From positions 167,065 to 231,064 of the forward strand of contig CANDNA010000001.1 in assembly GCA_947385955.1 (NCBI GenBank): a stretch of 64,000 bases of DNA. Reading direction: 5' to 3'. Below, piece by piece: positions 1 through 64,000 of the stretch. The notes under the pieces are model-generated. The model was not told the origin of the DNA and did no database searches. It saw only the letters and a program-made list of their open reading frames with translations. The position numbers and the translations under genes were made by a program. Numbering within the stretch: the stretch's first letter is position 1; every line of letters begins with the position of its first letter. The DNA comes from an uncultured Clostridia bacterium. GTDB taxonomy: Bacteria; Bacillota; Clostridia; Lachnospirales; Lachnospiraceae.

Positions 1-1742
1 GCCTGTATGATCCTCCGATATACTGCCGAAAGCCGCGGAAAAGGCTCTTCACTTCCGGGTTTTACCGCCACCCTGATACCTCCTCCTTCTACTGCAAACG
101 CTCTCACTTTATGGATGCTCAGCCCCGGAATCTGCCGGATCAGCACTTCATAGTCCTCCTGTGTTACCAGCACGCAGCTCTTTCGGATATCCGACGCAAA
201 CCGGCGGCCCACCGCTTCCACAGTCTCTTCCGCCCTGCCGCCCCTTCCTGTAAAAGGATTGTAGAAAACGGCCTGATCTTCTGACGGATTCAGAGAGAAT
301 CCGTTTTCTGCCCGTATGTTGCCTCTCTCTCCCTGATATACCACACAGGCACACAATGATAACCGGGCTTCTTCATACGCTCCCGCATCCTCAATCCGTA
401 CGGCGCCTTCTTCTGCCAGAAGAGTATACCGAAGTCCGTCCCGCTCCTTTTCCCCCGGCCTGTAAAACTGATATTTTTCTCCGCCGTCCGATGTTTTCAG
501 ACAGGCAGAAAGGACAAACGTATCTCCCAGAATATGACACAGGGGACGCAAAGACAGTGTTTCTCCCAGATATCCATAAATACGGCCGATCTGATAATGG
601 GACAGAAATTCCGGTCTGCGCAGTACCAGTACGGCGCAGGGCTTTCCTGCCCCGCTCTCCCGGACCAGTCCTTCTCCATCCAGCGTAAAACGCCATGTTC
701 CCAGCTCTTCCCGCTCCCGCCAAAACCATCTTTTATTGTCATCTTCCAGCCGGGCTTCCCCGGCTTCTTCATATCTGTAATAAAATCCATCCCGCTCCAG
801 TCCGTATACGGTCAGCTCACAGGTTTCCAGCATGGCATTTCTGACAGAGAACCCCTCTGCCATCTGAAATTCCAAAGTTGCTGCCAGCGTATCTTTCTGC
901 CTGACCGGAAACAGAAAATCCAGAAAAAACCTGGCCCGGGGCGGGCTGTCATATTCCGCCCGGTCCAGACGGCACCGAAGCGTATATCCCGTCCCGCCAA
1001 ACCTGGGATCGGCGCTGCCTTCCATCTCCGGCATCTTAAGCCTGATCAGACCGTCCTGCAGAAAAGCCCCGGTCCCGTCCTGGCAGACAATCCGGCAATA
1101 TCCGCCTTTTGTATACAGGCTCCAGCTCAGATCGGCAAACAGGCCTCCTGCCGTTTCCGGGATCCGGTTTCTGGGAAAAGCCGGCGCTGCCTTCATCCAA
1201 ATGGTAAGCCACTCCCCCGGCCCCGGCAGCCGCTCCAGTATAAAATAAAGACAGTCCCCGGCCTCCGGCCTGCTGCCAAATAAAAGCACACTGCCGGGCG
1301 TCTCTTTCTCCAGCCCTGTCCCGATGCTTCGCAGATTTCCGTCCGTTTCCAGAAACAGTCCCGTCAAAGCGCTGCCCCTTGTATCCACTTCCTGCTCTGT
1401 TTCAAAGCATAAACCGCCGGCATACAGTTTTTGACCGGGCAGCAGGCAGTCCGGTCCCTCTGTTCCCCGCCGTGTCAGCCACACACTGGCGGCCTGTCCC
1501 TTTTCCCTGTAAAAACCGGCCAGGCCGCAGAGCATCTCCACCGCCTGGCTGCTTACCTGGTACAGTCCGCTCCTCTGCAGTGCCTGAAAAGCAGTGAGAT
1601 TTTCCAGAATGGCAATCCCCGGATCCGATACATGATAATTGGTCCACTCACTCCGGTAGAGAAGGATCTGTGCCATAGCCTCCTGCATCATCTCTTCCAG
1701 TTCTTTTATATTGTCAGCTTCTTCTCTCCTCTTACTCAGCAT
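1..1742 (-). CDS. Partial CDS (N-terminal ~580 aa in window; continues past the left edge): large structural protein immediately downstream of baseplate-J, in the position of Afp12 / gpI or a fibre-proximal baseplate component. Function not recognisable from sequence.
   Basis: Hand translation of the minus strand from ATG 1742..1740 (MLSKRREEADNIKELEEMMQEAMAQILLYRSEW...) gives an unbroken open frame to position 1. It is the one minus frame with no reported short ORFs. The overlapping plus-strand ORFs look like GC-rich shadow frames. The ORF track would omit it for lack of an in-window stop. Confidence 0.5.
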   Translation of the reverse strand, partial: MLSKRREEADNIKELEEMMQEAMAQILLYRSEWTNYHVSDPGIAILENLTAFQALQRSGLYQVSSQAVEMLCGLAGFYREKGQAASVWLTRRGTEGPDCLLPGQKLYAGGLCFETEQEVDTRGSALTGLFLETDGNLRSIGTGLEKETPGSVLLFGSRPEAGDCLYFILERLPGPGEWLTIWMKAAPAFPRNRIPETAGGLFADLSWSLYTKGGYCRIVCQDGTGAFLQDGLIRLKMPEMEGSADPRFGGTGYTLRCRLDRAEYDSPPRARFFLDFLFPVRQKDTLAATLEFQMAEGFSVRNAMLETCELTVYGLERDGFYYRYEEAGEARLEDDNKRWFWREREELGTWRFTLDGEGLVRESGAGKPCAVLVLRRPEFLSHYQIGRIYGYLGETLSLRPLCHILGDTFVLSACLKTSDGGEKYQFYRPGEKERDGLRYTLLAEEGAVRIEDAGAYEEARLSLCACVVYQGERGNIRAENGFSLNPSEDQAVFYNPFTGRGGRAEETVEAVGRRFASDIRKSCVLVTQEDYEVLIRQIPGLSIHKVRAFAVEGGGIRVAVKPGSEEPFPRLSAVYRRIIQ

Positions 1743-1746
1743 CCCC

Positions 1747-4722
1747 TTATCCTCCGCGCACATAAATCTGATGTGCCCCGTTGCAGCACACTGCAAAAGG
1801 ATTGCCCGCTGCTTTTTCAAACGGCATCTCGTGCAGCCCCTTCTCATCCCGGCGGGCCGCTGTAACGGCATACCGTTCCACATAGCCATCCTGTCCTATG
1901 CCATGCAGCATCATACCAATCTGCTCTTCTGTGGGAAATTCCCCGATCTGCCGCCCCTCTCCCGGCCCGCTTCCCGGTTCCAGATACGCCTCTATCTGCT
2001 CCAGATACCGCCGCCTCACAGATATCCCCTCTCTGATATCCGGGATCTGCAGCCACAGCTTTACACTGACTTCCACAAAATCCGGCGCCTCGATACAAAG
2101 TTCTCCTTCCCGGCAGCCTGCCTCACACTGTCTGTCAAGTACGGTTTTCAGTTCCCTGCGCAGGCGGTAAAAAGAATGCATACCGTCCCGGTAATCCCTC
2201 ATCAGAACGACCAGATGAATCTGCCGCTCCTGCACCCTGCCCTGCCTGTCCACACCGCAGATACAGGCTGCCTGTGCCACATCCTCTGAAAATCCCAGCG
2301 CCTCTCTCTCATAATCATATTCCGATACCAGCCTTCTCCTGCTGCCGATCAGATGACTGCTCCGCCAAAGCGCCCGCTGTGTCCGCTCCAGGTCACTGCC
2401 GCCGAATCCGGCCGCCGGGTTTTTCACCTCCCGGACAGACTGCACATTGCCGTAAAAGCCGTCAATGCTGCCGGGCTCCACATTGCCCAGACTGCCCCTG
2501 CAGCTTTTGCGAATCACCCGAAACGCCGTATCCGCAGTTTCTCCGGGAATGCGGACCCGGATACCGTCGCCGAACAGAAGCCTGTTGTTGATCCGGTCAA
2601 CCTGATACAGCCGTTCTCCGCCCTCTGCCTCCAGAAAATGGTCGGCCTCTTCCCATTTTACATAAAAAGCCGAAATTTCTCCCCGGCTGTCATATTCTGC
2701 CTGTACCGTATCCGGCCGGTTTTTCAGCATTTCTTCCATCTCCCTGGGAGCAAGCCGGCGTTTTTCATTGACCCACACCTCTGCCTCCAGCAGATTGTCC
2801 CCATAAAGCGGAAACTCCATATCCGGCCGGGCCGTATCCAGATAATAGTCCTCTGCCGCGGCAGTCTCCACATTGTGCGCCATCACTGCATTTGGCAGGA
2901 TCTCTTCTATGAACTCCCGAAAGCGGCTGATTTCCTCCCGGCTTCCGTTTTCATCCCGCAGCCTGAGCCAGCAGCGTTTTACCCCTTCCAGCTCCGTCAG
3001 CCCCATATCCGACGGAGGTTCAAACATCACAATACCCGAATGGCTCAGATTCCCGGTCCCGTCCCTTACCCACAGTTCCTGAAACCCTCTGCCGGTACTG
3101 TATTCCCACAAAATCCTGCCTTCCCGTCCGTTCTCTTCCCGGCGTAACTTAATATACAGGCTGACAGGCCCCTGCCGCCATACCTGGTCAAATCCCAGAT
3201 ACAGAGCATTGCCCGGATAAGGGAACGGGAGAAATACCGGATGGGAAATGCCGTTTTGTAAAAGCGGCAGCAGATCTTCATACCGGGCGCCGCACACCCT
3301 GAAAAGCCCGTCCGGTTTTACCGTCTGCCCCTCATAGCTGTAACAGATCTGCAAGTTCCGGATCACCGGAATGAAATGGACTGCCGGCCGCATATAGCAG
3401 TGATCCGACTTAAGAATCCACAGCCGCAGGCAGCGTCCCTGATAACCGTCCATCTGCAGCGCCTGCCAGTCATGAGGCGCATAAAAGGAAAAACGCTGTT
3501 TTCCTGCCTGTTCCCGTGCGCCAAACAGCAGTTCCGGATTCCCTTCGGTATGCAGTCTTTTCCAGCCCGTCCCGTTAAAATAAGCGAATCCCACTTCCTC
3601 TGCCGCACACATCCAGGGCCGCTCATCTGCCCGGTACCTGGGAATTTTACGGATCAGCGGCAGCGGCTTTTCCTCCTCTTCCCGCCTCAGTGCAAAGCAT
3701 TTTTCTTCAAAAGACAGCACAAATTCCAGTTCTATCAGCGCCCCTTTTCTGGAAAACACCTCATCCTGTCCGATATAGCATTCCCGGTACAGGGCCAGCT
3801 CTTCTCCAAAGGGCCGGAAACAATCCACATCCTGTTCAAACATTTCATCGGAAACATACTCTGCCTTTCTCCGGCCCGCATCCCCGAACAGTTCCACCGA
3901 CTTTATGGAAATCCCATCGCCGGGCATAAGCTGATGCAGTATCACCGCCCCGGTTTTTTCCCCGTAAAGAGGCAGCCTGCCAAAAGTCCCTTCCGTACGA
4001 AGGATAATCCGGTCTCCTTCCCGCCTTACCTGCTCAACCTCCCTCAGGCCTGTACCGCTATCATACAAAAAGCGATACCGCCTTTCATCCGAAAATAAAG
4101 AGGCCAGCTCTCTGGCAGACTTTTCACCCGAAAACCGGATACCTGCCTGCATACCGGCCCTGTCAAACAGATCTCCATGATAAATCACCAGCTCCTGCTT
4201 CCAGATCTCCCGTCCCTCTTCCTCCGGCCCCTGTCCTTCCGTCACAGGAAACGGCGCCCATGTTTTCATCTCTCCCAGATAAGAACGGATACTGGCATGC
4301 CCGCAGGATATTCCCACAATATCGGTCAGGGAAACACCCGACACAAACAGATCCTGCATCGTTTCAAAAATCAGAGGTTCCCCCTCCTTTGCCCTGGCTG
4401 TCAGTTTCGTGGCTTTTCCCACTACAGCGCCGCTTCTGTCCCGGGCCTTCATCACCACGATGCTCTGCGCCGCCCTGGCAGGCCGCAGCGCCATTCCCAT
4501 CAGATCCGCAAACATGGTCCGGAACCGGGAAAAGGAGCCGTCAAACAGACGTATCGTTTCCTCCGTCTGCTTTGCATAGATCATTGCGATAATCGAACCG
4601 ATGTCCGGGTTTTCTTCGGAAAATTTCCACTCAGGCACGTAAGAAGCCGCCAGCTCCCTGATCTGTCTGCGGATTTCTTCCGCTCTTCTCTGATCCGGCA
4701 CAGATCTATCTTCTGCCGCCAT
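1747..4722 (-). CDS. Baseplate J-like protein (T4 gp6 / P2 gpJ / Afp11-like), 991 aa
   Basis: Large protein directly downstream of the gp25-like gene with overlapping start. Size and position are typical of the baseplate wedge gp6/gpJ family in contractile tail modules. Confidence 0.65.
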   Translation of the reverse strand: MAAEDRSVPDQRRAEEIRRQIRELAASYVPEWKFSEENPDIGSIIAMIYAKQTEETIRLFDGSFSRFRTMFADLMGMALRPARAAQSIVVMKARDRSGAVVGKATKLTARAKEGEPLIFETMQDLFVSGVSLTDIVGISCGHASIRSYLGEMKTWAPFPVTEGQGPEEEGREIWKQELVIYHGDLFDRAGMQAGIRFSGEKSARELASLFSDERRYRFLYDSGTGLREVEQVRREGDRIILRTEGTFGRLPLYGEKTGAVILHQLMPGDGISIKSVELFGDAGRRKAEYVSDEMFEQDVDCFRPFGEELALYRECYIGQDEVFSRKGALIELEFVLSFEEKCFALRREEEEKPLPLIRKIPRYRADERPWMCAAEEVGFAYFNGTGWKRLHTEGNPELLFGAREQAGKQRFSFYAPHDWQALQMDGYQGRCLRLWILKSDHCYMRPAVHFIPVIRNLQICYSYEGQTVKPDGLFRVCGARYEDLLPLLQNGISHPVFLPFPYPGNALYLGFDQVWRQGPVSLYIKLRREENGREGRILWEYSTGRGFQELWVRDGTGNLSHSGIVMFEPPSDMGLTELEGVKRCWLRLRDENGSREEISRFREFIEEILPNAVMAHNVETAAAEDYYLDTARPDMEFPLYGDNLLEAEVWVNEKRRLAPREMEEMLKNRPDTVQAEYDSRGEISAFYVKWEEADHFLEAEGGERLYQVDRINNRLLFGDGIRVRIPGETADTAFRVIRKSCRGSLGNVEPGSIDGFYGNVQSVREVKNPAAGFGGSDLERTQRALWRSSHLIGSRRRLVSEYDYEREALGFSEDVAQAACICGVDRQGRVQERQIHLVVLMRDYRDGMHSFYRLRRELKTVLDRQCEAGCREGELCIEAPDFVEVSVKLWLQIPDIREGISVRRRYLEQIEAYLEPGSGPGEGRQIGEFPTEEQIGMMLHGIGQDGYVERYAVTAARRDEKGLHEMPFEKAAGNPFAVCCNGAHQIYVRGG

Positions 4723-5131
4723 TTATCCCACCCTCTGTCTCTGCATACAAGTAAAAGGGGAACACCAGATTCCCTTCCGTGTCCTCTGCCGCCAGTGTAT
4801 AATCCATATGGATCAGCAGACAGCCCCGATCCAGCTTTTCCTCAATCCGGATTCCCACATCCGCGATCCGCGGCTCCTGCTCAAGCAAAGTCTGCCGCAG
4901 TTCCCTGGCCATCATATTCAGCCGGGTGACAGAAGTATCCATAAACGTATATGCCATAATCCTGCTGCCAAATTCCGGATGAAGCCACCGCTCTCCCCGC
5001 TGGGTCATCAGGATACTGTAGACCGATTCCCGGACACTTGCCTCACCGGAAGATACCATAAACCGTCCCGTTGCCCTGTCAATCTGAGGCGGGAATTTCA
5101 TTCCTGTTCCCAAAAATTCCTGTCCTGCCAT
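4706..5131 (-). CDS. Baseplate wedge protein gp25 / GPW-like (lysozyme-like fold), 141 aa
   Basis: About 140 aa. N-terminal motif MAGQEFLGTGMKFPPQIDRATGRFMVSSGEASVRESVYSILMTQRGERWLHPEFGSRIMAYTF is characteristic of the GPW/gp25 family. RBS AAGGAGA upstream. Confidence 0.85.
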   Translation of the reverse strand: MAGQEFLGTGMKFPPQIDRATGRFMVSSGEASVRESVYSILMTQRGERWLHPEFGSRIMAYTFMDTSVTRLNMMARELRQTLLEQEPRIADVGIRIEEKLDRGCLLIHMDYTLAAEDTEGNLVFPFYLYAETEGGINGGRR

Positions 5132-5144
5132 ATCCGTCTCCTTC

Positions 5145-5960
5145 CTACCCCATTTTGATGACTTTGCCGTCTATCTTCGTCATCCCGTCACTGCTCAGCT
5201 TCAGCGCCGAAGAGGCTTCCGTTATCACCTGTCCCCCGCTGATACGGACACTGCCGTCTGCCTCCATTCCGATACCGCCGCTGGTCTGCATCATCACCTT
5301 ATCCGCCTCCACCTTCACTGCCCCGCTTTCTCCGTCCAGTATCACCCGGATCCGGTCTCCTACCTGAACGGTCAGCTTCTTTGCCGCCCTGAGCTCTATC
5401 CGCCCGTCATCCGTAGTCATTTCCACATGACAGTTATTTTCCTTATCTGTCAGTATCATTCTGTGTCTTTCATTGTCCAGTATCATTTTATGGGCATCGC
5501 CGCTGGTAGCCACAGTGATCCGGTCCTCATCCCCCTCCTTTTCCTCTCCGCCGTCCTCAAACAGGATATAACTGCCGTTCCGGGTCATGATTTTTTTACA
5601 GGTATTTTTCTCGTCCGTGCATTTGCGTAAGAAAGCATCATTGTCCCTGGACAGACAGCCGATCACATAAGGCTTTTCTATATTACCGTTTTCAAAAGCC
5701 AGCAGCACCTGATCCTGTTTTTCAGGCATAAAACAGGCGCCCCATTCCCGGCCCCGGTACATGGCAGCCACCTTTGCCCATTTCAGTTCATTGGCCCCCT
5801 CATCCCGGACCGGGATGGTCACGCAGATACGCCCCGGCATTTTTCCACTGTAATTTTCCGCTACAATGCCCACCACCACACCGGTGATCCGCTCTCCTCC
5901 CAGTTCTGTCCTGGTCACCTGTTTTCTGGAAACCTCATCCACAATATCCAGCAAAGCCAT
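5145..5960 (-). CDS. Spike / baseplate hub tip protein (phage gp5 / gpV / VgrG-like OB-fold plus beta-helix), 271 aa
   Basis: Size, position between the gpD-like and gp25-like genes, and a C-terminal repetitive beta-strand region (VTIPVRDEG... GDRIRVILDGESGAVKVEADKV...). AGGAGG RBS. Confidence 0.7.
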   Translation of the reverse strand: MALLDIVDEVSRKQVTRTELGGERITGVVVGIVAENYSGKMPGRICVTIPVRDEGANELKWAKVAAMYRGREWGACFMPEKQDQVLLAFENGNIEKPYVIGCLSRDNDAFLRKCTDEKNTCKKIMTRNGSYILFEDGGEEKEGDEDRITVATSGDAHKMILDNERHRMILTDKENNCHVEMTTDDGRIELRAAKKLTVQVGDRIRVILDGESGAVKVEADKVMMQTSGGIGMEADGSVRISGGQVITEASSALKLSSDGMTKIDGKVIKMG

Positions 5961-5979
5961 CTTATCCCTCCTGACGCCG

Positions 5980-7131
5980 TTATGGTGAAATGGCGGCTGC
6001 CTTTCCTTTGATCATTGTCCGAAACCCGCCCGTATCACTGACAATATGCCGTACCTGCGTGAGATAAAACCGATTGTCCGCAGGCTGTCCCAGCCCTGTT
6101 GTCTCAATAAAACAGCCCGGCTTTAATTCCGGCAGCCCCACGCATTCCGCTTCCAGCGTTCCCAGCCGGTATCCCATTTCTTCCAGCATAAAACCTGCCC
6201 GGTACTCCGCCTCCTGCCTTGAAGCAATGCTTCCGTCCACATACACCCTTCTGGTCTGGGACAGCAGTGCCTTTGCCCGGTTTCCCAGAGAAATCCTGTT
6301 GGGATTTTTCAGGGAAGCCGAGATCACCCGGCCCCTGCCGGTATCCATTCCCCTTGCCTCCACGGTCTGTACCAGTCCGGTCATATCATAGCTGATTTCA
6401 TATTCCAGCATCCCCTCATCCGTCCCCAGATTCATCAGGCACACATCCGTATCCTTCGCCCTGCGGAATATGACATTACCGTCATCTATATAAAATTCAT
6501 AATTGAACCGTTTTGCAGCTTTTACCACAAACTCATAATCGCTCTCGGACACCATCTCTATGGTTTCTGCGCTCACATCCTCCGAAGCCCCTTCCGGCTT
6601 CTGATCCGGCGTAGCCGTTACCGACAACTGACTGTATATGCCGCAGGAAAGCATCTGCTGGTATGGGCTCTGGCCAAACAGCTCCCTGACCGCGTCACTG
6701 TAGCATCCGGCCAGAAGCTGCCTTGCATTACAGTTAGACATCATCAGTCCCTTGACATCCAGCGCCGTCATCCGCACATGGTGAGGGTCCCCTTCCCGGT
6801 TTACATACGATATCTGTGCAAGAAAGCCCCGGAACACCTCCTGCATTCTGTTTCCGTAGCCCAGCAGTACCCGCACCGGATACCCCAGATAAGCATACTG
6901 CTTCAACTGCTCCGTCCGGTACTGCCGCTTCTGCGCATCATAACAGCCATAGACAGAGAATGTAACAGCGGATGCCTCGAATCCGCTGCTCAGCTCCACT
7001 TCCAGCTCACTGACCATAAAACCGGCATTGTTTTCTCCCAGATTCCGCTCCTGTATCCATATCTGCACCAGGGGATATGTAAATTCCATATACTGGCTTT
7101 TCAGAGTTTCGTATGAATAAACTGCTGCCAT
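5980..7131 (-). CDS. Phage late control gene D-like baseplate hub protein (gpD family)
   Basis: About 385 aa, located upstream of the spike as in P2 / R-pyocin modules. Start placed at MAAVYSY (ATG 7131), which has an AAGAGGAGA RBS. The ORF-track start at 7182 adds a basic leader. Confidence 0.55.
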   Translation of the reverse strand: MAAVYSYETLKSQYMEFTYPLVQIWIQERNLGENNAGFMVSELEVELSSGFEASAVTFSVYGCYDAQKRQYRTEQLKQYAYLGYPVRVLLGYGNRMQEVFRGFLAQISYVNREGDPHHVRMTALDVKGLMMSNCNARQLLAGCYSDAVRELFGQSPYQQMLSCGIYSQLSVTATPDQKPEGASEDVSAETIEMVSESDYEFVVKAAKRFNYEFYIDDGNVIFRRAKDTDVCLMNLGTDEGMLEYEISYDMTGLVQTVEARGMDTGRGRVISASLKNPNRISLGNRAKALLSQTRRVYVDGSIASRQEAEYRAGFMLEEMGYRLGTLEAECVGLPELKPGCFIETTGLGQPADNRFYLTQVRHIVSDTGGFRTMIKGKAAAISP

Positions 7132-7182
7132 ATCAGTTCTCCTCTTAGGCTGGTCGCACTGCTTATATTGGCTGCACCGCAT

Positions 7183-7413
7183 CTGTCATTTGCTGAGGGC
7201 GACTACGGAGGATATTAGAAATTCTCAGTGCTTTGTTCTCTGTCAGCAATTTCCGGACAGGGATGTCCGGAAAAAGCCCATCTGAGCCTGGATGGCGAAT
7301 ATGGGCCGGTTGCGTTACCTGCCAAACCCTGCAGGAAAGCACTTAGAATTTCTTATGTCCGCAGTCCGGAGCCGGAAGCAAACGATTGATGCAGCGCAGC
7401 GAACATATCCGCT
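7183..7413. other. 230-bp structured non-coding spacer inside the contractile-system operon, with nested inverted repeats
   Basis: 19-bp inverted repeat TAGAAATTCTCAGTGCTTT (7216-7234) and AAAGCACTTAGAATTTCTT (7336-7354) with 17/19 complementary. Perfect hairpin TCCGGACAGGGATGTCCGGA (7252-7271). GCCCAT...ATGGGC palindrome near 7277-7310. Confidence 0.5.
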
Positions 7414-7983
7414 TCAGTCCGCTTTTTCAAATGCACGGCTCACATCCTCCGCATCCTCCCGTATGGTCAGCTTTACGGATCCGGCCAGAGGAGCTCCCGT
7501 CCTGTCGAACATATCATAGGATGCGCTCATACTGCTGATAAAGCCTGTGCATTCCAGTTCTCCCCAGGAAAACGAAATCCTCCGGTCGGGGCTGTGCATC
7601 ATAAGGGCCAGAAACATTTCCACCCGCTTTTTTACAATGTCCGGCGTTTCTTTCTCCCGGCCGGCAAAGACCAGTTCCACTTCCAGTGTCCGGGTGCAGT
7701 TGCCTGCCACATTCACTGCCATATCCAGCCCGTCCCCTGCATTGTCCGCCTGCTCACTGATCTGTTGGGAAATATGGAGAGAGGAAGGGTTATACTGCAC
7801 AGAAATAATCTTTTCGTCCTGCCCTCTGACCGCCCCGGATGCCGCTCCCTGCTCCAGGACATTTCCGATCTGCATCATCCTGTCTGCTGTCTTTGTTTTT
7901 CTGCTTCTCTGAAGCGATACTGCGGAATCCGGATGCAGGAACCGGATAAGCGCTTTTGCTGTCTGTAAAGTAGATCCGTCCAT
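7414..7983 (-). CDS. Contractile-system core protein, paralog 2 of a tandem pair (tube-initiator / gpU-gpX-position protein), 189 aa
   Basis: Clear paralogy with the adjacent 188-aa protein (ISVQYNPSSL vs IPVQFQPSSL; ISFSWGELECTGF...VKLTI vs VSFNWGELYYKGR...VDLTI). AAAGAGG RBS. Confidence 0.5.
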   Translation of the reverse strand: MDGSTLQTAKALIRFLHPDSAVSLQRSRKTKTADRMMQIGNVLEQGAASGAVRGQDEKIISVQYNPSSLHISQQISEQADNAGDGLDMAVNVAGNCTRTLEVELVFAGREKETPDIVKKRVEMFLALMMHSPDRRISFSWGELECTGFISSMSASYDMFDRTGAPLAGSVKLTIREDAEDVSRAFEKAD

Positions 7984-8004
7984 ATCTGCCTCTTTTTATC
8001 ACTG

Positions 8005-8571
8005 TTATCTCAATCCGGATTCCGGACGGACGGATGTATCCGACATCGCTATTGTCAGATCCACTCTGGCCCTGACAGGGCTGCCATCCTGGCCGAACAT
8101 TTCATACTCTGCCTCTATTTCCGTTACTCTGCCCTTATAATACAGTTCTCCCCAGTTAAAAGAAACCTGTCTGGTAAAGGGGCTGCGCACAGCAGCCAAC
8201 AGCCCTTCCACCCGGGGCATTACATTCCCTTCTTCATGAAGGGTATGGTCAAATATCAGCGACAGGGACATGGTCAGGCGTTCCGGGGCTGCCGGTTCCG
8301 CATTTTCCGGTTTCCGCCTTCTGGTATCTTCCGGCTTGGAAATATCGCCCCTGCTGCCCTCTTTTGTCCTGGAGCTGCTCTGAAACCGCAGACTGGACGG
8401 CTGGAACTGTACCGGAATGATTTTGGTTTCCAATGTCCTGCTTTTGCTCCCGTCCACACCGTTTTGCAAAACCAGAGCCGTCTGTCCCGAAAATCCTGTA
8501 TTCGCTCCCGCCTGCATTGCCACCTGATCCCGGTAATCATAAAATTCCATGTACGCCGTTTCCGTTTCCAA
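8005..8571 (-). CDS. Contractile-system core protein, paralog 1 of a tandem pair, 188 aa
   Basis: See paralog 2. The listed start is a TTG codon abutting the stop of the upstream gene. An in-frame ATG (MEFYDY) lies 7 codons downstream. Confidence 0.5.
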   Translation of the reverse strand: METETAYMEFYDYRDQVAMQAGANTGFSGQTALVLQNGVDGSKSRTLETKIIPVQFQPSSLRFQSSSRTKEGSRGDISKPEDTRRRKPENAEPAAPERLTMSLSLIFDHTLHEEGNVMPRVEGLLAAVRSPFTRQVSFNWGELYYKGRVTEIEAEYEMFGQDGSPVRARVDLTIAMSDTSVRPESGLR

Positions 8572-11163
8572 TTAATAGCCTCTCCTTTTCCGCTCGTCCT
8601 GCAGCCGCCTTTCCAGCTTCTGATATACCTGCTGTGTAATCCGGTTGATCTGGACCGAAACTTCCGTCCCGGAAACAGTCTGGATTTTCTGAATTTCCGG
8701 CTGGCTGTATCCCGCAGACTTCCCGGAAGGGTTCTGTTTCCCTGACCTGTTTTTCTCTCCTTCGCCGTTTGCAGCCCCCTGGGACAACACAGTCTGCCTG
8801 AGTCGGTGTAATTGTTCCTGCAGCTCTTCTTCCCACCCGGAGGTCTGGCTTTGATAAAACAGTTCTGCCCCAGGCACCCCATCCTGCCTCCGCCCGCTGC
8901 CTTTTCCATCTGTCTGTCCTGATACCAGGCTTTTGTATGCCGATTCAAAAACCGGTATTTTTTCCCATACACCCACCTGCCTGTCCGCCGCTTTCCCGAC
9001 CGGCTGGTCGTCCGCATATAAAAAGGCTTCTCTTTCCCGGCTGTCCTCTGCAGGCGCTTCTCTGTTTCCCGCCCGGCCTTCTGTCTTTCCTCCGGCTTCT
9101 TCCAGCACCGTATGTAATGCAAGCATCATTTCCTGCTGCCGCTCCGGCTCCGTCTGCCCGGTCTGCTCCATTCGCCGCCGGATGTTCTGATATTCCTCAT
9201 ACAGACCGGGATCTCTCTGTAACAGGGCTGCTTCGCAGGCAGAAGATTTCTGCCCGGCCAGTCCTTCCCGTTTTGCCACCGCTTCCATAACCGCCTCCGG
9301 ATGCTCCAGAAAATGCAGGCCATCTCTCTGCATTCCTTTCCGGTCCGGCACAATATGATCCGCTGCGGCTTCCTGTCTGTCACCGCAGGATTCCACCAGT
9401 TTTTTGATCTGCAGATTCCGTTCATTGACCTGATCCAGAAAATGACGCCATTCCTGCATTTCATGGGCTGCCGTCTTTTGTTCCGGCTCCCCCTGTTCCG
9501 CATCCTCTGTATCAGCCCTGGCCTGCACCGGGTTTTTTTGTACTCTCTCTTCCCGGTCCCGGAGCAGTGCCCCGCCGATCTGATCCATCCCCACCCCTTC
9601 CTGTTCCGGCTTTATCAGGGCCGTTTTCTGCATCAGCTTTATCAGGGCTGCTTCCTGCTCCGACCCTGTCAGGGCCGCTGACTGCTCCGGCTCTGTCAGG
9701 GCTGTTTCCCGCATCGGCTCCGTCAGGGCTGCTTCCTGTTCCGGCTTTATCAGGACCGCTTCCTGCATCAGCTTTATCAGGACTGCTTCCTGCTGCGGCT
9801 CTTCCAGGGACATTCCCTGTTCCTCCGGATATCCGATGATGCTTCCTGTCTCCGGCCGCCTGCCCTGTCTCCGGACATTTGGGCTGTCCTTTTCTCCCTG
9901 CTCTGTCCCGTCAGCCTGCTCTTTTCCTTTCTGTCTTATCACATGGGTCAATTCTTCCATCTGTTCCTGCAGATTCCGGAGCTTCCAAAGGCCCTGCGCC
10001 TCCTCCTTCAGTCCGGCCGGCTGCTCTGACACGCCGTATGCCTGTCCCGTATCCACCAGTTCTCTGTCCTTCCATTCCGGTAAATCTTCCAGCAGATCAG
10101 CTGACTGCTCTGCCCATCCCTGCCATCCGGCCCCATAGTCCGGCTCACCATACTGCCAAAGCCTTTCTTCCACATAGCGGAGCTGTTCCGCTTCCTGAGC
10201 CAATATAACAGTGGAGCTGTTTCCCTCCGGTGTCTGCCGTCCCATCCCTGCGCCGGCCTGTTCCAGCACCGGACGGGCTGCCTGATACAGGACAGTGGAA
10301 TAGTCTTTCCAGCTCATGGAACCCGCCTGTTCCCGATCCACCGGGATTCGCTGGGCCACAAACAGCAGAATGGCCGCAGACAGCATTTCTTCCGCCTTTT
10401 GTGAAGACAGCTCTCCTGCCTTTTCCCCTGGACTGAGCGGATAAAAGGTATCCCCACAGGCCACATGGCCGTTTTCCCTGCCTGCCCTGCGGCGTTCCTC
10501 TTCCAGGCGCAGTATAACCGCGTTTTTAAAAAAGTCCGTCAACCCTGTCCATTCCCTCAGATACCGGGACCATTCCACTGTTCTGCTGACTTTGACATGT
10601 GCTTTTAATATCTCTGCTGTGACAGCCGTCCCCAGTCTGTCATATACTGCATATTCCAGACCCCGTCCGTTTCTCAGCTGCTTTCCGTTTTCCCCGGCAG
10701 TCTCCTGCTCCGTTTCGTTCAGCAGCCGCCTCAGAAACAGACCGCTTTTTTGATATTGCTTTGTCAGCTCCGCAATCCGCCCACTTTCTTCCCGGTAGCG
10801 GTCCAGATTCCGGAAAAATACCCCCGTCTGCCTGACGCCTGCCTGGCGCAGCAGGTTTGTGACAAATACGATATCCTGATAGGTAAATTTTCCGCTTATA
10901 TACAGGCAGAGCCTGTTAAAAAGCTGACTGACCAGCTCTGTCTGTACCTGTCCGTTTCTCTGTCCGTTCCCGGTCAGCCCTCTGCCGCCGGTTTCCACCA
11001 GCAGTACCTGCGGCAAAACCATCGTCATATGCAGCAATTCCACGGGAGGAATGTGTTTTGGGAAAAAACGGTAATTGCCTTCTGTTTTTTCAAACAGGGA
11101 ATTGCCCGCCGCCGGAAAGGGCCTGAGACATTTCGTCTGCAGCGGCTTTTGTATCTTCAGCAT
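8572..11163 (-). CDS. Putative tail tape-measure-like protein (863 aa) with internal 9-aa tandem repeats
   Basis: Sits between the tube genes and the hub genes, as tape measures do in P2-like modules. Low-complexity Glu/Gln/Ala-rich and coiled-coil-prone, with about eight 9-aa repeats. AAAGGAG RBS. The assignment rests on position and composition only. Confidence 0.4.
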   Translation of the reverse strand: MLKIQKPLQTKCLRPFPAAGNSLFEKTEGNYRFFPKHIPPVELLHMTMVLPQVLLVETGGRGLTGNGQRNGQVQTELVSQLFNRLCLYISGKFTYQDIVFVTNLLRQAGVRQTGVFFRNLDRYREESGRIAELTKQYQKSGLFLRRLLNETEQETAGENGKQLRNGRGLEYAVYDRLGTAVTAEILKAHVKVSRTVEWSRYLREWTGLTDFFKNAVILRLEEERRRAGRENGHVACGDTFYPLSPGEKAGELSSQKAEEMLSAAILLFVAQRIPVDREQAGSMSWKDYSTVLYQAARPVLEQAGAGMGRQTPEGNSSTVILAQEAEQLRYVEERLWQYGEPDYGAGWQGWAEQSADLLEDLPEWKDRELVDTGQAYGVSEQPAGLKEEAQGLWKLRNLQEQMEELTHVIRQKGKEQADGTEQGEKDSPNVRRQGRRPETGSIIGYPEEQGMSLEEPQQEAVLIKLMQEAVLIKPEQEAALTEPMRETALTEPEQSAALTGSEQEAALIKLMQKTALIKPEQEGVGMDQIGGALLRDREERVQKNPVQARADTEDAEQGEPEQKTAAHEMQEWRHFLDQVNERNLQIKKLVESCGDRQEAAADHIVPDRKGMQRDGLHFLEHPEAVMEAVAKREGLAGQKSSACEAALLQRDPGLYEEYQNIRRRMEQTGQTEPERQQEMMLALHTVLEEAGGKTEGRAGNREAPAEDSREREAFLYADDQPVGKAADRQVGVWEKIPVFESAYKSLVSGQTDGKGSGRRQDGVPGAELFYQSQTSGWEEELQEQLHRLRQTVLSQGAANGEGEKNRSGKQNPSGKSAGYSQPEIQKIQTVSGTEVSVQINRITQQVYQKLERRLQDERKRRGY
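9605..9805. repeat. Tandem repeat, ~8 copies of a 27-nt unit (cYGGCTYTRTCAGGGCYGCTTCCTGCW) inside the tape-measure-like gene
   Basis: Seen directly in the sequence. It encodes the 9-aa periodicity ...IKLMQEAVL IKPEQEAAL TEPMRETAL TEPEQSAAL TGSEQEAAL IKLMQKTAL IKPEQEG... Confidence 0.8.
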
Positions 11164-11185
11164 AGTCTGCTCCTTTTGCCCGTCA

Positions 11186-11647
11186 TCAGGATTCCACCAT
11201 AAGCCTCTGGTAAGCGATTTTGGTCGTTTCTGTCAAAAGGCCGCTGCCGCCGGCGTCCAGTTCCCCATAGGTTTTTCCCATAACGATGCATCCATAGAAA
11301 GTAAACGTCCTTACCGGACTGCCAAACTTTCCGGCAGCAGAGGATACATACAAGACAAGGGGCATTTCCAACTGCTTTCCCAACGGCAGCGGGTCAAAAT
11401 ACTCTGCACAGACATACCGTTCCACTTCCAGAATAAACGGGGAAGAAACCGGTTTTCTGCGCAGATGCACATAATCATTCACACCGCCTTCCTGTATGGA
11501 TTCATACTCCAGCTCTCTGGTTATGGCACTGATCTTTTTGCAGGGCAGGTCATAGTTTCCTTCCACCCGCAGCAGGAAGTTAAAACTGACCGCCGGATTT
11601 TTCAATATTTCATTTCCCATTCTTCCCGGTTCTCTGTACAGCGCCAT
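11186..11647 (-). CDS. Contractile-system tube protein, second paralog (T4 gp19-like), 153 aa
   Basis: About 150 aa, with the shared fold motif NFLLRVEG (compare NFLVTVDS in the other tube protein). About 200 bp of spacer lies upstream. Confidence 0.65.
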   Translation of the reverse strand: MALYREPGRMGNEILKNPAVSFNFLLRVEGNYDLPCKKISAITRELEYESIQEGGVNDYVHLRRKPVSSPFILEVERYVCAEYFDPLPLGKQLEMPLVLYVSSAAGKFGSPVRTFTFYGCIVMGKTYGELDAGGSGLLTETTKIAYQRLMVES

Positions 11648-11859
11648 CCCGGTTCCTTTCTACCTGTCAGGCTTTAAGTCAAAAATATTCTTTTCCTGTT
11701 TTTCTTTGGAGGGATTCACTCTTTTATGAATCTCAGAAATCTCATGGCACCACCTTCTCCGGCTTTTATGATCCAGTTCCATCACTTCCCTGTTGTCCCA
11801 GTGGAAATAATAAGCGATAAATGCCATTTCCTGATAAAGCTGCTGCTCCGGATAGAGTG

Positions 11860-12222
11860 TCAGCCCTCTTGTGTAAAATTTAGCGGCACATCATGGCTGT
11901 GCCCGCAGGACGGACACACCACCCGCATCACCGGCGGCTCGATATCATTGATCCGCTGGTACATATCCTGCAAAAACGCCAGATCCGCCGTAAACATTTT
12001 CTCCACTATGGAAGCCGTTACCACTTCCACACCTTCCAGCTCGGTGATTACTTTTGATAAAATCACCACCGACAGATAAGAAGGATTGCTCAGCACTCTC
12101 GGATCTCTCGTAGCGCTGATTTCATCCCCGGCCGTGGCAAGGCGCATCTTTCCCCGCCTGCTCACCTCTCCTGCCTGATTCACATAGCCTTTGGGCAGTT
12201 GAAAGTCAAAAATCGTTGTCAT
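11860..12222 (-). CDS. Small contractile-system-associated protein (120 aa) with a C-terminal CPSCGH zinc-ribbon-like motif. Function unknown.
   Basis: Conserved position between the two tube genes. VVCPSCGHSH motif at the C-terminus. No recognisable family. Confidence 0.4.
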   Translation of the reverse strand: MTTIFDFQLPKGYVNQAGEVSRRGKMRLATAGDEISATRDPRVLSNPSYLSVVILSKVITELEGVEVVTASIVEKMFTADLAFLQDMYQRINDIEPPVMRVVCPSCGHSHDVPLNFTQEG

Positions 12223-12238
12223 CTTTTTCTATTCCTTT

Positions 12239-12733
12239 TTAATTCGGTATCACCAATTCCTCATATGCAATCTCCACCGATTCAATGGCCACTTCGCTGG
12301 CAGTGGAATTTAAATCCGGCGCAGTGTATTTTGTCACCCAGGCATTGGTCAGAACCCATACTCTGGTACCGCTGATACTTGTTACCGGTGTGGAAGGCGC
12401 ACCTGCGTTAATATCAATCAATTCAATGGACACTTTGGAACGGGGCATCTCTCCCCTGGTTTCACTGACGCAGTCCTGTATCCATGTCTTGAAAGCATTG
12501 TCAATGGTATAGCCCATTTTCAGGGTAACATTCCCATGCTTGACAAGTCCCGGTACTTTCACCGGCGCCAGGCTGTGGGAATTGCCCTGACGGAACTCGA
12601 TCACATCCACCGAAGCCTCCACTCCGCTGACCTCGGTAAAAGCAGCCGTTCCGCTGACCGAATCCACTGTCACAAGGAAATTCATTTTTGTCAGGGGATA
12701 GAAAAGCCCCGATCCATTCTCATATGCTGCCAT
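12239..12733 (-). CDS. Contractile-system inner tube protein (T4 gp19 / Afp1-like), 164 aa
   Basis: Immediately downstream of the sheath gene. About 160 aa. MAAYENGSGLFYPLTKMNFLVTVDS... matches the 'phage tail protein' tube family typical of eCIS / T6SS-iv loci. Confidence 0.8.
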   Translation of the reverse strand: MAAYENGSGLFYPLTKMNFLVTVDSVSGTAAFTEVSGVEASVDVIEFRQGNSHSLAPVKVPGLVKHGNVTLKMGYTIDNAFKTWIQDCVSETRGEMPRSKVSIELIDINAGAPSTPVTSISGTRVWVLTNAWVTKYTAPDLNSTASEVAIESVEIAYEELVIPN

Positions 12734-12764
12734 AACTGTTCACTCCTTTTCTGCTTTGTGGGAC

Positions 12765-14462
12765 TTACCGGCCGGATGCCGACTCCGAGGTATACTGTGT
12801 CACCCTGAAAATTACAAATTCTGCCGGGCGCACCGGGGCAATGCCGATGTTGCAGATCAGCCGCCCGTTCCTGATATCATCCTGTGTCATCGTAGACGGA
12901 CCGATTTCCACAAAGAAACTTTCCTCCGGCGAGGCGCCTGCCAGCATACCGCTCCTCCACAGAGTTTCCAGAAAACCGCTGACAGTAAGACGCACTCTGG
13001 TCCACAGAGAAACATCATTCGGCTCAAATACCACCCAGCTTGTATTGGCCCGGATGCTTTCCTCCACATAGATAAAAAGCCTTCTTACATTGACATAGCG
13101 GAAGGTACTGTTACTGCCGACTGTCCGGGCGCCCCATACACGGATCCCCTGTCCCGGCAGCGCCCGGATCAGATTGATCCCTGCCGGATTCAGAATATCC
13201 TGCTCTTGTCTGGTAAAGGAAACCTTCAGACCGCTGCACAGCACCGTTTCATTGGCCGGCGCCTTATGTACACCTCTGGAACTGTCGGTTCTGGCATAGA
13301 CGCCCATCACCGCTCCGGAAGGGGGAAAATACCCATCCTTCTGTGTACAGCGGTCAAAACTCCGAAGCCAGGGATGATACATGGCTGCATAAGTACTGTC
13401 AATCATCTCCCTGTAGCGGAGCAGCTCTGCCGTATCACACATCTCTTCCGGCATATCCAGAACGGCAAAACGGCTGCCCGTCTTTTCACAGTGAGCCACT
13501 AAAGATACCATCACTTCCGCAGCGGTAACGCCGGGCACCGCCATCATACTCACCGTGTCATTTTCCAGAAATGACTGAATGCCTGTCCTCCTGCCGGCTC
13601 CCTCATCACGGCCGATAAAAGTACCGGCGTTTACCTGTTCTATACTGCCGTCGCTTCCACCTTCCAGCATAAAGGTCCCGGCAAAGATGTCCCCGCCCGA
13701 AACCGCGTCCGCAGGATTGTCCGCTCCGTCCTCTCTCTTCAGCGATACCCGGACCAGACGGCTCTTCTCCAGCCTGTTGCCTATATAATTGGGAGAAGCT
13801 ATATTAAAACTCAGATCACTGTAAATTTCCGTTTCGTCAAGATAACGGATCTGAAGTTCCGTTTCCGGAAGATACAGTACCCTCTCCGGTACCAGTCCTC
13901 CATCCACCACCTCTGTATCAAAAAGAGCTTCAAATGTGACATCATTGTCATAAATCGTCCGGATCCGGTTATACTTTCCGTCCACGGTAACAATATCCCC
14001 TTCTGCAAAACCGAAAATGGAACGTGCCCGATAAGTCCGCTCTCCTTTCTGCTCCATCAGCTGCAGTTTCTTTTTCAAAACAGTGGAAAAATTCATCTGG
14101 ATCCGATTTCCCCAGCTTCCTTCACTGGCTGCTTCCACCTGGAGGATATCGATTGTCGCACAGGCCTTTGCAGCGTCCTTTGGCGCTACCCGGCTCACAT
14201 AACAGCGTGTTCCCCCATTGGCAAAAAACTGCTCCACACTGCTGGCCAGATAACGGTATTCCCCATGCGTAAACTCACTCAAAGGACCGCCGAAAATCCG
14301 TAAAAATTCCGCATAGGACGGAACAAAAACCGGCGCCCCCGCTACAGGTCCCTTTACCGCCATCCCCACAAAACCGGCTGTGCTGGTTCCCACTCCCTCA
14401 ATTGTCCGGGGAGAATTGTCATACTCTTCCACATATACCCCCGGTGATAAATATTCTGCCAT
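12765..14462 (-). CDS. Contractile tail sheath protein, 565 aa
   Basis: The N-terminus MAEYLSPGVYVEEYDNSPRTIEGVGTSTAGFVGMAVKGP is the hallmark phage / eCIS sheath N-terminal motif. Size is about 560 aa. RBS present. Confidence 0.9.
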   Translation of the reverse strand: MAEYLSPGVYVEEYDNSPRTIEGVGTSTAGFVGMAVKGPVAGAPVFVPSYAEFLRIFGGPLSEFTHGEYRYLASSVEQFFANGGTRCYVSRVAPKDAAKACATIDILQVEAASEGSWGNRIQMNFSTVLKKKLQLMEQKGERTYRARSIFGFAEGDIVTVDGKYNRIRTIYDNDVTFEALFDTEVVDGGLVPERVLYLPETELQIRYLDETEIYSDLSFNIASPNYIGNRLEKSRLVRVSLKREDGADNPADAVSGGDIFAGTFMLEGGSDGSIEQVNAGTFIGRDEGAGRRTGIQSFLENDTVSMMAVPGVTAAEVMVSLVAHCEKTGSRFAVLDMPEEMCDTAELLRYREMIDSTYAAMYHPWLRSFDRCTQKDGYFPPSGAVMGVYARTDSSRGVHKAPANETVLCSGLKVSFTRQEQDILNPAGINLIRALPGQGIRVWGARTVGSNSTFRYVNVRRLFIYVEESIRANTSWVVFEPNDVSLWTRVRLTVSGFLETLWRSGMLAGASPEESFFVEIGPSTMTQDDIRNGRLICNIGIAPVRPAEFVIFRVTQYTSESASGR

Positions 14463-14486
14463 ACCATTCTCCTTCCTGTTTTTTCC

Positions 14487-14870
14487 CTATCGCAATACCT
14501 TCTTCTGTCCTGGATCCGCCACCGATATTACGCCGCCGAAAGCACACACCGTCTGTGCCTCACTGGTCAGACAGGGCACTCCCCCGGCCAGTATCTTTGT
14601 CTGTCCCTCTATCCACATCCCACTCACCTGGGGCGTACAGGGCTGTGGTACAATCACTCCTGTCACACTGAGCACCGGGGCAATCGCCGGATGCGTGGGG
14701 CAGACACAGGACGGACAGGGCATAATATTCACAAAAGCCGCGCCATCTTTTATCGTCATAGCCGGTTTTCCATCCAACAATACCTTCTGCTGGCTGGTGG
14801 CCGCCAAAGTTCCCGGCCCTGCGCCGCCGCTGCACAGGTACGCCGCCCCCGTTGCTACCAAAACTCCCAT
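14487..14870 (-). CDS. DUF4280 PAAR-like spike-sharpening protein, ~127 aa
   Basis: Motif ...MTIKDGAAFVNIMPCPSCVCPTHPAIAPVLSVTGV...CLTSEAQTVCAFGGVISV matches the DUF4280 pattern (NIMPFGxC...). Start chosen at MGVL (ATG 14870), which has an AGGAGG RBS. The ORF track begins 14 codons earlier. Confidence 0.75.
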   Translation of the reverse strand: MGVLVATGAAYLCSGGAGPGTLAATSQQKVLLDGKPAMTIKDGAAFVNIMPCPSCVCPTHPAIAPVLSVTGVIVPQPCTPQVSGMWIEGQTKILAGGVPCLTSEAQTVCAFGGVISVADPGQKKVLR

Positions 14871-14889
14871 TGTTCCCTCCTGCAGCCCG

Positions 14890-17484
14890 TCACGGACTGC
14901 TCTGTGTTCCATAATCCATCAATAAAGCCGTCAGTTCTTCCGATGCCGCAGTCACCTCTTCGTCGGCCAGTACTGCATAGCCGGTTCCGGGAATCACACA
15001 GGCCCGGCAGCCAAACTGCTCATACACATACTCCGGCGGCAAATACAAAACACCGGCATACCCGGCAGCCGCCTCCATTTCCTCAGTGCTCCCTCCGTTC
15101 CGGAATACCTGCTTCTGAAACGCAGTAAACTGATAATACACACTTCCTTTGGAAAGAATCACTGTTTTTCCTGTATCATGCCAGACATACCGATATCCCT
15201 TGCAGGCAGCCAGAGCCTGGCTGTTTACCAGCCCGTTTTTCTCTTCATACAGCCAGATCCCCTCCCGGCCCGCCAGAGAAGCAGCCAGAGCCCCGGCGCT
15301 CTCTGTCAGCGCTTCACTGCCCCAGGCATCGCCGCAGGCAGCCAGCGCTATGACTGCCGCCGTTTTTTCCTTTGGTGAAACCCCGGCAGCATCCGGGCCG
15401 TTTTCATTTTCCAGACTGCCGCCCAGCGCTTCCTCCAGAACAGATACGGCCTGCTCCGGCGTCAATGCCTCCTCCGGGGGATACGTCACCTCACTGCATA
15501 CGGCCACTGCCTCTTCGATCTTTTCCATGATTTCATCATACTCATTCTGTCCGCTCAGAAAACCGGCCTGGGCCATATCTTTATACACATCTTTCAATGC
15601 ATTCCCGGCCAGTGAAAAGCCGCCGCCAAGAGAGGCAATCAGCCCGTCCACACTGGCCTCCAGTTCCGACAGATGCTGCGCCCCGCTGCTTCGCAGCGCT
15701 TTTTGCGCATCGCTTTTCAGCCGTTCTATATTGGCAGCTTCGCTTCCGTCCGTTAACTGTGCGCTGGCAATGGCAATCTGTCCGTCCAGTGCGGCAATCC
15801 GGCTTCTGACTTCTGCCCCGCCACTGTCCTGTAACGCTTCCAGAGCTGCCTTTTCTTCATACAGCCGGTTCAGTCCGTCGGCCTGGGCCCTGGCTGCTTT
15901 CCGGATTTCCGCTTCCTTTGCCTCTATCCTGGCTTCCAGCCGTTTCGCCCTGTCCAGATCCAGGTCGTCCAGCGCTTCCAGCCGCTCTTCCTGCAGACTG
16001 GCTTTTTCCTCATACATGCGGTTTATCGGTATCTCCTCTGCTCCCGCCGTCATCCGGCTCAGCAGCATCTGCAGCCAGAGAAGATAACTGTCGGTGGATG
16101 CCTGCGCTGCCTGTTCATAAGCATCCCCAGGGACAGCGTCCAGAAAAGATGCCGCCTGCCTGATCCGCTCTCTGATATACTCCTGCGCTTCCTTATCTTC
16201 CATCCGGTCCACTGCCGCCTGAATATAAAACTGCAGTTCGTTCCGGGCCGTTTCATAAGCCGCCGTATCTTCTGCCATAATGTGTTCCAGTACCACGTGG
16301 GAAGCCTTTTCCTCCAGAGCTTCCTGATACCTCTGACTGATTCCCGGAGAAAGAGCCGACGCATATGCCGCATCCCCTGGCGGTATCAGCTCACTTTCCA
16401 GAAAAGCCAGTTCCCCGGCTGCATCACAGATTTCAGATTCCATAATATGCCCGAGCAGTATCAGATTCTGCACCTCCTCATCACAGGCGCTGTGATCCCC
16501 GGCCTGGGCATGTGATACCAGTGCCATTGCCAGACGGTATCTTACATTGTCCATCACCGTATCCCCCACGGCCAGCTCATTTCCCCGGGCCTGGTTCAAA
16601 GAGTCCATCAGATTCCGGCCGCTGTCCTGCATGGCTGTCAGCAGCGCCTGATCGAGCCGGAGAGGTTCGGATGTTTCCTCCTCTTCCCCTTCCGTATTCT
16701 TGCCGCCGCTCATTTCATCGCTCATCTCCTGTAAAGCGGCCGACAGACGTTCATACACCACCGCCCGCCTGCTGCAGTCCACCTTTCCCATGATTTCCTG
16801 TACCGTATCTTTTTCTTCCTGGGGCGCCCCGTTTTCGCACAATATCATATAATAGGACTGCAGCGCTTCCAACTGCTCATCATACTGCTGTGCCTCCCCG
16901 TCCTTCACATTGGTATCCTCAAAAAAACGCCGGATCCGATCCAGATTCCGTTTCATCTCCCGATCCGGGTCCGACCGGGAAAGCAGGTCATACTGCAGCT
17001 TCAAAGGCTCCAGCTCCGGCAGTGCGTCAATCTCATAAAGAGGCCGGATGGCAAACACCGACACAGCCTGCCCCGTACGCAGATCATAGGTAATGCCGTC
17101 CGCTCCTGTCCGATGGGTCAGAAACAGCGCTCCTATCTCCTCATTGTCCGCCATAATGCCCGTTTCCATCAGATCCGAAAGGGAAGCCGCATCCGTAATG
17201 TCCATCCACCTGCCGTCGGCCAGCTCCGATTTATAGTACCGGTTCCTCTGATTTGCATTGGATGCAGACGTTTCCGCAATCTGATACAGTTCATCCGTCA
17301 GTGCATGAAGATGGATCAGATGGGTCCCGATGATCAGCATGGAATCCTCTTCTGCCGCCGGGTCGATATGTACGCCGCTTTCTTCAAAAACAGCCTCCGT
17401 CGTCAGAAAAGTCCGCCAGATAAACACAGCCGCCAGGGCTCCCATCAGACTGCCTATGATATACTTTGCCGGTTTTCCTTTCAT
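14890..17484 (-). CDS. Membrane-anchored (single N-terminal TM) coiled-coil protein, 864 aa. Function unknown.
   Basis: Hydrophobic helix YIIGSLMGALAAVFIWRTFL at the N-terminus. Long Ala/Glu/Leu-rich segments with a heptad character. No Walker motifs. AGAGGA RBS. Co-oriented and tightly spaced with the sheath gene. Confidence 0.6.
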   Translation of the reverse strand: MKGKPAKYIIGSLMGALAAVFIWRTFLTTEAVFEESGVHIDPAAEEDSMLIIGTHLIHLHALTDELYQIAETSASNANQRNRYYKSELADGRWMDITDAASLSDLMETGIMADNEEIGALFLTHRTGADGITYDLRTGQAVSVFAIRPLYEIDALPELEPLKLQYDLLSRSDPDREMKRNLDRIRRFFEDTNVKDGEAQQYDEQLEALQSYYMILCENGAPQEEKDTVQEIMGKVDCSRRAVVYERLSAALQEMSDEMSGGKNTEGEEEETSEPLRLDQALLTAMQDSGRNLMDSLNQARGNELAVGDTVMDNVRYRLAMALVSHAQAGDHSACDEEVQNLILLGHIMESEICDAAGELAFLESELIPPGDAAYASALSPGISQRYQEALEEKASHVVLEHIMAEDTAAYETARNELQFYIQAAVDRMEDKEAQEYIRERIRQAASFLDAVPGDAYEQAAQASTDSYLLWLQMLLSRMTAGAEEIPINRMYEEKASLQEERLEALDDLDLDRAKRLEARIEAKEAEIRKAARAQADGLNRLYEEKAALEALQDSGGAEVRSRIAALDGQIAIASAQLTDGSEAANIERLKSDAQKALRSSGAQHLSELEASVDGLIASLGGGFSLAGNALKDVYKDMAQAGFLSGQNEYDEIMEKIEEAVAVCSEVTYPPEEALTPEQAVSVLEEALGGSLENENGPDAAGVSPKEKTAAVIALAACGDAWGSEALTESAGALAASLAGREGIWLYEEKNGLVNSQALAACKGYRYVWHDTGKTVILSKGSVYYQFTAFQKQVFRNGGSTEEMEAAAGYAGVLYLPPEYVYEQFGCRACVIPGTGYAVLADEEVTAASEELTALLMDYGTQSSP

Positions 17485-17523
17485 ATCTGATCCTCTGTGC
17501 GCTTTCGCTTCTTTCCTCTGCCG

Positions 17524-19560
17524 TCATTCGTACTCTTCTTCCCGGTTGATCTTCCCTGTCAGCGTATCAAAACTGCCCTCATATAAAAATGCGCCGTTTT
17601 CTTCATAAAACAATATGCGCAGACTGCCCAGGTCCGCTGTCACGGCCGACAGATAGACAAAGCTCTCTGTCACCGGTATGGGCTCTTCCGAATACAGAAA
17701 TCTTCCGTCCTTTTCCACTATCCGGTATGCACCCGCCGGTTCCCCCGGCTCCGGTGTCACCGTAACCCTGGCAATATTCATCCGGTTATCGGTCCGGACG
17801 GAAAAAGAAGCCACCGCCCTCGTTTCTTCTGCTTCCACCCGGTAATTTCCATAGAGCTCCAGAGGCGCCCGGTTAATCTGGGAATCAATTTCACAGACCG
17901 CTGACAGTTCTTCCTCCTCATATAAACGTACCTGGACGCTGTCCACGCCGTCCAGATCCAGTGCCAGATGCCGTATCTCGCTGCCGGGCGCTGTCCGCTC
18001 CCCGATCCTGACCCCGTTTACCCAAAGTTCATATCCGGAGACCGGCAGGGAAAACCCTTCCGGGATGCTGACGCCGAATATAAAAACATTGTCCTCCACT
18101 TTCGTCTGAATGTAATAATAGGCCCCCTCTATCCGGTCCGCAGTCACAAAACTGTCCCCGCCGCCGGTTTCCTCCGGCAATATGCCCCCTTCCTCCAGAT
18201 ACCTGCTGATACCGCCGCAGGTCAGCCGGTCAAAAGCATATAGCTGGCTGCTGTATTCCGCCAGCAGATCCAGCTCTTCCAACTGGTATCCCGCATATTC
18301 TTCCTGCAGATCCGAAAATTCCCCATAGGAAAGCTCTCCCATCCGGTTACGCACCCCGGCCCGCTCCAGCTCCGTTTTCAGGACCTGATTGGACGCTCTC
18401 ATCGCCTGATAAGCATTCCTGACCGTAATCAGATTTTCGTACGTATCCCTGACCCGGTTCTCCAGTTCCGCTTTCGCTCTTTCCTGCTCTGCCAGTGCAT
18501 CCGCATAGTCCAGCGCCGATGTATACAGCGCATAGGGGTCATCTTCCACGTAACGCACCCCGTCGATGGCGCCCTTGAACCATTCCTTTGGAATACGGAT
18601 AAACAGAATCCGCAGGCTTCCCGCCCAGGGCTGGTCGATCCTGATCAGAAAATCATTGTACGCTTTCCGAAAGGCATAGCTGTCCACTTCCTGACCGCTT
18701 TTGGCCTGATTCAGATAAGATTGAATGCTGTTCATCCGGGCGCCGTACTGTCCCCTCATCAGGCTTTCATTCAGTTCCAGGCCGATTCTATTGACTGCTG
18801 CGGTCATTTTTGTTTCATAATATCCATGATCCATTTCCAGTGTATAAGAAATCAGATCTGTCAGGGCGCTCCTTGGAATATCCGCTTCCACAAAAGGATC
18901 TGCAAAGCGGTAACCCACCGTAATATCCAGCTTTACCAGTTTGGAAATCTTCTCTTTGAGAAGCTCAAAATCCCGCTTCCGGGACGCCAGGTCACCGGAC
19001 AGCCGCTCCACTGTTTTTTTCATCTTTTCCACATCCGCCGCCGATGCGTCCCCTGTGATACATTTGATTTCATTGCGGTGCAGTGTATCCTGCCCGCTTT
19101 TCAGCCGTTCCTCCAGATAAACGATCTTTTCCTGGCAGACATAAGCCTGCACGTAAAGCAGGGACACTTCCTCCTTTACGGAATACGTCACATCATTCAG
19201 CCGATGGTTCAGTACATCAATCTGACTGCTGATCTGCAGGGGTTTATACTGCCATTCATAAGCGTCCGCCAATGCAGGCTGCTGAGGAAACCGAAAAGAC
19301 AGCAGGGGCGTCCACCGGAATGTGGACATATTTTTCTTTTTCAGACGGACAGATTTGACCGCTGCGGCATATTTCACCTGCTGCATCTCTATTTTGGCCA
19401 ATATCTGCCTGTATTCCCGGCTGCCGGCCAGGGCAAGCTGCCGGGCCTGCACAAGAGTCAGCGTTTTTTCCCCCGCTGCCTTTGCAGGGCAGCAGGGTAC
19501 GAAAGCCAGCAGGGCAATGATCACAGCCGCCATCGTCCCTTTTTGCATCCATCCCTTCAT
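17524..19560 (-). CDS. Secreted protein with a TolC / outer-membrane-efflux-protein-like (OEP) coiled-coil repeat region plus ~200-aa C-terminal extension, 678 aa
   Basis: Signal peptide MKGWMQKGTMAAVIIALLAFVPCCPAKAAG, then LTLVQARQLALAGSREY..., which is a typical OEP repeat start. Paired coiled-coil segments follow. GGAGGA RBS. Confidence 0.5.
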   Translation of the reverse strand: MKGWMQKGTMAAVIIALLAFVPCCPAKAAGEKTLTLVQARQLALAGSREYRQILAKIEMQQVKYAAAVKSVRLKKKNMSTFRWTPLLSFRFPQQPALADAYEWQYKPLQISSQIDVLNHRLNDVTYSVKEEVSLLYVQAYVCQEKIVYLEERLKSGQDTLHRNEIKCITGDASAADVEKMKKTVERLSGDLASRKRDFELLKEKISKLVKLDITVGYRFADPFVEADIPRSALTDLISYTLEMDHGYYETKMTAAVNRIGLELNESLMRGQYGARMNSIQSYLNQAKSGQEVDSYAFRKAYNDFLIRIDQPWAGSLRILFIRIPKEWFKGAIDGVRYVEDDPYALYTSALDYADALAEQERAKAELENRVRDTYENLITVRNAYQAMRASNQVLKTELERAGVRNRMGELSYGEFSDLQEEYAGYQLEELDLLAEYSSQLYAFDRLTCGGISRYLEEGGILPEETGGGDSFVTADRIEGAYYYIQTKVEDNVFIFGVSIPEGFSLPVSGYELWVNGVRIGERTAPGSEIRHLALDLDGVDSVQVRLYEEEELSAVCEIDSQINRAPLELYGNYRVEAEETRAVASFSVRTDNRMNIARVTVTPEPGEPAGAYRIVEKDGRFLYSEEPIPVTESFVYLSAVTADLGSLRILFYEENGAFLYEGSFDTLTGKINREEEYE

Positions 19561-19586
19561 GCCATTCCTCCTGCTCCCGTCCTTCT

Positions 19587-20744
19587 CTATATTTCTTTCT
19601 CTTCGATTAAATAACAGAAAAAGCCGCCGTTTTTTTCTGTGCAGAAAAAGGTATACAGATAGTCCGCCGTGTCAAACCGGTACAGATACATCAGATACTC
19701 TTTATCATATCCCGTTACCTGCATACAGTCCTCAAACAGGGGCGTCATCTCCATCCTGACCCCGCCGCCCATATCCTCCTGTCCGCCGGCCCGGTTCACA
19801 GCCACCGCATCCGGCATGGTCAGACGGGTATTTCCCTCGTAGACAGCCGGCCCCACAGCCCCGCTGACCTGCGGGATATTCTCCAGCAGACTGCCGCCCA
19901 GACAAATACTCTGACTGAGGACATAGATGCCGTCCACCGTCCATTCCCCGTCCACGGTTTCCTCCCCGTTATATGCCCTGTAAACAGCAGAAATCTCCGG
20001 CAGGAACACACAATATTCCCGGTCTGAAGTATAAGCCATCCGTCTGCCCGTGTAGAGAGACGCCATTTCCGAAGCGCTTCTGCCTGCCATTTCTTCATAC
20101 ACAATCCGGTCTTTTTGGAAGCTGCCTTCATAAATCTGCTTCCCGCTGCCGTTATACAGTATCCCATGTCCTTCTTTTTGTCCTTTGGAAAAACCGCCTT
20201 CATATTCGATCACACCGTTCTCACGATATAAAGTCCCCTCTCCGTCAAACTGGTTTTCCATAAAATCGCCTGTATACCACAGGATATTGCCCGGATAATA
20301 CCGCTCGCCCGATCCGCTGTACTGGTTTTGTGAAAAACCGCCCCGGTACACCAGATCTCCGCCCGGCGCATACAAAACACCGTTTCCATTGGCCGCGCCG
20401 CCCTCTACTTCTCCTTCATAAGCCAGATAACCGGACCGTCCCAGAATCGCCACTTGTCCGCTTTTAAACCGCAGCGGCAGCGCATTGTACCGATAAACGC
20501 TCACCCCGTCAGTTACCGTATCCGAACGGGCAGGCAGGCAGGCAAAGATCACCCACAGACTTCCCAGCCCCAGAAACGCCAGTGCCAGAACGGCCAGTCT
20601 CCTGGCAATCATCCAACCGCCAATGACCATATAATCCGCTTTTCCCCCGGGCCTGATGTGCGGCAGACAGCTGCCGTATTCCCTGCACTTTTCTCTGATA
20701 TAAGAAGGCTTTAACCGGTTCGGAATCCTACTGAAACAGTCCAT
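19587..20744 (-). CDS. MORN-repeat membrane protein
   Basis: At least 6 MORN-like repeats (YEGEVEGGAANGNGVLY, YRGGFSQNQYSGSGERYY, YTGDFMENQFDGEGTLY, YEGGFSKGQKEGHGILY, YEGSFQKDRIVY...) after a TM segment LAVLALAFLGLGSLWVIFACL. Start chosen at MDCF (ATG 20744), which has an AGGAGAG RBS. Confidence 0.7.
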   Translation of the reverse strand: MDCFSRIPNRLKPSYIREKCREYGSCLPHIRPGGKADYMVIGGWMIARRLAVLALAFLGLGSLWVIFACLPARSDTVTDGVSVYRYNALPLRFKSGQVAILGRSGYLAYEGEVEGGAANGNGVLYAPGGDLVYRGGFSQNQYSGSGERYYPGNILWYTGDFMENQFDGEGTLYRENGVIEYEGGFSKGQKEGHGILYNGSGKQIYEGSFQKDRIVYEEMAGRSASEMASLYTGRRMAYTSDREYCVFLPEISAVYRAYNGEETVDGEWTVDGIYVLSQSICLGGSLLENIPQVSGAVGPAVYEGNTRLTMPDAVAVNRAGGQEDMGGGVRMEMTPLFEDCMQVTGYDKEYLMYLYRFDTADYLYTFFCTEKNGGFFCYLIEEKEI

Positions 20745-23367
20745 AAAGCATCTCTCCTGCATGTATTGTCTCTGTCATCTTTTCCTCACAGGCAAACAGA
20801 TACCATCTGGCCGCCGGATCCTTTGGACAGCTTTTTACCAGTTCCATAAACCCATCCGCCGCTTCCCGGAACATGCCTCTCTCATACCGATCCACCGCTT
20901 CCCGGAATGCCTCCGCCGTTTCGGCCTTCTGTTCCCTCTCCGTCGTTTCACAGGCTTCCAGCACTTCGTACAGGGCAAAACATCTTTCGGAAGACGGCTT
21001 TACAAAGCCCAGATACCGGATCTGACCATATCCGTCCAGTCTCTCTTTTGTCTCCTCTGTAATCACCACATGCACCCCCAGTCCTTTCAGATCATCCATA
21101 TATGCGGACAAAAGCTCCAGATCCCGGGAAATCACAAAGGGACAGGTCCGGGCCGCACTGCCGGCCAGACCGCATATGCAGGCTCCGCTGTGCAGCAGCA
21201 CAAGCGGCCGGATCGGATACCTCTGATCTGCCCGTTCCCGCAGCCTCAGGATACCTGTCACAGCAAAACGCACTGCCTGAGCCGCCGTCAGTTCCGGTTC
21301 CTTATAGATCACATTCACAGATTCCAGCATATGGCCGGTCAGCAGCACACCGCCTGCCATTTCATTGCATCTGCCGACGCATTCCAGCAGACTGTTCAGA
21401 TATCGTATGTACTCTCCTGCCCCGCTGCTTTGCAGAATCACCTCTTTCTCCGCCACCGAAACCACGCCTGCCGTGGCCTGTACCGATACCGATTCCCCTA
21501 CCGGTACCTGCTCCAGTGTCTCTTTCCCAAACAGACTTTCAAACCCGTCCGGGGTAAATCTGGCATAGTACTTTACCACATTACCGCGGGAATATTCCTG
21601 GGCCTGCAGCGCTTTGCACATACGGTGCAGCGCGACCCAGATCCGTCCGTATTCATTGTCCGGAAACTTTTTTTCCGGCAGGTCGTACATACCGCCTGCC
21701 ACCCGTTTCATATAATAGGCCGCCGTTTTGACCGGACGGATAAAATGATATAAGATCAGCAGATTCAGCACCGTGGAAATCACGCCATAGATACAGGCCC
21801 ATTTCAGGCTGCTGCCCCACATCTCCCGGCTTCGTTCCTCCAGATCATACAATGTGGCTTTCCGGATAAAATAAAGATTTTTCCCTTCGGCTTTGTTAAT
21901 ATACACCTGATACCTGCGGCCCTGAAAGCTGCAGACCCCGCTGGCTTCACCATTTTCCTGCGCCTCTTTCAAAAGCTCCAGCGTATCCCTGCCATGACAG
22001 GCATACAGGCTCCGCCCGCTCACACAGTCTTCCCCATTGAGCACACAGGCATGTTCTCCGTCTGCATATACAAGCTCCGAAGAAAATTCAATGATTTTAT
22101 CCTGATCTTTTACCAGTACGCCCACCAATGTGCCGTCCACCGCATCAGCCCATTCCGTGTCATAAAAATCCAGTCCGCTCACATGGTCCAGACGGACACC
22201 CCTGTCATACATCAGTTCGACGGTTTCCATCGTCCCGAATACCTGATTGCTGATTCCCCGGCTCTCTTCCAGATATCCTCTGGAATGACGGTAAATATAA
22301 ATGGTAAGCAATACAATAAACATCATATTGACTGCCACAACACTGCCCATCATCGTCCGGATAACCGGGCGGAACTTCTGCTTTCTGTACAAAAAACAAA
22401 AGAGACATAAAGCGGTGAAAAGATAGAGAACGCTCCAAAGAGCCGCCGCCTTCCATCCCACATCCCACAATACCGGCCAGCCATACCCGATCTGGCTGCA
22501 ATCCATTCCCGTTTTCTTTTCACAGTCTGTCAGAGTATGGCTGTAGTCCCTGCTCCTGACAAGGGCCACGGCCTGACTGCCGCCCTTCAGACAGTCTGCC
22601 CCCAGCAGCCCGGAAGCCTTTATATTACAGAGGCTGCGGCTTTCTCCCTGTTCCAGAAACCACAGAGCATCCTCTTCCCCGGTGGTATACAACAGCCCGC
22701 CGGAAGAAATCTCCATCCACATTACCCGGCCGGCTGTTTCCTGTGGGAAAAAGCGGTAAGATTCCCCGGTAAAAAATCCCAGCGCCCCGTTACTTTGCAG
22801 GACATACAGGCGCTTCCCGTCAAAAGCCGCACTCACCACTTTATGTCCTGCCGGCAGAGTACGCCTCATCTCTTCTGTCAGCGGCGCCATGCCCTGTCCG
22901 GTCAGATCACAGGAATACAGGATCACTTCCCATTCCACCCGGTCCAGAGCCGTCAGATACAGCCGGCCTGCGGCCACTGAGGATGACGTAATACAGAGCT
23001 GGTTGCCGTAGTCCAGGCTGCCCACTGTTTTCTCCCGCTTCCACTCATCGTCTATCTGATTTACCGTAATCCGGCTGGTCCCGGCTCCTTCTTTCTGATG
23101 AATCAGCAAAAGCCCGCCGTCAGGCGTGGTTTTAAAACTGCTGACCGCCGCCGTAGGGCCATAGGCCCTGACCATCGTACCCGATCCGTCTATTTCATAC
23201 AGCCTGCTTCCGTAGTCCCCATTCTCCACCAATATCACATTTCCCTCATCCGTCAGCTCCACATTGGGAAATACATTGCTCAGATTCGGTTTCTGAATAC
23301 GAAAAATACCGATGACCGTGCCGATATAGGCCAAAACGGCTGTCACTGCAAATATGCTCTTTTTCAT
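20728..23367 (-). CDS. Membrane sensor-like protein, ~880 aa: N-terminal signal-anchor, extracytoplasmic beta-rich domain, two TM regions, and a C-terminal domain resembling a degenerate class-III nucleotide cyclase followed by a TPR-like tail
   Basis: Start chosen at MKKSIFAVTAVLAYIGTVIGIF (AGGAGAA RBS). TM segments lie near residues 350-420 and 600-620. The cyclase resemblance (VVKYYARFTPDGFESLF...LHSGACICGLAGSAARTCPFVISRDLELLSAYMD) is weak and the catalytic residues appear substituted. Confidence 0.35.
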   Translation of the reverse strand: MKKSIFAVTAVLAYIGTVIGIFRIQKPNLSNVFPNVELTDEGNVILVENGDYGSRLYEIDGSGTMVRAYGPTAAVSSFKTTPDGGLLLIHQKEGAGTSRITVNQIDDEWKREKTVGSLDYGNQLCITSSSVAAGRLYLTALDRVEWEVILYSCDLTGQGMAPLTEEMRRTLPAGHKVVSAAFDGKRLYVLQSNGALGFFTGESYRFFPQETAGRVMWMEISSGGLLYTTGEEDALWFLEQGESRSLCNIKASGLLGADCLKGGSQAVALVRSRDYSHTLTDCEKKTGMDCSQIGYGWPVLWDVGWKAAALWSVLYLFTALCLFCFLYRKQKFRPVIRTMMGSVVAVNMMFIVLLTIYIYRHSRGYLEESRGISNQVFGTMETVELMYDRGVRLDHVSGLDFYDTEWADAVDGTLVGVLVKDQDKIIEFSSELVYADGEHACVLNGEDCVSGRSLYACHGRDTLELLKEAQENGEASGVCSFQGRRYQVYINKAEGKNLYFIRKATLYDLEERSREMWGSSLKWACIYGVISTVLNLLILYHFIRPVKTAAYYMKRVAGGMYDLPEKKFPDNEYGRIWVALHRMCKALQAQEYSRGNVVKYYARFTPDGFESLFGKETLEQVPVGESVSVQATAGVVSVAEKEVILQSSGAGEYIRYLNSLLECVGRCNEMAGGVLLTGHMLESVNVIYKEPELTAAQAVRFAVTGILRLRERADQRYPIRPLVLLHSGACICGLAGSAARTCPFVISRDLELLSAYMDDLKGLGVHVVITEETKERLDGYGQIRYLGFVKPSSERCFALYEVLEACETTEREQKAETAEAFREAVDRYERGMFREAADGFMELVKSCPKDPAARWYLFACEEKMTETIHAGEMLYGLFQ

Positions 23368-23396
23368 CTTCCGTTCTCCTGCCTGTATCTGCCGGG

Positions 23397-24260
23397 TTAT
23401 TGCAGCAGCGACTCTGTGCCGATTGTCTGAAAAGAATTGTGGAACAGCCGCAGGAAAGGGATTTCTCCCCAGATCATCTGAGAAATCACCATACAAAGCG
23501 CAATCCCTGCCAGCAACAGGCAACCGATTACAAAGAGCCTGAATATCCCATGCCGATGGTTTTGAAAGGCCCGGCCCAGCCGCTTTCCGAATCTGACAAG
23601 CTGCCCGCTCTTTTTCCCGCTTCCTGCAAACCGCACATCCTGATACAGTTCCCCCATATGGGTATAGCTTCTCCGGTCCAGCTTGCGCTCTATCAGCATC
23701 CTGCAGATCCGTCCCCGTCCCTGTTCCTCTTCCAGCATCACAAGAAGCAGCTCTCCACAGGCCCCTGTACAGTCCCGCTGCCCCCGGCGGGCATCATACC
23801 CGGCCAGATCCAGCGAATAGCCTATCCGTACCCGTCCGTCCCGTTCCAGGTGGATCTGATCCTGCATAAGCGCCAGATACAGCAGAGATTCCGGCATCCT
23901 TACGGCCATGCACTCCCTGACCAACCCCTGCCATACCTTCCTTCGTTCCTCCGCATCATATCCTTCTCTTTGGTAAAACCGGCACAGAGGCCGCTCCGGA
24001 ACATAAGGAAAAGAAAAACACATGCGGGAGCCCTGAAAAAAGCATTCCACATAAGGTGTATCCATCTCCTGCCGCTCCTTCTGAAAACGGCAGAAAGCCT
24101 CCAGAACCTGACGGGCGACTCCCGGCTCCCGGATCAGCCACACCGTATAACATTCTTCTCCGCCGCCGTCCTCCCGTATACAGACCAGTACATCATTGAC
24201 CCTGCCTCTGAATACTTCCCGGATGCTGAAAAGGCGCATCGTACCTGTCTCCAGTATCAT
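23397..24260 (-). CDS. Hypothetical protein with C-terminal TM helix, 287 aa
   Basis: ORF with a GGAAAGGAACG RBS. C-terminal hydrophobic segment LFVIGCLLLAGIALCMVISQMIW. No recognisable domain. Confidence 0.5.
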   Translation of the reverse strand: MILETGTMRLFSIREVFRGRVNDVLVCIREDGGGEECYTVWLIREPGVARQVLEAFCRFQKERQEMDTPYVECFFQGSRMCFSFPYVPERPLCRFYQREGYDAEERRKVWQGLVRECMAVRMPESLLYLALMQDQIHLERDGRVRIGYSLDLAGYDARRGQRDCTGACGELLLVMLEEEQGRGRICRMLIERKLDRRSYTHMGELYQDVRFAGSGKKSGQLVRFGKRLGRAFQNHRHGIFRLFVIGCLLLAGIALCMVISQMIWGEIPFLRLFHNSFQTIGTESLLQ

Positions 24261-24283
24261 AGACGTTCCTTTCCGCTTTCTTT

Positions 24284-26029
24284 TTACTCCACAATCATAT
24301 AAGCATAGGTATCAATCTGGGGCATATCCGCACAGTAGATATGGATTTCATACAGTCCGCTGCCGGCAGGCGCCGTATACATCCCATCCTGGGAAATCCT
24401 GCCGCTGCCGCTTTCCGTCAGTTCATATACCAGGCGGCACGGCTCCATCCTGCAAAACAGAATATCGATATAACAGCTCTTCCCCGCCTCCAGCCTGACC
24501 GTAGGCATCCGCGGCACGATACTCATCTCCGAACAGTCTGCGGCCAGCCTGCTCTCTTCCGTGGAATGGAACCGCACAGCCACCCAGTTCAGCAGCAGCA
24601 CAATGCTCCTCTGCTCCCCTTCCAGCCGCGCCGCCACCTGAAAGCTTCCTTTTTCATGGTATACTTTGACCGCCGTTTTCACCCAGCTGTGGTCCTGCTC
24701 CCGGAACAGGTCGCTGTCGCCGTATATAGTACTTTTCACACTGCTGCCCATCACATCCGTTTCTTCCAGACAGGCCACTCCCACCTGTACGAATACTTCT
24801 CCGGCGCCCAGTCCATGCAAAATCTCCTCCGAAAAACAGATATCCCCCCGCTTCATATTCACATCCAGCGGAATCTCCAGTGTACCGTTTGTCATCAGAG
24901 GCATTTTGAAAGGCTCCCCAGGCGCCGCTGCCTGTACCGTTTCCGCTCTTTCCTCCATCCGTTCCCTGCCGGCCGGCGGAGCGAAACATGCCATATACTG
25001 CTGCCTCTCCGCTGATTTGGCCGGAGGCGCAATATATCTGCGCCTGTCTGTTACCGATGCGATCACATACGCATCCCCTGTACGGAACATTCTGATCTCT
25101 GCCAGCAGAAGTCCTTCCTCATCCTCTCTCCCGACAGATTCCAGATTTTCCTGCGCCGTCTGAGACAGCGCCATCTGCTCCGGTTCCAGACCGGTGAAAC
25201 AGATCTGCAAAGAGGCATCCTCCTTCACCGGCACATCATACTCTCCTACAAAAGCCTGCCCGCTTCCCCGCTTCCACAGAATACTGCCTGTGTCCGCTGT
25301 GCTTTGCTGTGCCAGAACCCAGTAATCTTTCCAAAATTCTTCTCCCTGCTCCAGAAAAATGTCCTGCATACCCACAGGCAGTTCATGCTCTCCTGTCTCC
25401 GTCACAAATGCGGGAAACTGAAGAACCCCTTCCAGCGACAATGATTTCCCGGCCCCGCTGCACTTTACCACTCTTACCCGGATCCGGACACGCCGCCCTC
25501 TGCACACAACCTTTGGCACACTGATCAGTACTCTGAAATCCTCCTGCTCCAGAAACACCGCTTCCTCCAAAAAGGCAGGTGTCTCCCGGAACACTTCCCC
25601 GGCCTCTGCCAGGAAAAGCTGATATCCTTCCCGGATCCGGTTACATTCATAATGTTCTTCCTGGCCTTCCTCTCCCATCGCAAACACCGGATGGACAGAC
25701 TCCTCCACATAACGTATTCTGAGCTGAGCCCGCTCTCCTCTGACGGTTTCAAACCCCTCAATGGCCGACAGCTTTCTGGCCACAGAAGCATGCAGGATCA
25801 TCTCACGTCCTCCGTCATCCAGTGCCGCGCCTTCTTCCACCAGCACAGTCAGATCATCCAGCCCGCTGACTTTCAGCCCGCACAGAACCCCCGGCCCATA
25901 CAGCATACGGTTCAGGAATCTCCTTTTATTGTTCATATAAAGCTGCTCTGCCGTAAAATCCATTGATGCCAGCATTTTTCCCGCATAATAACGGTTTCTT
26001 TCAAAAGGGAACCATTGTTTATGATTCAT
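24284..26029 (-). CDS. Hypothetical protein, first gene of the contractile-system cluster, 581 aa
   Basis: ORF with a GAAGAGGGAAAGAAGG RBS, immediately downstream of an AT-rich promoter region. Its N-terminus (NRYYAGKMLASMDFTAEQLYMNNKRRFLNRMLYGPGVLCGL) looks like a conserved-domain start, but I cannot place it. Confidence 0.5.
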   Translation of the reverse strand: MNHKQWFPFERNRYYAGKMLASMDFTAEQLYMNNKRRFLNRMLYGPGVLCGLKVSGLDDLTVLVEEGAALDDGGREMILHASVARKLSAIEGFETVRGERAQLRIRYVEESVHPVFAMGEEGQEEHYECNRIREGYQLFLAEAGEVFRETPAFLEEAVFLEQEDFRVLISVPKVVCRGRRVRIRVRVVKCSGAGKSLSLEGVLQFPAFVTETGEHELPVGMQDIFLEQGEEFWKDYWVLAQQSTADTGSILWKRGSGQAFVGEYDVPVKEDASLQICFTGLEPEQMALSQTAQENLESVGREDEEGLLLAEIRMFRTGDAYVIASVTDRRRYIAPPAKSAERQQYMACFAPPAGRERMEERAETVQAAAPGEPFKMPLMTNGTLEIPLDVNMKRGDICFSEEILHGLGAGEVFVQVGVACLEETDVMGSSVKSTIYGDSDLFREQDHSWVKTAVKVYHEKGSFQVAARLEGEQRSIVLLLNWVAVRFHSTEESRLAADCSEMSIVPRMPTVRLEAGKSCYIDILFCRMEPCRLVYELTESGSGRISQDGMYTAPAGSGLYEIHIYCADMPQIDTYAYMIVE

Positions 26030-26039
26030 CTGCCGCCTT

Positions 26040-26336
26040 CTTTCCCTCTTCCGTCCAGCCGGATCATAATCTCTCCGAGGCAGGAAGCCAAACTCTCAAT
26101 CTTTTTTACAGAATACGACAATTTCCAACATGCATCAATAGAGTTGACCTATATGCACCTTTTTTTCACACAAATATACCATATCAGGTAATTTTGTAAG
26201 AAAACAGAAAATATCCGTTTATACTATTTGACAATCTTTTTACCCATCTGATAAAATAAATCAACATTCAGGCCTTTCCTGATATTTTTGTTTCTGTCGC
26301 AGCAGACTGTTTTGATTACAAAGGAGGCGCTTTTGC
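26040..26336. promoter_or_regulatory. AT-rich divergent promoter region between the contractile-system cluster (minus) and an HATPase-like gene (plus)
   Basis: GC content drops sharply here. Plus strand: TTGACA (26229-26234), a 17-nt spacer, then ATAAAA. Minus strand: TTGATG-N17-TATTCT around 26110-26145. These are sigma-A-like candidates only. Confidence 0.35.
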
Positions 26337-27215
26337 GTGAAAACACAGGCTTTCTCGGCTGTCGAACGCCATTTTCTCACAGGTCACACCCTCTGTTTCC
26401 TTGCCGCTCTGATTTTTTTTCTGCAGGGGGCCTTTTTACCATGTCTGATCTGTATACTGCTGTTGGGCCTGTCCTTTCCGCTTTTTTTATTGTCTGACAA
26501 ACCGGCGGCCCTGTTTGTCCGTCATATAACAGAAGCGCCGGAAACCGGACAGACCACCGAATCAGTTGAATCCACTGACCCGAAAACTCCTGTTCTGTCC
26601 ACACCTTCGCTCCCGCCTGAAGATTACGCTCTTCCCGCAGCTCCCAATCTGCCAAAAGACGATTCCCTGCTTATCCTGCCCGGCTCTGTCAAAAAGCCGG
26701 TGTCTCTGGACCTGATTTCCCTCTGTATGGAAACGGGGAAAGAGCTGTTCTCCTTATACCGCCTGTACCCTTCTCAGTTCCGGATTTTAAGTGAAGAAAA
26801 AGACCTGTTCCTCTCCACCGATCAGTCTCTTCTGAAGCTGATTCTCCATAACCTGATGGACAACGGGGCAAAATATGCCAGACATGACTGCGCCCGCGGC
26901 GCCCGCTTCACTCTGACGCTTTCCCGGCAGGACTCTGATGCATTGCTGATTTTCCGCAACAATACCTGCGGCGTTCCCGGAGCAGAGATCCCGCATCTTA
27001 CCGGACGCAATCAGCAGGGTTCCAACCGGATCAGCGGCACAGGACTGGGGCTTTTTCAGGCTGACGCCGCTGTCCGGGCCCTGCAGGGTTCTCTGAAAAT
27101 CAAAAGCTCACCCGGAACCGGCTTTGCAGTCTATGTGCAGCTTCCGGATCTGGGTGAGCTTTCCAGGTACTCAAATTCCATTCCGCCAAAGGAGGAACCT
27201 CATGAAACGGCGTAA
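26337..27215 (+). CDS. Membrane protein with a C-terminal HATPase_c (GHKL) domain but no recognisable DHp / His-box (orphan kinase-like ATPase), 292 aa
   Basis: GTG start. Two TM helices. N-box LHNLMDNGAKYA, G1 FRNNTCGVPG, G2 GTGLGL. No H-E-x-x-T/N-P-type phospho-acceptor region precedes them. Confidence 0.5.
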   Translation: MKTQAFSAVERHFLTGHTLCFLAALIFFLQGAFLPCLICILLLGLSFPLFLLSDKPAALFVRHITEAPETGQTTESVESTDPKTPVLSTPSLPPEDYALPAAPNLPKDDSLLILPGSVKKPVSLDLISLCMETGKELFSLYRLYPSQFRILSEEKDLFLSTDQSLLKLILHNLMDNGAKYARHDCARGARFTLTLSRQDSDALLIFRNNTCGVPGAEIPHLTGRNQQGSNRISGTGLGLFQADAAVRALQGSLKIKSSPGTGFAVYVQLPDLGELSRYSNSIPPKEEPHETA

Positions 27216-28026
27216 ACTCATACTCTGGACATTATTTCTATTTTATTGTCTGGCAGCAGTCCTCTGCCTGTTTTTCAAAGGGCCCCTGTTCTCAAAAAAG
27301 CCCGCTGACGCTGCCCCTGTTTCTTCCACTGACGCTGCTTTGGAAACACTTTTTGAAAAACCAGAGCAGGCAGAAGTAAACGGGGTGGAGCAGGATACGC
27401 AAGAGCAGACACCTTCTGAACAGGATACTGCAAACGCATCTTCCCAGGAGGAGACAGCCGCTGCTCCGACAGACAAATCATCCGCAAACGCCGCTTCAGA
27501 AACGGAAAACGCCTTTTCCCCTGTCCCTTTTTCCTGCAAAACCGTCTTTCTGCCCTTAAATGTCCGCAGTATGCCCTCCCTGACCAGCCCGGTCATTGCA
27601 AAAATCCGGCCCGGTGAACAGGGCATGGTTACCGGGATCATTGACGCGGACTGGGTCAGTGTCCTCTATCAGGATACTGCAGGCTACTGCGCTGCACGCT
27701 ATCTGGAATATACCCTTCCCCAGTCCCCGGAAGCAGCCGGAGAGAACGGAAAGCTCTCCGATACGCAGCCGGACGAACCGGCGCTGCCAGAACAAAAAGC
27801 CTCCCAGGGCCAGACTGCAAAAGCCGACAGCATCAAAATAATCCAGGGCTGTTATATCCGGAAAGAACCTGACTGGAGAAACCCTGATGTCATCATCCGG
27901 GTGGCAGAGGCCGGCGCCTCCTATCCCCATGTGCCGGAAAAGGACGCCCCCAGCTTCTATGCCATCCAACTGCCCGACCGTTCTGTGGCCTATGTATCCG
28001 TGGATTATGCTTCTTTGGGGGAATAG
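27202..28026 (+). CDS. Secreted protein with two bacterial SH3-like domains and a low-complexity acidic / Thr-Ala linker
   Basis: Start chosen at MKRRKLILW (AAAGGAGGAACC RBS), followed by a signal peptide. SH3b-like segments ...RSMPSLTSPVIAKIRPGEQGMVTGIIDADWVSVLYQDTAGYCAARYL... and a second one near the C-terminus. Confidence 0.5.
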   Translation: MKRRKLILWTLFLFYCLAAVLCLFFKGPLFSKKPADAAPVSSTDAALETLFEKPEQAEVNGVEQDTQEQTPSEQDTANASSQEETAAAPTDKSSANAASETENAFSPVPFSCKTVFLPLNVRSMPSLTSPVIAKIRPGEQGMVTGIIDADWVSVLYQDTAGYCAARYLEYTLPQSPEAAGENGKLSDTQPDEPALPEQKASQGQTAKADSIKIIQGCYIRKEPDWRNPDVIIRVAEAGASYPHVPEKDAPSFYAIQLPDRSVAYVSVDYASLGE

Positions 28027-28050
28027 CTATATAAATACGATTTTGCCTGC

Positions 28051-28077
28051 TGCTGTATTTCAAAAACGGCTTTCTAT
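28051..28077 (-). terminator. Weak stem-loop (AACGGC-N10-GCCGTT) plus T-run between convergent genes
   Basis: Minus-strand reading: AACGGCagaatagaaaGCCGTTTTTGAAAT, directly after the stop of the 28085..28414 gene. Confidence 0.3.
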
Positions 28078-28084
28078 TCTGCCG

Positions 28085-28414
28085 TTACTTCTTCCGATAT
28101 TTTTTCGTGATAACCAGACTGTAAATTGCCATCATTGCTATTGTTTCTGCCATTACCCCCAATACTGACAGCAAAATATATGGTGTATTTTGGCCGCCAA
28201 GCAAGGGTATGCCCAATACAATAAAAATCACTCCATAAGCAATAAACAGTTTACCTGTCGCATGATTATATTTTTTTATGTCATTCACCGGAAAAGTCTC
28301 AATATTTGCCCAAAAACCAACTGCCTTTTTGGAAAAAAAGGCACTGATGCCAATGCCGGTCATAATACAGCCGACTATGGCCCATAGTATAAATCCAATC
28401 GTTTTTCCGTCCAT
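28085..28414 (-). CDS. Small integral membrane protein (3-4 TM), 109 aa, lower GC than surroundings
   Basis: Hydrophobic profile (FILWAIVGCIMTGIGISAFF; LFIAYGVIFIVLGIPLLGG; ILLSVLGVMAETIAMMAIYSLVI). Lys-rich tail. Confidence 0.6.
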   Translation of the reverse strand: MDGKTIGFILWAIVGCIMTGIGISAFFSKKAVGFWANIETFPVNDIKKYNHATGKLFIAYGVIFIVLGIPLLGGQNTPYILLSVLGVMAETIAMMAIYSLVITKKYRKK

Positions 28415-28446
28415 ATTGTACCCGCTTCAACCTTTCGAACACCGAT

Positions 28447-29036
28447 TTATATCCCTAATCCTTCTCTTTCCCTTCCACCGGTCAATTCCTTCCGTTTTTT
28501 TACCACTTCACAGAAATCCTTCCTGGCAATCTCATATTTGGAAGCATCCCGCAGGATTGCAGAAGGATGATATGTGGCGGTTAACGCACAGTTTTTCCGG
28601 TATGTCCAGGTACCATGCTGTCTGGTGATTTTAAAATCCGGTGAAATGATGCGCTGTGCGGCAACACGTCCAAGACAGACAATAATCCGGGGCTTTAACA
28701 GAAACGTTTCATATTTCAGATAGGGGAAACAGGCTTCTTTTTCTTCCTCTTGGGGTTCACGATTCCCCGGCGGATGACATTTTAAAATATTGGTGATATA
28801 CAATTCCGTCCTGTCCAGCCCGCAATCCTGCAAAAGTCTGTCCAGCAATTTCCCCGAACTCCCCACAAACGGAATCCCCTGCTGATCCTCTTCTCCTCCG
28901 GGCGCCTCGGCAATCAGCATAAGATCAGACTGATGATTCCCCCGGCCCATTACGGGTTTCTTTCTGGTACGGCTCAGCGGACAACAGGTGCAGCCGTTAA
29001 CATGCTGTTCGATATCCTTCCATGTATATTGCATAA
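28447..29036 (-). CDS. Uracil-DNA glycosylase, family 4
   Basis: Motifs CTCCPL (Fe-S Cys cluster), LMLIAEAPGGEED (the GE-A/G-PG motif), and ATYHPSAILR (the HPS motif). Start chosen at MQYTWKD. The ORF track shows a 37-aa extension that is probably not translated. Confidence 0.8.
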
Positions 29037-29293
29037 AATCTCCTTTTCGGTATGTGTGTCTGGAACATAAAAATCTCCTTACAGGTAATCCGGCAATACT
29101 GCATTTGCAATCTGCCCGGAAAGCCATAAGGAGATCCTCTTTCATGTCCCGCTTCGATCATATGGAACTATATTGTTTTTCTGTAGCAAATTCACATCTT
29201 ATTTTACCGTTCCGGACCATGTAAGTCAAGCAGTACGACAATCCGTAACTGCCCGGTCTGCCCTGTGAAACCCATACCGGTTTTGACAGTCAG

Positions 29294-30118
29294 CTAAAAA
29301 TTCCCGCTGCCGCCTCCATGCGTCGTGCCGGAAGAAGAAGTATGTGTCCGGGAACCTCCGGAACTGCTCTTCTCCTCCTTTTTCCTGCGGTCAACATGCC
29401 TGTAAAGAAACAAATCGTTCTTTTTTGTCAGCTGCATACTGCCCTGTTTTATATAAGAATCCGCTGCGGACTGGCTCTGTACCGTTTTTAGCTGTCCCCT
29501 CATGATTCCCGTTACAATCAGCGACAGGATAAATGCTGTTACAAGCGCGGCCGCCAGACTTCCCGCAAACCCAAAAGGCTCCTGCGGAAGATTGTCAATA
29601 TCATACGGCTCACCGTTCCTTGCCTGTGTAATAAAAGCATCACACAACTGTGCATAATCTGTAAACGCTGCCGCATAATCGCCTGCGCTTAAATCAGCCA
29701 CAAATACTTCCGAGATATACTCCCGTCCTGCGTCGGTAATTGCCGTTATGCCATAACCGGTCGTCGATATTCCCCATTCTCTTTCCTCCATACTGATCAG
29801 GAGCAAAATCCCGTCCCGCTCTTCTCCGAACCCGTAACCGTTCTCATCATAAAAATCATCGGCGTATGACACCACAGAATATCCCTCCAGGGAATCTGCT
29901 GTAACCACAACGATATCAACCTGCTGCCGTTCACTGATCTCATCCAGCATATCCGACAGATCGGATCCTTCACTGTCTGAAAGCAAACCTGCCATATCTA
30001 CAACCCTCGGCAGTCCGCCTGCTGCGGACACAGGGAGCATCGGACTGGCAAACAAACACAATACTGCCAGAATCGGTACCAGAAAGATACCGGACAATTT
30101 CTTATTCCATGTTCTCAT
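29294..30118 (-). CDS. TPM-domain (TLP18.3 / Psb32 / MOLO-1 family) membrane protein with Gly-rich C-terminal tail
   Basis: Signal peptide, then the motif LPRVVDMAGLLSDSEGSDLSDMLDEISERQQVDIVVVT typical of TPM. A TM segment and a SSSGTTHGGGSGNF tail follow. Confidence 0.65.
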   Translation of the reverse strand: MRTWNKKLSGIFLVPILAVLCLFASPMLPVSAAGGLPRVVDMAGLLSDSEGSDLSDMLDEISERQQVDIVVVTADSLEGYSVVSYADDFYDENGYGFGEERDGILLLISMEEREWGISTTGYGITAITDAGREYISEVFVADLSAGDYAAAFTDYAQLCDAFITQARNGEPYDIDNLPQEPFGFAGSLAAALVTAFILSLIVTGIMRGQLKTVQSQSAADSYIKQGSMQLTKKNDLFLYRHVDRRKKEEKSSSGGSRTHTSSSGTTHGGGSGNF

Positions 30119-30133
30119 CCTTCGTACCCCTCC

Positions 30134-31219
30134 CTACAGCAGCCAGAACAGATAGAAAATCACAAACAATATCACACCGGTGATCCCTGTCAGACCAAAG
30201 AGCCATTTTCTGTATGCCGCTTTATCCAACGGCAAATCACCCACCATTTTGCCCGTCTGACCGTTCATGGCAAAAAGATAGTTCTGCCCGTTCCATCTGG
30301 TACTCAAAAGCCATACCGGTAAAAGCGCATAGGTGACTTTACCGTCCACCAGCCGGATACTGCCTGCCTCTTTTGTCACTGCAGAATACCCCCTGACAGT
30401 CTCGTAAAAAGCATCCTCCGCGCTTTTCCTGATCCGCTCATTGGCGCGCCCGGTACTCTGCTCTGCATCCACATCATATGTATCCGCCAGGTAGCCTGCC
30501 AGATATGCCGTCTGGAAATCCACCGCTTCCGAGAATTGAAAGGGTTCGATGGATTCCATCAGATCATCCGGCATTTTGGAAGAGCCGTCCACGGGAACTT
30601 TTTCAAATCCAATCTTTCCGCCCCGGCTTACCGCATAAAACTTTGTTTCCGTGTACTCATACTGATCGTCGCTCCATGTGCGGATTTTGGTTGCCTTATA
30701 GCGCATATTGACATTGGCGCCGGCATCAAACAGCCAGAACGGGACATATACCCCCTTTACTTCTTCGATATGGTTCTGATTCTTGAATACTTTGGGGAGC
30801 AGACGTTTTCCCTCATAATGTTTTCTGAGCGCTGCCTTCGCAGCATTTTTATCCACCTTAAACGGAATCACAAAATCCGGCCTCAACGCACCGGAAAACT
30901 GCCCCATCATGACCACAGGGTTTCCGCAGAACGGACAGGAAGTGGCTGCCGTATTCTCATCACAGGCGATTTCACCGCCGCAGGAATGGCAGACATAAGC
31001 ATTCAGCCTGCCAAGTTCATCCTCCTGCCACTCTTCTCCCGCTGCCACCTGCCAGCTCATGTTGTCCGTCTGGTCACTTCTCAGCTCACGGTCATAGCCC
31101 GCCAGTGTTTCCATATCAAATTCCGTATCGCAGAACGGACATTTCATTTTCTGTATTGTGCTGTCAAAGGCAATGGCGCCGCCACAGCACGGGCATTTAT
31201 ATTCCTGCATTGTCGCCAT
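30134..31219 (-). CDS. Zinc-ribbon (2x CxxC pairs) protein with C-terminal TM anchor, ~360 aa. Function unknown.
   Basis: CPCCGG...CPFCDT and CHSCGG...CPFCGN motifs. C-terminal helix LFGLTGITGVILFVIFYLFWLL. ATG start overlapping the upstream stop (TGATG). Confidence 0.55.
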   Translation of the reverse strand: MATMQEYKCPCCGGAIAFDSTIQKMKCPFCDTEFDMETLAGYDRELRSDQTDNMSWQVAAGEEWQEDELGRLNAYVCHSCGGEIACDENTAATSCPFCGNPVVMMGQFSGALRPDFVIPFKVDKNAAKAALRKHYEGKRLLPKVFKNQNHIEEVKGVYVPFWLFDAGANVNMRYKATKIRTWSDDQYEYTETKFYAVSRGGKIGFEKVPVDGSSKMPDDLMESIEPFQFSEAVDFQTAYLAGYLADTYDVDAEQSTGRANERIRKSAEDAFYETVRGYSAVTKEAGSIRLVDGKVTYALLPVWLLSTRWNGQNYLFAMNGQTGKMVGDLPLDKAAYRKWLFGLTGITGVILFVIFYLFWLL

Positions 31220-31416
31220 CAGTCTCCCCACACCTCACCGTTTTTATCGGTAAAGGTCCCTGTGCAGACTTTGATCAGGTCAATCAGCCAGCCGATTCCA
31301 AAGCAGCCGCCTGTCAGCAGCCAGATAATACCTGTTCCGACCTTTCCGGTCATGAACCGATGTACGCCAAGTCCTCCAAGAAATAATGTAATCAATATTG
31401 CTTTTGTTTTTGTCAT
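31219..31416 (-). CDS. TM2-domain small membrane protein, 65 aa
   Basis: [42 protein letters not shown] matches the TM2 / NINE pattern (G-x-x-G-x-H-R-F ... GIGWLxD). Confidence 0.7.
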
Positions 31417-31436
31417 TCCTATTCTCCTTTGTTATT

Positions 31437-32564
31437 TTAAACCGGTTTCTTTGCACCACATTCCGGGCAGAATTTTCCCCTGTTGACTGCCCCGCAGGAA
31501 CATTTCCAGGAGCCTGCCTGTTCCGGATCGCCCGGCCTCTGCTGCGCCTGTTGCTGTTGTCCCATTGCGAACAGATCCCTGGCGTTCATACCGCCTCCGG
31601 CATTCATGGCCATTCCCATGCCCATAAAGCCTGTCATTAATCCGGCGGAGTTGGACGCAGCCGCCCTCATGGCATCCGCCTGAGCGCCTGCCAGCGCTGC
31701 TCCTGCCATATTGGGGTTCTGCAAAGCCGCGGCCCGCTGTAACTGCCTGATCATCTCTGCATCTTCCTGCGGCAGAGTGACAGAACCAAGCGCGATGCTC
31801 ACTATCTTCAGCCCCCGCAGTTCACCCCACTTTGCCGAAAGGGCGGTATTCATCGCATCCTCCAGCTCCGTGTTATGGGAAACGATCTGATTCGGACGCA
31901 GTTCCAGATCCGAAAGCCTGCCAAATGCCGGCTGGAGCGCACTGATAAACTCGGTTTTCAACTGACTGTCCAGCTCACTGCGCTCATAATCCTGCTCTAC
32001 ATTACCGCAGACATTCGTATAAAACAGCAGGGGATCGGCTATTTTATACGAATAAACACCGGAACAGCGGACAGAGACATCCACATCCAGACCAATCCTG
32101 GAATCCACCACCCGGAAAGGGATCGGATTCGGCGTTCCGAACTTGTTGTCCACCAATTCTCTGGTATTAAAATAATACACCCTCTGATCCCTGCCTGTGT
32201 CGCCGCCAAATGTAAACCGCCTGCCGGCCGTCCTGAAAGTCTCCCGAACGCCTGCATCAAGACTCCCTGTAAAAATGCTGGGTTCCGTAGACGTATCATA
32301 TTTAAATTCACCCGGCTCCGCACATATTTCCACGATCTTTCCCTGCTCCACAATCATCATGCACTGGCCGTCCGCTACGGCAATCACACTGCCGTTGGAA
32401 ATGATATTATCATTTCCTTTTGTATTGGAAGAGCGGGAACTTGTGCGTTTTCTGCCCTTCGTAACCATAACATCCTGATCCATTGCCTCGCAGTAGAAAA
32501 ATTCCTTCCACTGATCCGCAAGCGTCCCTCCCAACGCACCCATTCCGGCTTTTATCAATCCCAT
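31437..32564 (-). CDS. SPFH / band-7 domain protein with C-terminal zinc ribbon
   Basis: Band-7-like core. Ala/Gly/Met-rich low-complexity linker. C-terminal WKCSCGAVNRGKFCPECGAKK. Start chosen at MGLIKAG. Confidence 0.65.
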   Translation of the reverse strand: MGLIKAGMGALGGTLADQWKEFFYCEAMDQDVMVTKGRKRTSSRSSNTKGNDNIISNGSVIAVADGQCMMIVEQGKIVEICAEPGEFKYDTSTEPSIFTGSLDAGVRETFRTAGRRFTFGGDTGRDQRVYYFNTRELVDNKFGTPNPIPFRVVDSRIGLDVDVSVRCSGVYSYKIADPLLFYTNVCGNVEQDYERSELDSQLKTEFISALQPAFGRLSDLELRPNQIVSHNTELEDAMNTALSAKWGELRGLKIVSIALGSVTLPQEDAEMIRQLQRAAALQNPNMAGAALAGAQADAMRAAASNSAGLMTGFMGMGMAMNAGGGMNARDLFAMGQQQQAQQRPGDPEQAGSWKCSCGAVNRGKFCPECGAKKPV

Positions 32565-32765
32565 AATGCAAACCCCCTTCTCCGGCAGCATATCGCTGAT
32601 CTATGGACATGACATAGTGTAGCCCATCCGTTTCCGAAAATGAATATTGTGACATGAAACGACCTGCAATCGCGACGAATCGACTCTCCGATCAGACAGC
32701 GCCTGCGGGAAACAGGAGACTGCCTTCCACAGACAACAGACCTACAGATTGTGCGGCACCGGCAC

Positions 32766-34043
32766 TCATATGGAAATACGCAGGATGAACTGTCCGTCTT
32801 TTACTGAAAATGTATATATGCCGCTGTACTGTTCCACAATAGCGCAAATACTTCGCACGCCAATCCCATGCCCTGACCGGTTTGTAACAGGAATCCCCCT
32901 GTCAAAAACAATATCCTCACCGCAGGAGTTGATGATCTGCAAAAAGAGCTTTCCCTTTTTTTCATACACGGAAACTCCTATTGCACCCGCCCTTCCCTTT
33001 TTGGTCTGTTCCCTGCAGGCATACAGCGCATTCTCCAACGCATTGGACAACAGTACGCACAAATCCGTTTCTGACACAGGAATGAACTGCGGAATCCTGA
33101 CCCTGACCTGCATCAGGATACCGCTGTCCTCAGCCCGCTTTGCAAATGTGGAAAAAATCAGGTTGACAGCCTCATTTTCACAGAATGCCGTTACCTTATT
33201 GGCTTCCGTTTCAGAATAAATCTCCCGGATGTATCCCTTTGCCTGCCCCAACTGTCCGTTTTCAATGCAGGAAAAAAGATACTGCATATGATGACGCATA
33301 TCATGCCGGTAAGCGCTTGTTTTTTCCTGAGACTCCCGCAGTGCGGCAATTTCACGGACTGCCTGCCCGATTTGCAGATTCAGGATTGCCTGCGTCTGTT
33401 CCAGTTGACTGCGGGTCCACCGCTCTTTTGAAATGTGCACCACGAAAAACAAATATGACAGACTACATACAAACGGCATAAATTCCACAGCCACCAGAAC
33501 ACCTTCCAAAAGCAGATCCGTATAGATGCGTGTCAGGTAATCAAAACCGTAATACAATGCCGGTACCAGTCCAAACTGGCACTGCAGAGACACCGGATAC
33601 TGTGAAACAGAACGTACAGCCGGCGCAACAAGCCATATCAGGAGCAGCAAAATCGGAAGCGTCATAATCAGTTCAGCCATATTCTGCATGATTGAATTGC
33701 CTGCAAATACGGCCGTAATCAGCAATGCCAGCCATCGCCGCACCTGACAGCACAGATAAGCGGTCAACACAGAAATCGCAGGCCATAAAAATTTCCGGTA
33801 CAGGATACAGAGCAGCACCGTCAGAGGGATATGCGTAATGAGCGGATAAAGCTCTTCTATGATATCTGCATTGATCCCAAAATAGACAATACCCTGAAAC
33901 AGTAAAATTACGGCAATGCCGCCCGACATGGCGAGGACTTTCTTCCGCGTCCAGAGAATATCGCAGAACGCCGCAGATAACACCATGCCAAAAACACCTA
34001 CGGAAGTAAGATTGATCAACTGGATATTGATCATGAAATACAT
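32766..34043 (-). CDS. Polytopic GHKL sensor histidine kinase of the LytTR-partner class (AgrC / YesM-like), 425 aa
   Basis: Six to seven N-terminal TM helices. C-terminal ATPase motifs NALENALYA and GHGIGVRSICAIVEQYSG. The start overlaps the LytTR regulator gene. Confidence 0.7.
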   Translation of the reverse strand: MYFMINIQLINLTSVGVFGMVLSAAFCDILWTRKKVLAMSGGIAVILLFQGIVYFGINADIIEELYPLITHIPLTVLLCILYRKFLWPAISVLTAYLCCQVRRWLALLITAVFAGNSIMQNMAELIMTLPILLLLIWLVAPAVRSVSQYPVSLQCQFGLVPALYYGFDYLTRIYTDLLLEGVLVAVEFMPFVCSLSYLFFVVHISKERWTRSQLEQTQAILNLQIGQAVREIAALRESQEKTSAYRHDMRHHMQYLFSCIENGQLGQAKGYIREIYSETEANKVTAFCENEAVNLIFSTFAKRAEDSGILMQVRVRIPQFIPVSETDLCVLLSNALENALYACREQTKKGRAGAIGVSVYEKKGKLFLQIINSCGEDIVFDRGIPVTNRSGHGIGVRSICAIVEQYSGIYTFSVKDGQFILRISI

Positions 34044-34771
34044 ACCTCTTCTCTGTTGAACATATATTCAAGATACAGCTCTTTGATCTCAGAGCACTTT
34101 CCGTGTGGAATCGGGATCTCCGCCAGATTCTCCATCGTAATTGCCTTATAGGAAATCTTCCGTATGTACTCCATATTAATCAAAAAGGAACGGTGCGGCC
34201 GCACAAAATTTTCATACTGTGACAGTTGGCCGCATAATTTATCCATACTCCCGGCGCCTTCCAAAACCCTGCCGTTTTCCATATGGAACAGCAAAGTGCG
34301 TCCCAGCACTTCACAGTATTCCAGTCTGCTCAGACCGATCCGTGTAATCCCGCTTTTGCAGCGCAGGATCAGGCTGTGCTGCTGTTCTTTCTGACATTCG
34401 GATATGACAGAATCCATCAGCCTGAAAAAATTCTCCTCCCAGATTGGCTTCAACTGATAAAAATACGCGCCCACTGTATAAGACTGCACCGCAAACTCGG
34501 ATGACGATGTCAGAAAAATAATTTTCATAACACTGTCATACTGCCGGATTTCTTTTGCGACATCGATACCGTTTTCATTTGGCAGGATAACATCCAGAAA
34601 CAGTATGTGGTAACGCACCCCTTTCTCGATTTCAGCCAGCAATTCCAGAGGACTGCAAAAAGCGGCGTAGCTGACCTCCTGATTGTTTTTTGTACAGTAC
34701 CTGCAAAGAAGGGCCTTAAGTTCGTCCAATACAGACACATCATCATCGCAAAATGCGGCCTTTATCATAAA
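34031..34771 (-). CDS. LytTR-family response regulator (REC + LytTR)
   Basis: Start at MIKAAFCDDDVSVLDEL. REC motifs include ILFLDVILP. LytTR signature FVRPHRSFLINMEYIRKI. The ORF track shows an upstream extension that is probably untranslated. Confidence 0.8.
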   Translation of the reverse strand, partial: FMIKAAFCDDDVSVLDELKALLCRYCTKNNQEVSYAAFCSPLELLAEIEKGVRYHILFLDVILPNENGIDVAKEIRQYDSVMKIIFLTSSSEFAVQSYTVGAYFYQLKPIWEENFFRLMDSVISECQKEQQHSLILRCKSGITRIGLSRLEYCEVLGRTLLFHMENGRVLEGAGSMDKLCGQLSQYENFVRPHRSFLINMEYIRKISYKAITMENLAEIPIPHGKCSEIKELYLEYMFNREEVCIS

Positions 34772-34963
34772 ACAACCTCGTCCTTTCCTTCCCCTATTAT
34801 GATAGTATGGAATATCACTCCAACGCTTGACAGAACATTTTTTCCTTAATAAACTGATAAGGTAAGACATACTATAACAGATATCCATCCCCAAAACCGG
34901 AGGCAGTGCGAAATGTATCTGAAACAGCGTGAATGGTAATGGGGATCTATCTGTGAAGAGATT

Positions 34964-37210
34964 GTGAGAAATGAGTGTGTACATATGAGAATACGGCAAA
35001 GACTTATCACAGCACTTGCAGCGGCATTGGTTCTGTCCGGCAGCTTTCCGGCATTTATCACAAAAGCAGAACAGATATCGGAAGAAACCATAACGGAACA
35101 GGAAACTGCTGAAATGCAGGACGCAGGACTACCGGACGGGGAAGAGGCTGTAACCGGTGAGCAGCTACCGGATGACGAAGAGACTGTAACCGATGAGCAG
35201 CTACCGGATAACGAAGAGACTGTAGCCGATGAGCAACTGTCGGATAACGAAGAAACTGTAACCGATGAGCAACTGTCGGATGACGAAGAGACTGTAACCG
35301 ATGAACAACTGACGGATGACGAAGAAACTGTAACCGGCGGACAATTATCAGATGAGCCATCCTCATCAAAAATAACAGCCATGTCCGTCCGGGAAACGGA
35401 ATACCTCACGGAAACTGAAATAACAGAAGAAACGCCGAAGCCTGAAACTGCCTTTCCGGTTCCTGACGAGGCGCCCGCATTCCATGCCCGTATCAAATTC
35501 CATATGGGATATACTGTGACAGGCACTTTTACCGACTTTACGCCTGATATCGTCCTGATCGAAACACTGTTCTCAACAGATGGGGAGAACTGGCAGACTG
35601 TCAGGAACAGTGTGTGGAACCTGTTCTCACTGGGTACCGATGACGAAGCCAAATTACAGGCACTGCAAAATCAGACCTGCCTCGTTGCCAACCAGGAACC
35701 GCTGAAAAGTTATGCTGCGGGAGATATTGATCATTTTGATCTCAAACTGCGCATCACCAAAAAAAACGGGCTTTCCTATGAGACGCAGTCCGCAGCGATT
35801 ACCCGCGGCGGTGTACAGCCCCTCCCTGAGGGGACAGAATGCAGAGCCCGTTTTTCTCCTGCCATCATCGTCCGCGAACCTGCCTCGCCACCGTACCGTT
35901 ATTGCCAGTACGGCAGATACCAGCTCACCATATCTGCGGATTCCACAGCTGAGGATATTTCTGCGCTTTTGCCGGATACCCTTCCTGTTGAAATCCAGTT
36001 TGATCGTGGAGCGGATTTTATCGCAATCGGTGTTGTTGACTGCCCTGTCACATGGAAACCGCTGTCTCTTCCCCGTCTTTCGGCCGGTGAAAGCATAACG
36101 ATTCCGGATGCCGCTGAAGAGATCCTGGTTCCCGACGGTGCCACGGTTTCCACGCCTCTTGGAACTTTTCGGTTGGATAAACCGCTGAGCCTGGACAGTC
36201 CGCCATCCACGGACGAAGTCAGGCTGGTTCTGAATGTCAGCGCAGAAAATCCAAATCCCACCGGGGTATTGCGGGCCGGATTAAACGGATTGGAAATGGC
36301 ATTCCATTACAACCCCACCGGCGCCGCATCCATACAGGCATACATACTGACAGAGGGGGAATCAAAATGGACGGAACTGTCCGGGCTCTCACTGCTGGAA
36401 GAGTTCCGTCAGCCCTCCACTGCAAACAGCGGCTATGCGCTCCTGCTGCACAATGACCAGGAACCCTATCGCTCTTACCTGGCCGCCACAAAGGCGGGAG
36501 AAACTCCCACACCGTTCTTTGTGGGCCTGAAGATAAACGGCGGCATCTATGACGGCAGACAGCTCATCCTGGCATGGCCGGACATCTATGAACAGCTTCC
36601 TGACCTGCCGAAAGTCGGCGGCGCTGAAGGAAATGAAGGCAATGCCGGCGCGTACAACAGGGAGGACAGCACCGACGGCGGACAGCGGCCGGGCCTGCAA
36701 ACAGCGGAGGACAATCAGGAAAAACAGCCCCAAACCTCTGCCCCGGATACCGGCAGGCAAACGCAGCCCACAACCCCCGCCGGTATGCCTGAACCTGTTT
36801 CCGCAATCTCCGAAAGCCAGAGCATCACCGCCGCAGATGAGTCCGTTTCCGTTCCTCAGGGAAACCAGTTTGTCCCAGGACAGGAGCCGGACCTGTCTCC
36901 GGCGATACCGGATACCACCGATACATTTGTTATGAATCAGGAGGACAGACTTCCCTCTGCTCCCCTTGCCCCCTCTGCTCCCCCTGCGCCACAGGATGTG
37001 ACAAATACAAAAGAAAATCTCCCTGCCCCGCCTGTTGCGCAGACAGCCATTGAACATCCTGTGGGGAATGAGCGCCCCATCCCTCTTCTCCCGGTTACAG
37101 CAGTTGTGACAACAGTTGTCTGTATCGGCGGCGCCGCTGCCTGCAAAGCAGCAGGATACCGACCGTTTTACCTGCTTGTCAGAACGCTCAGAAGTATCCT
37201 GTACAGATAA
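34964..37210 (+). CDS. Cell-surface protein: signal peptide, six acidic 12-aa repeats, large beta-rich region, Pro/Thr/Gln-rich stalk, and a C-terminal hydrophobic anchor
   Basis: Signal peptide (MRIRQRLITALAAALVLSGSFPAF). Repeats EETVTDEQLPDN x6. Stalk ...PAPPVAQTAIEHPVGNERPIPLLP, then VTAVVTTVVCIGGAAAC, then a basic tail. No LPXTG motif was seen. Exact start is uncertain (34964 or 34985). Confidence 0.6.
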   Translation: MRNECVHMRIRQRLITALAAALVLSGSFPAFITKAEQISEETITEQETAEMQDAGLPDGEEAVTGEQLPDDEETVTDEQLPDNEETVADEQLSDNEETVTDEQLSDDEETVTDEQLTDDEETVTGGQLSDEPSSSKITAMSVRETEYLTETEITEETPKPETAFPVPDEAPAFHARIKFHMGYTVTGTFTDFTPDIVLIETLFSTDGENWQTVRNSVWNLFSLGTDDEAKLQALQNQTCLVANQEPLKSYAAGDIDHFDLKLRITKKNGLSYETQSAAITRGGVQPLPEGTECRARFSPAIIVREPASPPYRYCQYGRYQLTISADSTAEDISALLPDTLPVEIQFDRGADFIAIGVVDCPVTWKPLSLPRLSAGESITIPDAAEEILVPDGATVSTPLGTFRLDKPLSLDSPPSTDEVRLVLNVSAENPNPTGVLRAGLNGLEMAFHYNPTGAASIQAYILTEGESKWTELSGLSLLEEFRQPSTANSGYALLLHNDQEPYRSYLAATKAGETPTPFFVGLKINGGIYDGRQLILAWPDIYEQLPDLPKVGGAEGNEGNAGAYNREDSTDGGQRPGLQTAEDNQEKQPQTSAPDTGRQTQPTTPAGMPEPVSAISESQSITAADESVSVPQGNQFVPGQEPDLSPAIPDTTDTFVMNQEDRLPSAPLAPSAPPAPQDVTNTKENLPAPPVAQTAIEHPVGNERPIPLLPVTAVVTTVVCIGGAAACKAAGYRPFYLLVRTLRSILYR
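35141..35356. repeat. Tandem repeat, 6 x 36 nt (GAAGAGRCTGTAACCGRTGAGCARCTRYCGGATRAC), encoding E-E-T-V-T-D-E-Q-L-P-D-D/N
   Basis: Seen directly in the sequence. The minus-strand ORF 35058..35369 is its shadow frame. Confidence 0.8.
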
Positions 37211-37261
37211 CGGAAACAGAAAAAACGGTTCGGAAACCACCCTTGTATTTCCGAACCGTTT

Positions 37262-39193
37262 TTAATTTAGTTGTGGAAATTCCATGACAAATTTCGTGCC
37301 TTTCCCCACAGTGGAGTACACCTCAATTGTCCCCTGCATCTTTGTCACAATGCCATGAACAATATAAAGGCCCAGCCCCGTCCCGTTTTCCCTGTTCTTT
37401 TCCCCTACATAAAACCGCCGAAAGACAAGCGGCAGCTCCTCCCTGGGAATGCCGCAGCCGGTGTCCTCCACAGTCACGCAGATTTTATTTTCCCTGGTCC
37501 ATGCAGATACTGTGATGCTCCCGTTTCCGGGTGTGGCTTTCAGCGCATTGTAAATCAGATTCTCAAAAAGGATATTCAGCTTTTCCGGCTGTGCCATCAA
37601 AAACGCATCCTGCTCCGGCGGTTCCACAATCAGATACACGGACTGCACTGCAGCTTCTCCGCAATGGGCAGCGTATACCTCTGCAAGCATTTCCCGGACA
37701 GATACCGGGACCGGTTCTGCGTCAATCTTATCCAGTGCATTGATCGTAGAAAGTCCCTGCAGTCGCCTTGCCATTTCCCACTGTTTGGCCTGTGCCTGAT
37801 CCAGATAATTCTGCAGTTCCGCATCCACTCCTACACCGCTCCTTCGAATCGCCTCGATAAAAGACTGGGTAGCAAACACGGGGGCCTTTAAATCATGCGC
37901 CAGATCGGAAAAAAACGCCTTGCGCTCATTTAAAAGCTGCGTCACTTCCTTTGTGCGTTCCTTCACCTGTTCTTCCAGATGATTGGTCAGCATATCATTT
38001 TCCTTCAAAATACGGCGGTTGCGCGATACCATCACAGCGCCAAATAACAGCACCAGCAAAAGCCCGCACCACTCAAACTGCCAGAAAAAACGGATGGGTT
38101 CAAAACGGTTGGAAAAGAAAAGATTGGCCAGCAGCCCTGTGCCGAACACCGTGCAGCATACCGGCGTATAGCGGCTTTCCCAGTCCTGCACCGTCGCACT
38201 CCTCACTGAGAAAAAAACGGCAGCGCAAAAAGTAATGACATAATAAAGATCCGTCAGCCTGCCATGAACAAAAACCGCCCAGGACAATACCGGAATCAGC
38301 AGTCCCAGCGTCATCAGAACAGCCGGAAACGCCAGCAGGAATCTACGCGCCCATCGCCAGAGCCTGCTGCCGGCGGCGCCGGATGCCAATACCGTAAGCT
38401 GTACCACACAGAAACACAGACAGTACATCGCCAGACTCTGTATCAGAAACCAATACTGTACCAGAGGGAAAAAAACAAAATACGATAACAGAAATACAAA
38501 ATACCGCGCCATATACAGGGCATAGCTGCAGCACAGCACCCCAAACCAGCGGGCAAGCCTCCCCCCTGTCCTCCACAGGAAAAGCGTAAATACTGCCAGC
38601 GCCAGTGGAATCAGAAAAGCAAACGCATAGGCAAAACACTGGACACTGCGCACCTGAAAAAGCGTTTCAACCGTCCCCAGGGCTGGCGGAAAATACATAC
38701 CGCTGTAATATCCCAGCTCAGATGAAGTCTCCACGGACAGAATGTGCTCACCCGGTGTCAGCAAAAATGTAATCTGCCCGCTGCCCATTCCCCGGGCAAG
38801 CTCTATCCCGTCCAGCAGGACCGTATACCCGGAATACAGTTGGGGAAAATCTACCGACACAACCCGTTCTGTTCCGTCATAGCGCAGCGTCAGCTGATAC
38901 TGTGCCTGCCCATGCGGCAAAGCAGCCGGATCTCTGCGCTGCAGATTGGAAAACTCCCCGATATAAGTGGGCTTGTCCGTCACACGGCTATCCGTCAGCA
39001 GCCAGCCGTCAATGAGAAAGATGGGACTGCTCCGTCCCAAATCCGCCTCCGTCAGGCTGATCACACCGGATTTTCCATAAGGCGGCGGTGTATCATATTT
39101 ATTGTCCTTATCATAAAGCAACAGGAAAAGAAACACCATCATGATCAATACACACAATGTCCGGCGCCGGACTTTATGCTGTTTCATGTGCAT
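37262..39193 (-). CDS. Sensor histidine kinase with 7TMR-DISM-type N-terminus (extracellular domain plus 7 TM), HisKA and HATPase_c
   Basis: Extracellular domain and multiple TM helices. H-box FFSDLAHDLKAPV. N/G boxes LIYNALKAT, DTGCGIP, GTGLGL. Confidence 0.75.
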   Translation of the reverse strand: MHMKQHKVRRRTLCVLIMMVFLFLLLYDKDNKYDTPPPYGKSGVISLTEADLGRSSPIFLIDGWLLTDSRVTDKPTYIGEFSNLQRRDPAALPHGQAQYQLTLRYDGTERVVSVDFPQLYSGYTVLLDGIELARGMGSGQITFLLTPGEHILSVETSSELGYYSGMYFPPALGTVETLFQVRSVQCFAYAFAFLIPLALAVFTLFLWRTGGRLARWFGVLCCSYALYMARYFVFLLSYFVFFPLVQYWFLIQSLAMYCLCFCVVQLTVLASGAAGSRLWRWARRFLLAFPAVLMTLGLLIPVLSWAVFVHGRLTDLYYVITFCAAVFFSVRSATVQDWESRYTPVCCTVFGTGLLANLFFSNRFEPIRFFWQFEWCGLLLVLLFGAVMVSRNRRILKENDMLTNHLEEQVKERTKEVTQLLNERKAFFSDLAHDLKAPVFATQSFIEAIRRSGVGVDAELQNYLDQAQAKQWEMARRLQGLSTINALDKIDAEPVPVSVREMLAEVYAAHCGEAAVQSVYLIVEPPEQDAFLMAQPEKLNILFENLIYNALKATPGNGSITVSAWTRENKICVTVEDTGCGIPREELPLVFRRFYVGEKNRENGTGLGLYIVHGIVTKMQGTIEVYSTVGKGTKFVMEFPQLN

Positions 39194-39209
39194 ACCCCTT
39201 CTTTTCTAT

Positions 39210-40661
39210 TCATGATATATCGGGATTCTTTGCAGGTACAAACCGATATCCCTGTCCCCATACCGTTTCAATAAAATGGTGACCGCTCCATGCCTTTTCC
39301 AGCTTCCGGCGAAGCCGCGACATATGCATCTGCACCAGCTGCCCGCCGTCCCAGGGCTGGCCGCTCCATATCATGCCGTAAATTTCCTCCGGTGTAAAAA
39401 TATGCCCCGCGTTTTTTGCAAAACGATACAGAATATCAAATTCAACCGGTGTAAGGAGCAGTTCTTCCCCGTCCATCCACACCCTGCGCTTTGTCAGATC
39501 CAGGAGGAGCGGGCCATAACTCATCTGTGTACGCTCTGATTTCGCCAGCCGGATACGTGTCTCCACCTTCGTCCAGAACAACTCCGCAGATGTATCCTTC
39601 GTAATATAGTCAATACCGCCGGACACAAATCCCTCCACCTGCTTATCCGGTTCTGTCAGACAGCTCAGGAAAATAACCGGTATATCCATTAACTTATGAA
39701 ACCTTTCACAGACAGAAAACCCATTTTCACCGGGAATCATCACATCCAGCAGCACACAGTCGCAGGGGGCTTCCGCCGCCAGACGCAGCGCATCCTCTCC
39801 ATTGTCGGCCAGTTGCACAATACAGCCATGTCTTTGCAGGATATCCGCCCATACAATGCGGTCAGCCGGATCGTCATCTACCAGCAGAATCCTCCAGGGA
39901 CCGTCAGTGGGTTCCGGTCTGCCTGCGGCAGATGCACCGGTCTCTGTCCCCTCCCGGATCAGAAAGCGCATATAGGCGTCCTGAACCTGGCCTCGCCGCT
40001 GGCGCGATAACGGAATCCTGTCCCCATTCTTCATCACGACACAATTGATATCAATAGCCTGAATATAACGCAAATTGACAAGATAAGAGCGATGTGTCTT
40101 TAAAAACTCCGGCCTCGACATCAGCTTCTCTTCAAAATCCGCCAAAGTGGCAGTCACCTCACGGACAACGCCATCCGCCAGATGAAAGAACACGGTTTTA
40201 TTGATCACCTCCACATAGGCAAGCGCTGAAAAAACAATCCTGCCAACGCCTTCCCTGCTCTTTATGATAAATCCCTGTTCTGTCTGCACGGACAGTTCTC
40301 CTCTTACTTTATCCAGCAGTTTAAAAAAGGAGTCCGCACTGATCGGCTTCAACAGATAATAGTATGCCCCCACACTGTAACTTTCCACAGCAAATTCCGG
40401 GGATGCAGACACGAAAATAAGCCTTACATTCTCATCCAGTTTTCTCAGCTCCTGTGCCGCCCCGATGCCGCCGGTCCCCGGCATCAGGACATCCAGCAGG
40501 ACAAGGTCATATTCCCCGCCCTTCAGTTCACATAAAAAATCCGTGCTGTTCATAAAGTAATGACAATCCACAGAAATTTTCCGGCTTACCTGATATTCTG
40601 TCATCAGCTCCCTGATACGGGAAATTTCCCGCTCATCGTCATCACAGACTGCTATCCGCAT
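39210..40661 (-). CDS. Fused dual response regulator, REC-LytTR-REC-wHTH (OmpR-type trans_reg_C), ~483 aa
   Basis: REC1 (MRIAVCDDDE...LLDVLMPG...LLKP). LytTR (FLKTHRSYLVNLRYIQAI). Linker. REC2 (RILLVDDDPADR...LLDVMIPGENG...YITKD). Winged helix (LTPVEFDILYRFAKNAGHIFTPEEIY...VWGQGYRF). GGAGGA RBS at the chosen ATG 40661. Confidence 0.7.
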   Translation of the reverse strand: MRIAVCDDDEREISRIRELMTEYQVSRKISVDCHYFMNSTDFLCELKGGEYDLVLLDVLMPGTGGIGAAQELRKLDENVRLIFVSASPEFAVESYSVGAYYYLLKPISADSFFKLLDKVRGELSVQTEQGFIIKSREGVGRIVFSALAYVEVINKTVFFHLADGVVREVTATLADFEEKLMSRPEFLKTHRSYLVNLRYIQAIDINCVVMKNGDRIPLSRQRRGQVQDAYMRFLIREGTETGASAAGRPEPTDGPWRILLVDDDPADRIVWADILQRHGCIVQLADNGEDALRLAAEAPCDCVLLDVMIPGENGFSVCERFHKLMDIPVIFLSCLTEPDKQVEGFVSGGIDYITKDTSAELFWTKVETRIRLAKSERTQMSYGPLLLDLTKRRVWMDGEELLLTPVEFDILYRFAKNAGHIFTPEEIYGMIWSGQPWDGGQLVQMHMSRLRRKLEKAWSGHHFIETVWGQGYRFVPAKNPDIS

Positions 40662-40854
40662 GGTTCCATCCTCCGCACACAAATTTTCTCTGAAAGAATC
40701 GTGTCACTTATCAGAAGCATGATATCACAGTCTGCGCCCACAGGCAAATCGAATGTCGGACGGACACATTCGATAAGGACAGATAAAGCCGGCCTTACCT
40801 TTGGCCGACTCTATCACTTCCCTATGTAAAATTTATCTTCTGTACGAAAATCCG

Positions 40855-41496
40855 TTACTGCTCCAGCAAAGCCGCAGCCACACCCATATAAGTGATGGTG
40901 TCATCTGCGGAAAGATACTCTCCCTCATAAGGATTTCCCGATGCGTCAAAGATATAAACTTCCGTATCTGATTCGCCAAAGCCAATCTGAAATACCTCGT
41001 CCGTATACACATCCGTAACTGTCAGCAATGTCCATCCAATGCCATCTTCGTCTGTCTCGGTTTCTGCCGTGTAGGTGCCGCAGATCACATCGCCTTCGCC
41101 ATCACCGGAAAACATAAACAGAGAAGCCATCGGTGTTCCCGAAGGTTCGGTAAACATGGAAAATACAAGCTCTATTCCATCTTCGTTCGTGGCGTAAATC
41201 CCGGCCTCAATCATATCCGTGGAAACATCCAGAAGCGTAAATCCTTCCGATTCACTGCTGTCAGCAGCTTCCTCCTGGTTTTCTGCTTCTGCTTCCATAG
41301 TTTCTTCCTCTGACGGTTCCGCCTCCGGCTCTTCCTCCTTTGTCTCAGCAGCCGGTTTGGGAGCCGGTGTCTGTGCCTCAGCAGCCTGTGCGGGAGCCGG
41401 CGCTGCAGCCGGCGCTTCTGACTTGCTGCCGCAGGCTGTTGTCAACGATGCCACCAGCAATGCCGATAATACAATGGATACAAATTTCTTTTTCAT
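40855..41496 (-). CDS. Lipoprotein with Ala/Pro/Glu-rich linker and a ~110-aa C-terminal domain shared with the LysM protein at 43987..44775
   Basis: Lipobox LVASLTTAC|GS after MKKKFVSIVLSAL. Start chosen at ATG 41496 (the ORF track has a 31-aa extension). The C-terminal GFTLLDVSTDMIEAG...TDVYTDEVFQIGFGES is paralogous to GFTLDYNQLASWVYGG... of the LysM protein. Confidence 0.6.
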   Translation of the reverse strand: MKKKFVSIVLSALLVASLTTACGSKSEAPAAAPAPAQAAEAQTPAPKPAAETKEEEPEAEPSEEETMEAEAENQEEAADSSESEGFTLLDVSTDMIEAGIYATNEDGIELVFSMFTEPSGTPMASLFMFSGDGEGDVICGTYTAETETDEDGIGWTLLTVTDVYTDEVFQIGFGESDTEVYIFDASGNPYEGEYLSADDTITYMGVAAALLEQ

Positions 41497-41629
41497 TTTT
41501 TTACCTCTCTTTTTCTTTCCTTTGCACACGCCGTTTTTCATACAGATCCGGGCGTGTGCGCACAGATCTGCCGGTTGAAAATGTTTCAACAGTGCTTCCT
41601 TCTATATTTGTAACATCCTACTTTTGTTG

Positions 41630-43672
41630 TCAGCCAAAGATCAGTGTAACCGGCTCAACATAATAGGTATTGTTATAAATATCTGTCAGACAATAATAGA
41701 GCAGATACTCGCCCTCTCCCGACGGCGTATACTCGATTCCCACAGAACTGTCATACACAAACGGTTCATCCAGGCAATATGCATCGTCATATTCCCCGTC
41801 GTAAGTATAGTAATCGCATATAAGCTGTATCTCGTCGCCATCTTCCACAGGAATCAGGCCTTTCATACTCATACCATTTTCGTAAAAGCGGACTGCTCCT
41901 TCAATGATACCTGTCCCTTCTTCATTCCACCGGACGACAAGGTTCACATACTCACCGTTAAGTTCACAGGGAATATAGCCTTCCACACAATCCTCTGTTG
42001 TGGAAACATACAACGGGACAATTTCATCCCCCATCGCAAACCAGTATCCGTCATAGTCAACCATCAGCGCACCGTCGTCATCCACCTCGAAATAGTTATC
42101 TGTCCCCAGGTCGATATATCCCTCACCGTCATCGTAAAAAAGCTGCATTTGAATATCGCTGAGAATCTCCCAGTCCTCATCGGACAGGGTAAGCGCAAAA
42201 TACTCTCCTCTGTCCTCAACCGTCAATTCCCCGCCATCGTATGCGGTTTCTTCATAGCTGTCCGCATATCCGCTGACATATTCCTCATCAAACCAACTGC
42301 ATGCAGACCAATTGCTGAAATCAGGCAGACCGCCCGGCTCAGATCCGCCGTCCAGCGCCTCGACGGGCGTATTGGAACCGATATACTCCTGACCGCCCAC
42401 CACAATATTGGCAAACGTCCTGATAAATTCGGTGTACTCTCCTTCCAGGCCGATATCGCTGTAAATAGCAAGCATATTTTCAAACGCATCCATGTCATGA
42501 TACGGAACATAAACAGTCATCCCGTTGGCATTTGCAATATTTCCCGAAGCCGATGCATAGGTAACTGCGTCATCTACCGCATCCACCAGTTCCTTCGAGC
42601 CCTCAATGTCACAATTCTGTGCAAAATGCATCAGATCGATGGTATCGTAACTGTCATCTCCGAAAGACCTGGTATTACTGACCGAGTGAGACACGATCTT
42701 AAAATGGTTTCCGTCAAGCTGCTCTCTGGCATTGGAGGCAAATACGCAAAGTGCATTGTAAACATTGCCCATCTTTGTCAAATCAACGATGCTGAGTGTA
42801 CACTCGTTCATCGGATTCTCTTCCTGACACACCCGGATAAAATCATCCACAATCGTCTTTCCGATTTCCTCAGTGGGTGTGGAAGGATTCTCGCAGATCA
42901 GATTCAGCCAGTCCGTATAGAACCATCCGCTGCCCGGTTCGACTTCTTCCGAGCCGATCATATAGTCCGCATGATGCTCTGCCATGCAGGCAGTCTCCAC
43001 AGTCGCCATCAGACATGCATCAAAACCGATCCAATCAAATTTCACACCGGCATTTTCAAGTGCACTGTCAATCTCGTTGATCTGCATGGAGTCGCCGCCA
43101 AAATTCTCGTCAATACCATAGCCATAGAGCGCACCGCCTCCGTGATCCCACATAATCAGCACATTTCTGTTGGCAGGGTAGTGTTGCCCGCAATAACTCA
43201 CAAAGTCGGAAAGCGTTGAGGGATCGGTCATGGATCTTGCTCCCATGTCCTCCTCAACACAGACAAGCCCACCCTCCACGACCTGCCAGATCTGATTGGT
43301 ATCTGGGCTGATCAGATTGTTCTGCCATACGCCCGTCCCACCGGTGTACAACAGAATATTCACACTGTCATTGATCTTCGCCTCACACATTTCCGTAATG
43401 TCCGCAGTGGCCGCGCCATAGTTCGATTCAAGATCGGTGCCGCACATATACACCATAATCGTAAACTGATCGTCACTGCCATTGATTTCTGTCCGTCCGG
43501 GACGCTGTACAGGTCCGGAGGACGCCGTTCCTTCCGAAAATCCACTGCCATTCTGCCCACTTTCTTCATAAAGGGACACCGTTTCCTCCGCAAAGCTGCA
43601 TCCGTACAGCGTTCCGGCCAGAAGAAATGCAGCGACTGCCGCCAATCGTTTGTTTCTTTTTATCTTTCGCAT
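41630..43672 (-). CDS. Clostripain-like cysteine peptidase (family C11) lipoprotein, 680 aa
   Basis: Lipoprotein signal (LLAGTLYGCS). MVYMCGTDLESNYGAATADI start of the C11 domain. Catalytic dyad contexts IMWDHGGGALYGYG (His) and WIGFDACLMATVE (Cys). Confidence 0.8.
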   Translation of the reverse strand: MRKIKRNKRLAAVAAFLLAGTLYGCSFAEETVSLYEESGQNGSGFSEGTASSGPVQRPGRTEINGSDDQFTIMVYMCGTDLESNYGAATADITEMCEAKINDSVNILLYTGGTGVWQNNLISPDTNQIWQVVEGGLVCVEEDMGARSMTDPSTLSDFVSYCGQHYPANRNVLIMWDHGGGALYGYGIDENFGGDSMQINEIDSALENAGVKFDWIGFDACLMATVETACMAEHHADYMIGSEEVEPGSGWFYTDWLNLICENPSTPTEEIGKTIVDDFIRVCQEENPMNECTLSIVDLTKMGNVYNALCVFASNAREQLDGNHFKIVSHSVSNTRSFGDDSYDTIDLMHFAQNCDIEGSKELVDAVDDAVTYASASGNIANANGMTVYVPYHDMDAFENMLAIYSDIGLEGEYTEFIRTFANIVVGGQEYIGSNTPVEALDGGSEPGGLPDFSNWSACSWFDEEYVSGYADSYEETAYDGGELTVEDRGEYFALTLSDEDWEILSDIQMQLFYDDGEGYIDLGTDNYFEVDDDGALMVDYDGYWFAMGDEIVPLYVSTTEDCVEGYIPCELNGEYVNLVVRWNEEGTGIIEGAVRFYENGMSMKGLIPVEDGDEIQLICDYYTYDGEYDDAYCLDEPFVYDSSVGIEYTPSGEGEYLLYYCLTDIYNNTYYVEPVTLIFG

Positions 43673-43693
43673 ACCAAATCTCCTCTGTCCTGA

Positions 43694-43721
43694 CCATATG
43701 TGCTCTTGTCAATCGGAAGTA
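43694..43721. repeat. Copy A of a ~28-nt motif CRTATGTGYTCTTGTCAATCGRAAGTAY, in the leader of the C11 peptidase gene
   Basis: Direct sequence comparison with copies at 44894-44921 (inverted) and 45006-45033 (direct). About 24-26 of 28 positions identical. Confidence 0.7.
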
Positions 43722-43887
43722 TCCTGTCATATTCGTTTCTCTGATTACGGTTTTGCCGTGATTGCTACAGATGACAGTGTACAGTAACCATTCCAAAAAA
43801 GGAGGCCGTTTTCATGAATCGACCCAAAACTGCATTCAAACGACCAGTATTTCCATAGAGGTTCCCCCTGCTGCATTTCTGCCTGCA

Positions 43888-43920
43888 GGAAAAGGCGGGA
43901 GCCCCGCTCCCGCCTTTTCC
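43888..43920 (-). terminator. Perfect 15-bp-stem hairpin GGAAAAGGCGGGAGC-ccc-GCTCCCGCCTTTTCC, downstream of the LysM gene
   Basis: Exact palindrome seen in the sequence. No clear U-tract follows, so the terminator function is a guess. It could be a protein-binding palindrome. Confidence 0.4.
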
Positions 43921-43986
43921 TGTCTATCATACTGTTGTCACATCTTTTTCAATTCTGTCACATGCAGAATCCGGCAAAATATCCGC

Positions 43987-44775
43987 CTATGCTACATGCG
44001 TGTATCCCTCAATTGCTGTTTTGATTAAATCCAGCACCACTTCACGGGTCTGAACATTGATTGTGGCAGTTCCAAGATCTCCCATATCGAGCGCAATCGT
44101 GCCGTCACCAATCTCTGTTACAGAACAGGTCAGAGACAGTCCGTTCGTCTCATCGGTGATTGTCATGTACTCGCCGCTATACGTAACCGGCCCTACGAAG
44201 CTGGCAGCAGTCATATCGTCATCATCGGCAAAAATGATGATCCCATAATCACTTTCCTCATCCATTGCCATAATGACCGCTTCACCGGTCGTACTCATTC
44301 CTGCAAATCCGCCGTAAACCCATGAGGCAAGCTGATTATAATCCAGTGTGAATCCCTGCTCTGCTGCCGGGGCCTGCGGTACAGGTGCTGCCACAGATGC
44401 TTCCGGCGCAGGTGCTGCCGTCGCTGACGCTTCCGGTGCAGGCGTTTCTGCGGGTGCGGGTGTCGTTACAGGCGCTGCAGGCGCAGGTGCTGCCGCCGGC
44501 GCTGCATTTCCGTTCACCGCAGGAATTGCAAGCACCTGTCCCTTATAAATAATATAATTGCTCTTTACAACTCCGGAATTTGCATCATAGATGAGCTTCC
44601 ATAATTCTTCATCGCCGTATACCTTTTTGGCAATTTTCCTGAGATAATCATTTTTCTCAACCGTGTAAGTGCCCTGGCCGGCCTCTGCTCTGACAGACGG
44701 GGCAGGCGCTGCCACAAATGCAAGCGCCAATGCAGCCGTTACCAGTAAGCCTTTTGCTAAACTTTTCAGTTTCAT
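43987..44775 (-). CDS. Secreted LysM-domain protein with Ala/Pro-rich linker and a C-terminal domain shared with the lipoprotein at 40855..41496
   Basis: Start at MKLKSLAKGLLVTAALALAFVAA (AGGAGG RBS). The ORF track has a 48-aa extension. LysM: GTYTVEKNDYLRKIAKKVYGDEELWKLIYDANSGVVKSNYIIYKGQVLAIP. Confidence 0.7.
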   Translation of the reverse strand: MKLKSLAKGLLVTAALALAFVAAPAPSVRAEAGQGTYTVEKNDYLRKIAKKVYGDEELWKLIYDANSGVVKSNYIIYKGQVLAIPAVNGNAAPAAAPAPAAPVTTPAPAETPAPEASATAAPAPEASVAAPVPQAPAAEQGFTLDYNQLASWVYGGFAGMSTTGEAVIMAMDEESDYGIIIFADDDDMTAASFVGPVTYSGEYMTITDETNGLSLTCSVTEIGDGTIALDMGDLGTATINVQTREVVLDLIKTAIEGYTHVA

Positions 44776-44893
44776 CTTAATCCTCCTGATCACAAATTGA
44801 AAGTTTCCCTCTCTGTTTTGGATTATTATACAGCAGCCATCAGGAAATACTGCTCCTTTTGCATGAATCGACCGGAATATGCACTCAATCGAC

Positions 44894-44921
44894 TGTACCT
44901 TCGATTGACGAGGACACATAC
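44894..44921. repeat. Copy C (inverted orientation) of the 28-nt motif. With copy B it bounds a ~140-bp MITE-like unit.
   Basis: GTACCTTCGATTGACGAGGACACATACG is the reverse complement of the copy at 45006-45033, with 3 mismatches. Confidence 0.7.
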
Positions 44922-45005
44922 GCCTCTGTTGTCTGTCTTGAAACTGCTGAAATTCTCTCCGCTTGAGGTCGCAGAGTCAGGCACAAGGAGATTTGGCGTC
45001 CTGAC

Positions 45006-45033
45006 CGTATGTGTTCTTGTCAATCGAAGGTAC
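45006..45033. repeat. Copy B of the 28-nt motif, overlapping the 3' end of the 45020..45313 gene
   Basis: CGTATGTGTTCTTGTCAATCGAAGGTAC. The GGAGATTTGG preceding it is the reverse complement of the CCAAATCTCC preceding copy A. Confidence 0.7.
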
Positions 45034-45313
45034 CTGCTTTGATCAAATCCAGCTCTTTCAGCATGGCAGCCGTATCTTTCATCCCCTGCATATATGCCAG
45101 TTCGCTGTATCTGAAATTGCATTCATTATACGCCGTCAAAAGCCGGTCCACTGCCAGAGACTGTTCTTTTGTCAGCCCGCATCCTTTTAACTGTTCCAAC
45201 AGGATTTCTACTTCCCTGCTTCTCCTTATATATTCTTTTTCGGCAGATACAATGCTCTCAAACCGCTCTCCCGTCATCTTCTTTACCAGTATTTTCAAAA
45301 TCGTATTTTCCAT
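45020..45313 (-). CDS. Hypothetical small protein, ~98 aa (the ORF-track version is 153 aa with an N-terminal extension)
   Basis: ORF with a plausible RBS at MENTILKIL. No recognisable domain. Confidence 0.4.
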   Translation of the reverse strand: MENTILKILVKKMTGERFESIVSAEKEYIRRSREVEILLEQLKGCGLTKEQSLAVDRLLTAYNECNFRYSELAYMQGMKDTAAMLKELDLIKAGTFD

Positions 45314-45902
45314 CTTATCCGCCTCCCCTGGTCTCTGCCGGACAGCAAAATCCACGCTGCTTTGCAGGATTCCCCGCCTGCTGCGGATCGCTTCAGCGAT
45401 AGATTTCCTCTCCGCCGGAGTACGATCCCACCCGGAGGGCTTTTTTTGATATAGGAAACCCGGAGGAATTTCACATATCAAAAAAAGAACCGTGTACTGT
45501 GATCAGCCACGGTCCCTCCTACCCTGACCCTCACCGGGTACAGCACGGTGACAGAATCACCTTCTGCCACCGGAATCTCCCGGCGAGAAATCAAAAAACG
45601 AGGTGCAAGGTATGCGTCCACACCTTCACCCCATTTATATCAAAGGCAACAAACATCATCCTGCAACAACACAAAAACTACTATACCCTTGTAATCATGG
45701 CAAAATTACTTTATAATATATTCGTGTATCGCAGACAACGTCTGTATCGTGTGGTAGCCTACTACCGCCCTTGCCTGACACTGCGCCAACAGTGTCAGGT
45801 GGTACACCATATGTTTTGATTTCTCTAACCTATTTTAGCATATCTGTCATCTTTATACAAGTAGCAAAGTACCGGATCTGCTCTGTGCAGGCATTTGCTG
45901 CC

Positions 45903-47396
45903 TCATGGGGAGAGCTGGTGCTCTCTCGCAGTCCGGATAACCCGGTCCACCGCTGCCTCTGCATGGACAGGCAGGCTCCCGGAGGTCTTGACATCTGTTT
46001 CGGATTCCGTTTCCTCCATCCCTCTGTCAAACCGATTCAGTGCATATCTTGCCAGCATACCGGAAACACGTCCCCGCTCTATGGAATCTTCCGCACCAAG
46101 TACGATAACGACCAGATCATGCTCCATGCTTCCGTCATCCGCAATCAGGGAAGTCACCAGGCAGGCCCCCGCCCTGTTGGTCGTTCCGGTTTTCAGGCCG
46201 GTGGCTTCAGGCAGATTGCGCAGAAGCGGGTTGGTATTGCGCACTTCAAAGTCCAGCGATTCCAGAGTGGCTTCTTCCAGAGAGGTGATGTCCGTAATCT
46301 GGGGATACACCTTTAAAAGGTAAGATACCAGACGGAACATATCCTTTGCACTCATGCTGTTCTGACGCTTTGCCGGAATAAAATCCTCCGTGTAGGAAGG
46401 CAGGCCGTTGCTGTTGAAAAAAATCGTCTGGGAAAGTCCCAGTTCCTGCGCTTTTTCATTCATCATCCGGACAAAAGCCTCTTCCGAACCGGCGACAGCT
46501 TCGGCCAGACACAATGCACATTCGTTGCTGGAGGGTAAAAGGGCCCCCACCAAAAGCTCCCGTACGGAAATCTGTTCCCCGGCTTTCAGAGGGACCACCC
46601 CATCTCCCGAAACGGCCAATGCTCCGGCTGCATCGGAAATCGTGACCTGCTTATCAAGCGTAAGCTGCCCGGATGAGACAGCCTCCATAGTCAAAAGACA
46701 CGTCATAAGTTTGGACGTGCTGGCTATGGGGTAGGACGTATCGGACTGATACTGATAGTAGATTTCCCCCGTGGTGGCATCCCCTGCCAATACGCTGTTG
46801 ACTCCGCCAAAATACCCGGCTTCTTCCAATGCGGCAGGATCGGGATCAAAAGGCTCCTGTGTATGAATCTGCAGGGAGCCGGCCGGCGAAACAGTCATAT
46901 CCACATCCAGAAGCATAGCCAAATCCACCGCCATCATAAAGCAGTCATACTCTCCGGAGGGAAGCTGCATAATCAGAGTATAGTAAAATACCTTTTCTCC
47001 ATTCACTTTGAATTCATTTCTCCGCAAGGCAATGTCCACATATCCGCCGCCTTCCCAGGGAACATTTTCCACGCCCGCCGGCGTATAGGCACTGCCCGGA
47101 TTCAGAGAAACGGCACTGCCTGCAATTTCCAGCGAGAAGGAGCATTCCGTATCCTTAAGAAGCATGGCTATGTCCCGCAGCGAAAGATAAGTATTATCAT
47201 CATAGCTGTAATCCAGCGTTTTTACAGTGCCTGTGCGGCCCGTGTCTGTCTGAACCTGACAGACGCCCGGGATTTCAAAGCTGGCCTCTGCCCGGATGAC
47301 CGGCACAGTAAAGCACATCAGAATGACAGACAATAGCAACACAATAGAAGCTGTTTTTCTCAGAATCGTTTTCATGGAGCCTCCCTCACTGCTCAA
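45903..47396 (-). CDS. D-alanyl-D-alanine carboxypeptidase (serine peptidase S11, low-MW PBP) with an N-terminal extra domain
   Basis: SxxK ASTSKLMT, SxN LPSSNECA, KTG LKTGTTNRAG. A signal peptide and a ~180-aa N-terminal domain precede the catalytic domain. Confidence 0.85.
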   Translation of the reverse strand: MSSEGGSMKTILRKTASIVLLLSVILMCFTVPVIRAEASFEIPGVCQVQTDTGRTGTVKTLDYSYDDNTYLSLRDIAMLLKDTECSFSLEIAGSAVSLNPGSAYTPAGVENVPWEGGGYVDIALRRNEFKVNGEKVFYYTLIMQLPSGEYDCFMMAVDLAMLLDVDMTVSPAGSLQIHTQEPFDPDPAALEEAGYFGGVNSVLAGDATTGEIYYQYQSDTSYPIASTSKLMTCLLTMEAVSSGQLTLDKQVTISDAAGALAVSGDGVVPLKAGEQISVRELLVGALLPSSNECALCLAEAVAGSEEAFVRMMNEKAQELGLSQTIFFNSNGLPSYTEDFIPAKRQNSMSAKDMFRLVSYLLKVYPQITDITSLEEATLESLDFEVRNTNPLLRNLPEATGLKTGTTNRAGACLVTSLIADDGSMEHDLVVIVLGAEDSIERGRVSGMLARYALNRFDRGMEETESETDVKTSGSLPVHAEAAVDRVIRTAREHQLSP

Positions 47397-48124
47397 TTTG
47401 CAGGTTGTTGTAAGGTGTATACCACAGGGGCCCCATCCGGAGAAAGGCCGGAAGGAACCGAATCTGTTCCTTCAGACAGGAGCAGATGGGAATCTTTCCG
47501 GATATAGTACGCCGCCCTTGTGGTGACATCCCCTCCGCTGTCAAACTGTCTGGTCAGAATATCCCCCGTCGTTTCATAAGTGCCACTGCCGTCATAGTAT
47601 GCCTGTAAATCTTCCAGGGGAGGCAAAAGCTCCGGACCATAAGACATCAGATAGGCATCCGTTGACATCCCAAACGTTTCCGTGACAAGATCCTCTATCG
47701 CTGCTTCATCCATGCCGCCCGTATACCCTGCCATAGAAAGCCGCTCGGCCAGAAGTTCCTGAAATGCTGCAGCAAATGCCGCATAGGCATCCTGCCGGCA
47801 GGCATCATAGCTTTCCTGTACCACATGGCAATGGAATGTTCCCGCAGAACGGGAGGTTTGTTCAAATGTCAGATTGACCTGTATGGTCAATTCCTGCATA
47901 CACGCTTCCATCTCTTCCAGCGAAACAGAAACCCCTTCTATCTCCTGCAGCCAGATAAAAGCTGTGACCGCAGTCTGCTCTGTCATGTCCAGACTGGCAG
48001 TCCATTCTCCGGAAAGCTCTCTGTCATCCGACAGAAAGAAATGCAAATAAGCCAAAAAAGCTGTGGAAATGCCCAGCGTTAAAAATAATAAAATAAATAC
48101 AACATTTTTTATGGTTTTTTTCAT
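47393..48124 (-). CDS. Hypothetical membrane-anchored protein, 243 aa, translationally coupled (ATGA overlap) to the carboxypeptidase gene
   Basis: N-terminal TM VVFILLFLTLGISTAFLAYLHFFL. Stop-start overlap at 47393-47396. Confidence 0.5.
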   Translation of the reverse strand: MKKTIKNVVFILLFLTLGISTAFLAYLHFFLSDDRELSGEWTASLDMTEQTAVTAFIWLQEIEGVSVSLEEMEACMQELTIQVNLTFEQTSRSAGTFHCHVVQESYDACRQDAYAAFAAAFQELLAERLSMAGYTGGMDEAAIEDLVTETFGMSTDAYLMSYGPELLPPLEDLQAYYDGSGTYETTGDILTRQFDSGGDVTTRAAYYIRKDSHLLLSEGTDSVPSGLSPDGAPVVYTLQQPAN

Positions 48125-48314
48125 CGTATTTTCCTGATTTTATCGAAACGACATATCGTCTTTATCTGCATCGGCTATTGTGTTCATTCTAACACAAACC
48201 TGTCTGTGCGCAAACAACGATTTCTTTTTGCCTGAAAAGGCATGCGGCATTTCCTGCTTCCTTTTCAGGCAATATGAAACCATCAGCATAATATGTACAA
48301 ATCGTAGCAGATAC

Positions 48315-50909
48315 TTATTTCAGGTATTTTTTCAGCTTGCAGACAACAGCCTGAATGTCAATCGGTTTTGCCAGATGGTCATTCATGCCGCACTCAAGAC
48401 ACTTTTGAATATCTTCCGAAAAAGCATCTGCCGTCATTGCAATAACAGGAATATCTGCATCCTCACGCTCCAGCGCCCGAATGGCCCTGGTCGCTTCGTA
48501 GCCGTTCATCACCGGCATTCTCACATCCATAATAATAGCATCATAATAGCCAACAGGGGACTTCTCAAACTTTTCAACACAGCTCTGCCCGTTTTCCACC
48601 CAATCCAATTCCATCTCAAGAACGGAAAGCAGTTCTCTGGCAACTTCCCAGTTAAGCTCATTATCCTCTGCCATCAGGATATGTTTCCCTCTGCATTCCA
48701 GGCCGATCTCTTCTTCCCCACCGGCGCCTTTTTTATCCGAAACACCGGCAAATACTTTAAGGGCATCCAACAAAGCGGACTGAAACACAGGTCTGCAGAC
48801 AAACCCTGAAATCCCGGCCTCTCGTGCCGCCTTTTCCATACTGCTCCAGTCACAGGCCGAGAGGAACAGCGCCGGACTGTCTTTTCCATAACTCGATTGA
48901 ATTTTCCTCGCCGCCTCAATTCCGTTCATCCCCGGCAAGTTCCAGCTTAAAAGGATTATCTGATAAGCATCATTGCCATGACAGTGTTCAGCAATCAGTT
49001 CCATTGCACGCTCAACACTCAGACACCATTCAGAACGAATCCCCAGCGACTGTAAGGAATGGACTGTGCTGCTGCACAGGCGCTCATCGTTATCGACGAC
49101 AAGCATATGCCAGTCCGGCAGTACTGTATCCATCTCCTGCTCTGCCACTTTTGCCAGGTCAAGAATAACATGAAACTCGCTCCCCTTTCCCTGCTCACTG
49201 CGGACAGAAATGGTGCCGCCCATCGCATCTACAATATACTTGGTAATCGCCATTCCCAGCCCGGACCCTTCGGTTTTCTGTACGCGTGTGTTGTCCTCTC
49301 TGCTGAAGGAGTCAAATATTTTCTCCTGGTATTCCTTCGACATACCAATGCCTGTATCTCTCACCAGGAAATGGGTACGGACACAGGAAGGATCTTTCGG
49401 CAATGGTTCCTGATATACAGACACTTTAACAGAACCATTCTCCGGTGTAAATTTAACGGCGTTCCCCAACAGGTTAATCAATACCTGGTTCAGCCGTACA
49501 CTGTCACAGCACACATCCTCCGAAAGAATTTCATAAGCAACTGCATCAAACTGCTGATTTTTCGCCTTAACCTGGGGCTGTATGATATTGACAATGCTGT
49601 CCATTACTTCCTTTAATGACACCAGCCCCACATTCAGCGTCATTTTGCCGCTTTCGATCTTTGATATATCCAGTACATCATTGATCAGTCCCAGCAAATG
49701 CTTACTGGACAGCGCAATTTTCCGCAGATATTCCTGAACCTGTTCCGGCTTATGCACATTGGCTGCGGCCAGGGACGTCATACCGATTATGGCGTTCATA
49801 GGAGTCCGTATATCATGGCTCATGCTGGAGAGAAATTCCTGTTTGGCCGCATTGGCATGTTCTGCTTCTTTCCGCGCCTCTTCAGCGGCTTTCCGTGCCG
49901 TATCCATTTCTGTGTTCATATCCTTCAATGCAGATACCTGGTTTCGGAATATTCTCAAATACCGGAAAAACAGGTAAAGAAGCATGACAATTACCAGAGA
50001 AGAAGCGATATAAACAAGAGTAAGCCACCGATTTCCCATACCTGAAATCGCCTGATCCAGCCCTTCAAAAGGAAGGATCGTCACCAGATACCATTCGCAG
50101 TAGGGGAGGCTGGTACAATACAGATGACAGCGCGATTCTTCGCTTTTCAGTATAACAGTATAATCTTCATTCGTATTCATGGCATCTGTCATCTGTTTCA
50201 CATAGGAATCCGCTTTATCACCCTGACCGTCAAAGATTTTATACAGTCGGTTAAAATAATTTTCGTTTTTGTCATTCTGATCCCCCACAACATAAGTGCC
50301 ATCCTCGCGTATAACAAAGGAATACATCTGTGAACTGTCAGACTCAAGGAAGAGGACCTCTCCCATATAATTGGCAGAAAGCCCTACCACAATGGCAAGG
50401 CTCCCGCTTCCATCTGACATAGGATATTCACAGGGGATCCCAAACAAAATTACCCCGTTCCCATTGTTGTCTACCGCAGATGCGACTTTGCGTTCCCCGT
50501 TTTTCAGACTTTCCAAAAACGTTTCAGGGTGATTCAGCTTCACTGTATCCCCGTAAATCATTTCGATCCTGCCGTCTGACGAATACAGGGCAGCGCATAA
50601 AAAATGCCTTGCCCTCGCACCGTATTCAATCTCCTCCTTCGAACCATAGCCCAAATCCCCCTCACCTGCCGCAATATGCGCTATGGATTCCGCCATTGTC
50701 AGGCGGAGCTCAATAACCGTTTCAAAATGTAAAGATACCTGCTCATTCATTCCGGCCATATAATCATTGCCTATATCTTCAATCGTATTTTCACACATAT
50801 CGTTAATGGATCTTCCAAGAAAGAAAAACACGAAACTCGTTAAACAAATGATTACTGCTATGTTAATTTTTAAGGAACGCAGCAAAGGCATGTTTTTCAT
50901 ATTTTTCAT
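48315..50909 (-). CDS. Hybrid sensor histidine kinase: periplasmic sensor domain between two TM helices, HisKA, HATPase_c, two receiver domains (864 aa)
   Basis: H-box SSMSHDIRTPMNAIIGM. N/G boxes LLGNAVKFT, DTGIGM, GSGLGM. REC1 LLVVDNDE...LLSWNLPGMNG. REC2 ILMAEDNELN...IIMDVRMPVMNG. Confidence 0.8.
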   Translation of the reverse strand: MKNMKNMPLLRSLKINIAVIICLTSFVFFFLGRSINDMCENTIEDIGNDYMAGMNEQVSLHFETVIELRLTMAESIAHIAAGEGDLGYGSKEEIEYGARARHFLCAALYSSDGRIEMIYGDTVKLNHPETFLESLKNGERKVASAVDNNGNGVILFGIPCEYPMSDGSGSLAIVVGLSANYMGEVLFLESDSSQMYSFVIREDGTYVVGDQNDKNENYFNRLYKIFDGQGDKADSYVKQMTDAMNTNEDYTVILKSEESRCHLYCTSLPYCEWYLVTILPFEGLDQAISGMGNRWLTLVYIASSLVIVMLLYLFFRYLRIFRNQVSALKDMNTEMDTARKAAEEARKEAEHANAAKQEFLSSMSHDIRTPMNAIIGMTSLAAANVHKPEQVQEYLRKIALSSKHLLGLINDVLDISKIESGKMTLNVGLVSLKEVMDSIVNIIQPQVKAKNQQFDAVAYEILSEDVCCDSVRLNQVLINLLGNAVKFTPENGSVKVSVYQEPLPKDPSCVRTHFLVRDTGIGMSKEYQEKIFDSFSREDNTRVQKTEGSGLGMAITKYIVDAMGGTISVRSEQGKGSEFHVILDLAKVAEQEMDTVLPDWHMLVVDNDERLCSSTVHSLQSLGIRSEWCLSVERAMELIAEHCHGNDAYQIILLSWNLPGMNGIEAARKIQSSYGKDSPALFLSACDWSSMEKAAREAGISGFVCRPVFQSALLDALKVFAGVSDKKGAGGEEEIGLECRGKHILMAEDNELNWEVARELLSVLEMELDWVENGQSCVEKFEKSPVGYYDAIIMDVRMPVMNGYEATRAIRALEREDADIPVIAMTADAFSEDIQKCLECGMNDHLAKPIDIQAVVCKLKKYLK

Positions 50910-50975
50910 CTCCTCTGTTTTTAATTTATTACCTGAGTCTGAACTCCGGCCACTGTCCGTTTCACGTTTTTACCA

Positions 50976-53579
50976 TCACCTCAGCCGGCTCATGACCCTG
51001 AACATTGTGGGGATGTCTACCGGCTTTGCCAGATGTTCATTCATCCCGGCGTCTTTAGCCAGGGCAATGTCCTCTTCAAATGTGTTTGCCGACAGCGCTA
51101 TGACAGGCACTGTTTTCGCATCTGTCCGTTCCAGACTGCGAATCACCCGGGTTGCCTCATATCCGCTCATAACCGGCATCATCAAATCCATAAGCACACA
51201 GTCGAAAGTGCCCGGAGCAGATGCCTCGAACGCGTCCACAGCAGCTTTGCCATCATTGGCGGTCACAACCTCCGCACCTGCCTCCTGAAGAATATACTCT
51301 ACGATTTCACAGTTAATCTCATTATCCTCCACCAAAAGAACACGCATTCCGGCAATGCTGTCCTGCATATCCTGCTCCTCTTTTGCAGGATCTCCGCTCC
51401 ATGCCTCATCGACCCGAAGAGGCAGCATGATTTGAACCACACTTCCTCTGCCAGGACAACTGTCTATCCTGATGCTTCCCTTCATCTCGTCCACCAGCTT
51501 TTTTACAATGGACATGCCAAGGCCCACGCCATTATAATTGGTTCTCGCATCCTGATGTTCCTGTGTAAAAGGCTCAAAAATGTGCTCCTTAAATTCTTCT
51601 CCGATGCCGATTCCAGTATCTTCGATCTCAAACCCGTAATCTGCAATCCCGTCCTGGCAGGCGTTTTCCCTTACCCGGACAAATACGGAACCATGAGGCC
51701 TGTTATATTTAAGAGCGTTGTCAATAACATTCATCAGGATTTTCTTTAAGTGCAGCGTATTTCCTATCAATCTGCCATGCCGTAAGCTGACCTCCTCCAG
51801 CACCAGCCGGACTCCCCTCTCCTCTGCCTGGGAAGAAAGGATCGAAATACAGTCCTCCACGGTATCCTGAAGAGCAAAAGGCTCTTCTACTGCCGACGGT
51901 CTCCCACTCTCCAGTCTGCTGACCTGCAGAACGTCGTTCACCAGAGAAAGCAGATGCTCCGTTGACACGCGGATTTTCTTATAACAGTCTCTCTGCCGCT
52001 CCGGATCATCCTGACTTTTTTCCAGGATAGATAACATTCCCATAATCCCATTGATGGGTGTACGAAGGTCATGAGACATATGGGAAAGAAATTCACTCTT
52101 TACCGAATTTGCTCTCCTTACCCTCTCCAATAACTCCAGAATGGACTGCTCCTGTTTCTTCCTTGTCATCATGGTTTCCGTGATGTCCTGATGGTATCCG
52201 CTCAGGCAGACACCCGGTTTTTTGAAAGTCTTGTCCGGCACTCCACCACATCGGACATAAATTTTACCCAGTTTTGGATGATTCCAAAGGTAAATCACCT
52301 CAGAACGCCCTGTTTCCAGTATCTCCAGAACCGCCTCCTGCACCATTTCCACATAGTCCGGCTCAATATTTTCAAACCAGCTTTGGTAACACGCCTCCGG
52401 ATCGATCTCATCCGGTACGCCCAGAAGAATCCGCATTGTACGGTCCGCATACATTCTTGGTTTACAGCCTTCCTCCAGTTCTATCGTCCAGATGCCTGTC
52501 CTGGCTCCTTCCAGAATATCCTCCAGGCTTTGCCGTGCCTCCAGCTTATGCTTCTCCTCCTGCTCCACCACGGCATTGACATCCCGCTGGGCAAAAATTG
52601 CGCAATTCTCCTCCTCGGTCTTTTCCGTAGCGGAAAAATGAAGTTCCATATGTTTCAGTCCGAATGAACTGTCTTTTACCTGATATCTGACAGAAATCTT
52701 TTTCTTTGTCTTAAGCTGAGCGAGCACATAGTCTTTTTTTGTCACAGCACGGAGCCGGTCCTGATCCTGTGGGACCACATACCGGAAAATATACTGCTCT
52801 ATAGCTGCCTGATAACCCTCCTTAAAATGAAAGGCCCAATCCATACCTGTCCATTCGCTGTGCCGATAAATCTCACATTCGCCTGTGTCAAAGTTCACCT
52901 GATAGATGCCCAGATAATCCACACTGAGAGCATGGAGAACGTTATAACTGCGATTTTGAAGTTTCCGGAACAGATTACGGCGTTTCAGCGAGGATACGAT
53001 AAAATATGCTGCGGTCTGCAGCATATTTGATGCGTATTCCAACGTTCTCACAGGAGGATTATCCACACCATAAAAACCGATGATTTTTTTGCCGTCATAA
53101 AGGGGTACCACCACAAGAGAATAAATGCCCTGCCGCTTCAGGTTCTCATACTGAAGCGGGTCAGACTCACGGATATCTTCCAGATTCTCAATAACAATAT
53201 GCCTGCCGATACTGAACTTCCGGTACCAGCCCGCGCATACCTCTGAAGGGACATTTTGAAGATTCTCCTTTTCCGGCACAACCCCCTCGGCTGTCCACTC
53301 ATAGGTATTATCATCGCCGCCGGATCTGTTCTGCTCGAATATGTAAGTCCGCTCCCCATTCAGCGCCTTGCCCAGATGCTCCAATAACACCTCCAACGAC
53401 TGATCCGGGGTTTCCTCCAGTAATGCAACACGAAGGCCCTCATTAATAATGGCTTCCAGATTCTGAACACTCCGCATACCACTATGCTGCGCACAGCTTC
53501 CGGCGGCTGGCACACCTTCACCACCCCATTCAAAAAGTCCACCTGAATACCCCATAAGACTGTCCTCCATACAGGCCAT
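50976..53579 (-). CDS. Cytoplasmic hybrid sensor histidine kinase: GAF, PAS-like, HisKA, HATPase_c, receiver (867 aa)
   Basis: H-box LSHMSHDLRTPINGIMGM. N/G boxes VIDNALKYN, DTGIGI, GVGLGM. REC VLLVEDNEIN...VLMDLMMPVMSG. N-terminal GAF-like region. Confidence 0.8.
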   Translation of the reverse strand: MACMEDSLMGYSGGLFEWGGEGVPAAGSCAQHSGMRSVQNLEAIINEGLRVALLEETPDQSLEVLLEHLGKALNGERTYIFEQNRSGGDDNTYEWTAEGVVPEKENLQNVPSEVCAGWYRKFSIGRHIVIENLEDIRESDPLQYENLKRQGIYSLVVVPLYDGKKIIGFYGVDNPPVRTLEYASNMLQTAAYFIVSSLKRRNLFRKLQNRSYNVLHALSVDYLGIYQVNFDTGECEIYRHSEWTGMDWAFHFKEGYQAAIEQYIFRYVVPQDQDRLRAVTKKDYVLAQLKTKKKISVRYQVKDSSFGLKHMELHFSATEKTEEENCAIFAQRDVNAVVEQEEKHKLEARQSLEDILEGARTGIWTIELEEGCKPRMYADRTMRILLGVPDEIDPEACYQSWFENIEPDYVEMVQEAVLEILETGRSEVIYLWNHPKLGKIYVRCGGVPDKTFKKPGVCLSGYHQDITETMMTRKKQEQSILELLERVRRANSVKSEFLSHMSHDLRTPINGIMGMLSILEKSQDDPERQRDCYKKIRVSTEHLLSLVNDVLQVSRLESGRPSAVEEPFALQDTVEDCISILSSQAEERGVRLVLEEVSLRHGRLIGNTLHLKKILMNVIDNALKYNRPHGSVFVRVRENACQDGIADYGFEIEDTGIGIGEEFKEHIFEPFTQEHQDARTNYNGVGLGMSIVKKLVDEMKGSIRIDSCPGRGSVVQIMLPLRVDEAWSGDPAKEEQDMQDSIAGMRVLLVEDNEINCEIVEYILQEAGAEVVTANDGKAAVDAFEASAPGTFDCVLMDLMMPVMSGYEATRVIRSLERTDAKTVPVIALSANTFEEDIALAKDAGMNEHLAKPVDIPTMFRVMSRLR

Positions 53580-54359
53580 TTTCCGGCCATAGTATCACAA
53601 CAAATTCCCGCGCCGGGATATTTCTTACCCCAAATCCCGATTGCAGAATATTCATATCATTTCGCTATATTTTTACAACTTTACCATAAAAATCCGGAAA
53701 GTCTGTGTCATAATATCATACGCATAAAATGACGTCAATATAAAATACAAACCCTTCCCCTCTTTTAAATACCAATTACACAAACCAGCGTCTGTTTTCA
53801 ATCAGGTAACATTCTTTTCACATATACCTCAAAGGATTGTTCTGTCAAATATTACCCGCAACAGAATGCGGAAAAAAGGAAGCCTTTTATAAAATTTCTC
53901 AAAAACTTTTCCAGATATCTTAAAAGTATGCCATTGCCCTTAGAACTCCTTTGCCCTGTCTTTTACTTTTCAGTAAATGGCATTCCAACATAAGAACGGT
54001 CTGACATTTTTTGCTCTCACAATAATTAAGCCAGGATAAGAATGGCTGTAATGCAGACCTTCCATAATGTTTTGCACCACAATTACTTTATTTTTTCCCA
54101 TCCTTCTTCTCCCGTATGGCACTGATTAATCTTATTACTCATGTAGAAGTATACCATACTGTCTTTACCTTTTCAATTAATTACGAACATAAGTTCTGTT
54201 TTTATTTTAAAAATTCCATGTTATTTATGAATTATTATTCGTTTTAGCCCTGCCAAATGTTTATATAAAATCCAAACAATATATAATAAGCACTTTATTC
54301 GACAATATATATGTCAAAACAAAGTGCTTATTCCCCCAAAATCTACTCCTTTCTATCCC
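53580..54359. other. ~780-bp AT-rich (~30% GC) non-coding stretch with no ORF >60 aa, left of the island's direct repeat. Contains the hairpin AATAAGCACTTTATT-N21-AACAAAGTGCTTATT (54283-54330).
   Basis: GC content drops relative to the ~58% flanks. The ORF track is empty here. The inverted repeat was read directly from the sequence. Confidence 0.5.
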
Positions 54360-54395
54360 GGCAGACTCCCCTCCACACACAACGACCCATACCCC
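54360..54395. repeat. Left 36-bp direct repeat (GGCAGACTCCCCTCCACACACAACGACCCATACCCC), a duplicated copy of the subtilase gene 3' end (attL-like)
   Basis: Identical 36/36 to 57863-57898. Its reverse complement encodes GYGSLCVEGSLP, the C-terminus of the S8 peptidase. Confidence 0.85.
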
Positions 54396-54575
54396 GCGTG
54401 TGTCAAGTTAATGTCACAAACTTTTTTCACTTTTTTTGAACGAAAATCGCTGAAACCCGCATAACTTCATGGGGCGTATGGTTCGCTAATGCTAAGTCAG
54501 GGCAAAATTGACGGTGAATTAGAGTCAAGTCGCTTTTATTTGTAAGCCACTGCTATTCCTTGCCATTAGGATATT

Positions 54576-55229
54576 TTATACTAATAATTCTCCAAAGCAT
54601 TGCATTAATTCTTTACTTTCCCTTACTATACTTCTTTTAAATCCGGCAAAACTACTTTCTCTACTTAACATTTTTTTAATTCTTTCCCAATATAGCGTTC
54701 GCAATTTGTTATCACTTTCATTGAAATAGTTCTCAATATATTCTGTAAATTCTTTTATTTCCTCAGAAATTTTGCTTTTTAAATTTCTCGCCTCAAATTC
54801 TGAGATTGCTGTTCCTGCACCATTATATATTTTATCCAATAATTCACGTGTTTCACTATTTTCAGCGCTGTATGATCTATCATCCTTCACTTCAACATAA
54901 TGTTTCGGATAACTGTCAAATATGATATGTATATACTTTTCCGGATCATCCTTTGTACAATCAATAATATGATCATATTGACTTCCTTTAATTCTATTAC
55001 AGTGCGCACAAGCATAAAAAAGATTGTCCCAATTATATTTTAAGTAGTCATTATTTTTACATGAGCGAAAATGTTCTACATTAATAACTGTTGGATTTTT
55101 TTCTTCACAAAGATAACACTTATTATAAAAATCCTTCTGTAATATAAAAATAATTTTCTCGCTCCGATAGTCTTCTTCTTTCTTAATAACTGTTCCTATC
55201 GGGAGTAACGACTTGTCTATTTTAACCAT
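54576..55229 (-). CDS. HNH endonuclease of the restriction/defence-associated type (TIGR02646-like, PtuB-like), 217 aa
   Basis: CYLCEEK...VEHFRSCKNNDYLKYNWDNLFYACAHCNRIKG carries the C-x2-C ... H ... N ... H/C HNH core. The start overlaps the upstream ATPase stop by 8 nt. Confidence 0.65.
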   Translation of the reverse strand: MVKIDKSLLPIGTVIKKEEDYRSEKIIFILQKDFYNKCYLCEEKNPTVINVEHFRSCKNNDYLKYNWDNLFYACAHCNRIKGSQYDHIIDCTKDDPEKYIHIIFDSYPKHYVEVKDDRSYSAENSETRELLDKIYNGAGTAISEFEARNLKSKISEEIKEFTEYIENYFNESDNKLRTLYWERIKKMLSRESSFAGFKRSIVRESKELMQCFGELLV

Positions 55230-56370
55230 TCTGTCTTTCTCTTTCCATTCTTTTAAAGTCTAATATAATATCCTTTGCCATAAAAACAGGAATTGATTTA
55301 AAATATTTAATCAATTCAGCTAACTTTTCATTTTCAATCTCATTTCGAGAATCTCCTTTTTCAACAAGTTCAACATACCCTCTATATTTCTCATTCATTA
55401 CATTTGAGTACATACTTGTATCAAAAAGAGAATTTACCAAACAGTCATAGGAATATTCTGATAAATTTTCTACCTGAATATTCTTCTCCAGATCATAAAC
55501 CACCGCCGACTCTATTGATGACACAACAAACGGAGAATGTGTTGCTACAATAAATTGCAAATTAGGGAAAATCTTTATTAAAAAAGGAAGAACCCTTTTT
55601 TGCCAGGAAATATGCAAATGTAATTCTATCTCATCTATTAAAACGATACCTGGTAAATCATATTTTAAATGAGCCTGATGTTCCATCCGTATTACTATTT
55701 CAGAAAAAATATGAAAAAGAGCTTCATAACCGCTTGCCATTTCATCCAAGCAAAACACTTCTCTATCTGGTAATTTAATCTTGAAACACATATCTTCCAA
55801 TGATAAGTCGAGTCGCAACTGCATATTTTCAAATAATTCTCTTAAGGCATTTTGTAGCCAATCAAACCACCTTTCAATATCTTCAACTCTTTCTTTTTCC
55901 CCTTTTTCCTTTGCTATCAATTTTTCAAAATATAAATATATCAACAACTGTCCAAATAAATAATTCATTTTTTCTGTAGGCATCTTTACTGCACTTATAT
56001 CTACAACCTCAACTGCCCTTGATTTACTTATTTCAAACTTTCTATCAGAAGGAAAATATATCTGCACAAACTCTCCCTTTTCATACAATTGATACATTTC
56101 TTTACCATCAATATCTTTTGATAAACTATTACATATTTTTAGTTTATCTGAAGAAATGCCAAAATCAAATTGTCTCCATGTTGAACCGGCAAATCCCCAC
56201 TCATGAATCCCTATTTGACTGCTAATTGCATTAAGCAATGTTGTTTTTCCACATCCATTAACTCCCGTAAGTATTAAGTGTTTCAACTTATCTCTGGATA
56301 ATTTTATTTTAATATTCTTCAAGTGCCTCACTTGCAAAACATCTATCTCTGTTAAAAATATATGTTCCAC
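55222..56370 (-). CDS. ABC/SMC-type ATPase (AAA_21/AAA_15-like, PtuA/AriA/OLD N-terminal class), 382 aa
   Basis: Walker A GVNGCGKTT. Q-loop / signature-like MASGYEALF. Walker B IVLIDEIELHLH. H-loop ATHSPF. Confidence 0.75.
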   Translation of the reverse strand: MEHIFLTEIDVLQVRHLKNIKIKLSRDKLKHLILTGVNGCGKTTLLNAISSQIGIHEWGFAGSTWRQFDFGISSDKLKICNSLSKDIDGKEMYQLYEKGEFVQIYFPSDRKFEISKSRAVEVVDISAVKMPTEKMNYLFGQLLIYLYFEKLIAKEKGEKERVEDIERWFDWLQNALRELFENMQLRLDLSLEDMCFKIKLPDREVFCLDEMASGYEALFHIFSEIVIRMEHQAHLKYDLPGIVLIDEIELHLHISWQKRVLPFLIKIFPNLQFIVATHSPFVVSSIESAVVYDLEKNIQVENLSEYSYDCLVNSLFDTSMYSNVMNEKYRGYVELVEKGDSRNEIENEKLAELIKYFKSIPVFMAKDIILDFKRMERERQNG

Positions 56371-56431
56371 TCTGACCTACTTCTTTGATTCCAATCTTCA
56401 TTATCTTAATTTACATATAATAAGCCAAAAG

Positions 56432-57733
56432 CTATAAAGTTTCTTCTTCAATTACCCATTGTCCGTTTTTCTTAGAACCTATTCTTTTTATAATGCCCTT
56501 TTCTCTTAAAGTACGAATATGTTTTGTAACCGTCGTCACTCCAACTCCTATTTGTCTACTAATTTCATGTACTGTAATATTACTGTTCGCTTTCATCCGG
56601 CTTAATATTTTCTTATCACATTCATTCAATACAATCCTCTTCTTCTTTTGTAAATCTCTTTCCACTACTTTACCTTTGTTTAATGGAATTGTTACTGTAA
56701 TAAAATTCTCTGTAATATCAAATACTTCTTTTCCATATTTAGATACAATTAAAGGCACGCCATGCCCTGTCTGCTCTATATAATCCAACTGAACCATAAT
56801 CTGCTGGAGTTCAAGATTCACAGGTTTACTTTTCCCCTCATAAAATTCCTCCAGTGTAAGTCCCTCTGGTAATCCTCCCACCGATATAACCTCAATGCGA
56901 TCTTCAAACATATACACGGCTGGCGGTGTCTGTCTTGACCAACGATTGTGCAAACAAGCATTTAACCATGCCTCTCTAAAGCATGGAAAATCAAACAGTT
57001 TGCTCTCCTTTCTAAGGCTGCCACCTACATCCACTATGGTATCATTTAGCGCTTCCATATAGTCTAACACCTGCTTTACAGCTACAAGTATACATTTATA
57101 ACCGTATTCATTCCTCCTAATCAAATCTGTCTTATCTGTGCCACGAAATACCGCAACTTTAATAGAATAACTATTAATATCTGCCAGAATAGCCGCCATT
57201 AAATTGTAAGTTCCGTCACGTGTCAAAAGATTTAAGTTCTGCTTAAACGTATTTTCCCGAAGCGTAAGATTATTTCCGGCATATAACATCTTAAGTTGCT
57301 CAAAACTTAACTCTTGATTATTCGCTTCAATATTTACGATAGAATCTGATACGCTAAGCATCAGATTGCGTAACTGCTGTGGCGATATTTCCCTGTCCTC
57401 GTCCGCCGATCTCATATAATACTTTCCATATGCCGAATAAGGTTTTTCATCTCCTTCTACAGTAACTCTAATTACATTTTTATCATCACATAGTTCCATA
57501 ATAATTGTCGGAATAACTTGTGGTTTAATCGCATTCGCAATTCCCTGAGATATTTCACGTAATGTACGATCACCAATTTGCTGGCCTAAAATTTCACCAT
57601 CATTTCTTACTCCAAAATACAATGTACCTTTTCCATTTTTATTTAACATAGAAGCCAATGAAATAACGCCTTCCTTCAATTCTCCAGTCGTTTTTTTAAA
57701 CTCTATCAGCTCTGTTTCCATACCGAAATTCAT
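56432..57733 (-). CDS. AlbA_2 (Schlafen-like 'divergent AAA') domain protein with HATPase_c_4-like middle region and C-terminal winged HTH, 433 aa
   Basis: N-terminus LIEFKKTTGELKEGVISLASMLNKNGKGTLYFGVRNDGEILG is the classic AlbA_2 motif. C-terminal HTH NITVHEISRQIGVGVTTVTKHIRTLREKGII. Confidence 0.65.
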   Translation of the reverse strand: MNFGMETELIEFKKTTGELKEGVISLASMLNKNGKGTLYFGVRNDGEILGQQIGDRTLREISQGIANAIKPQVIPTIIMELCDDKNVIRVTVEGDEKPYSAYGKYYMRSADEDREISPQQLRNLMLSVSDSIVNIEANNQELSFEQLKMLYAGNNLTLRENTFKQNLNLLTRDGTYNLMAAILADINSYSIKVAVFRGTDKTDLIRRNEYGYKCILVAVKQVLDYMEALNDTIVDVGGSLRKESKLFDFPCFREAWLNACLHNRWSRQTPPAVYMFEDRIEVISVGGLPEGLTLEEFYEGKSKPVNLELQQIMVQLDYIEQTGHGVPLIVSKYGKEVFDITENFITVTIPLNKGKVVERDLQKKKRIVLNECDKKILSRMKANSNITVHEISRQIGVGVTTVTKHIRTLREKGIIKRIGSKKNGQWVIEEETL

Positions 57734-57855
57734 AATATCACTCCTTCCATATTTATTATATCCTTTTTTATTATTTTAATCAACACTTATTAGACACTTT
57801 ATTCAGCGCCTATGTGATAAATAAAGTGTCTATTAACTCAAAAAACCACTCCATT

Positions 57856-59607
57856 CTACCTTGGCAGACTCCCCTCCACACACAACGACCCATACCCCAC
57901 CATCTCATTCGGAAATTCCGCAAACCCCGGCAGTGCTTTCGCACCCTTCTGCAGATATGCCTTCACTTTCTGTCCATACAGGTATGCATCATTTCCCTTC
58001 ACGATGCCCCATTCCATCAGCAGGGAAGAAGCGCCGGTTACGAACGGCGTCGCAAAGGAAGTGCCCGTTACTGCTTCCCGTCCGCCGCCTGCCGCTGCCG
58101 TTACGATTCCCACGCCCGGTGCCGCCAGGTCCGGTTTGCTCTGTATGATTCCCAGCCGTTCTCCCGCATCCGCCGCAAAGAAATATCCCCTGCCGGAAAA
58201 GTCTGCATAGGCCAGATCGGTTGTACGATAGGCGCCTACGGTAATGGCCCTGGAAGCTGTGGACGGAATGGTCAGCGTGGTATCCGGTGTGGCCCGGTAA
58301 AACCCGGTGCTCTCCCCGATGGCTGCCTGGCTGGGAAGGTACATGCTGAAATTGCCCGTCACGATACGGACCGGCTCCAGTGTAAAAGACCAGATTCCAC
58401 TGCTTACATATCTGTCCATCGGCAGGAAATCCAGATAAATCTCCTGCTGGGAGGAATATGGTACGGGCTCGCCGATATACAAAAGCACCTCTGTCCCTTC
58501 CATCGGAATACGGCGCATCCGTTCCCCGCCCGGATCATCCGTGGAAAATAAAGTGCTCCGTCCTCCCGGCGATGTCAGTGTGATGCGGAAAGTATCCGCA
58601 TAGTTTTTCCAGAGCTGTACACTGAATGCACTCTCGTAGCTTCCCACAGCCAGCTCCACCTTTGTGGACTCCAGCGCATTGCCTGCCATATGTCCTCTGG
58701 CCGCCCCTTCATTTCCGCTTCCCACACAGATCACACACCTGCCCACCTCAGATGCATTGTCCAGAAAGCGTTCCAGAAGGGAAGTCCCGTCATGGGAGCC
58801 ATAAGTATTGCCGAAACTGATGTTAATTGCTATGGGTTTTTGGAGAAGCAGCGCCTTTTTCACCAGATAGGTAACGGCCCGCATCAGTTCTGTAGTTCGG
58901 GGAAAAGAATCTCTGGCCGGTGTTCCCAGCCTGATGATCAGCAGTTCACTTTCCGGGGCCACCCCTTCTTTCCCCGCCGCAATACCGGCCACTGCCGTTC
59001 CATGCCCGCTGATATCCCGCACCGGCAGGCTTCTTTCCACAGCACCGTTTTCCTCCTCTGCCAGAGCGGTATTGATCTGCTCTGCAGTAAATTCCACTCC
59101 CGTCAGGAATCCTTCCGGCGGTTCCCATCCCTTCTCTGCATCCGGCACAAGGCTCTGATCCCAGATGGCCGCGATCTTCGTACTCCCGTCCGCATTCCTG
59201 AAATCCGGATGACGGTAGTCGATTCCCGAATCCGCAATACCGATCAACACCCCTCTGCCGCTCAGATAAGGAGGCCGTATGGTAACAGGCAGGATACAGG
59301 ATGCCTGCTTCCCTGCAAATACCTGAAAATACAGCCGTTTCGGCTTTTCCACATATTCAATCTCTTCTATTTCTGACAGAATTGCCATTTGGCTCTCCGG
59401 TACTGTCAGGATGGCATACCCTGCCAGCAACGGTTCCACCACGATGGAAAGCTCTTCCAAAAAAAGGAGGTCACCGTGATATTTCACGATGACCTCCCAG
59501 GTCCTGTCCTGCGGATCAAATCCAACCTCCAGGATTCCCGATTTTTCCCGTTCCTCCGGCGTTGCTTCCAGCGCCGCATTCAACAACAGTTCTAACTTTT
59601 CCGACAT
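57856..59607 (-). CDS. Subtilisin-like serine peptidase S8, Csp-type (germination-protease-like) architecture, 583 aa
   Basis: Catalytic Ser motif GTSFATPFVTGASSLL. His motif HGTAVAGIAAG. Asp region GIADSGIDYRHPDF. N-terminal WEVIVKYHGDL-type prodomain as in Csp proteases. The last 12 codons lie in the island's right direct repeat. Confidence 0.75.
   Translation of the reverse strand: MSEKLELLLNAALEATPEEREKSGILEVGFDPQDRTWEVIVKYHGDLLFLEELSIVVEPLLAGYAILTVPESQMAILSEIEEIEYVEKPKRLYFQVFAGKQASCILPVTIRPPYLSGRGVLIGIADSGIDYRHPDFRNADGSTKIAAIWDQSLVPDAEKGWEPPEGFLTGVEFTAEQINTALAEEENGAVERSLPVRDISGHGTAVAGIAAGKEGVAPESELLIIRLGTPARDSFPRTTELMRAVTYLVKKALLLQKPIAINISFGNTYGSHDGTSLLERFLDNASEVGRCVICVGSGNEGAARGHMAGNALESTKVELAVGSYESAFSVQLWKNYADTFRITLTSPGGRSTLFSTDDPGGERMRRIPMEGTEVLLYIGEPVPYSSQQEIYLDFLPMDRYVSSGIWSFTLEPVRIVTGNFSMYLPSQAAIGESTGFYRATPDTTLTIPSTASRAITVGAYRTTDLAYADFSGRGYFFAADAGERLGIIQSKPDLAAPGVGIVTAAAGGGREAVTGTSFATPFVTGASSLLMEWGIVKGNDAYLYGQKVKAYLQKGAKALPGFAEFPNEMVGYGSLCVEGSLPR
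57863..57898. repeat. Right 36-bp direct repeat (attR-like), forming the true 3' end of the S8 peptidase gene
   Basis: Identical 36/36 to 54360-54395. Confidence 0.85.
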
Positions 59608-59698
59608 AACTTTCCTGTCTCTTTTTGATCAGAATATGCATCATTTTCTGCAGCGTTCAGGTAAGCCTTACCGGATCCCCCGTTTATGCTCCGGCATC

Positions 59699-61819
59699 TT
59701 ACTTTGTCAGCAGCAGCATAATCTCATTGCTTCTTGCCACAAATTTTGCCATTGCTTCCGGTTCCAGCGGCGCATGCTGCAGCATAGCCAGATCGTAAAG
59801 CTGCTCGCACATCATCTTCACATGATCTCCGTCCTGATGCTCCAGCACATATTTTACAAGCGGATGGCTGCTGTTCAGAATCAGTGTTTCGCCTTCCCTG
59901 CCGCCGAACATATTGGCATCCATGCCAGGCATTGCATACATCTTCATCATATCCTGCATCCGTCTGCTTTCCTCGGACAACGTAATCATGGAAGAAATCT
60001 TTTTATTTTTCAGCTTCTCCACCGTTACCTTCAGGCCGTCCTTTTTCAAAGCCTTTTTAAACAGCTTACCGATGGACTCTGCCTGCTCTTCCATCTCTTT
60101 GGCCGCCTTTTTGCCGGTTTTCGCTTTAAAGGTATCCGTCAGATCCGCGTCAATCCTCTGGAACTTGATTCCTTCATTCTTCGTTTCCAACTGTGAAATA
60201 AAAGGCTGGTCAATATTGTGGGTCAGAATCACCGCATCCATACCTGCTGCCTTGAACATCCGGATATACTGTCCCTGCTGCTGCTCATCGGTTACATAAT
60301 AGATGACCTTTTCTTTCTGCTCTTCTTCTGACTCTTCCTCTTCTTCTCCATCCTCCGAAACAATTTCTGCTTCTACCGTTTCTCCGTTTTCATCGGTTGC
60401 CGTGCCGGCAGCAGCCTCTTCTTCTGTTTCCTGCTCTGCATTTTCTGCGCCGCTTTCGCCGCCTTCCTCAGAAACTGCCTCCGGATCGGACTTGCTTACC
60501 TGCAGGCACTCCGGCAATGTCAGATAGTTACCCTCCAGATTTTTAAACAGAATATAATCTGTCATCTTCTCACAGAATTTATCATCTTTCAGGCATCCAA
60601 ACTTGATAAAGGGACTGATGTCATCCCAGTATTTCTCATATTCTTCTTTTTCCGTCTTGCACATGCCGGACAGTTTGTCCGCCACCTTTTTGGAAATATA
60701 GTCCGATATCTTTCTGACAAAGCCGTCATTCTGCAGCGCACTTCTGGACACATTCAAAGGCAGATCCGGACAGTCGATCACACCTTTCAGCAGCAGCAAA
60801 AACTCCGGAATCACTTCCTTGATATTGTCCGCAATAAATACCTGATTGTTGTACAGCTTGATGGTTCCTTCTATGGACTCATATTCCATATTGATTTTGG
60901 GGAAATACAAAATCCCCTTTAAATTAAACGGATAGTCCATATTCAGATGAATCCAGAACAACGGCTCCTTATAATCCAGAAATACCTTCCGGTAAAATTC
61001 CAGATATTCTTCCCTGGTACACTCATTCGGATGTTTTGCCCAGAGAGGATTGGTGTCATTCATCAGCTCAGGCCGTTTTCTGATTTTGAGTCTGACCGGG
61101 TCTTCCTCTTTCTCCGGCTGCATCGTTTCCACTACCGTATCACTGTCCAGCTTTTCATCCTCATTGATTGTCTGGGTATCCTGTGTATCCGCCTTGGACA
61201 GGTAAATCTCCGTGGGCATAAAAGAACAGTATTTTTGAATAATGCCTCTTGCCTCATACTCATTGCAGAATTTCAGACAGTCTTCATTGATAAACAGAGT
61301 GATCTTCGTACCAACCTGATCCCTCTCACCCTCATCCATCGTAAACTGGGTACCGCCGTCGCATTCCCAGTGTACAGGCTTCGCTCCCTCTTTCCAGGAA
61401 AGGGTATCAATATGCACTTCATCCGCCACCATAAATGCAGAATAAAAGCCCAGGCCAAAATGTCCTATAATCTGATCCTCGTTGGTCTTATCCTTGTATT
61501 TCTCAATAAAATCCGCTGCCCCGGAAAACGCGATCTGGTTGATGTATTCCTCCACTTCATCTGCGGTCATCCCCAGCCCATTGTCCACAAAAGTCAGCGT
61601 TTTCTTCTCCGGACTTACTATCACATCCACTCTGGCCCGATAGTCCGCAGGCAGAGCATACTCTCCCATCATGTCCAGTTTCTTTAATTTGGTAATGGCA
61701 TCACAGCCGTTGGAAATCAGCTCCCGGAAAAAAATATCATGGTCAGAATATAACCACTTTTTAATAATCGGGAATATGTTATCGCTGTTAATTGACAGAT
61801 TGCCTTGTCTTGCTGCCAT
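59699..61819 (-). CDS. htpG: Molecular chaperone HtpG (Hsp90)
   Basis: N-terminal GHKL motifs (ELISNGCDA, DNGLGMT, GHFGLGFYSAFMVAD). Charged linker, middle and C-terminal domains. Length 706 aa. Confidence 0.9.
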   Translation of the reverse strand: MAARQGNLSINSDNIFPIIKKWLYSDHDIFFRELISNGCDAITKLKKLDMMGEYALPADYRARVDVIVSPEKKTLTFVDNGLGMTADEVEEYINQIAFSGAADFIEKYKDKTNEDQIIGHFGLGFYSAFMVADEVHIDTLSWKEGAKPVHWECDGGTQFTMDEGERDQVGTKITLFINEDCLKFCNEYEARGIIQKYCSFMPTEIYLSKADTQDTQTINEDEKLDSDTVVETMQPEKEEDPVRLKIRKRPELMNDTNPLWAKHPNECTREEYLEFYRKVFLDYKEPLFWIHLNMDYPFNLKGILYFPKINMEYESIEGTIKLYNNQVFIADNIKEVIPEFLLLLKGVIDCPDLPLNVSRSALQNDGFVRKISDYISKKVADKLSGMCKTEKEEYEKYWDDISPFIKFGCLKDDKFCEKMTDYILFKNLEGNYLTLPECLQVSKSDPEAVSEEGGESGAENAEQETEEEAAAGTATDENGETVEAEIVSEDGEEEEESEEEQKEKVIYYVTDEQQQGQYIRMFKAAGMDAVILTHNIDQPFISQLETKNEGIKFQRIDADLTDTFKAKTGKKAAKEMEEQAESIGKLFKKALKKDGLKVTVEKLKNKKISSMITLSEESRRMQDMMKMYAMPGMDANMFGGREGETLILNSSHPLVKYVLEHQDGDHVKMMCEQLYDLAMLQHAPLEPEAMAKFVARSNEIMLLLTK

Positions 61820-61886
61820 ATTTCTTTCACATCCTTTCTACTTATCTTCGATTGTAAGTCCCTCTGACCCAGAAGTCAAGAAAAAA

Positions 61887-61913
61887 TTAGCACTCATTCA
61901 AAATGAGTGCTAA
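61887..61913. promoter_or_regulatory. CIRCE operator (HrcA binding site) TTAGCACTC-N9-GAGTGCTAA upstream of htpG
   Basis: Exact match to the CIRCE consensus: TTAGCACTCattcaaaatGAGTGCTAA, 68-94 nt upstream of the htpG start codon. Confidence 0.85.
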
Positions 61914-61971
61914 TAATGTAAAAAAAGTATTGAATTTACGGCAAATTCTCATTTCTAAAATTTTTGTAAAC

Positions 61972-62514
61972 TTACTGCAAGCCGCCTTTCAGCGCTGTCT
62001 GCGGCAAACCAATCTGACTCCGCGGGCCGTCCACCTTCTCATACTTTAAAAATACATATTCCAGATCAAAATAGGTCTGTTCCTCACTGTCCTGTGTGAT
62101 CTGCCACTGCGGCATCTGATCCAGATTGGGAAAATAGCTGTCTGCCTCATAGCTGCGGTTGATCTTCGTAATATGTGCCGTATCACAGTAGGGAAGAAGC
62201 TGTTGATAAATGCTTTCACCGCCTACAATATAGATATCCTCCGAATCATATCGTTTCAGTTCTTCTCCCAGCTCTTTCAGGGAATGGACCACAAGCCCGT
62301 TTTTCACCTGCAGCTTTGTATCCCGTGATAAAATAATATTTTTGCGGCCCTGCAGAGGCATCCCCTGGGGAAATGTCTGAAGCGTCCGATGGCCCAGCAC
62401 GATCACCTTTCCCATCGTTTCTTCCCTGAAAAATTTCTGATCATTGGGAATCCGCACAAGAAGTTCATTTCTGTTGCCGATCGCCCAGTTATTGTCTACT
62501 GCAGCAATGATATT
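61972..62514 (-). CDS. folA: Dihydrofolate reductase
   Basis: MNIIAAVDNNWAIGNRNELLVRIPNDQKFFREETMGKVIVLGHRTLQTFP... is the canonical DHFR N-terminus and Gly-rich loop. About 180 aa. Start chosen at MNII. Confidence 0.85.
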   Translation of the reverse strand, partial: NIIAAVDNNWAIGNRNELLVRIPNDQKFFREETMGKVIVLGHRTLQTFPQGMPLQGRKNIILSRDTKLQVKNGLVVHSLKELGEELKRYDSEDIYIVGGESIYQQLLPYCDTAHITKINRSYEADSYFPNLDQMPQWQITQDSEEQTYFDLEYVFLKYEKVDGPRSQIGLPQTALKGGLQ

Positions 62515-62525
62515 CATGCCTTTTC

Positions 62526-64000: not shown

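Follow-up and report, generated by a model that had tools for sequence, protein, structure and literature searches.

A probable stand-alone type I Septu system on a recombinase-less cassette at the 3' end of an S8 peptidase gene in a Lachnospiraceae bacterium

A window of 64,000 nucleotides from a gut Lachnospiraceae genome was analysed around a pair of overlapping genes encoding an ABC-type ATPase and an HNH nuclease. We consider it very probable that the pair is a stand-alone type I Septu anti-phage system (PtuA ATPase and PtuB HNH nuclease), carried on a cassette that has no recombinase and was likely delivered by recombinases acting in trans. The identities of the two proteins, their intact catalytic motifs, the conserved pairing and overlap of the genes, purifying selection and a mobile-cassette context were all observed. 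Type I (stand-alone) Septu systems, composed of PtuA and PtuB, were reportedly described in Bacillus by Doron et al. in 2018. The present pair is an ordinary member of this known type, already recognised by standard defence-annotation HMMs. The genes are:

55222..56370, minus strand: ptuA, ABC-type (AAA_15/AAA_21) ATPase assigned to type I Septu, 382 aa
54576..55229, minus strand: ptuB, HNH nuclease assigned to type I Septu, 217 aa
55222..55229, minus strand: overlap of the ptuA stop and the ptuB start, 8 nt, ATGGTTAA, as read from the sequence

Both reading frames lie on the minus strand exactly where a preliminary description of this DNA had placed them, and all the motifs listed there were found: GVNGCGKTT, IVLIDEIELHLH and ATHSPF in the ATPase, and CYLC...EHF...NWDNLFYACAHCN in the nuclease. 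The ptuA gene starts with GTG immediately after an in-frame TAG, and the N-terminus set by this GTG is the N-terminus in all aligned homologues. The ptuB gene starts with ATG, 8 nt ahead of the end of the ptuA stop codon; the overlap between the stop of the 382-aa ATPase and the start of the 217-aa nuclease, also proposed earlier, is seen in the sequence itself. A 216-aa PtuB follows PtuA with an overlap of 8 or 17 nt in all homologous loci examined (L001-L011), and overlapping pairs of 382 and 216 aa are found repeatedly across many Clostridia, where the mobile or defence surroundings vary. Their neighbours differ from locus to locus: a relaxase and TnpV, type I restriction-modification genes, or serine recombinases and an adenosine deaminase. 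The conserved 8-17-nt overlap suggests that translation of the two genes is coupled. As judged from the dN/dS ratios (0.13-0.21 for ptuA and 0.12-0.29 for ptuB, thus 0.12-0.29 over the pair), both genes are under purifying selection.

PtuA contains a complete set of ABC ATPase motifs: Walker A GVNGCGKTT at residues 36-44 (G36-T43), a signature-like motif S213-G214-Y215, Walker B IVLIDEIELHLH at residues 242-253 with D246-E247, a D-loop E249-x-H251-L252-H253, and the H-loop ATHSPF at residues 276-281 with H278. These residues are invariant or nearly so in aligned homologues down to 31-38% identity. In the AlphaFold2 model (pLDDT 79.8) the core is followed by a C-terminal helical extension, approximately residues 300-382. 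The AAA_21/AAA_15 class suggested earlier was recovered by Pfam, with both models above the gathering score (AAA_21 7e-16, AAA_15 2e-11). The best PADLOC model is PDLC00268 (PtuA), with a strong full-length score (E=6.6e-93). Among PDB sequences, the best matches are PtuA of retrons Ec78/Ec83 (1e-17) and of E. coli Septu (8ee4, 3e-13); similarity to AriA (2e-7) is confined to the Walker B/H-loop region. The best 50 Foldseek matches of the model in PDB are all PtuA, including 8ee4, 8eea and 8sux. The closest database relative is 93% identical (E=2e-234), and more than 1,600 relatives have lengths of 368-433 aa. This abundant subfamily has its own PADLOC model of 411 positions, and there is no need to regard the protein as a compact or divergent variant, as had been suggested from its length.

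The N-terminal domain of PtuB is a beta-beta-alpha-Me/zinc-finger HNH domain with residues C38, C41, E52-H53, N69, C74, C77 and N78. All of them are conserved in the alignment of homologues, so the HNH catalytic residues, whose absence would have spoken against the original reading, are present. The C-terminal part, approximately residues 120-217, forms a helical domain in the AlphaFold2 model (pLDDT 93.3). The best PADLOC model is PDLC00331 (PtuB, E=1.3e-55), matched over the full length (residues 1-215 against positions 1-218 of 222). A single-sequence phmmer search of PDB produced spurious matches only (protein A repeats, with PtuB at E=0.94), and the identity of the protein relative to PDB was therefore settled with a family profile and the structural model. 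The profile of 20 family sequences matched solved PtuB chains over the HNH core (E from 5e-4 to 3e-3) and, among PDB nucleases, no family other than PtuB. The best 10 Foldseek matches in PDB are all PtuB, over the full length (TM 0.55-0.63), and include the Septu chain 8eea_G; the next match after these ten has E=0.76. The closest database relative of PtuB is 97% identical (E=4e-137); for both proteins, matches of this strength are well outside what chance would give.

The PADLOC HMMs were applied to the two proteins individually, outside the full system rules of PADLOC and DefenseFinder; below the top models, the next 20 and more matches are also PtuA or PtuB models. Some curated models score below their cut-offs: the NCBIfam PtuA model (119.8 bits against a cut-off of 500 bits, E=1.5e-34), the NCBIfam PtuB model (16.3 against 150 bits) and Pfam HNH (17.7 bits). 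The low scores are due to the origin of these models, which represent the retron/E. coli branch; given the agreement between the PADLOC subfamily models and the structures, we read them as branch-specific and not as contrary evidence. The Septu-like reading of the preliminary description holds in each comparison: PADLOC identifies the proteins as PtuA1 and PtuB1, as do the PDB sequence and fold searches. Of the families proposed for comparison, only PtuA and PtuB were recovered, AriA scoring far lower, and there was no match of the Toprim/OLD or McrBC type.

The pair resembles the type I Septu systems of E. coli (structures 8EE4, 8EE7, 8EEA and 8SUX; system Ec-B88, PMC13096335) in the two-gene operon with the ABC ATPase preceding an HNH protein with a helical C-terminal domain, in all catalytic motifs, in the full-length match of both folds, in the lack of a retron, and in the location on a mobile or defence island. 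However, the identity to the solved E. coli Septu proteins is only 13-19%. PtuA is approximately 80 aa shorter than its E. coli counterpart (382 against 465), mainly because less sequence is inserted after Walker A. The signature-motif residue Y215, invariant among the aligned homologues, is replaced by leucine in E. coli Septu and by glutamine in retron PtuA (PMC12819146), so ATPase behaviour is not transferable from the characterised PtuA proteins. The CxxC...CxxC zinc finger of PtuB, with HCN, is complete; in the aligned region, solved retron-type PtuB chains have no second CxxC. Finally, the host is a gut Lachnospiraceae bacterium, unlike those of the characterised systems.

If it behaves like its characterised E. 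coli homologues, PtuA would oligomerise through its ATPase domains, and paired C-terminal extensions would clamp the helical domain of PtuB, forming a PtuA-PtuB complex; helical C-terminal regions are present in both AlphaFold2 models. In E. coli Septu the complex is 6:2 (mechanism from PMC12640716, PMC12819146 and PMC13096335). Nucleotide-bound PtuA would hold the nuclease silent, and on infection a cue from the phage and/or depletion of ATP would unleash the activity of PtuB on nucleic acid. The resulting abortive infection would halt both the infected cell and the replication of the phage. For the Lachnospiraceae host we infer the stoichiometry of the complex, the trigger, the substrate and the phenotype by analogy; as only 13-19% of residues are identical to those of structurally characterised PtuA and PtuB, the stoichiometry, ATP regulation and substrate may differ from those of the characterised systems.

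The pair lies within a low-GC island (31-38% GC over approximately 53600-57800, against approximately 46-54% on either side), in a patch of 31% GC in a genome of approximately 50% GC. The preliminary description had assumed a horizontally acquired island, and this can now be specified: ptuAB and one further gene form a 3.5-kb cassette without a recombinase, flanked by att-like repeats and inserted into a recurrent defence hotspot at the 3' end of an S8 peptidase gene. The elements of the cassette and of the insertion site are:

57856..59607, minus strand: S8 peptidase gene of the host, 583 aa, with the insertion target at its 3' end (Pfam Peptidase_S8 on the homologue in L008)
57841..57898, minus strand: repeat D1a at the left cassette junction, the S8 peptidase 3' end with its last 14 codons, its stop and 15 nt
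57787..57836, minus strand: hairpin_a, terminator-like inverted repeat I3 past the peptidase stop, AT-rich, 17 bp, 94% complementary
54396..54530, minus strand: elem140, cassette-end element, conserved 135 nt with three ACTTGACA-YTAATTYACC-like direct motifs
54338..54395, minus strand: repeat D1b at the right cassette junction, the peptidase 3' end in its second copy, encoding GYGSLCVEGSLPG and a stop
54285..54332, minus strand: hairpin_b, second terminator-like hairpin, inverted repeat I5, 93% complementary
54066..54284, minus strand: remnant of a second cassette, the leader and first 19 codons (54122-54066) of a truncated KilA-N (PADLOC PDC-S22) gene

D1a and D1b form a 58-nt direct repeat, 90% identical, with a spacing of 3503 nt, and hairpin_a is paralogous to hairpin_b (I5/I6, D4). 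In the cassette copies of L008 and L009, homology to the window begins at 57838; the aligned junctions share the core CGGGGTATGGGG, followed by peptidase 3' codons. The S8 peptidase has 80 homologous loci in Lachnospiraceae genomes, and the same junction structure with repeats of the peptidase 3' end was found in at least 13 related loci. Other genomes carry CBASS, AbiL, SIR2, KilA-N/STAND and other cargo at this site, and some of the related cassettes contain ORFs without a PADLOC match, e.g. of 1,024 aa in L078, 952 aa in L047 and 511 aa in L057. The second-cassette remnant in the window is 89-90% identical at the nucleotide level to the start of the KilA-N cassettes in L017 and L038; all 19 encoded residues are identical in tblastn, and the L017 protein matches PDC-S22 with 1.4e-119. 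In the closest relatives, L012, L013, L014 and L016, the contigs end 115-470 nt past the peptidase stop, and thus no clean empty site can be read there.

The element elem140 is present in a single copy in the window. At 68-97% identity, it terminates cassettes of differing cargo in no fewer than 13 peptidase loci. In L004-L007, L087 and all four IMG/VR matches, three serine-recombinase genes lie immediately upstream of it. We also considered elem140 as an RNA; it has no Rfam match at E<=1, the window contains no tRNA or tmRNA, and the link to recombinases is the simpler reading. It may serve as an att arm in a family of triple-serine-recombinase elements. No serine recombinase was found by tblastn in the cassette or elsewhere in the 64-kb window. 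Since elem140 follows the triple recombinase module elsewhere, the cassette was most likely delivered by such recombinases acting in trans, and recombinases of this type may re-mobilise it in the same way. Simple attP x attB integration of each cassette was also considered as the route by which the arrays may form, but does not fit readily: the recombinase-bearing element of L087 has an inverted ACTTGACA half-site at its left end, whereas the left ends of the small cassettes lack it and resemble host sequence, with the remainder of the peptidase 3' end and the hairpin.

Upstream of ptuA, the cassette carries a third gene preceded by a promoter-like site, with a weaker one in front of ptuA; both sites are pattern matches only:

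56432..57733, minus strand: AlbA_2/HTH co-cargo gene, 433 aa, Schlafen AlbA_2, HATPase_c_4 and winged-HTH domains, a putative regulator of the COG2865 type
57755..57783, minus strand: promoter-like site TTGATT-17-TATAAT upstream of the AlbA_2/HTH gene, 10/12 in a consensus scan
56400..56428, minus strand: promoter-like site TTGGCT-17-GATAAT, the weaker of the two, within the 61 nt ahead of ptuA, 9/12 in a consensus scan

The product of this gene matches Pfam SLFN_AlbA_2 (1.8e-15), HATPase_c_4 (2.5e-13) and HTH_24 (1.7e-10) and, over its full length, phrog_12156 (1e-76). It could be an integral sensor or a transcriptional regulator, which would make the locus a three-gene Septu variant with a dedicated third component. 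We consider this unlikely, and the gene is probably not a Septu component. All three genes have the same orientation, the 61-nt gap between the AlbA_2/HTH gene and ptuA contains no terminator-like site, and the three genes occur together, at approximately 91% nucleotide identity, in L008-L011. However, the gene adjoins PtuAB only in these cassette copies; no gene of this type lies beside the PtuAB homologues of 66-82% identity in L001, L002 and L004-L007. In L003 a protein of the same AlbA_2 and HATPase_c_4 architecture does adjoin PtuAB, but it has essentially no sequence relationship to the present protein, and its gene flanks the pair on the opposite side. The comparison with L003 and L001, together with the other contexts, speaks against a conserved third component. 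Further, relative to L008, dS is 0.48 for the AlbA_2/HTH gene and 0.16-0.18 for ptuAB, an approximately threefold difference that suggests a separate history; the protein matches no PADLOC defence model beyond its HTH domain, and two genes suffice in characterised Septu (PMC13096335).

Other readings concern the pair itself. That it is the effector half of a type I-A retron (type II Septu), with the reverse transcriptase and the non-coding RNA encoded elsewhere or lost, is highly improbable. Retron-Eco7/Ec78 and Retron-Eco4/Ec83 do have homologous PtuA and PtuB, which are among the best sequence and fold matches in PDB, and the sole PtuA model of NCBIfam is the retron one. However, the PADLOC type I-A retron models score far below the Septu models (ATPase_I-A 3e-36 against 7e-93; HNH_I-A 1.5e-6 against 1e-55), and PtuA, at 382 aa against 542-552 aa, leaves no room for the N-terminal extension and the helical flap with which retron PtuA binds the reverse transcriptase and msDNA (PMC12819146). 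The cassette contains three ORFs only, the third without a Pfam reverse transcriptase domain, and no msr/msd; no Rfam family, retron or other, was found at E<=1 in the 4.6 kb of positions 53400-58000, and no reverse transcriptase is encoded in any of the homologous loci examined (L001-L011). Hence the assignment to stand-alone type I Septu, with control independent of a retron. Still less probable, to the point of being negligible, is membership of another family of ABC ATPases and nucleases, such as PARIS (AriA/AriB), Gabija (GajA), OLD or AbiL, or of the type IV restriction enzymes. AAA_15/AAA_21 ATPases are common to all of these, PARIS, Gabija and OLD also share the DExxLHP-type D-loop and the defence role, and weak matches exist to AriA (2e-7), mREase_IV (1.4e-4) and a restriction-associated AAA ATPase (3e-4). 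But the nuclease of PARIS, Gabija and OLD is a Toprim domain, fused or in AriB, while neither protein here has one and the partner is a separate HNH protein with the helical C-terminal domain specific to PtuB; in PADLOC, the PtuA and PtuB models are ahead of all others by tens of orders of magnitude. The pair could also serve mainly as an addiction module, similar to toxin-antitoxin systems, that stabilises the mobile cassette. It does reside on a small mobile cassette, its homologues occur on elements with a relaxase or recombinases, and free PtuAB of retron-Eco7 is toxic on expression (PMC12640716). Nevertheless, we find this very unlikely: the stand-alone Septu Ec-B88 of E. coli protects against phages in dependence on its ATPase and HNH motifs (PMC13096335), and the CBASS, AbiL, SIR2 and STAND-type cargo at the same chromosomal site in relatives is the signature of a defence hotspot. 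Addiction and defence roles of PtuAB can coexist.

The context of this probable type I Septu pair has a parallel in the staphylococcal SCC and pseudo-SCC elements at the 3' end of rlmH (PMC11470126). The likeness concerns the cassette context only: insertion that targets the 3' end of a conserved gene and is accompanied by repeats of this end, tandem arrays, enriched defence cargo, some cassettes without recombinases, and related elements with large serine recombinases. The differences are the S8 peptidase as target, a triple recombinase module instead of CcrAB or CcrC, the long end element of 135 nt with three direct motifs, much smaller cassettes (1.3-7.6 kb), and the Lachnospiraceae host; excision and integration are putative in the present case. 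An integron cassette array would have an IntI tyrosine integrase with attI beside it and a palindromic attC at each cassette end; the present array abuts an S8 peptidase gene and not an integrase gene, and the motifs in the end element are direct and not inverted. A broader reading is that the 3' end of the S8 peptidase gene is a docking site, in a previously undescribed Lachnospiraceae system, for tandem, co-oriented and mostly recombinase-less defence cassettes (Septu, CBASS, AbiL, SIR2/Thoeris-like, KilA-N with STAND, and PD-(D/E)xK candidates). Each cassette would end in the 135-nt element with three direct motifs and a copy of the peptidase 3' end, and the cassettes would be shuffled in trans by the triple large-serine-recombinase module. 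This would constitute a defence library akin to SCC elements or integrons in bacteria other than staphylococci and Vibrio; our confidence in this reading is evenly divided.

As a gene pair, the present finding adds one more Septu locus from an under-studied lineage of gut Firmicutes and changes little. All mechanistic understanding of Septu rests on E. coli proteins, and the present clade, with 13-19% identity to them, a tyrosine in the signature motif and a full zinc-finger HNH domain, could be used to probe how widely ATP inhibition and the targeting of tRNA-Tyr apply. Of greater interest than the pair is the island, which suggests a recurrent site-specific hotspot of defence cassettes in Lachnospiraceae, tied to triple serine recombinases. 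If confirmed, the hotspot would account for the movement of small defence operons among gut commensals, and the peptidase 3' end together with the 135-nt element would provide a simple anchor for mining new defence genes.

Two overlapping genes encoding an ATPase and an HNH protein were found on the minus strand, within a patch of low GC content (31-38% at about 53600-57800, vs about 46-54% in the remaining DNA).

55222-56370, minus strand: ptuA, 382-aa ORF; start codon GTG right after an in-frame TAG
54576-55229, minus strand: ptuB, 217-aa ORF; start codon ATG inside the end of the ptuA ORF

The overlap is 8 nt, ATGGTTAA. These ORFs and all motifs quoted in the preliminary description are present in the sequence, and its reading of the pair as Septu (PtuAB-like) is borne out by model and fold matches. 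The best PADLOC-DB match of PtuA is the PtuA model PDLC00268 (E=6.6e-93), followed by more than 20 further PtuA models; both Pfam AAA_21 and AAA_15 score above threshold. PtuB is best matched by the PtuB model PDLC00331 (E=1.3e-55, residues 1-215 against positions 1-218 of 222), and the only Pfam hit is a sub-threshold HNH. The NCBIfam PtuA and PtuB models, whose source is retron Ec78, match both proteins but far under the cut-offs. Existing tools already recognise the pair as type I Septu.

Searching PDB sequences with PtuA retrieved the PtuA proteins of retrons Ec78 and Ec83 (about 1e-17) and E. coli Septu (8ee4, 3e-13), with AriA a weaker match (2e-7). The AlphaFold2 model (pLDDT 79.8) has PtuA chains as all 50 of its 50 best PDB fold matches, both Septu (8ee4, 8eea, 8sux) and retron. 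The single PtuB sequence had no meaningful match among PDB sequences, and a profile of 20 family members matched PtuB chains of known structure (5e-4 to 3e-3), with hits to none of the other nuclease families. For the PtuB model (pLDDT 93.3, pTM 0.88) the ten best fold matches are all PtuB chains (TM 0.55-0.63), among them, aligned over the full length, that of stand-alone E. coli Septu (8eea_G); the next match has E=0.76.

In homologues down to 37% identity, PtuA positions of Walker A (G36-x-N-G-x-G-K42-T43), the signature-like [S/D]-G214-Y215, Walker B (D246-E247), the E-x-H-L-H D-loop and the H-loop (H278) are invariant. Where retron PtuA has Gln and E. coli Septu PtuA has Leu (PMC12819146), the signature-like position is Tyr in the window's protein. 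In PtuB, C38, C41, E52, H53, W67, N69, C74, C77, N78 and K81 vary little or not at all among homologues down to 31% identity, and make up a complete zinc-finger HNH active site. The suggestion that PtuA may be a compact or divergent variant is not needed, as its length is no outlier: more than 1,600 relatives have 368-433 aa, and its top PADLOC model spans 411 positions. The small size comes from a short, variable insertion following Walker A and from the lack of an N-terminal extension.

Stand-alone E. coli PtuAB is reported to assemble with a PtuA:PtuB ratio of 6:2, and ATP inhibits its nuclease (Li et al. 2024, cited in PMC12640716 and PMC12819146). The C-terminal helical domain of PtuB is sandwiched by paired C-terminal extensions of PtuA (PMC12819146), and nicking of plasmid DNA or cleavage of ssDNA is described for other PtuAB pairs (PMC12640716). 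Alignments and models of the window proteins contain what the E. coli scheme requires, namely the ATPase core, helical C-terminal regions and HNH site. By homology, C-terminal clamping and an ATP-silenced nuclease would be expected here as well; with the solved proteins only 13-19% identical, any stoichiometry, trigger or substrate would be a prediction.

All the homologous loci inspected (designated L with a number) have a 216-aa partner 3' of the ATPase gene, with an overlap of 8 or 17 nt. Unlike the pair itself, its neighbours vary: relaxase/TnpV/ParB in L001, a type I R-M system in L003, three serine recombinases and an adenosine-deaminase protein in L004-L007, and the window's own cassette type in L008-L011. 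Comparison with four homologues gave dN/dS of 0.13-0.21 for ptuA and 0.12-0.29 for ptuB (dS up to 1.4), so both genes are maintained by selection. No reverse transcriptase was found among cassette ORFs or by Pfam, and no Rfam family matched across 53400-58000. The pair is a stand-alone type I Septu, not a retron-linked type II system. The L004-L007 pairs are 66% identical to it and are followed, within the same element-bounded cassette, by large adenosine-deaminase-domain proteins that may be RADAR-like (L004 8208-12959, 849 aa preceded by 729 aa; L005 7818-9614, 598 aa).

The host belongs to Lachnospiraceae, its closest relatives being mouse-gut and Acetatifactor-like MAGs. The pair is part of a cassette at the 3' end of an S8 peptidase gene, which comes first in minus-strand order:

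57898-57841, minus strand: D1a, the peptidase's last 14 codons and stop
57836-57787, minus strand: terminator-like hairpin_a
57733-56432, minus strand: 433-aa protein with Schlafen AlbA_2, HATPase_c_4 and winged HTH (Pfam); then ptuA and ptuB
54530-54396, minus strand: conserved 135-nt element
54395-54338, minus strand: D1b, second copy of the peptidase 3' end
54332-54285, minus strand: hairpin_b
54284-54066, minus strand: leader and intact first 19 codons of a KilA-N gene

The last is what remains of a second, truncated cassette; in nucleotides it is 89-90% identical to the KilA-N (PADLOC PDC-S22) cassette leaders of L017 and L038. About 470 nt of AT-rich DNA (53600-54065), in which neither an ORF nor a homologue was found, separate it from the next host gene. 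Immediately downstream of the cassette site are the genes for two large histidine kinases of the hybrid sensor type (864 and 867 aa; 48315-53579, minus strand), with HisKA/HATPase and receiver-like C-termini as judged from sequence. A homologue of one kinase is found upstream of the peptidase in L018, so gene order near the hotspot varies. The window's cassette recurs in L008-L011 at 91% nucleotide identity (57838 to about 54423); the L008 copy follows an S8 peptidase gene that cannot be aligned with the window's at the DNA level.

The 433-aa protein matches phrog_12156 over its full length and accompanies PtuAB only in near-identical cassette copies. In L003, an unrelated locus, another AlbA_2 and HATPase_c_4 protein (7814-9316) stands beside PtuAB, sharing almost no sequence with the 433-aa protein, which also has the winged HTH. 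Compared with L008, the window's copy has a dS roughly threefold higher than ptuAB, a hint that the cassette is mosaic. Regulation of Septu by this upstream gene product is improbable, and we treat it as co-cargo.

Tandem defence cassettes, all in one orientation, recurrently dock at the peptidase 3' end. Of 55 related loci with 3 kb or more of downstream sequence, 13 have one or more such cassettes behind the peptidase (14 of 79 contigs end within 600 nt of the peptidase stop). Each terminates in the 135-nt element and the peptidase 3' end (last ~13 codons), internal junctions additionally bear a terminator-like hairpin, and all main ORFs have the orientation of the peptidase. This structure is seen in L017, L028, L031, L045, L047, L049, L054, L057, L066, L072, L078, L087, L092 and the window (54338-54530 and 57787-57898). 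The cargo, Septu in the window, differs from locus to locus:

L017: KilA-N (PDC-S22) and a 1,339-aa STAND-like NTPase
L047: KilA-N (PDC-S22) without that NTPase; SIR2-type protein
L028: ThsA-like SIR2/STALD protein and PDC-S02
L066: AbiLi/AbiLii and CBASS cyclase, E2 and 4TM effector
L072: SIR2-type protein
L049, L057: PDC-M03A

Large hotspot ORFs without a PADLOC match at E<=1e-5 are, by location, candidate uncharacterised defence genes: L078 10105-13179 (1,024 aa), L047 13002-15860 (952 aa) and 9965-11398 (477 aa), L057 12798-14333 (511 aa), L031 7650-8567 (305 aa).

The 135-nt element, for which Rfam has no family, is probably an att arm. In a 21-copy alignment its left border is sharp, at ACTTGACA; it contains three direct ACTTGACA-YTAATTYACC-like motifs, and conservation extends into CGGGGTATGGGG, beyond which copies at non-peptidase sites diverge. 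Besides the window, copies are located in L004-L007 (~4659-4791; in L005/L006 also ~9788-9931), L087 (16764-16898) and L092-L095. Every recombinase-bearing copy found lies directly 3' of three tandem large serine-recombinase genes, in three settings: L004-L007, four of four exact IMG/VR matches, and L087, an isolate genome whose copy is located at the peptidase site and shares 95% identity with that of the window. The L087 element with the recombinase genes is inserted in the peptidase at GGGGCTTATGGT (9740-9800 and 16880-16960), and TAGTGTCAAGT at its left end is an inverted complement of the motif ACTTGACACTA at the right end. The inverted motif after the core looks attP-like, with the dyad symmetry expected for a serine recombinase. 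This left half-site is missing from the small cassettes without recombinases, whose left ends are host-like; no serine recombinase gene was found in the 64-kb window. The nearest published parallel comes from staphylococci, where Ccr serine recombinases mobilise tandem SCC-like defence cassettes at rlmH in trans (PMC11470126); Streptococcus ICEs are known to carry triple serine recombinases (PMC4701971).

The Septu pair itself is of low intrinsic interest, and the cassette with its hotspot context is the sole part that might merit more work.
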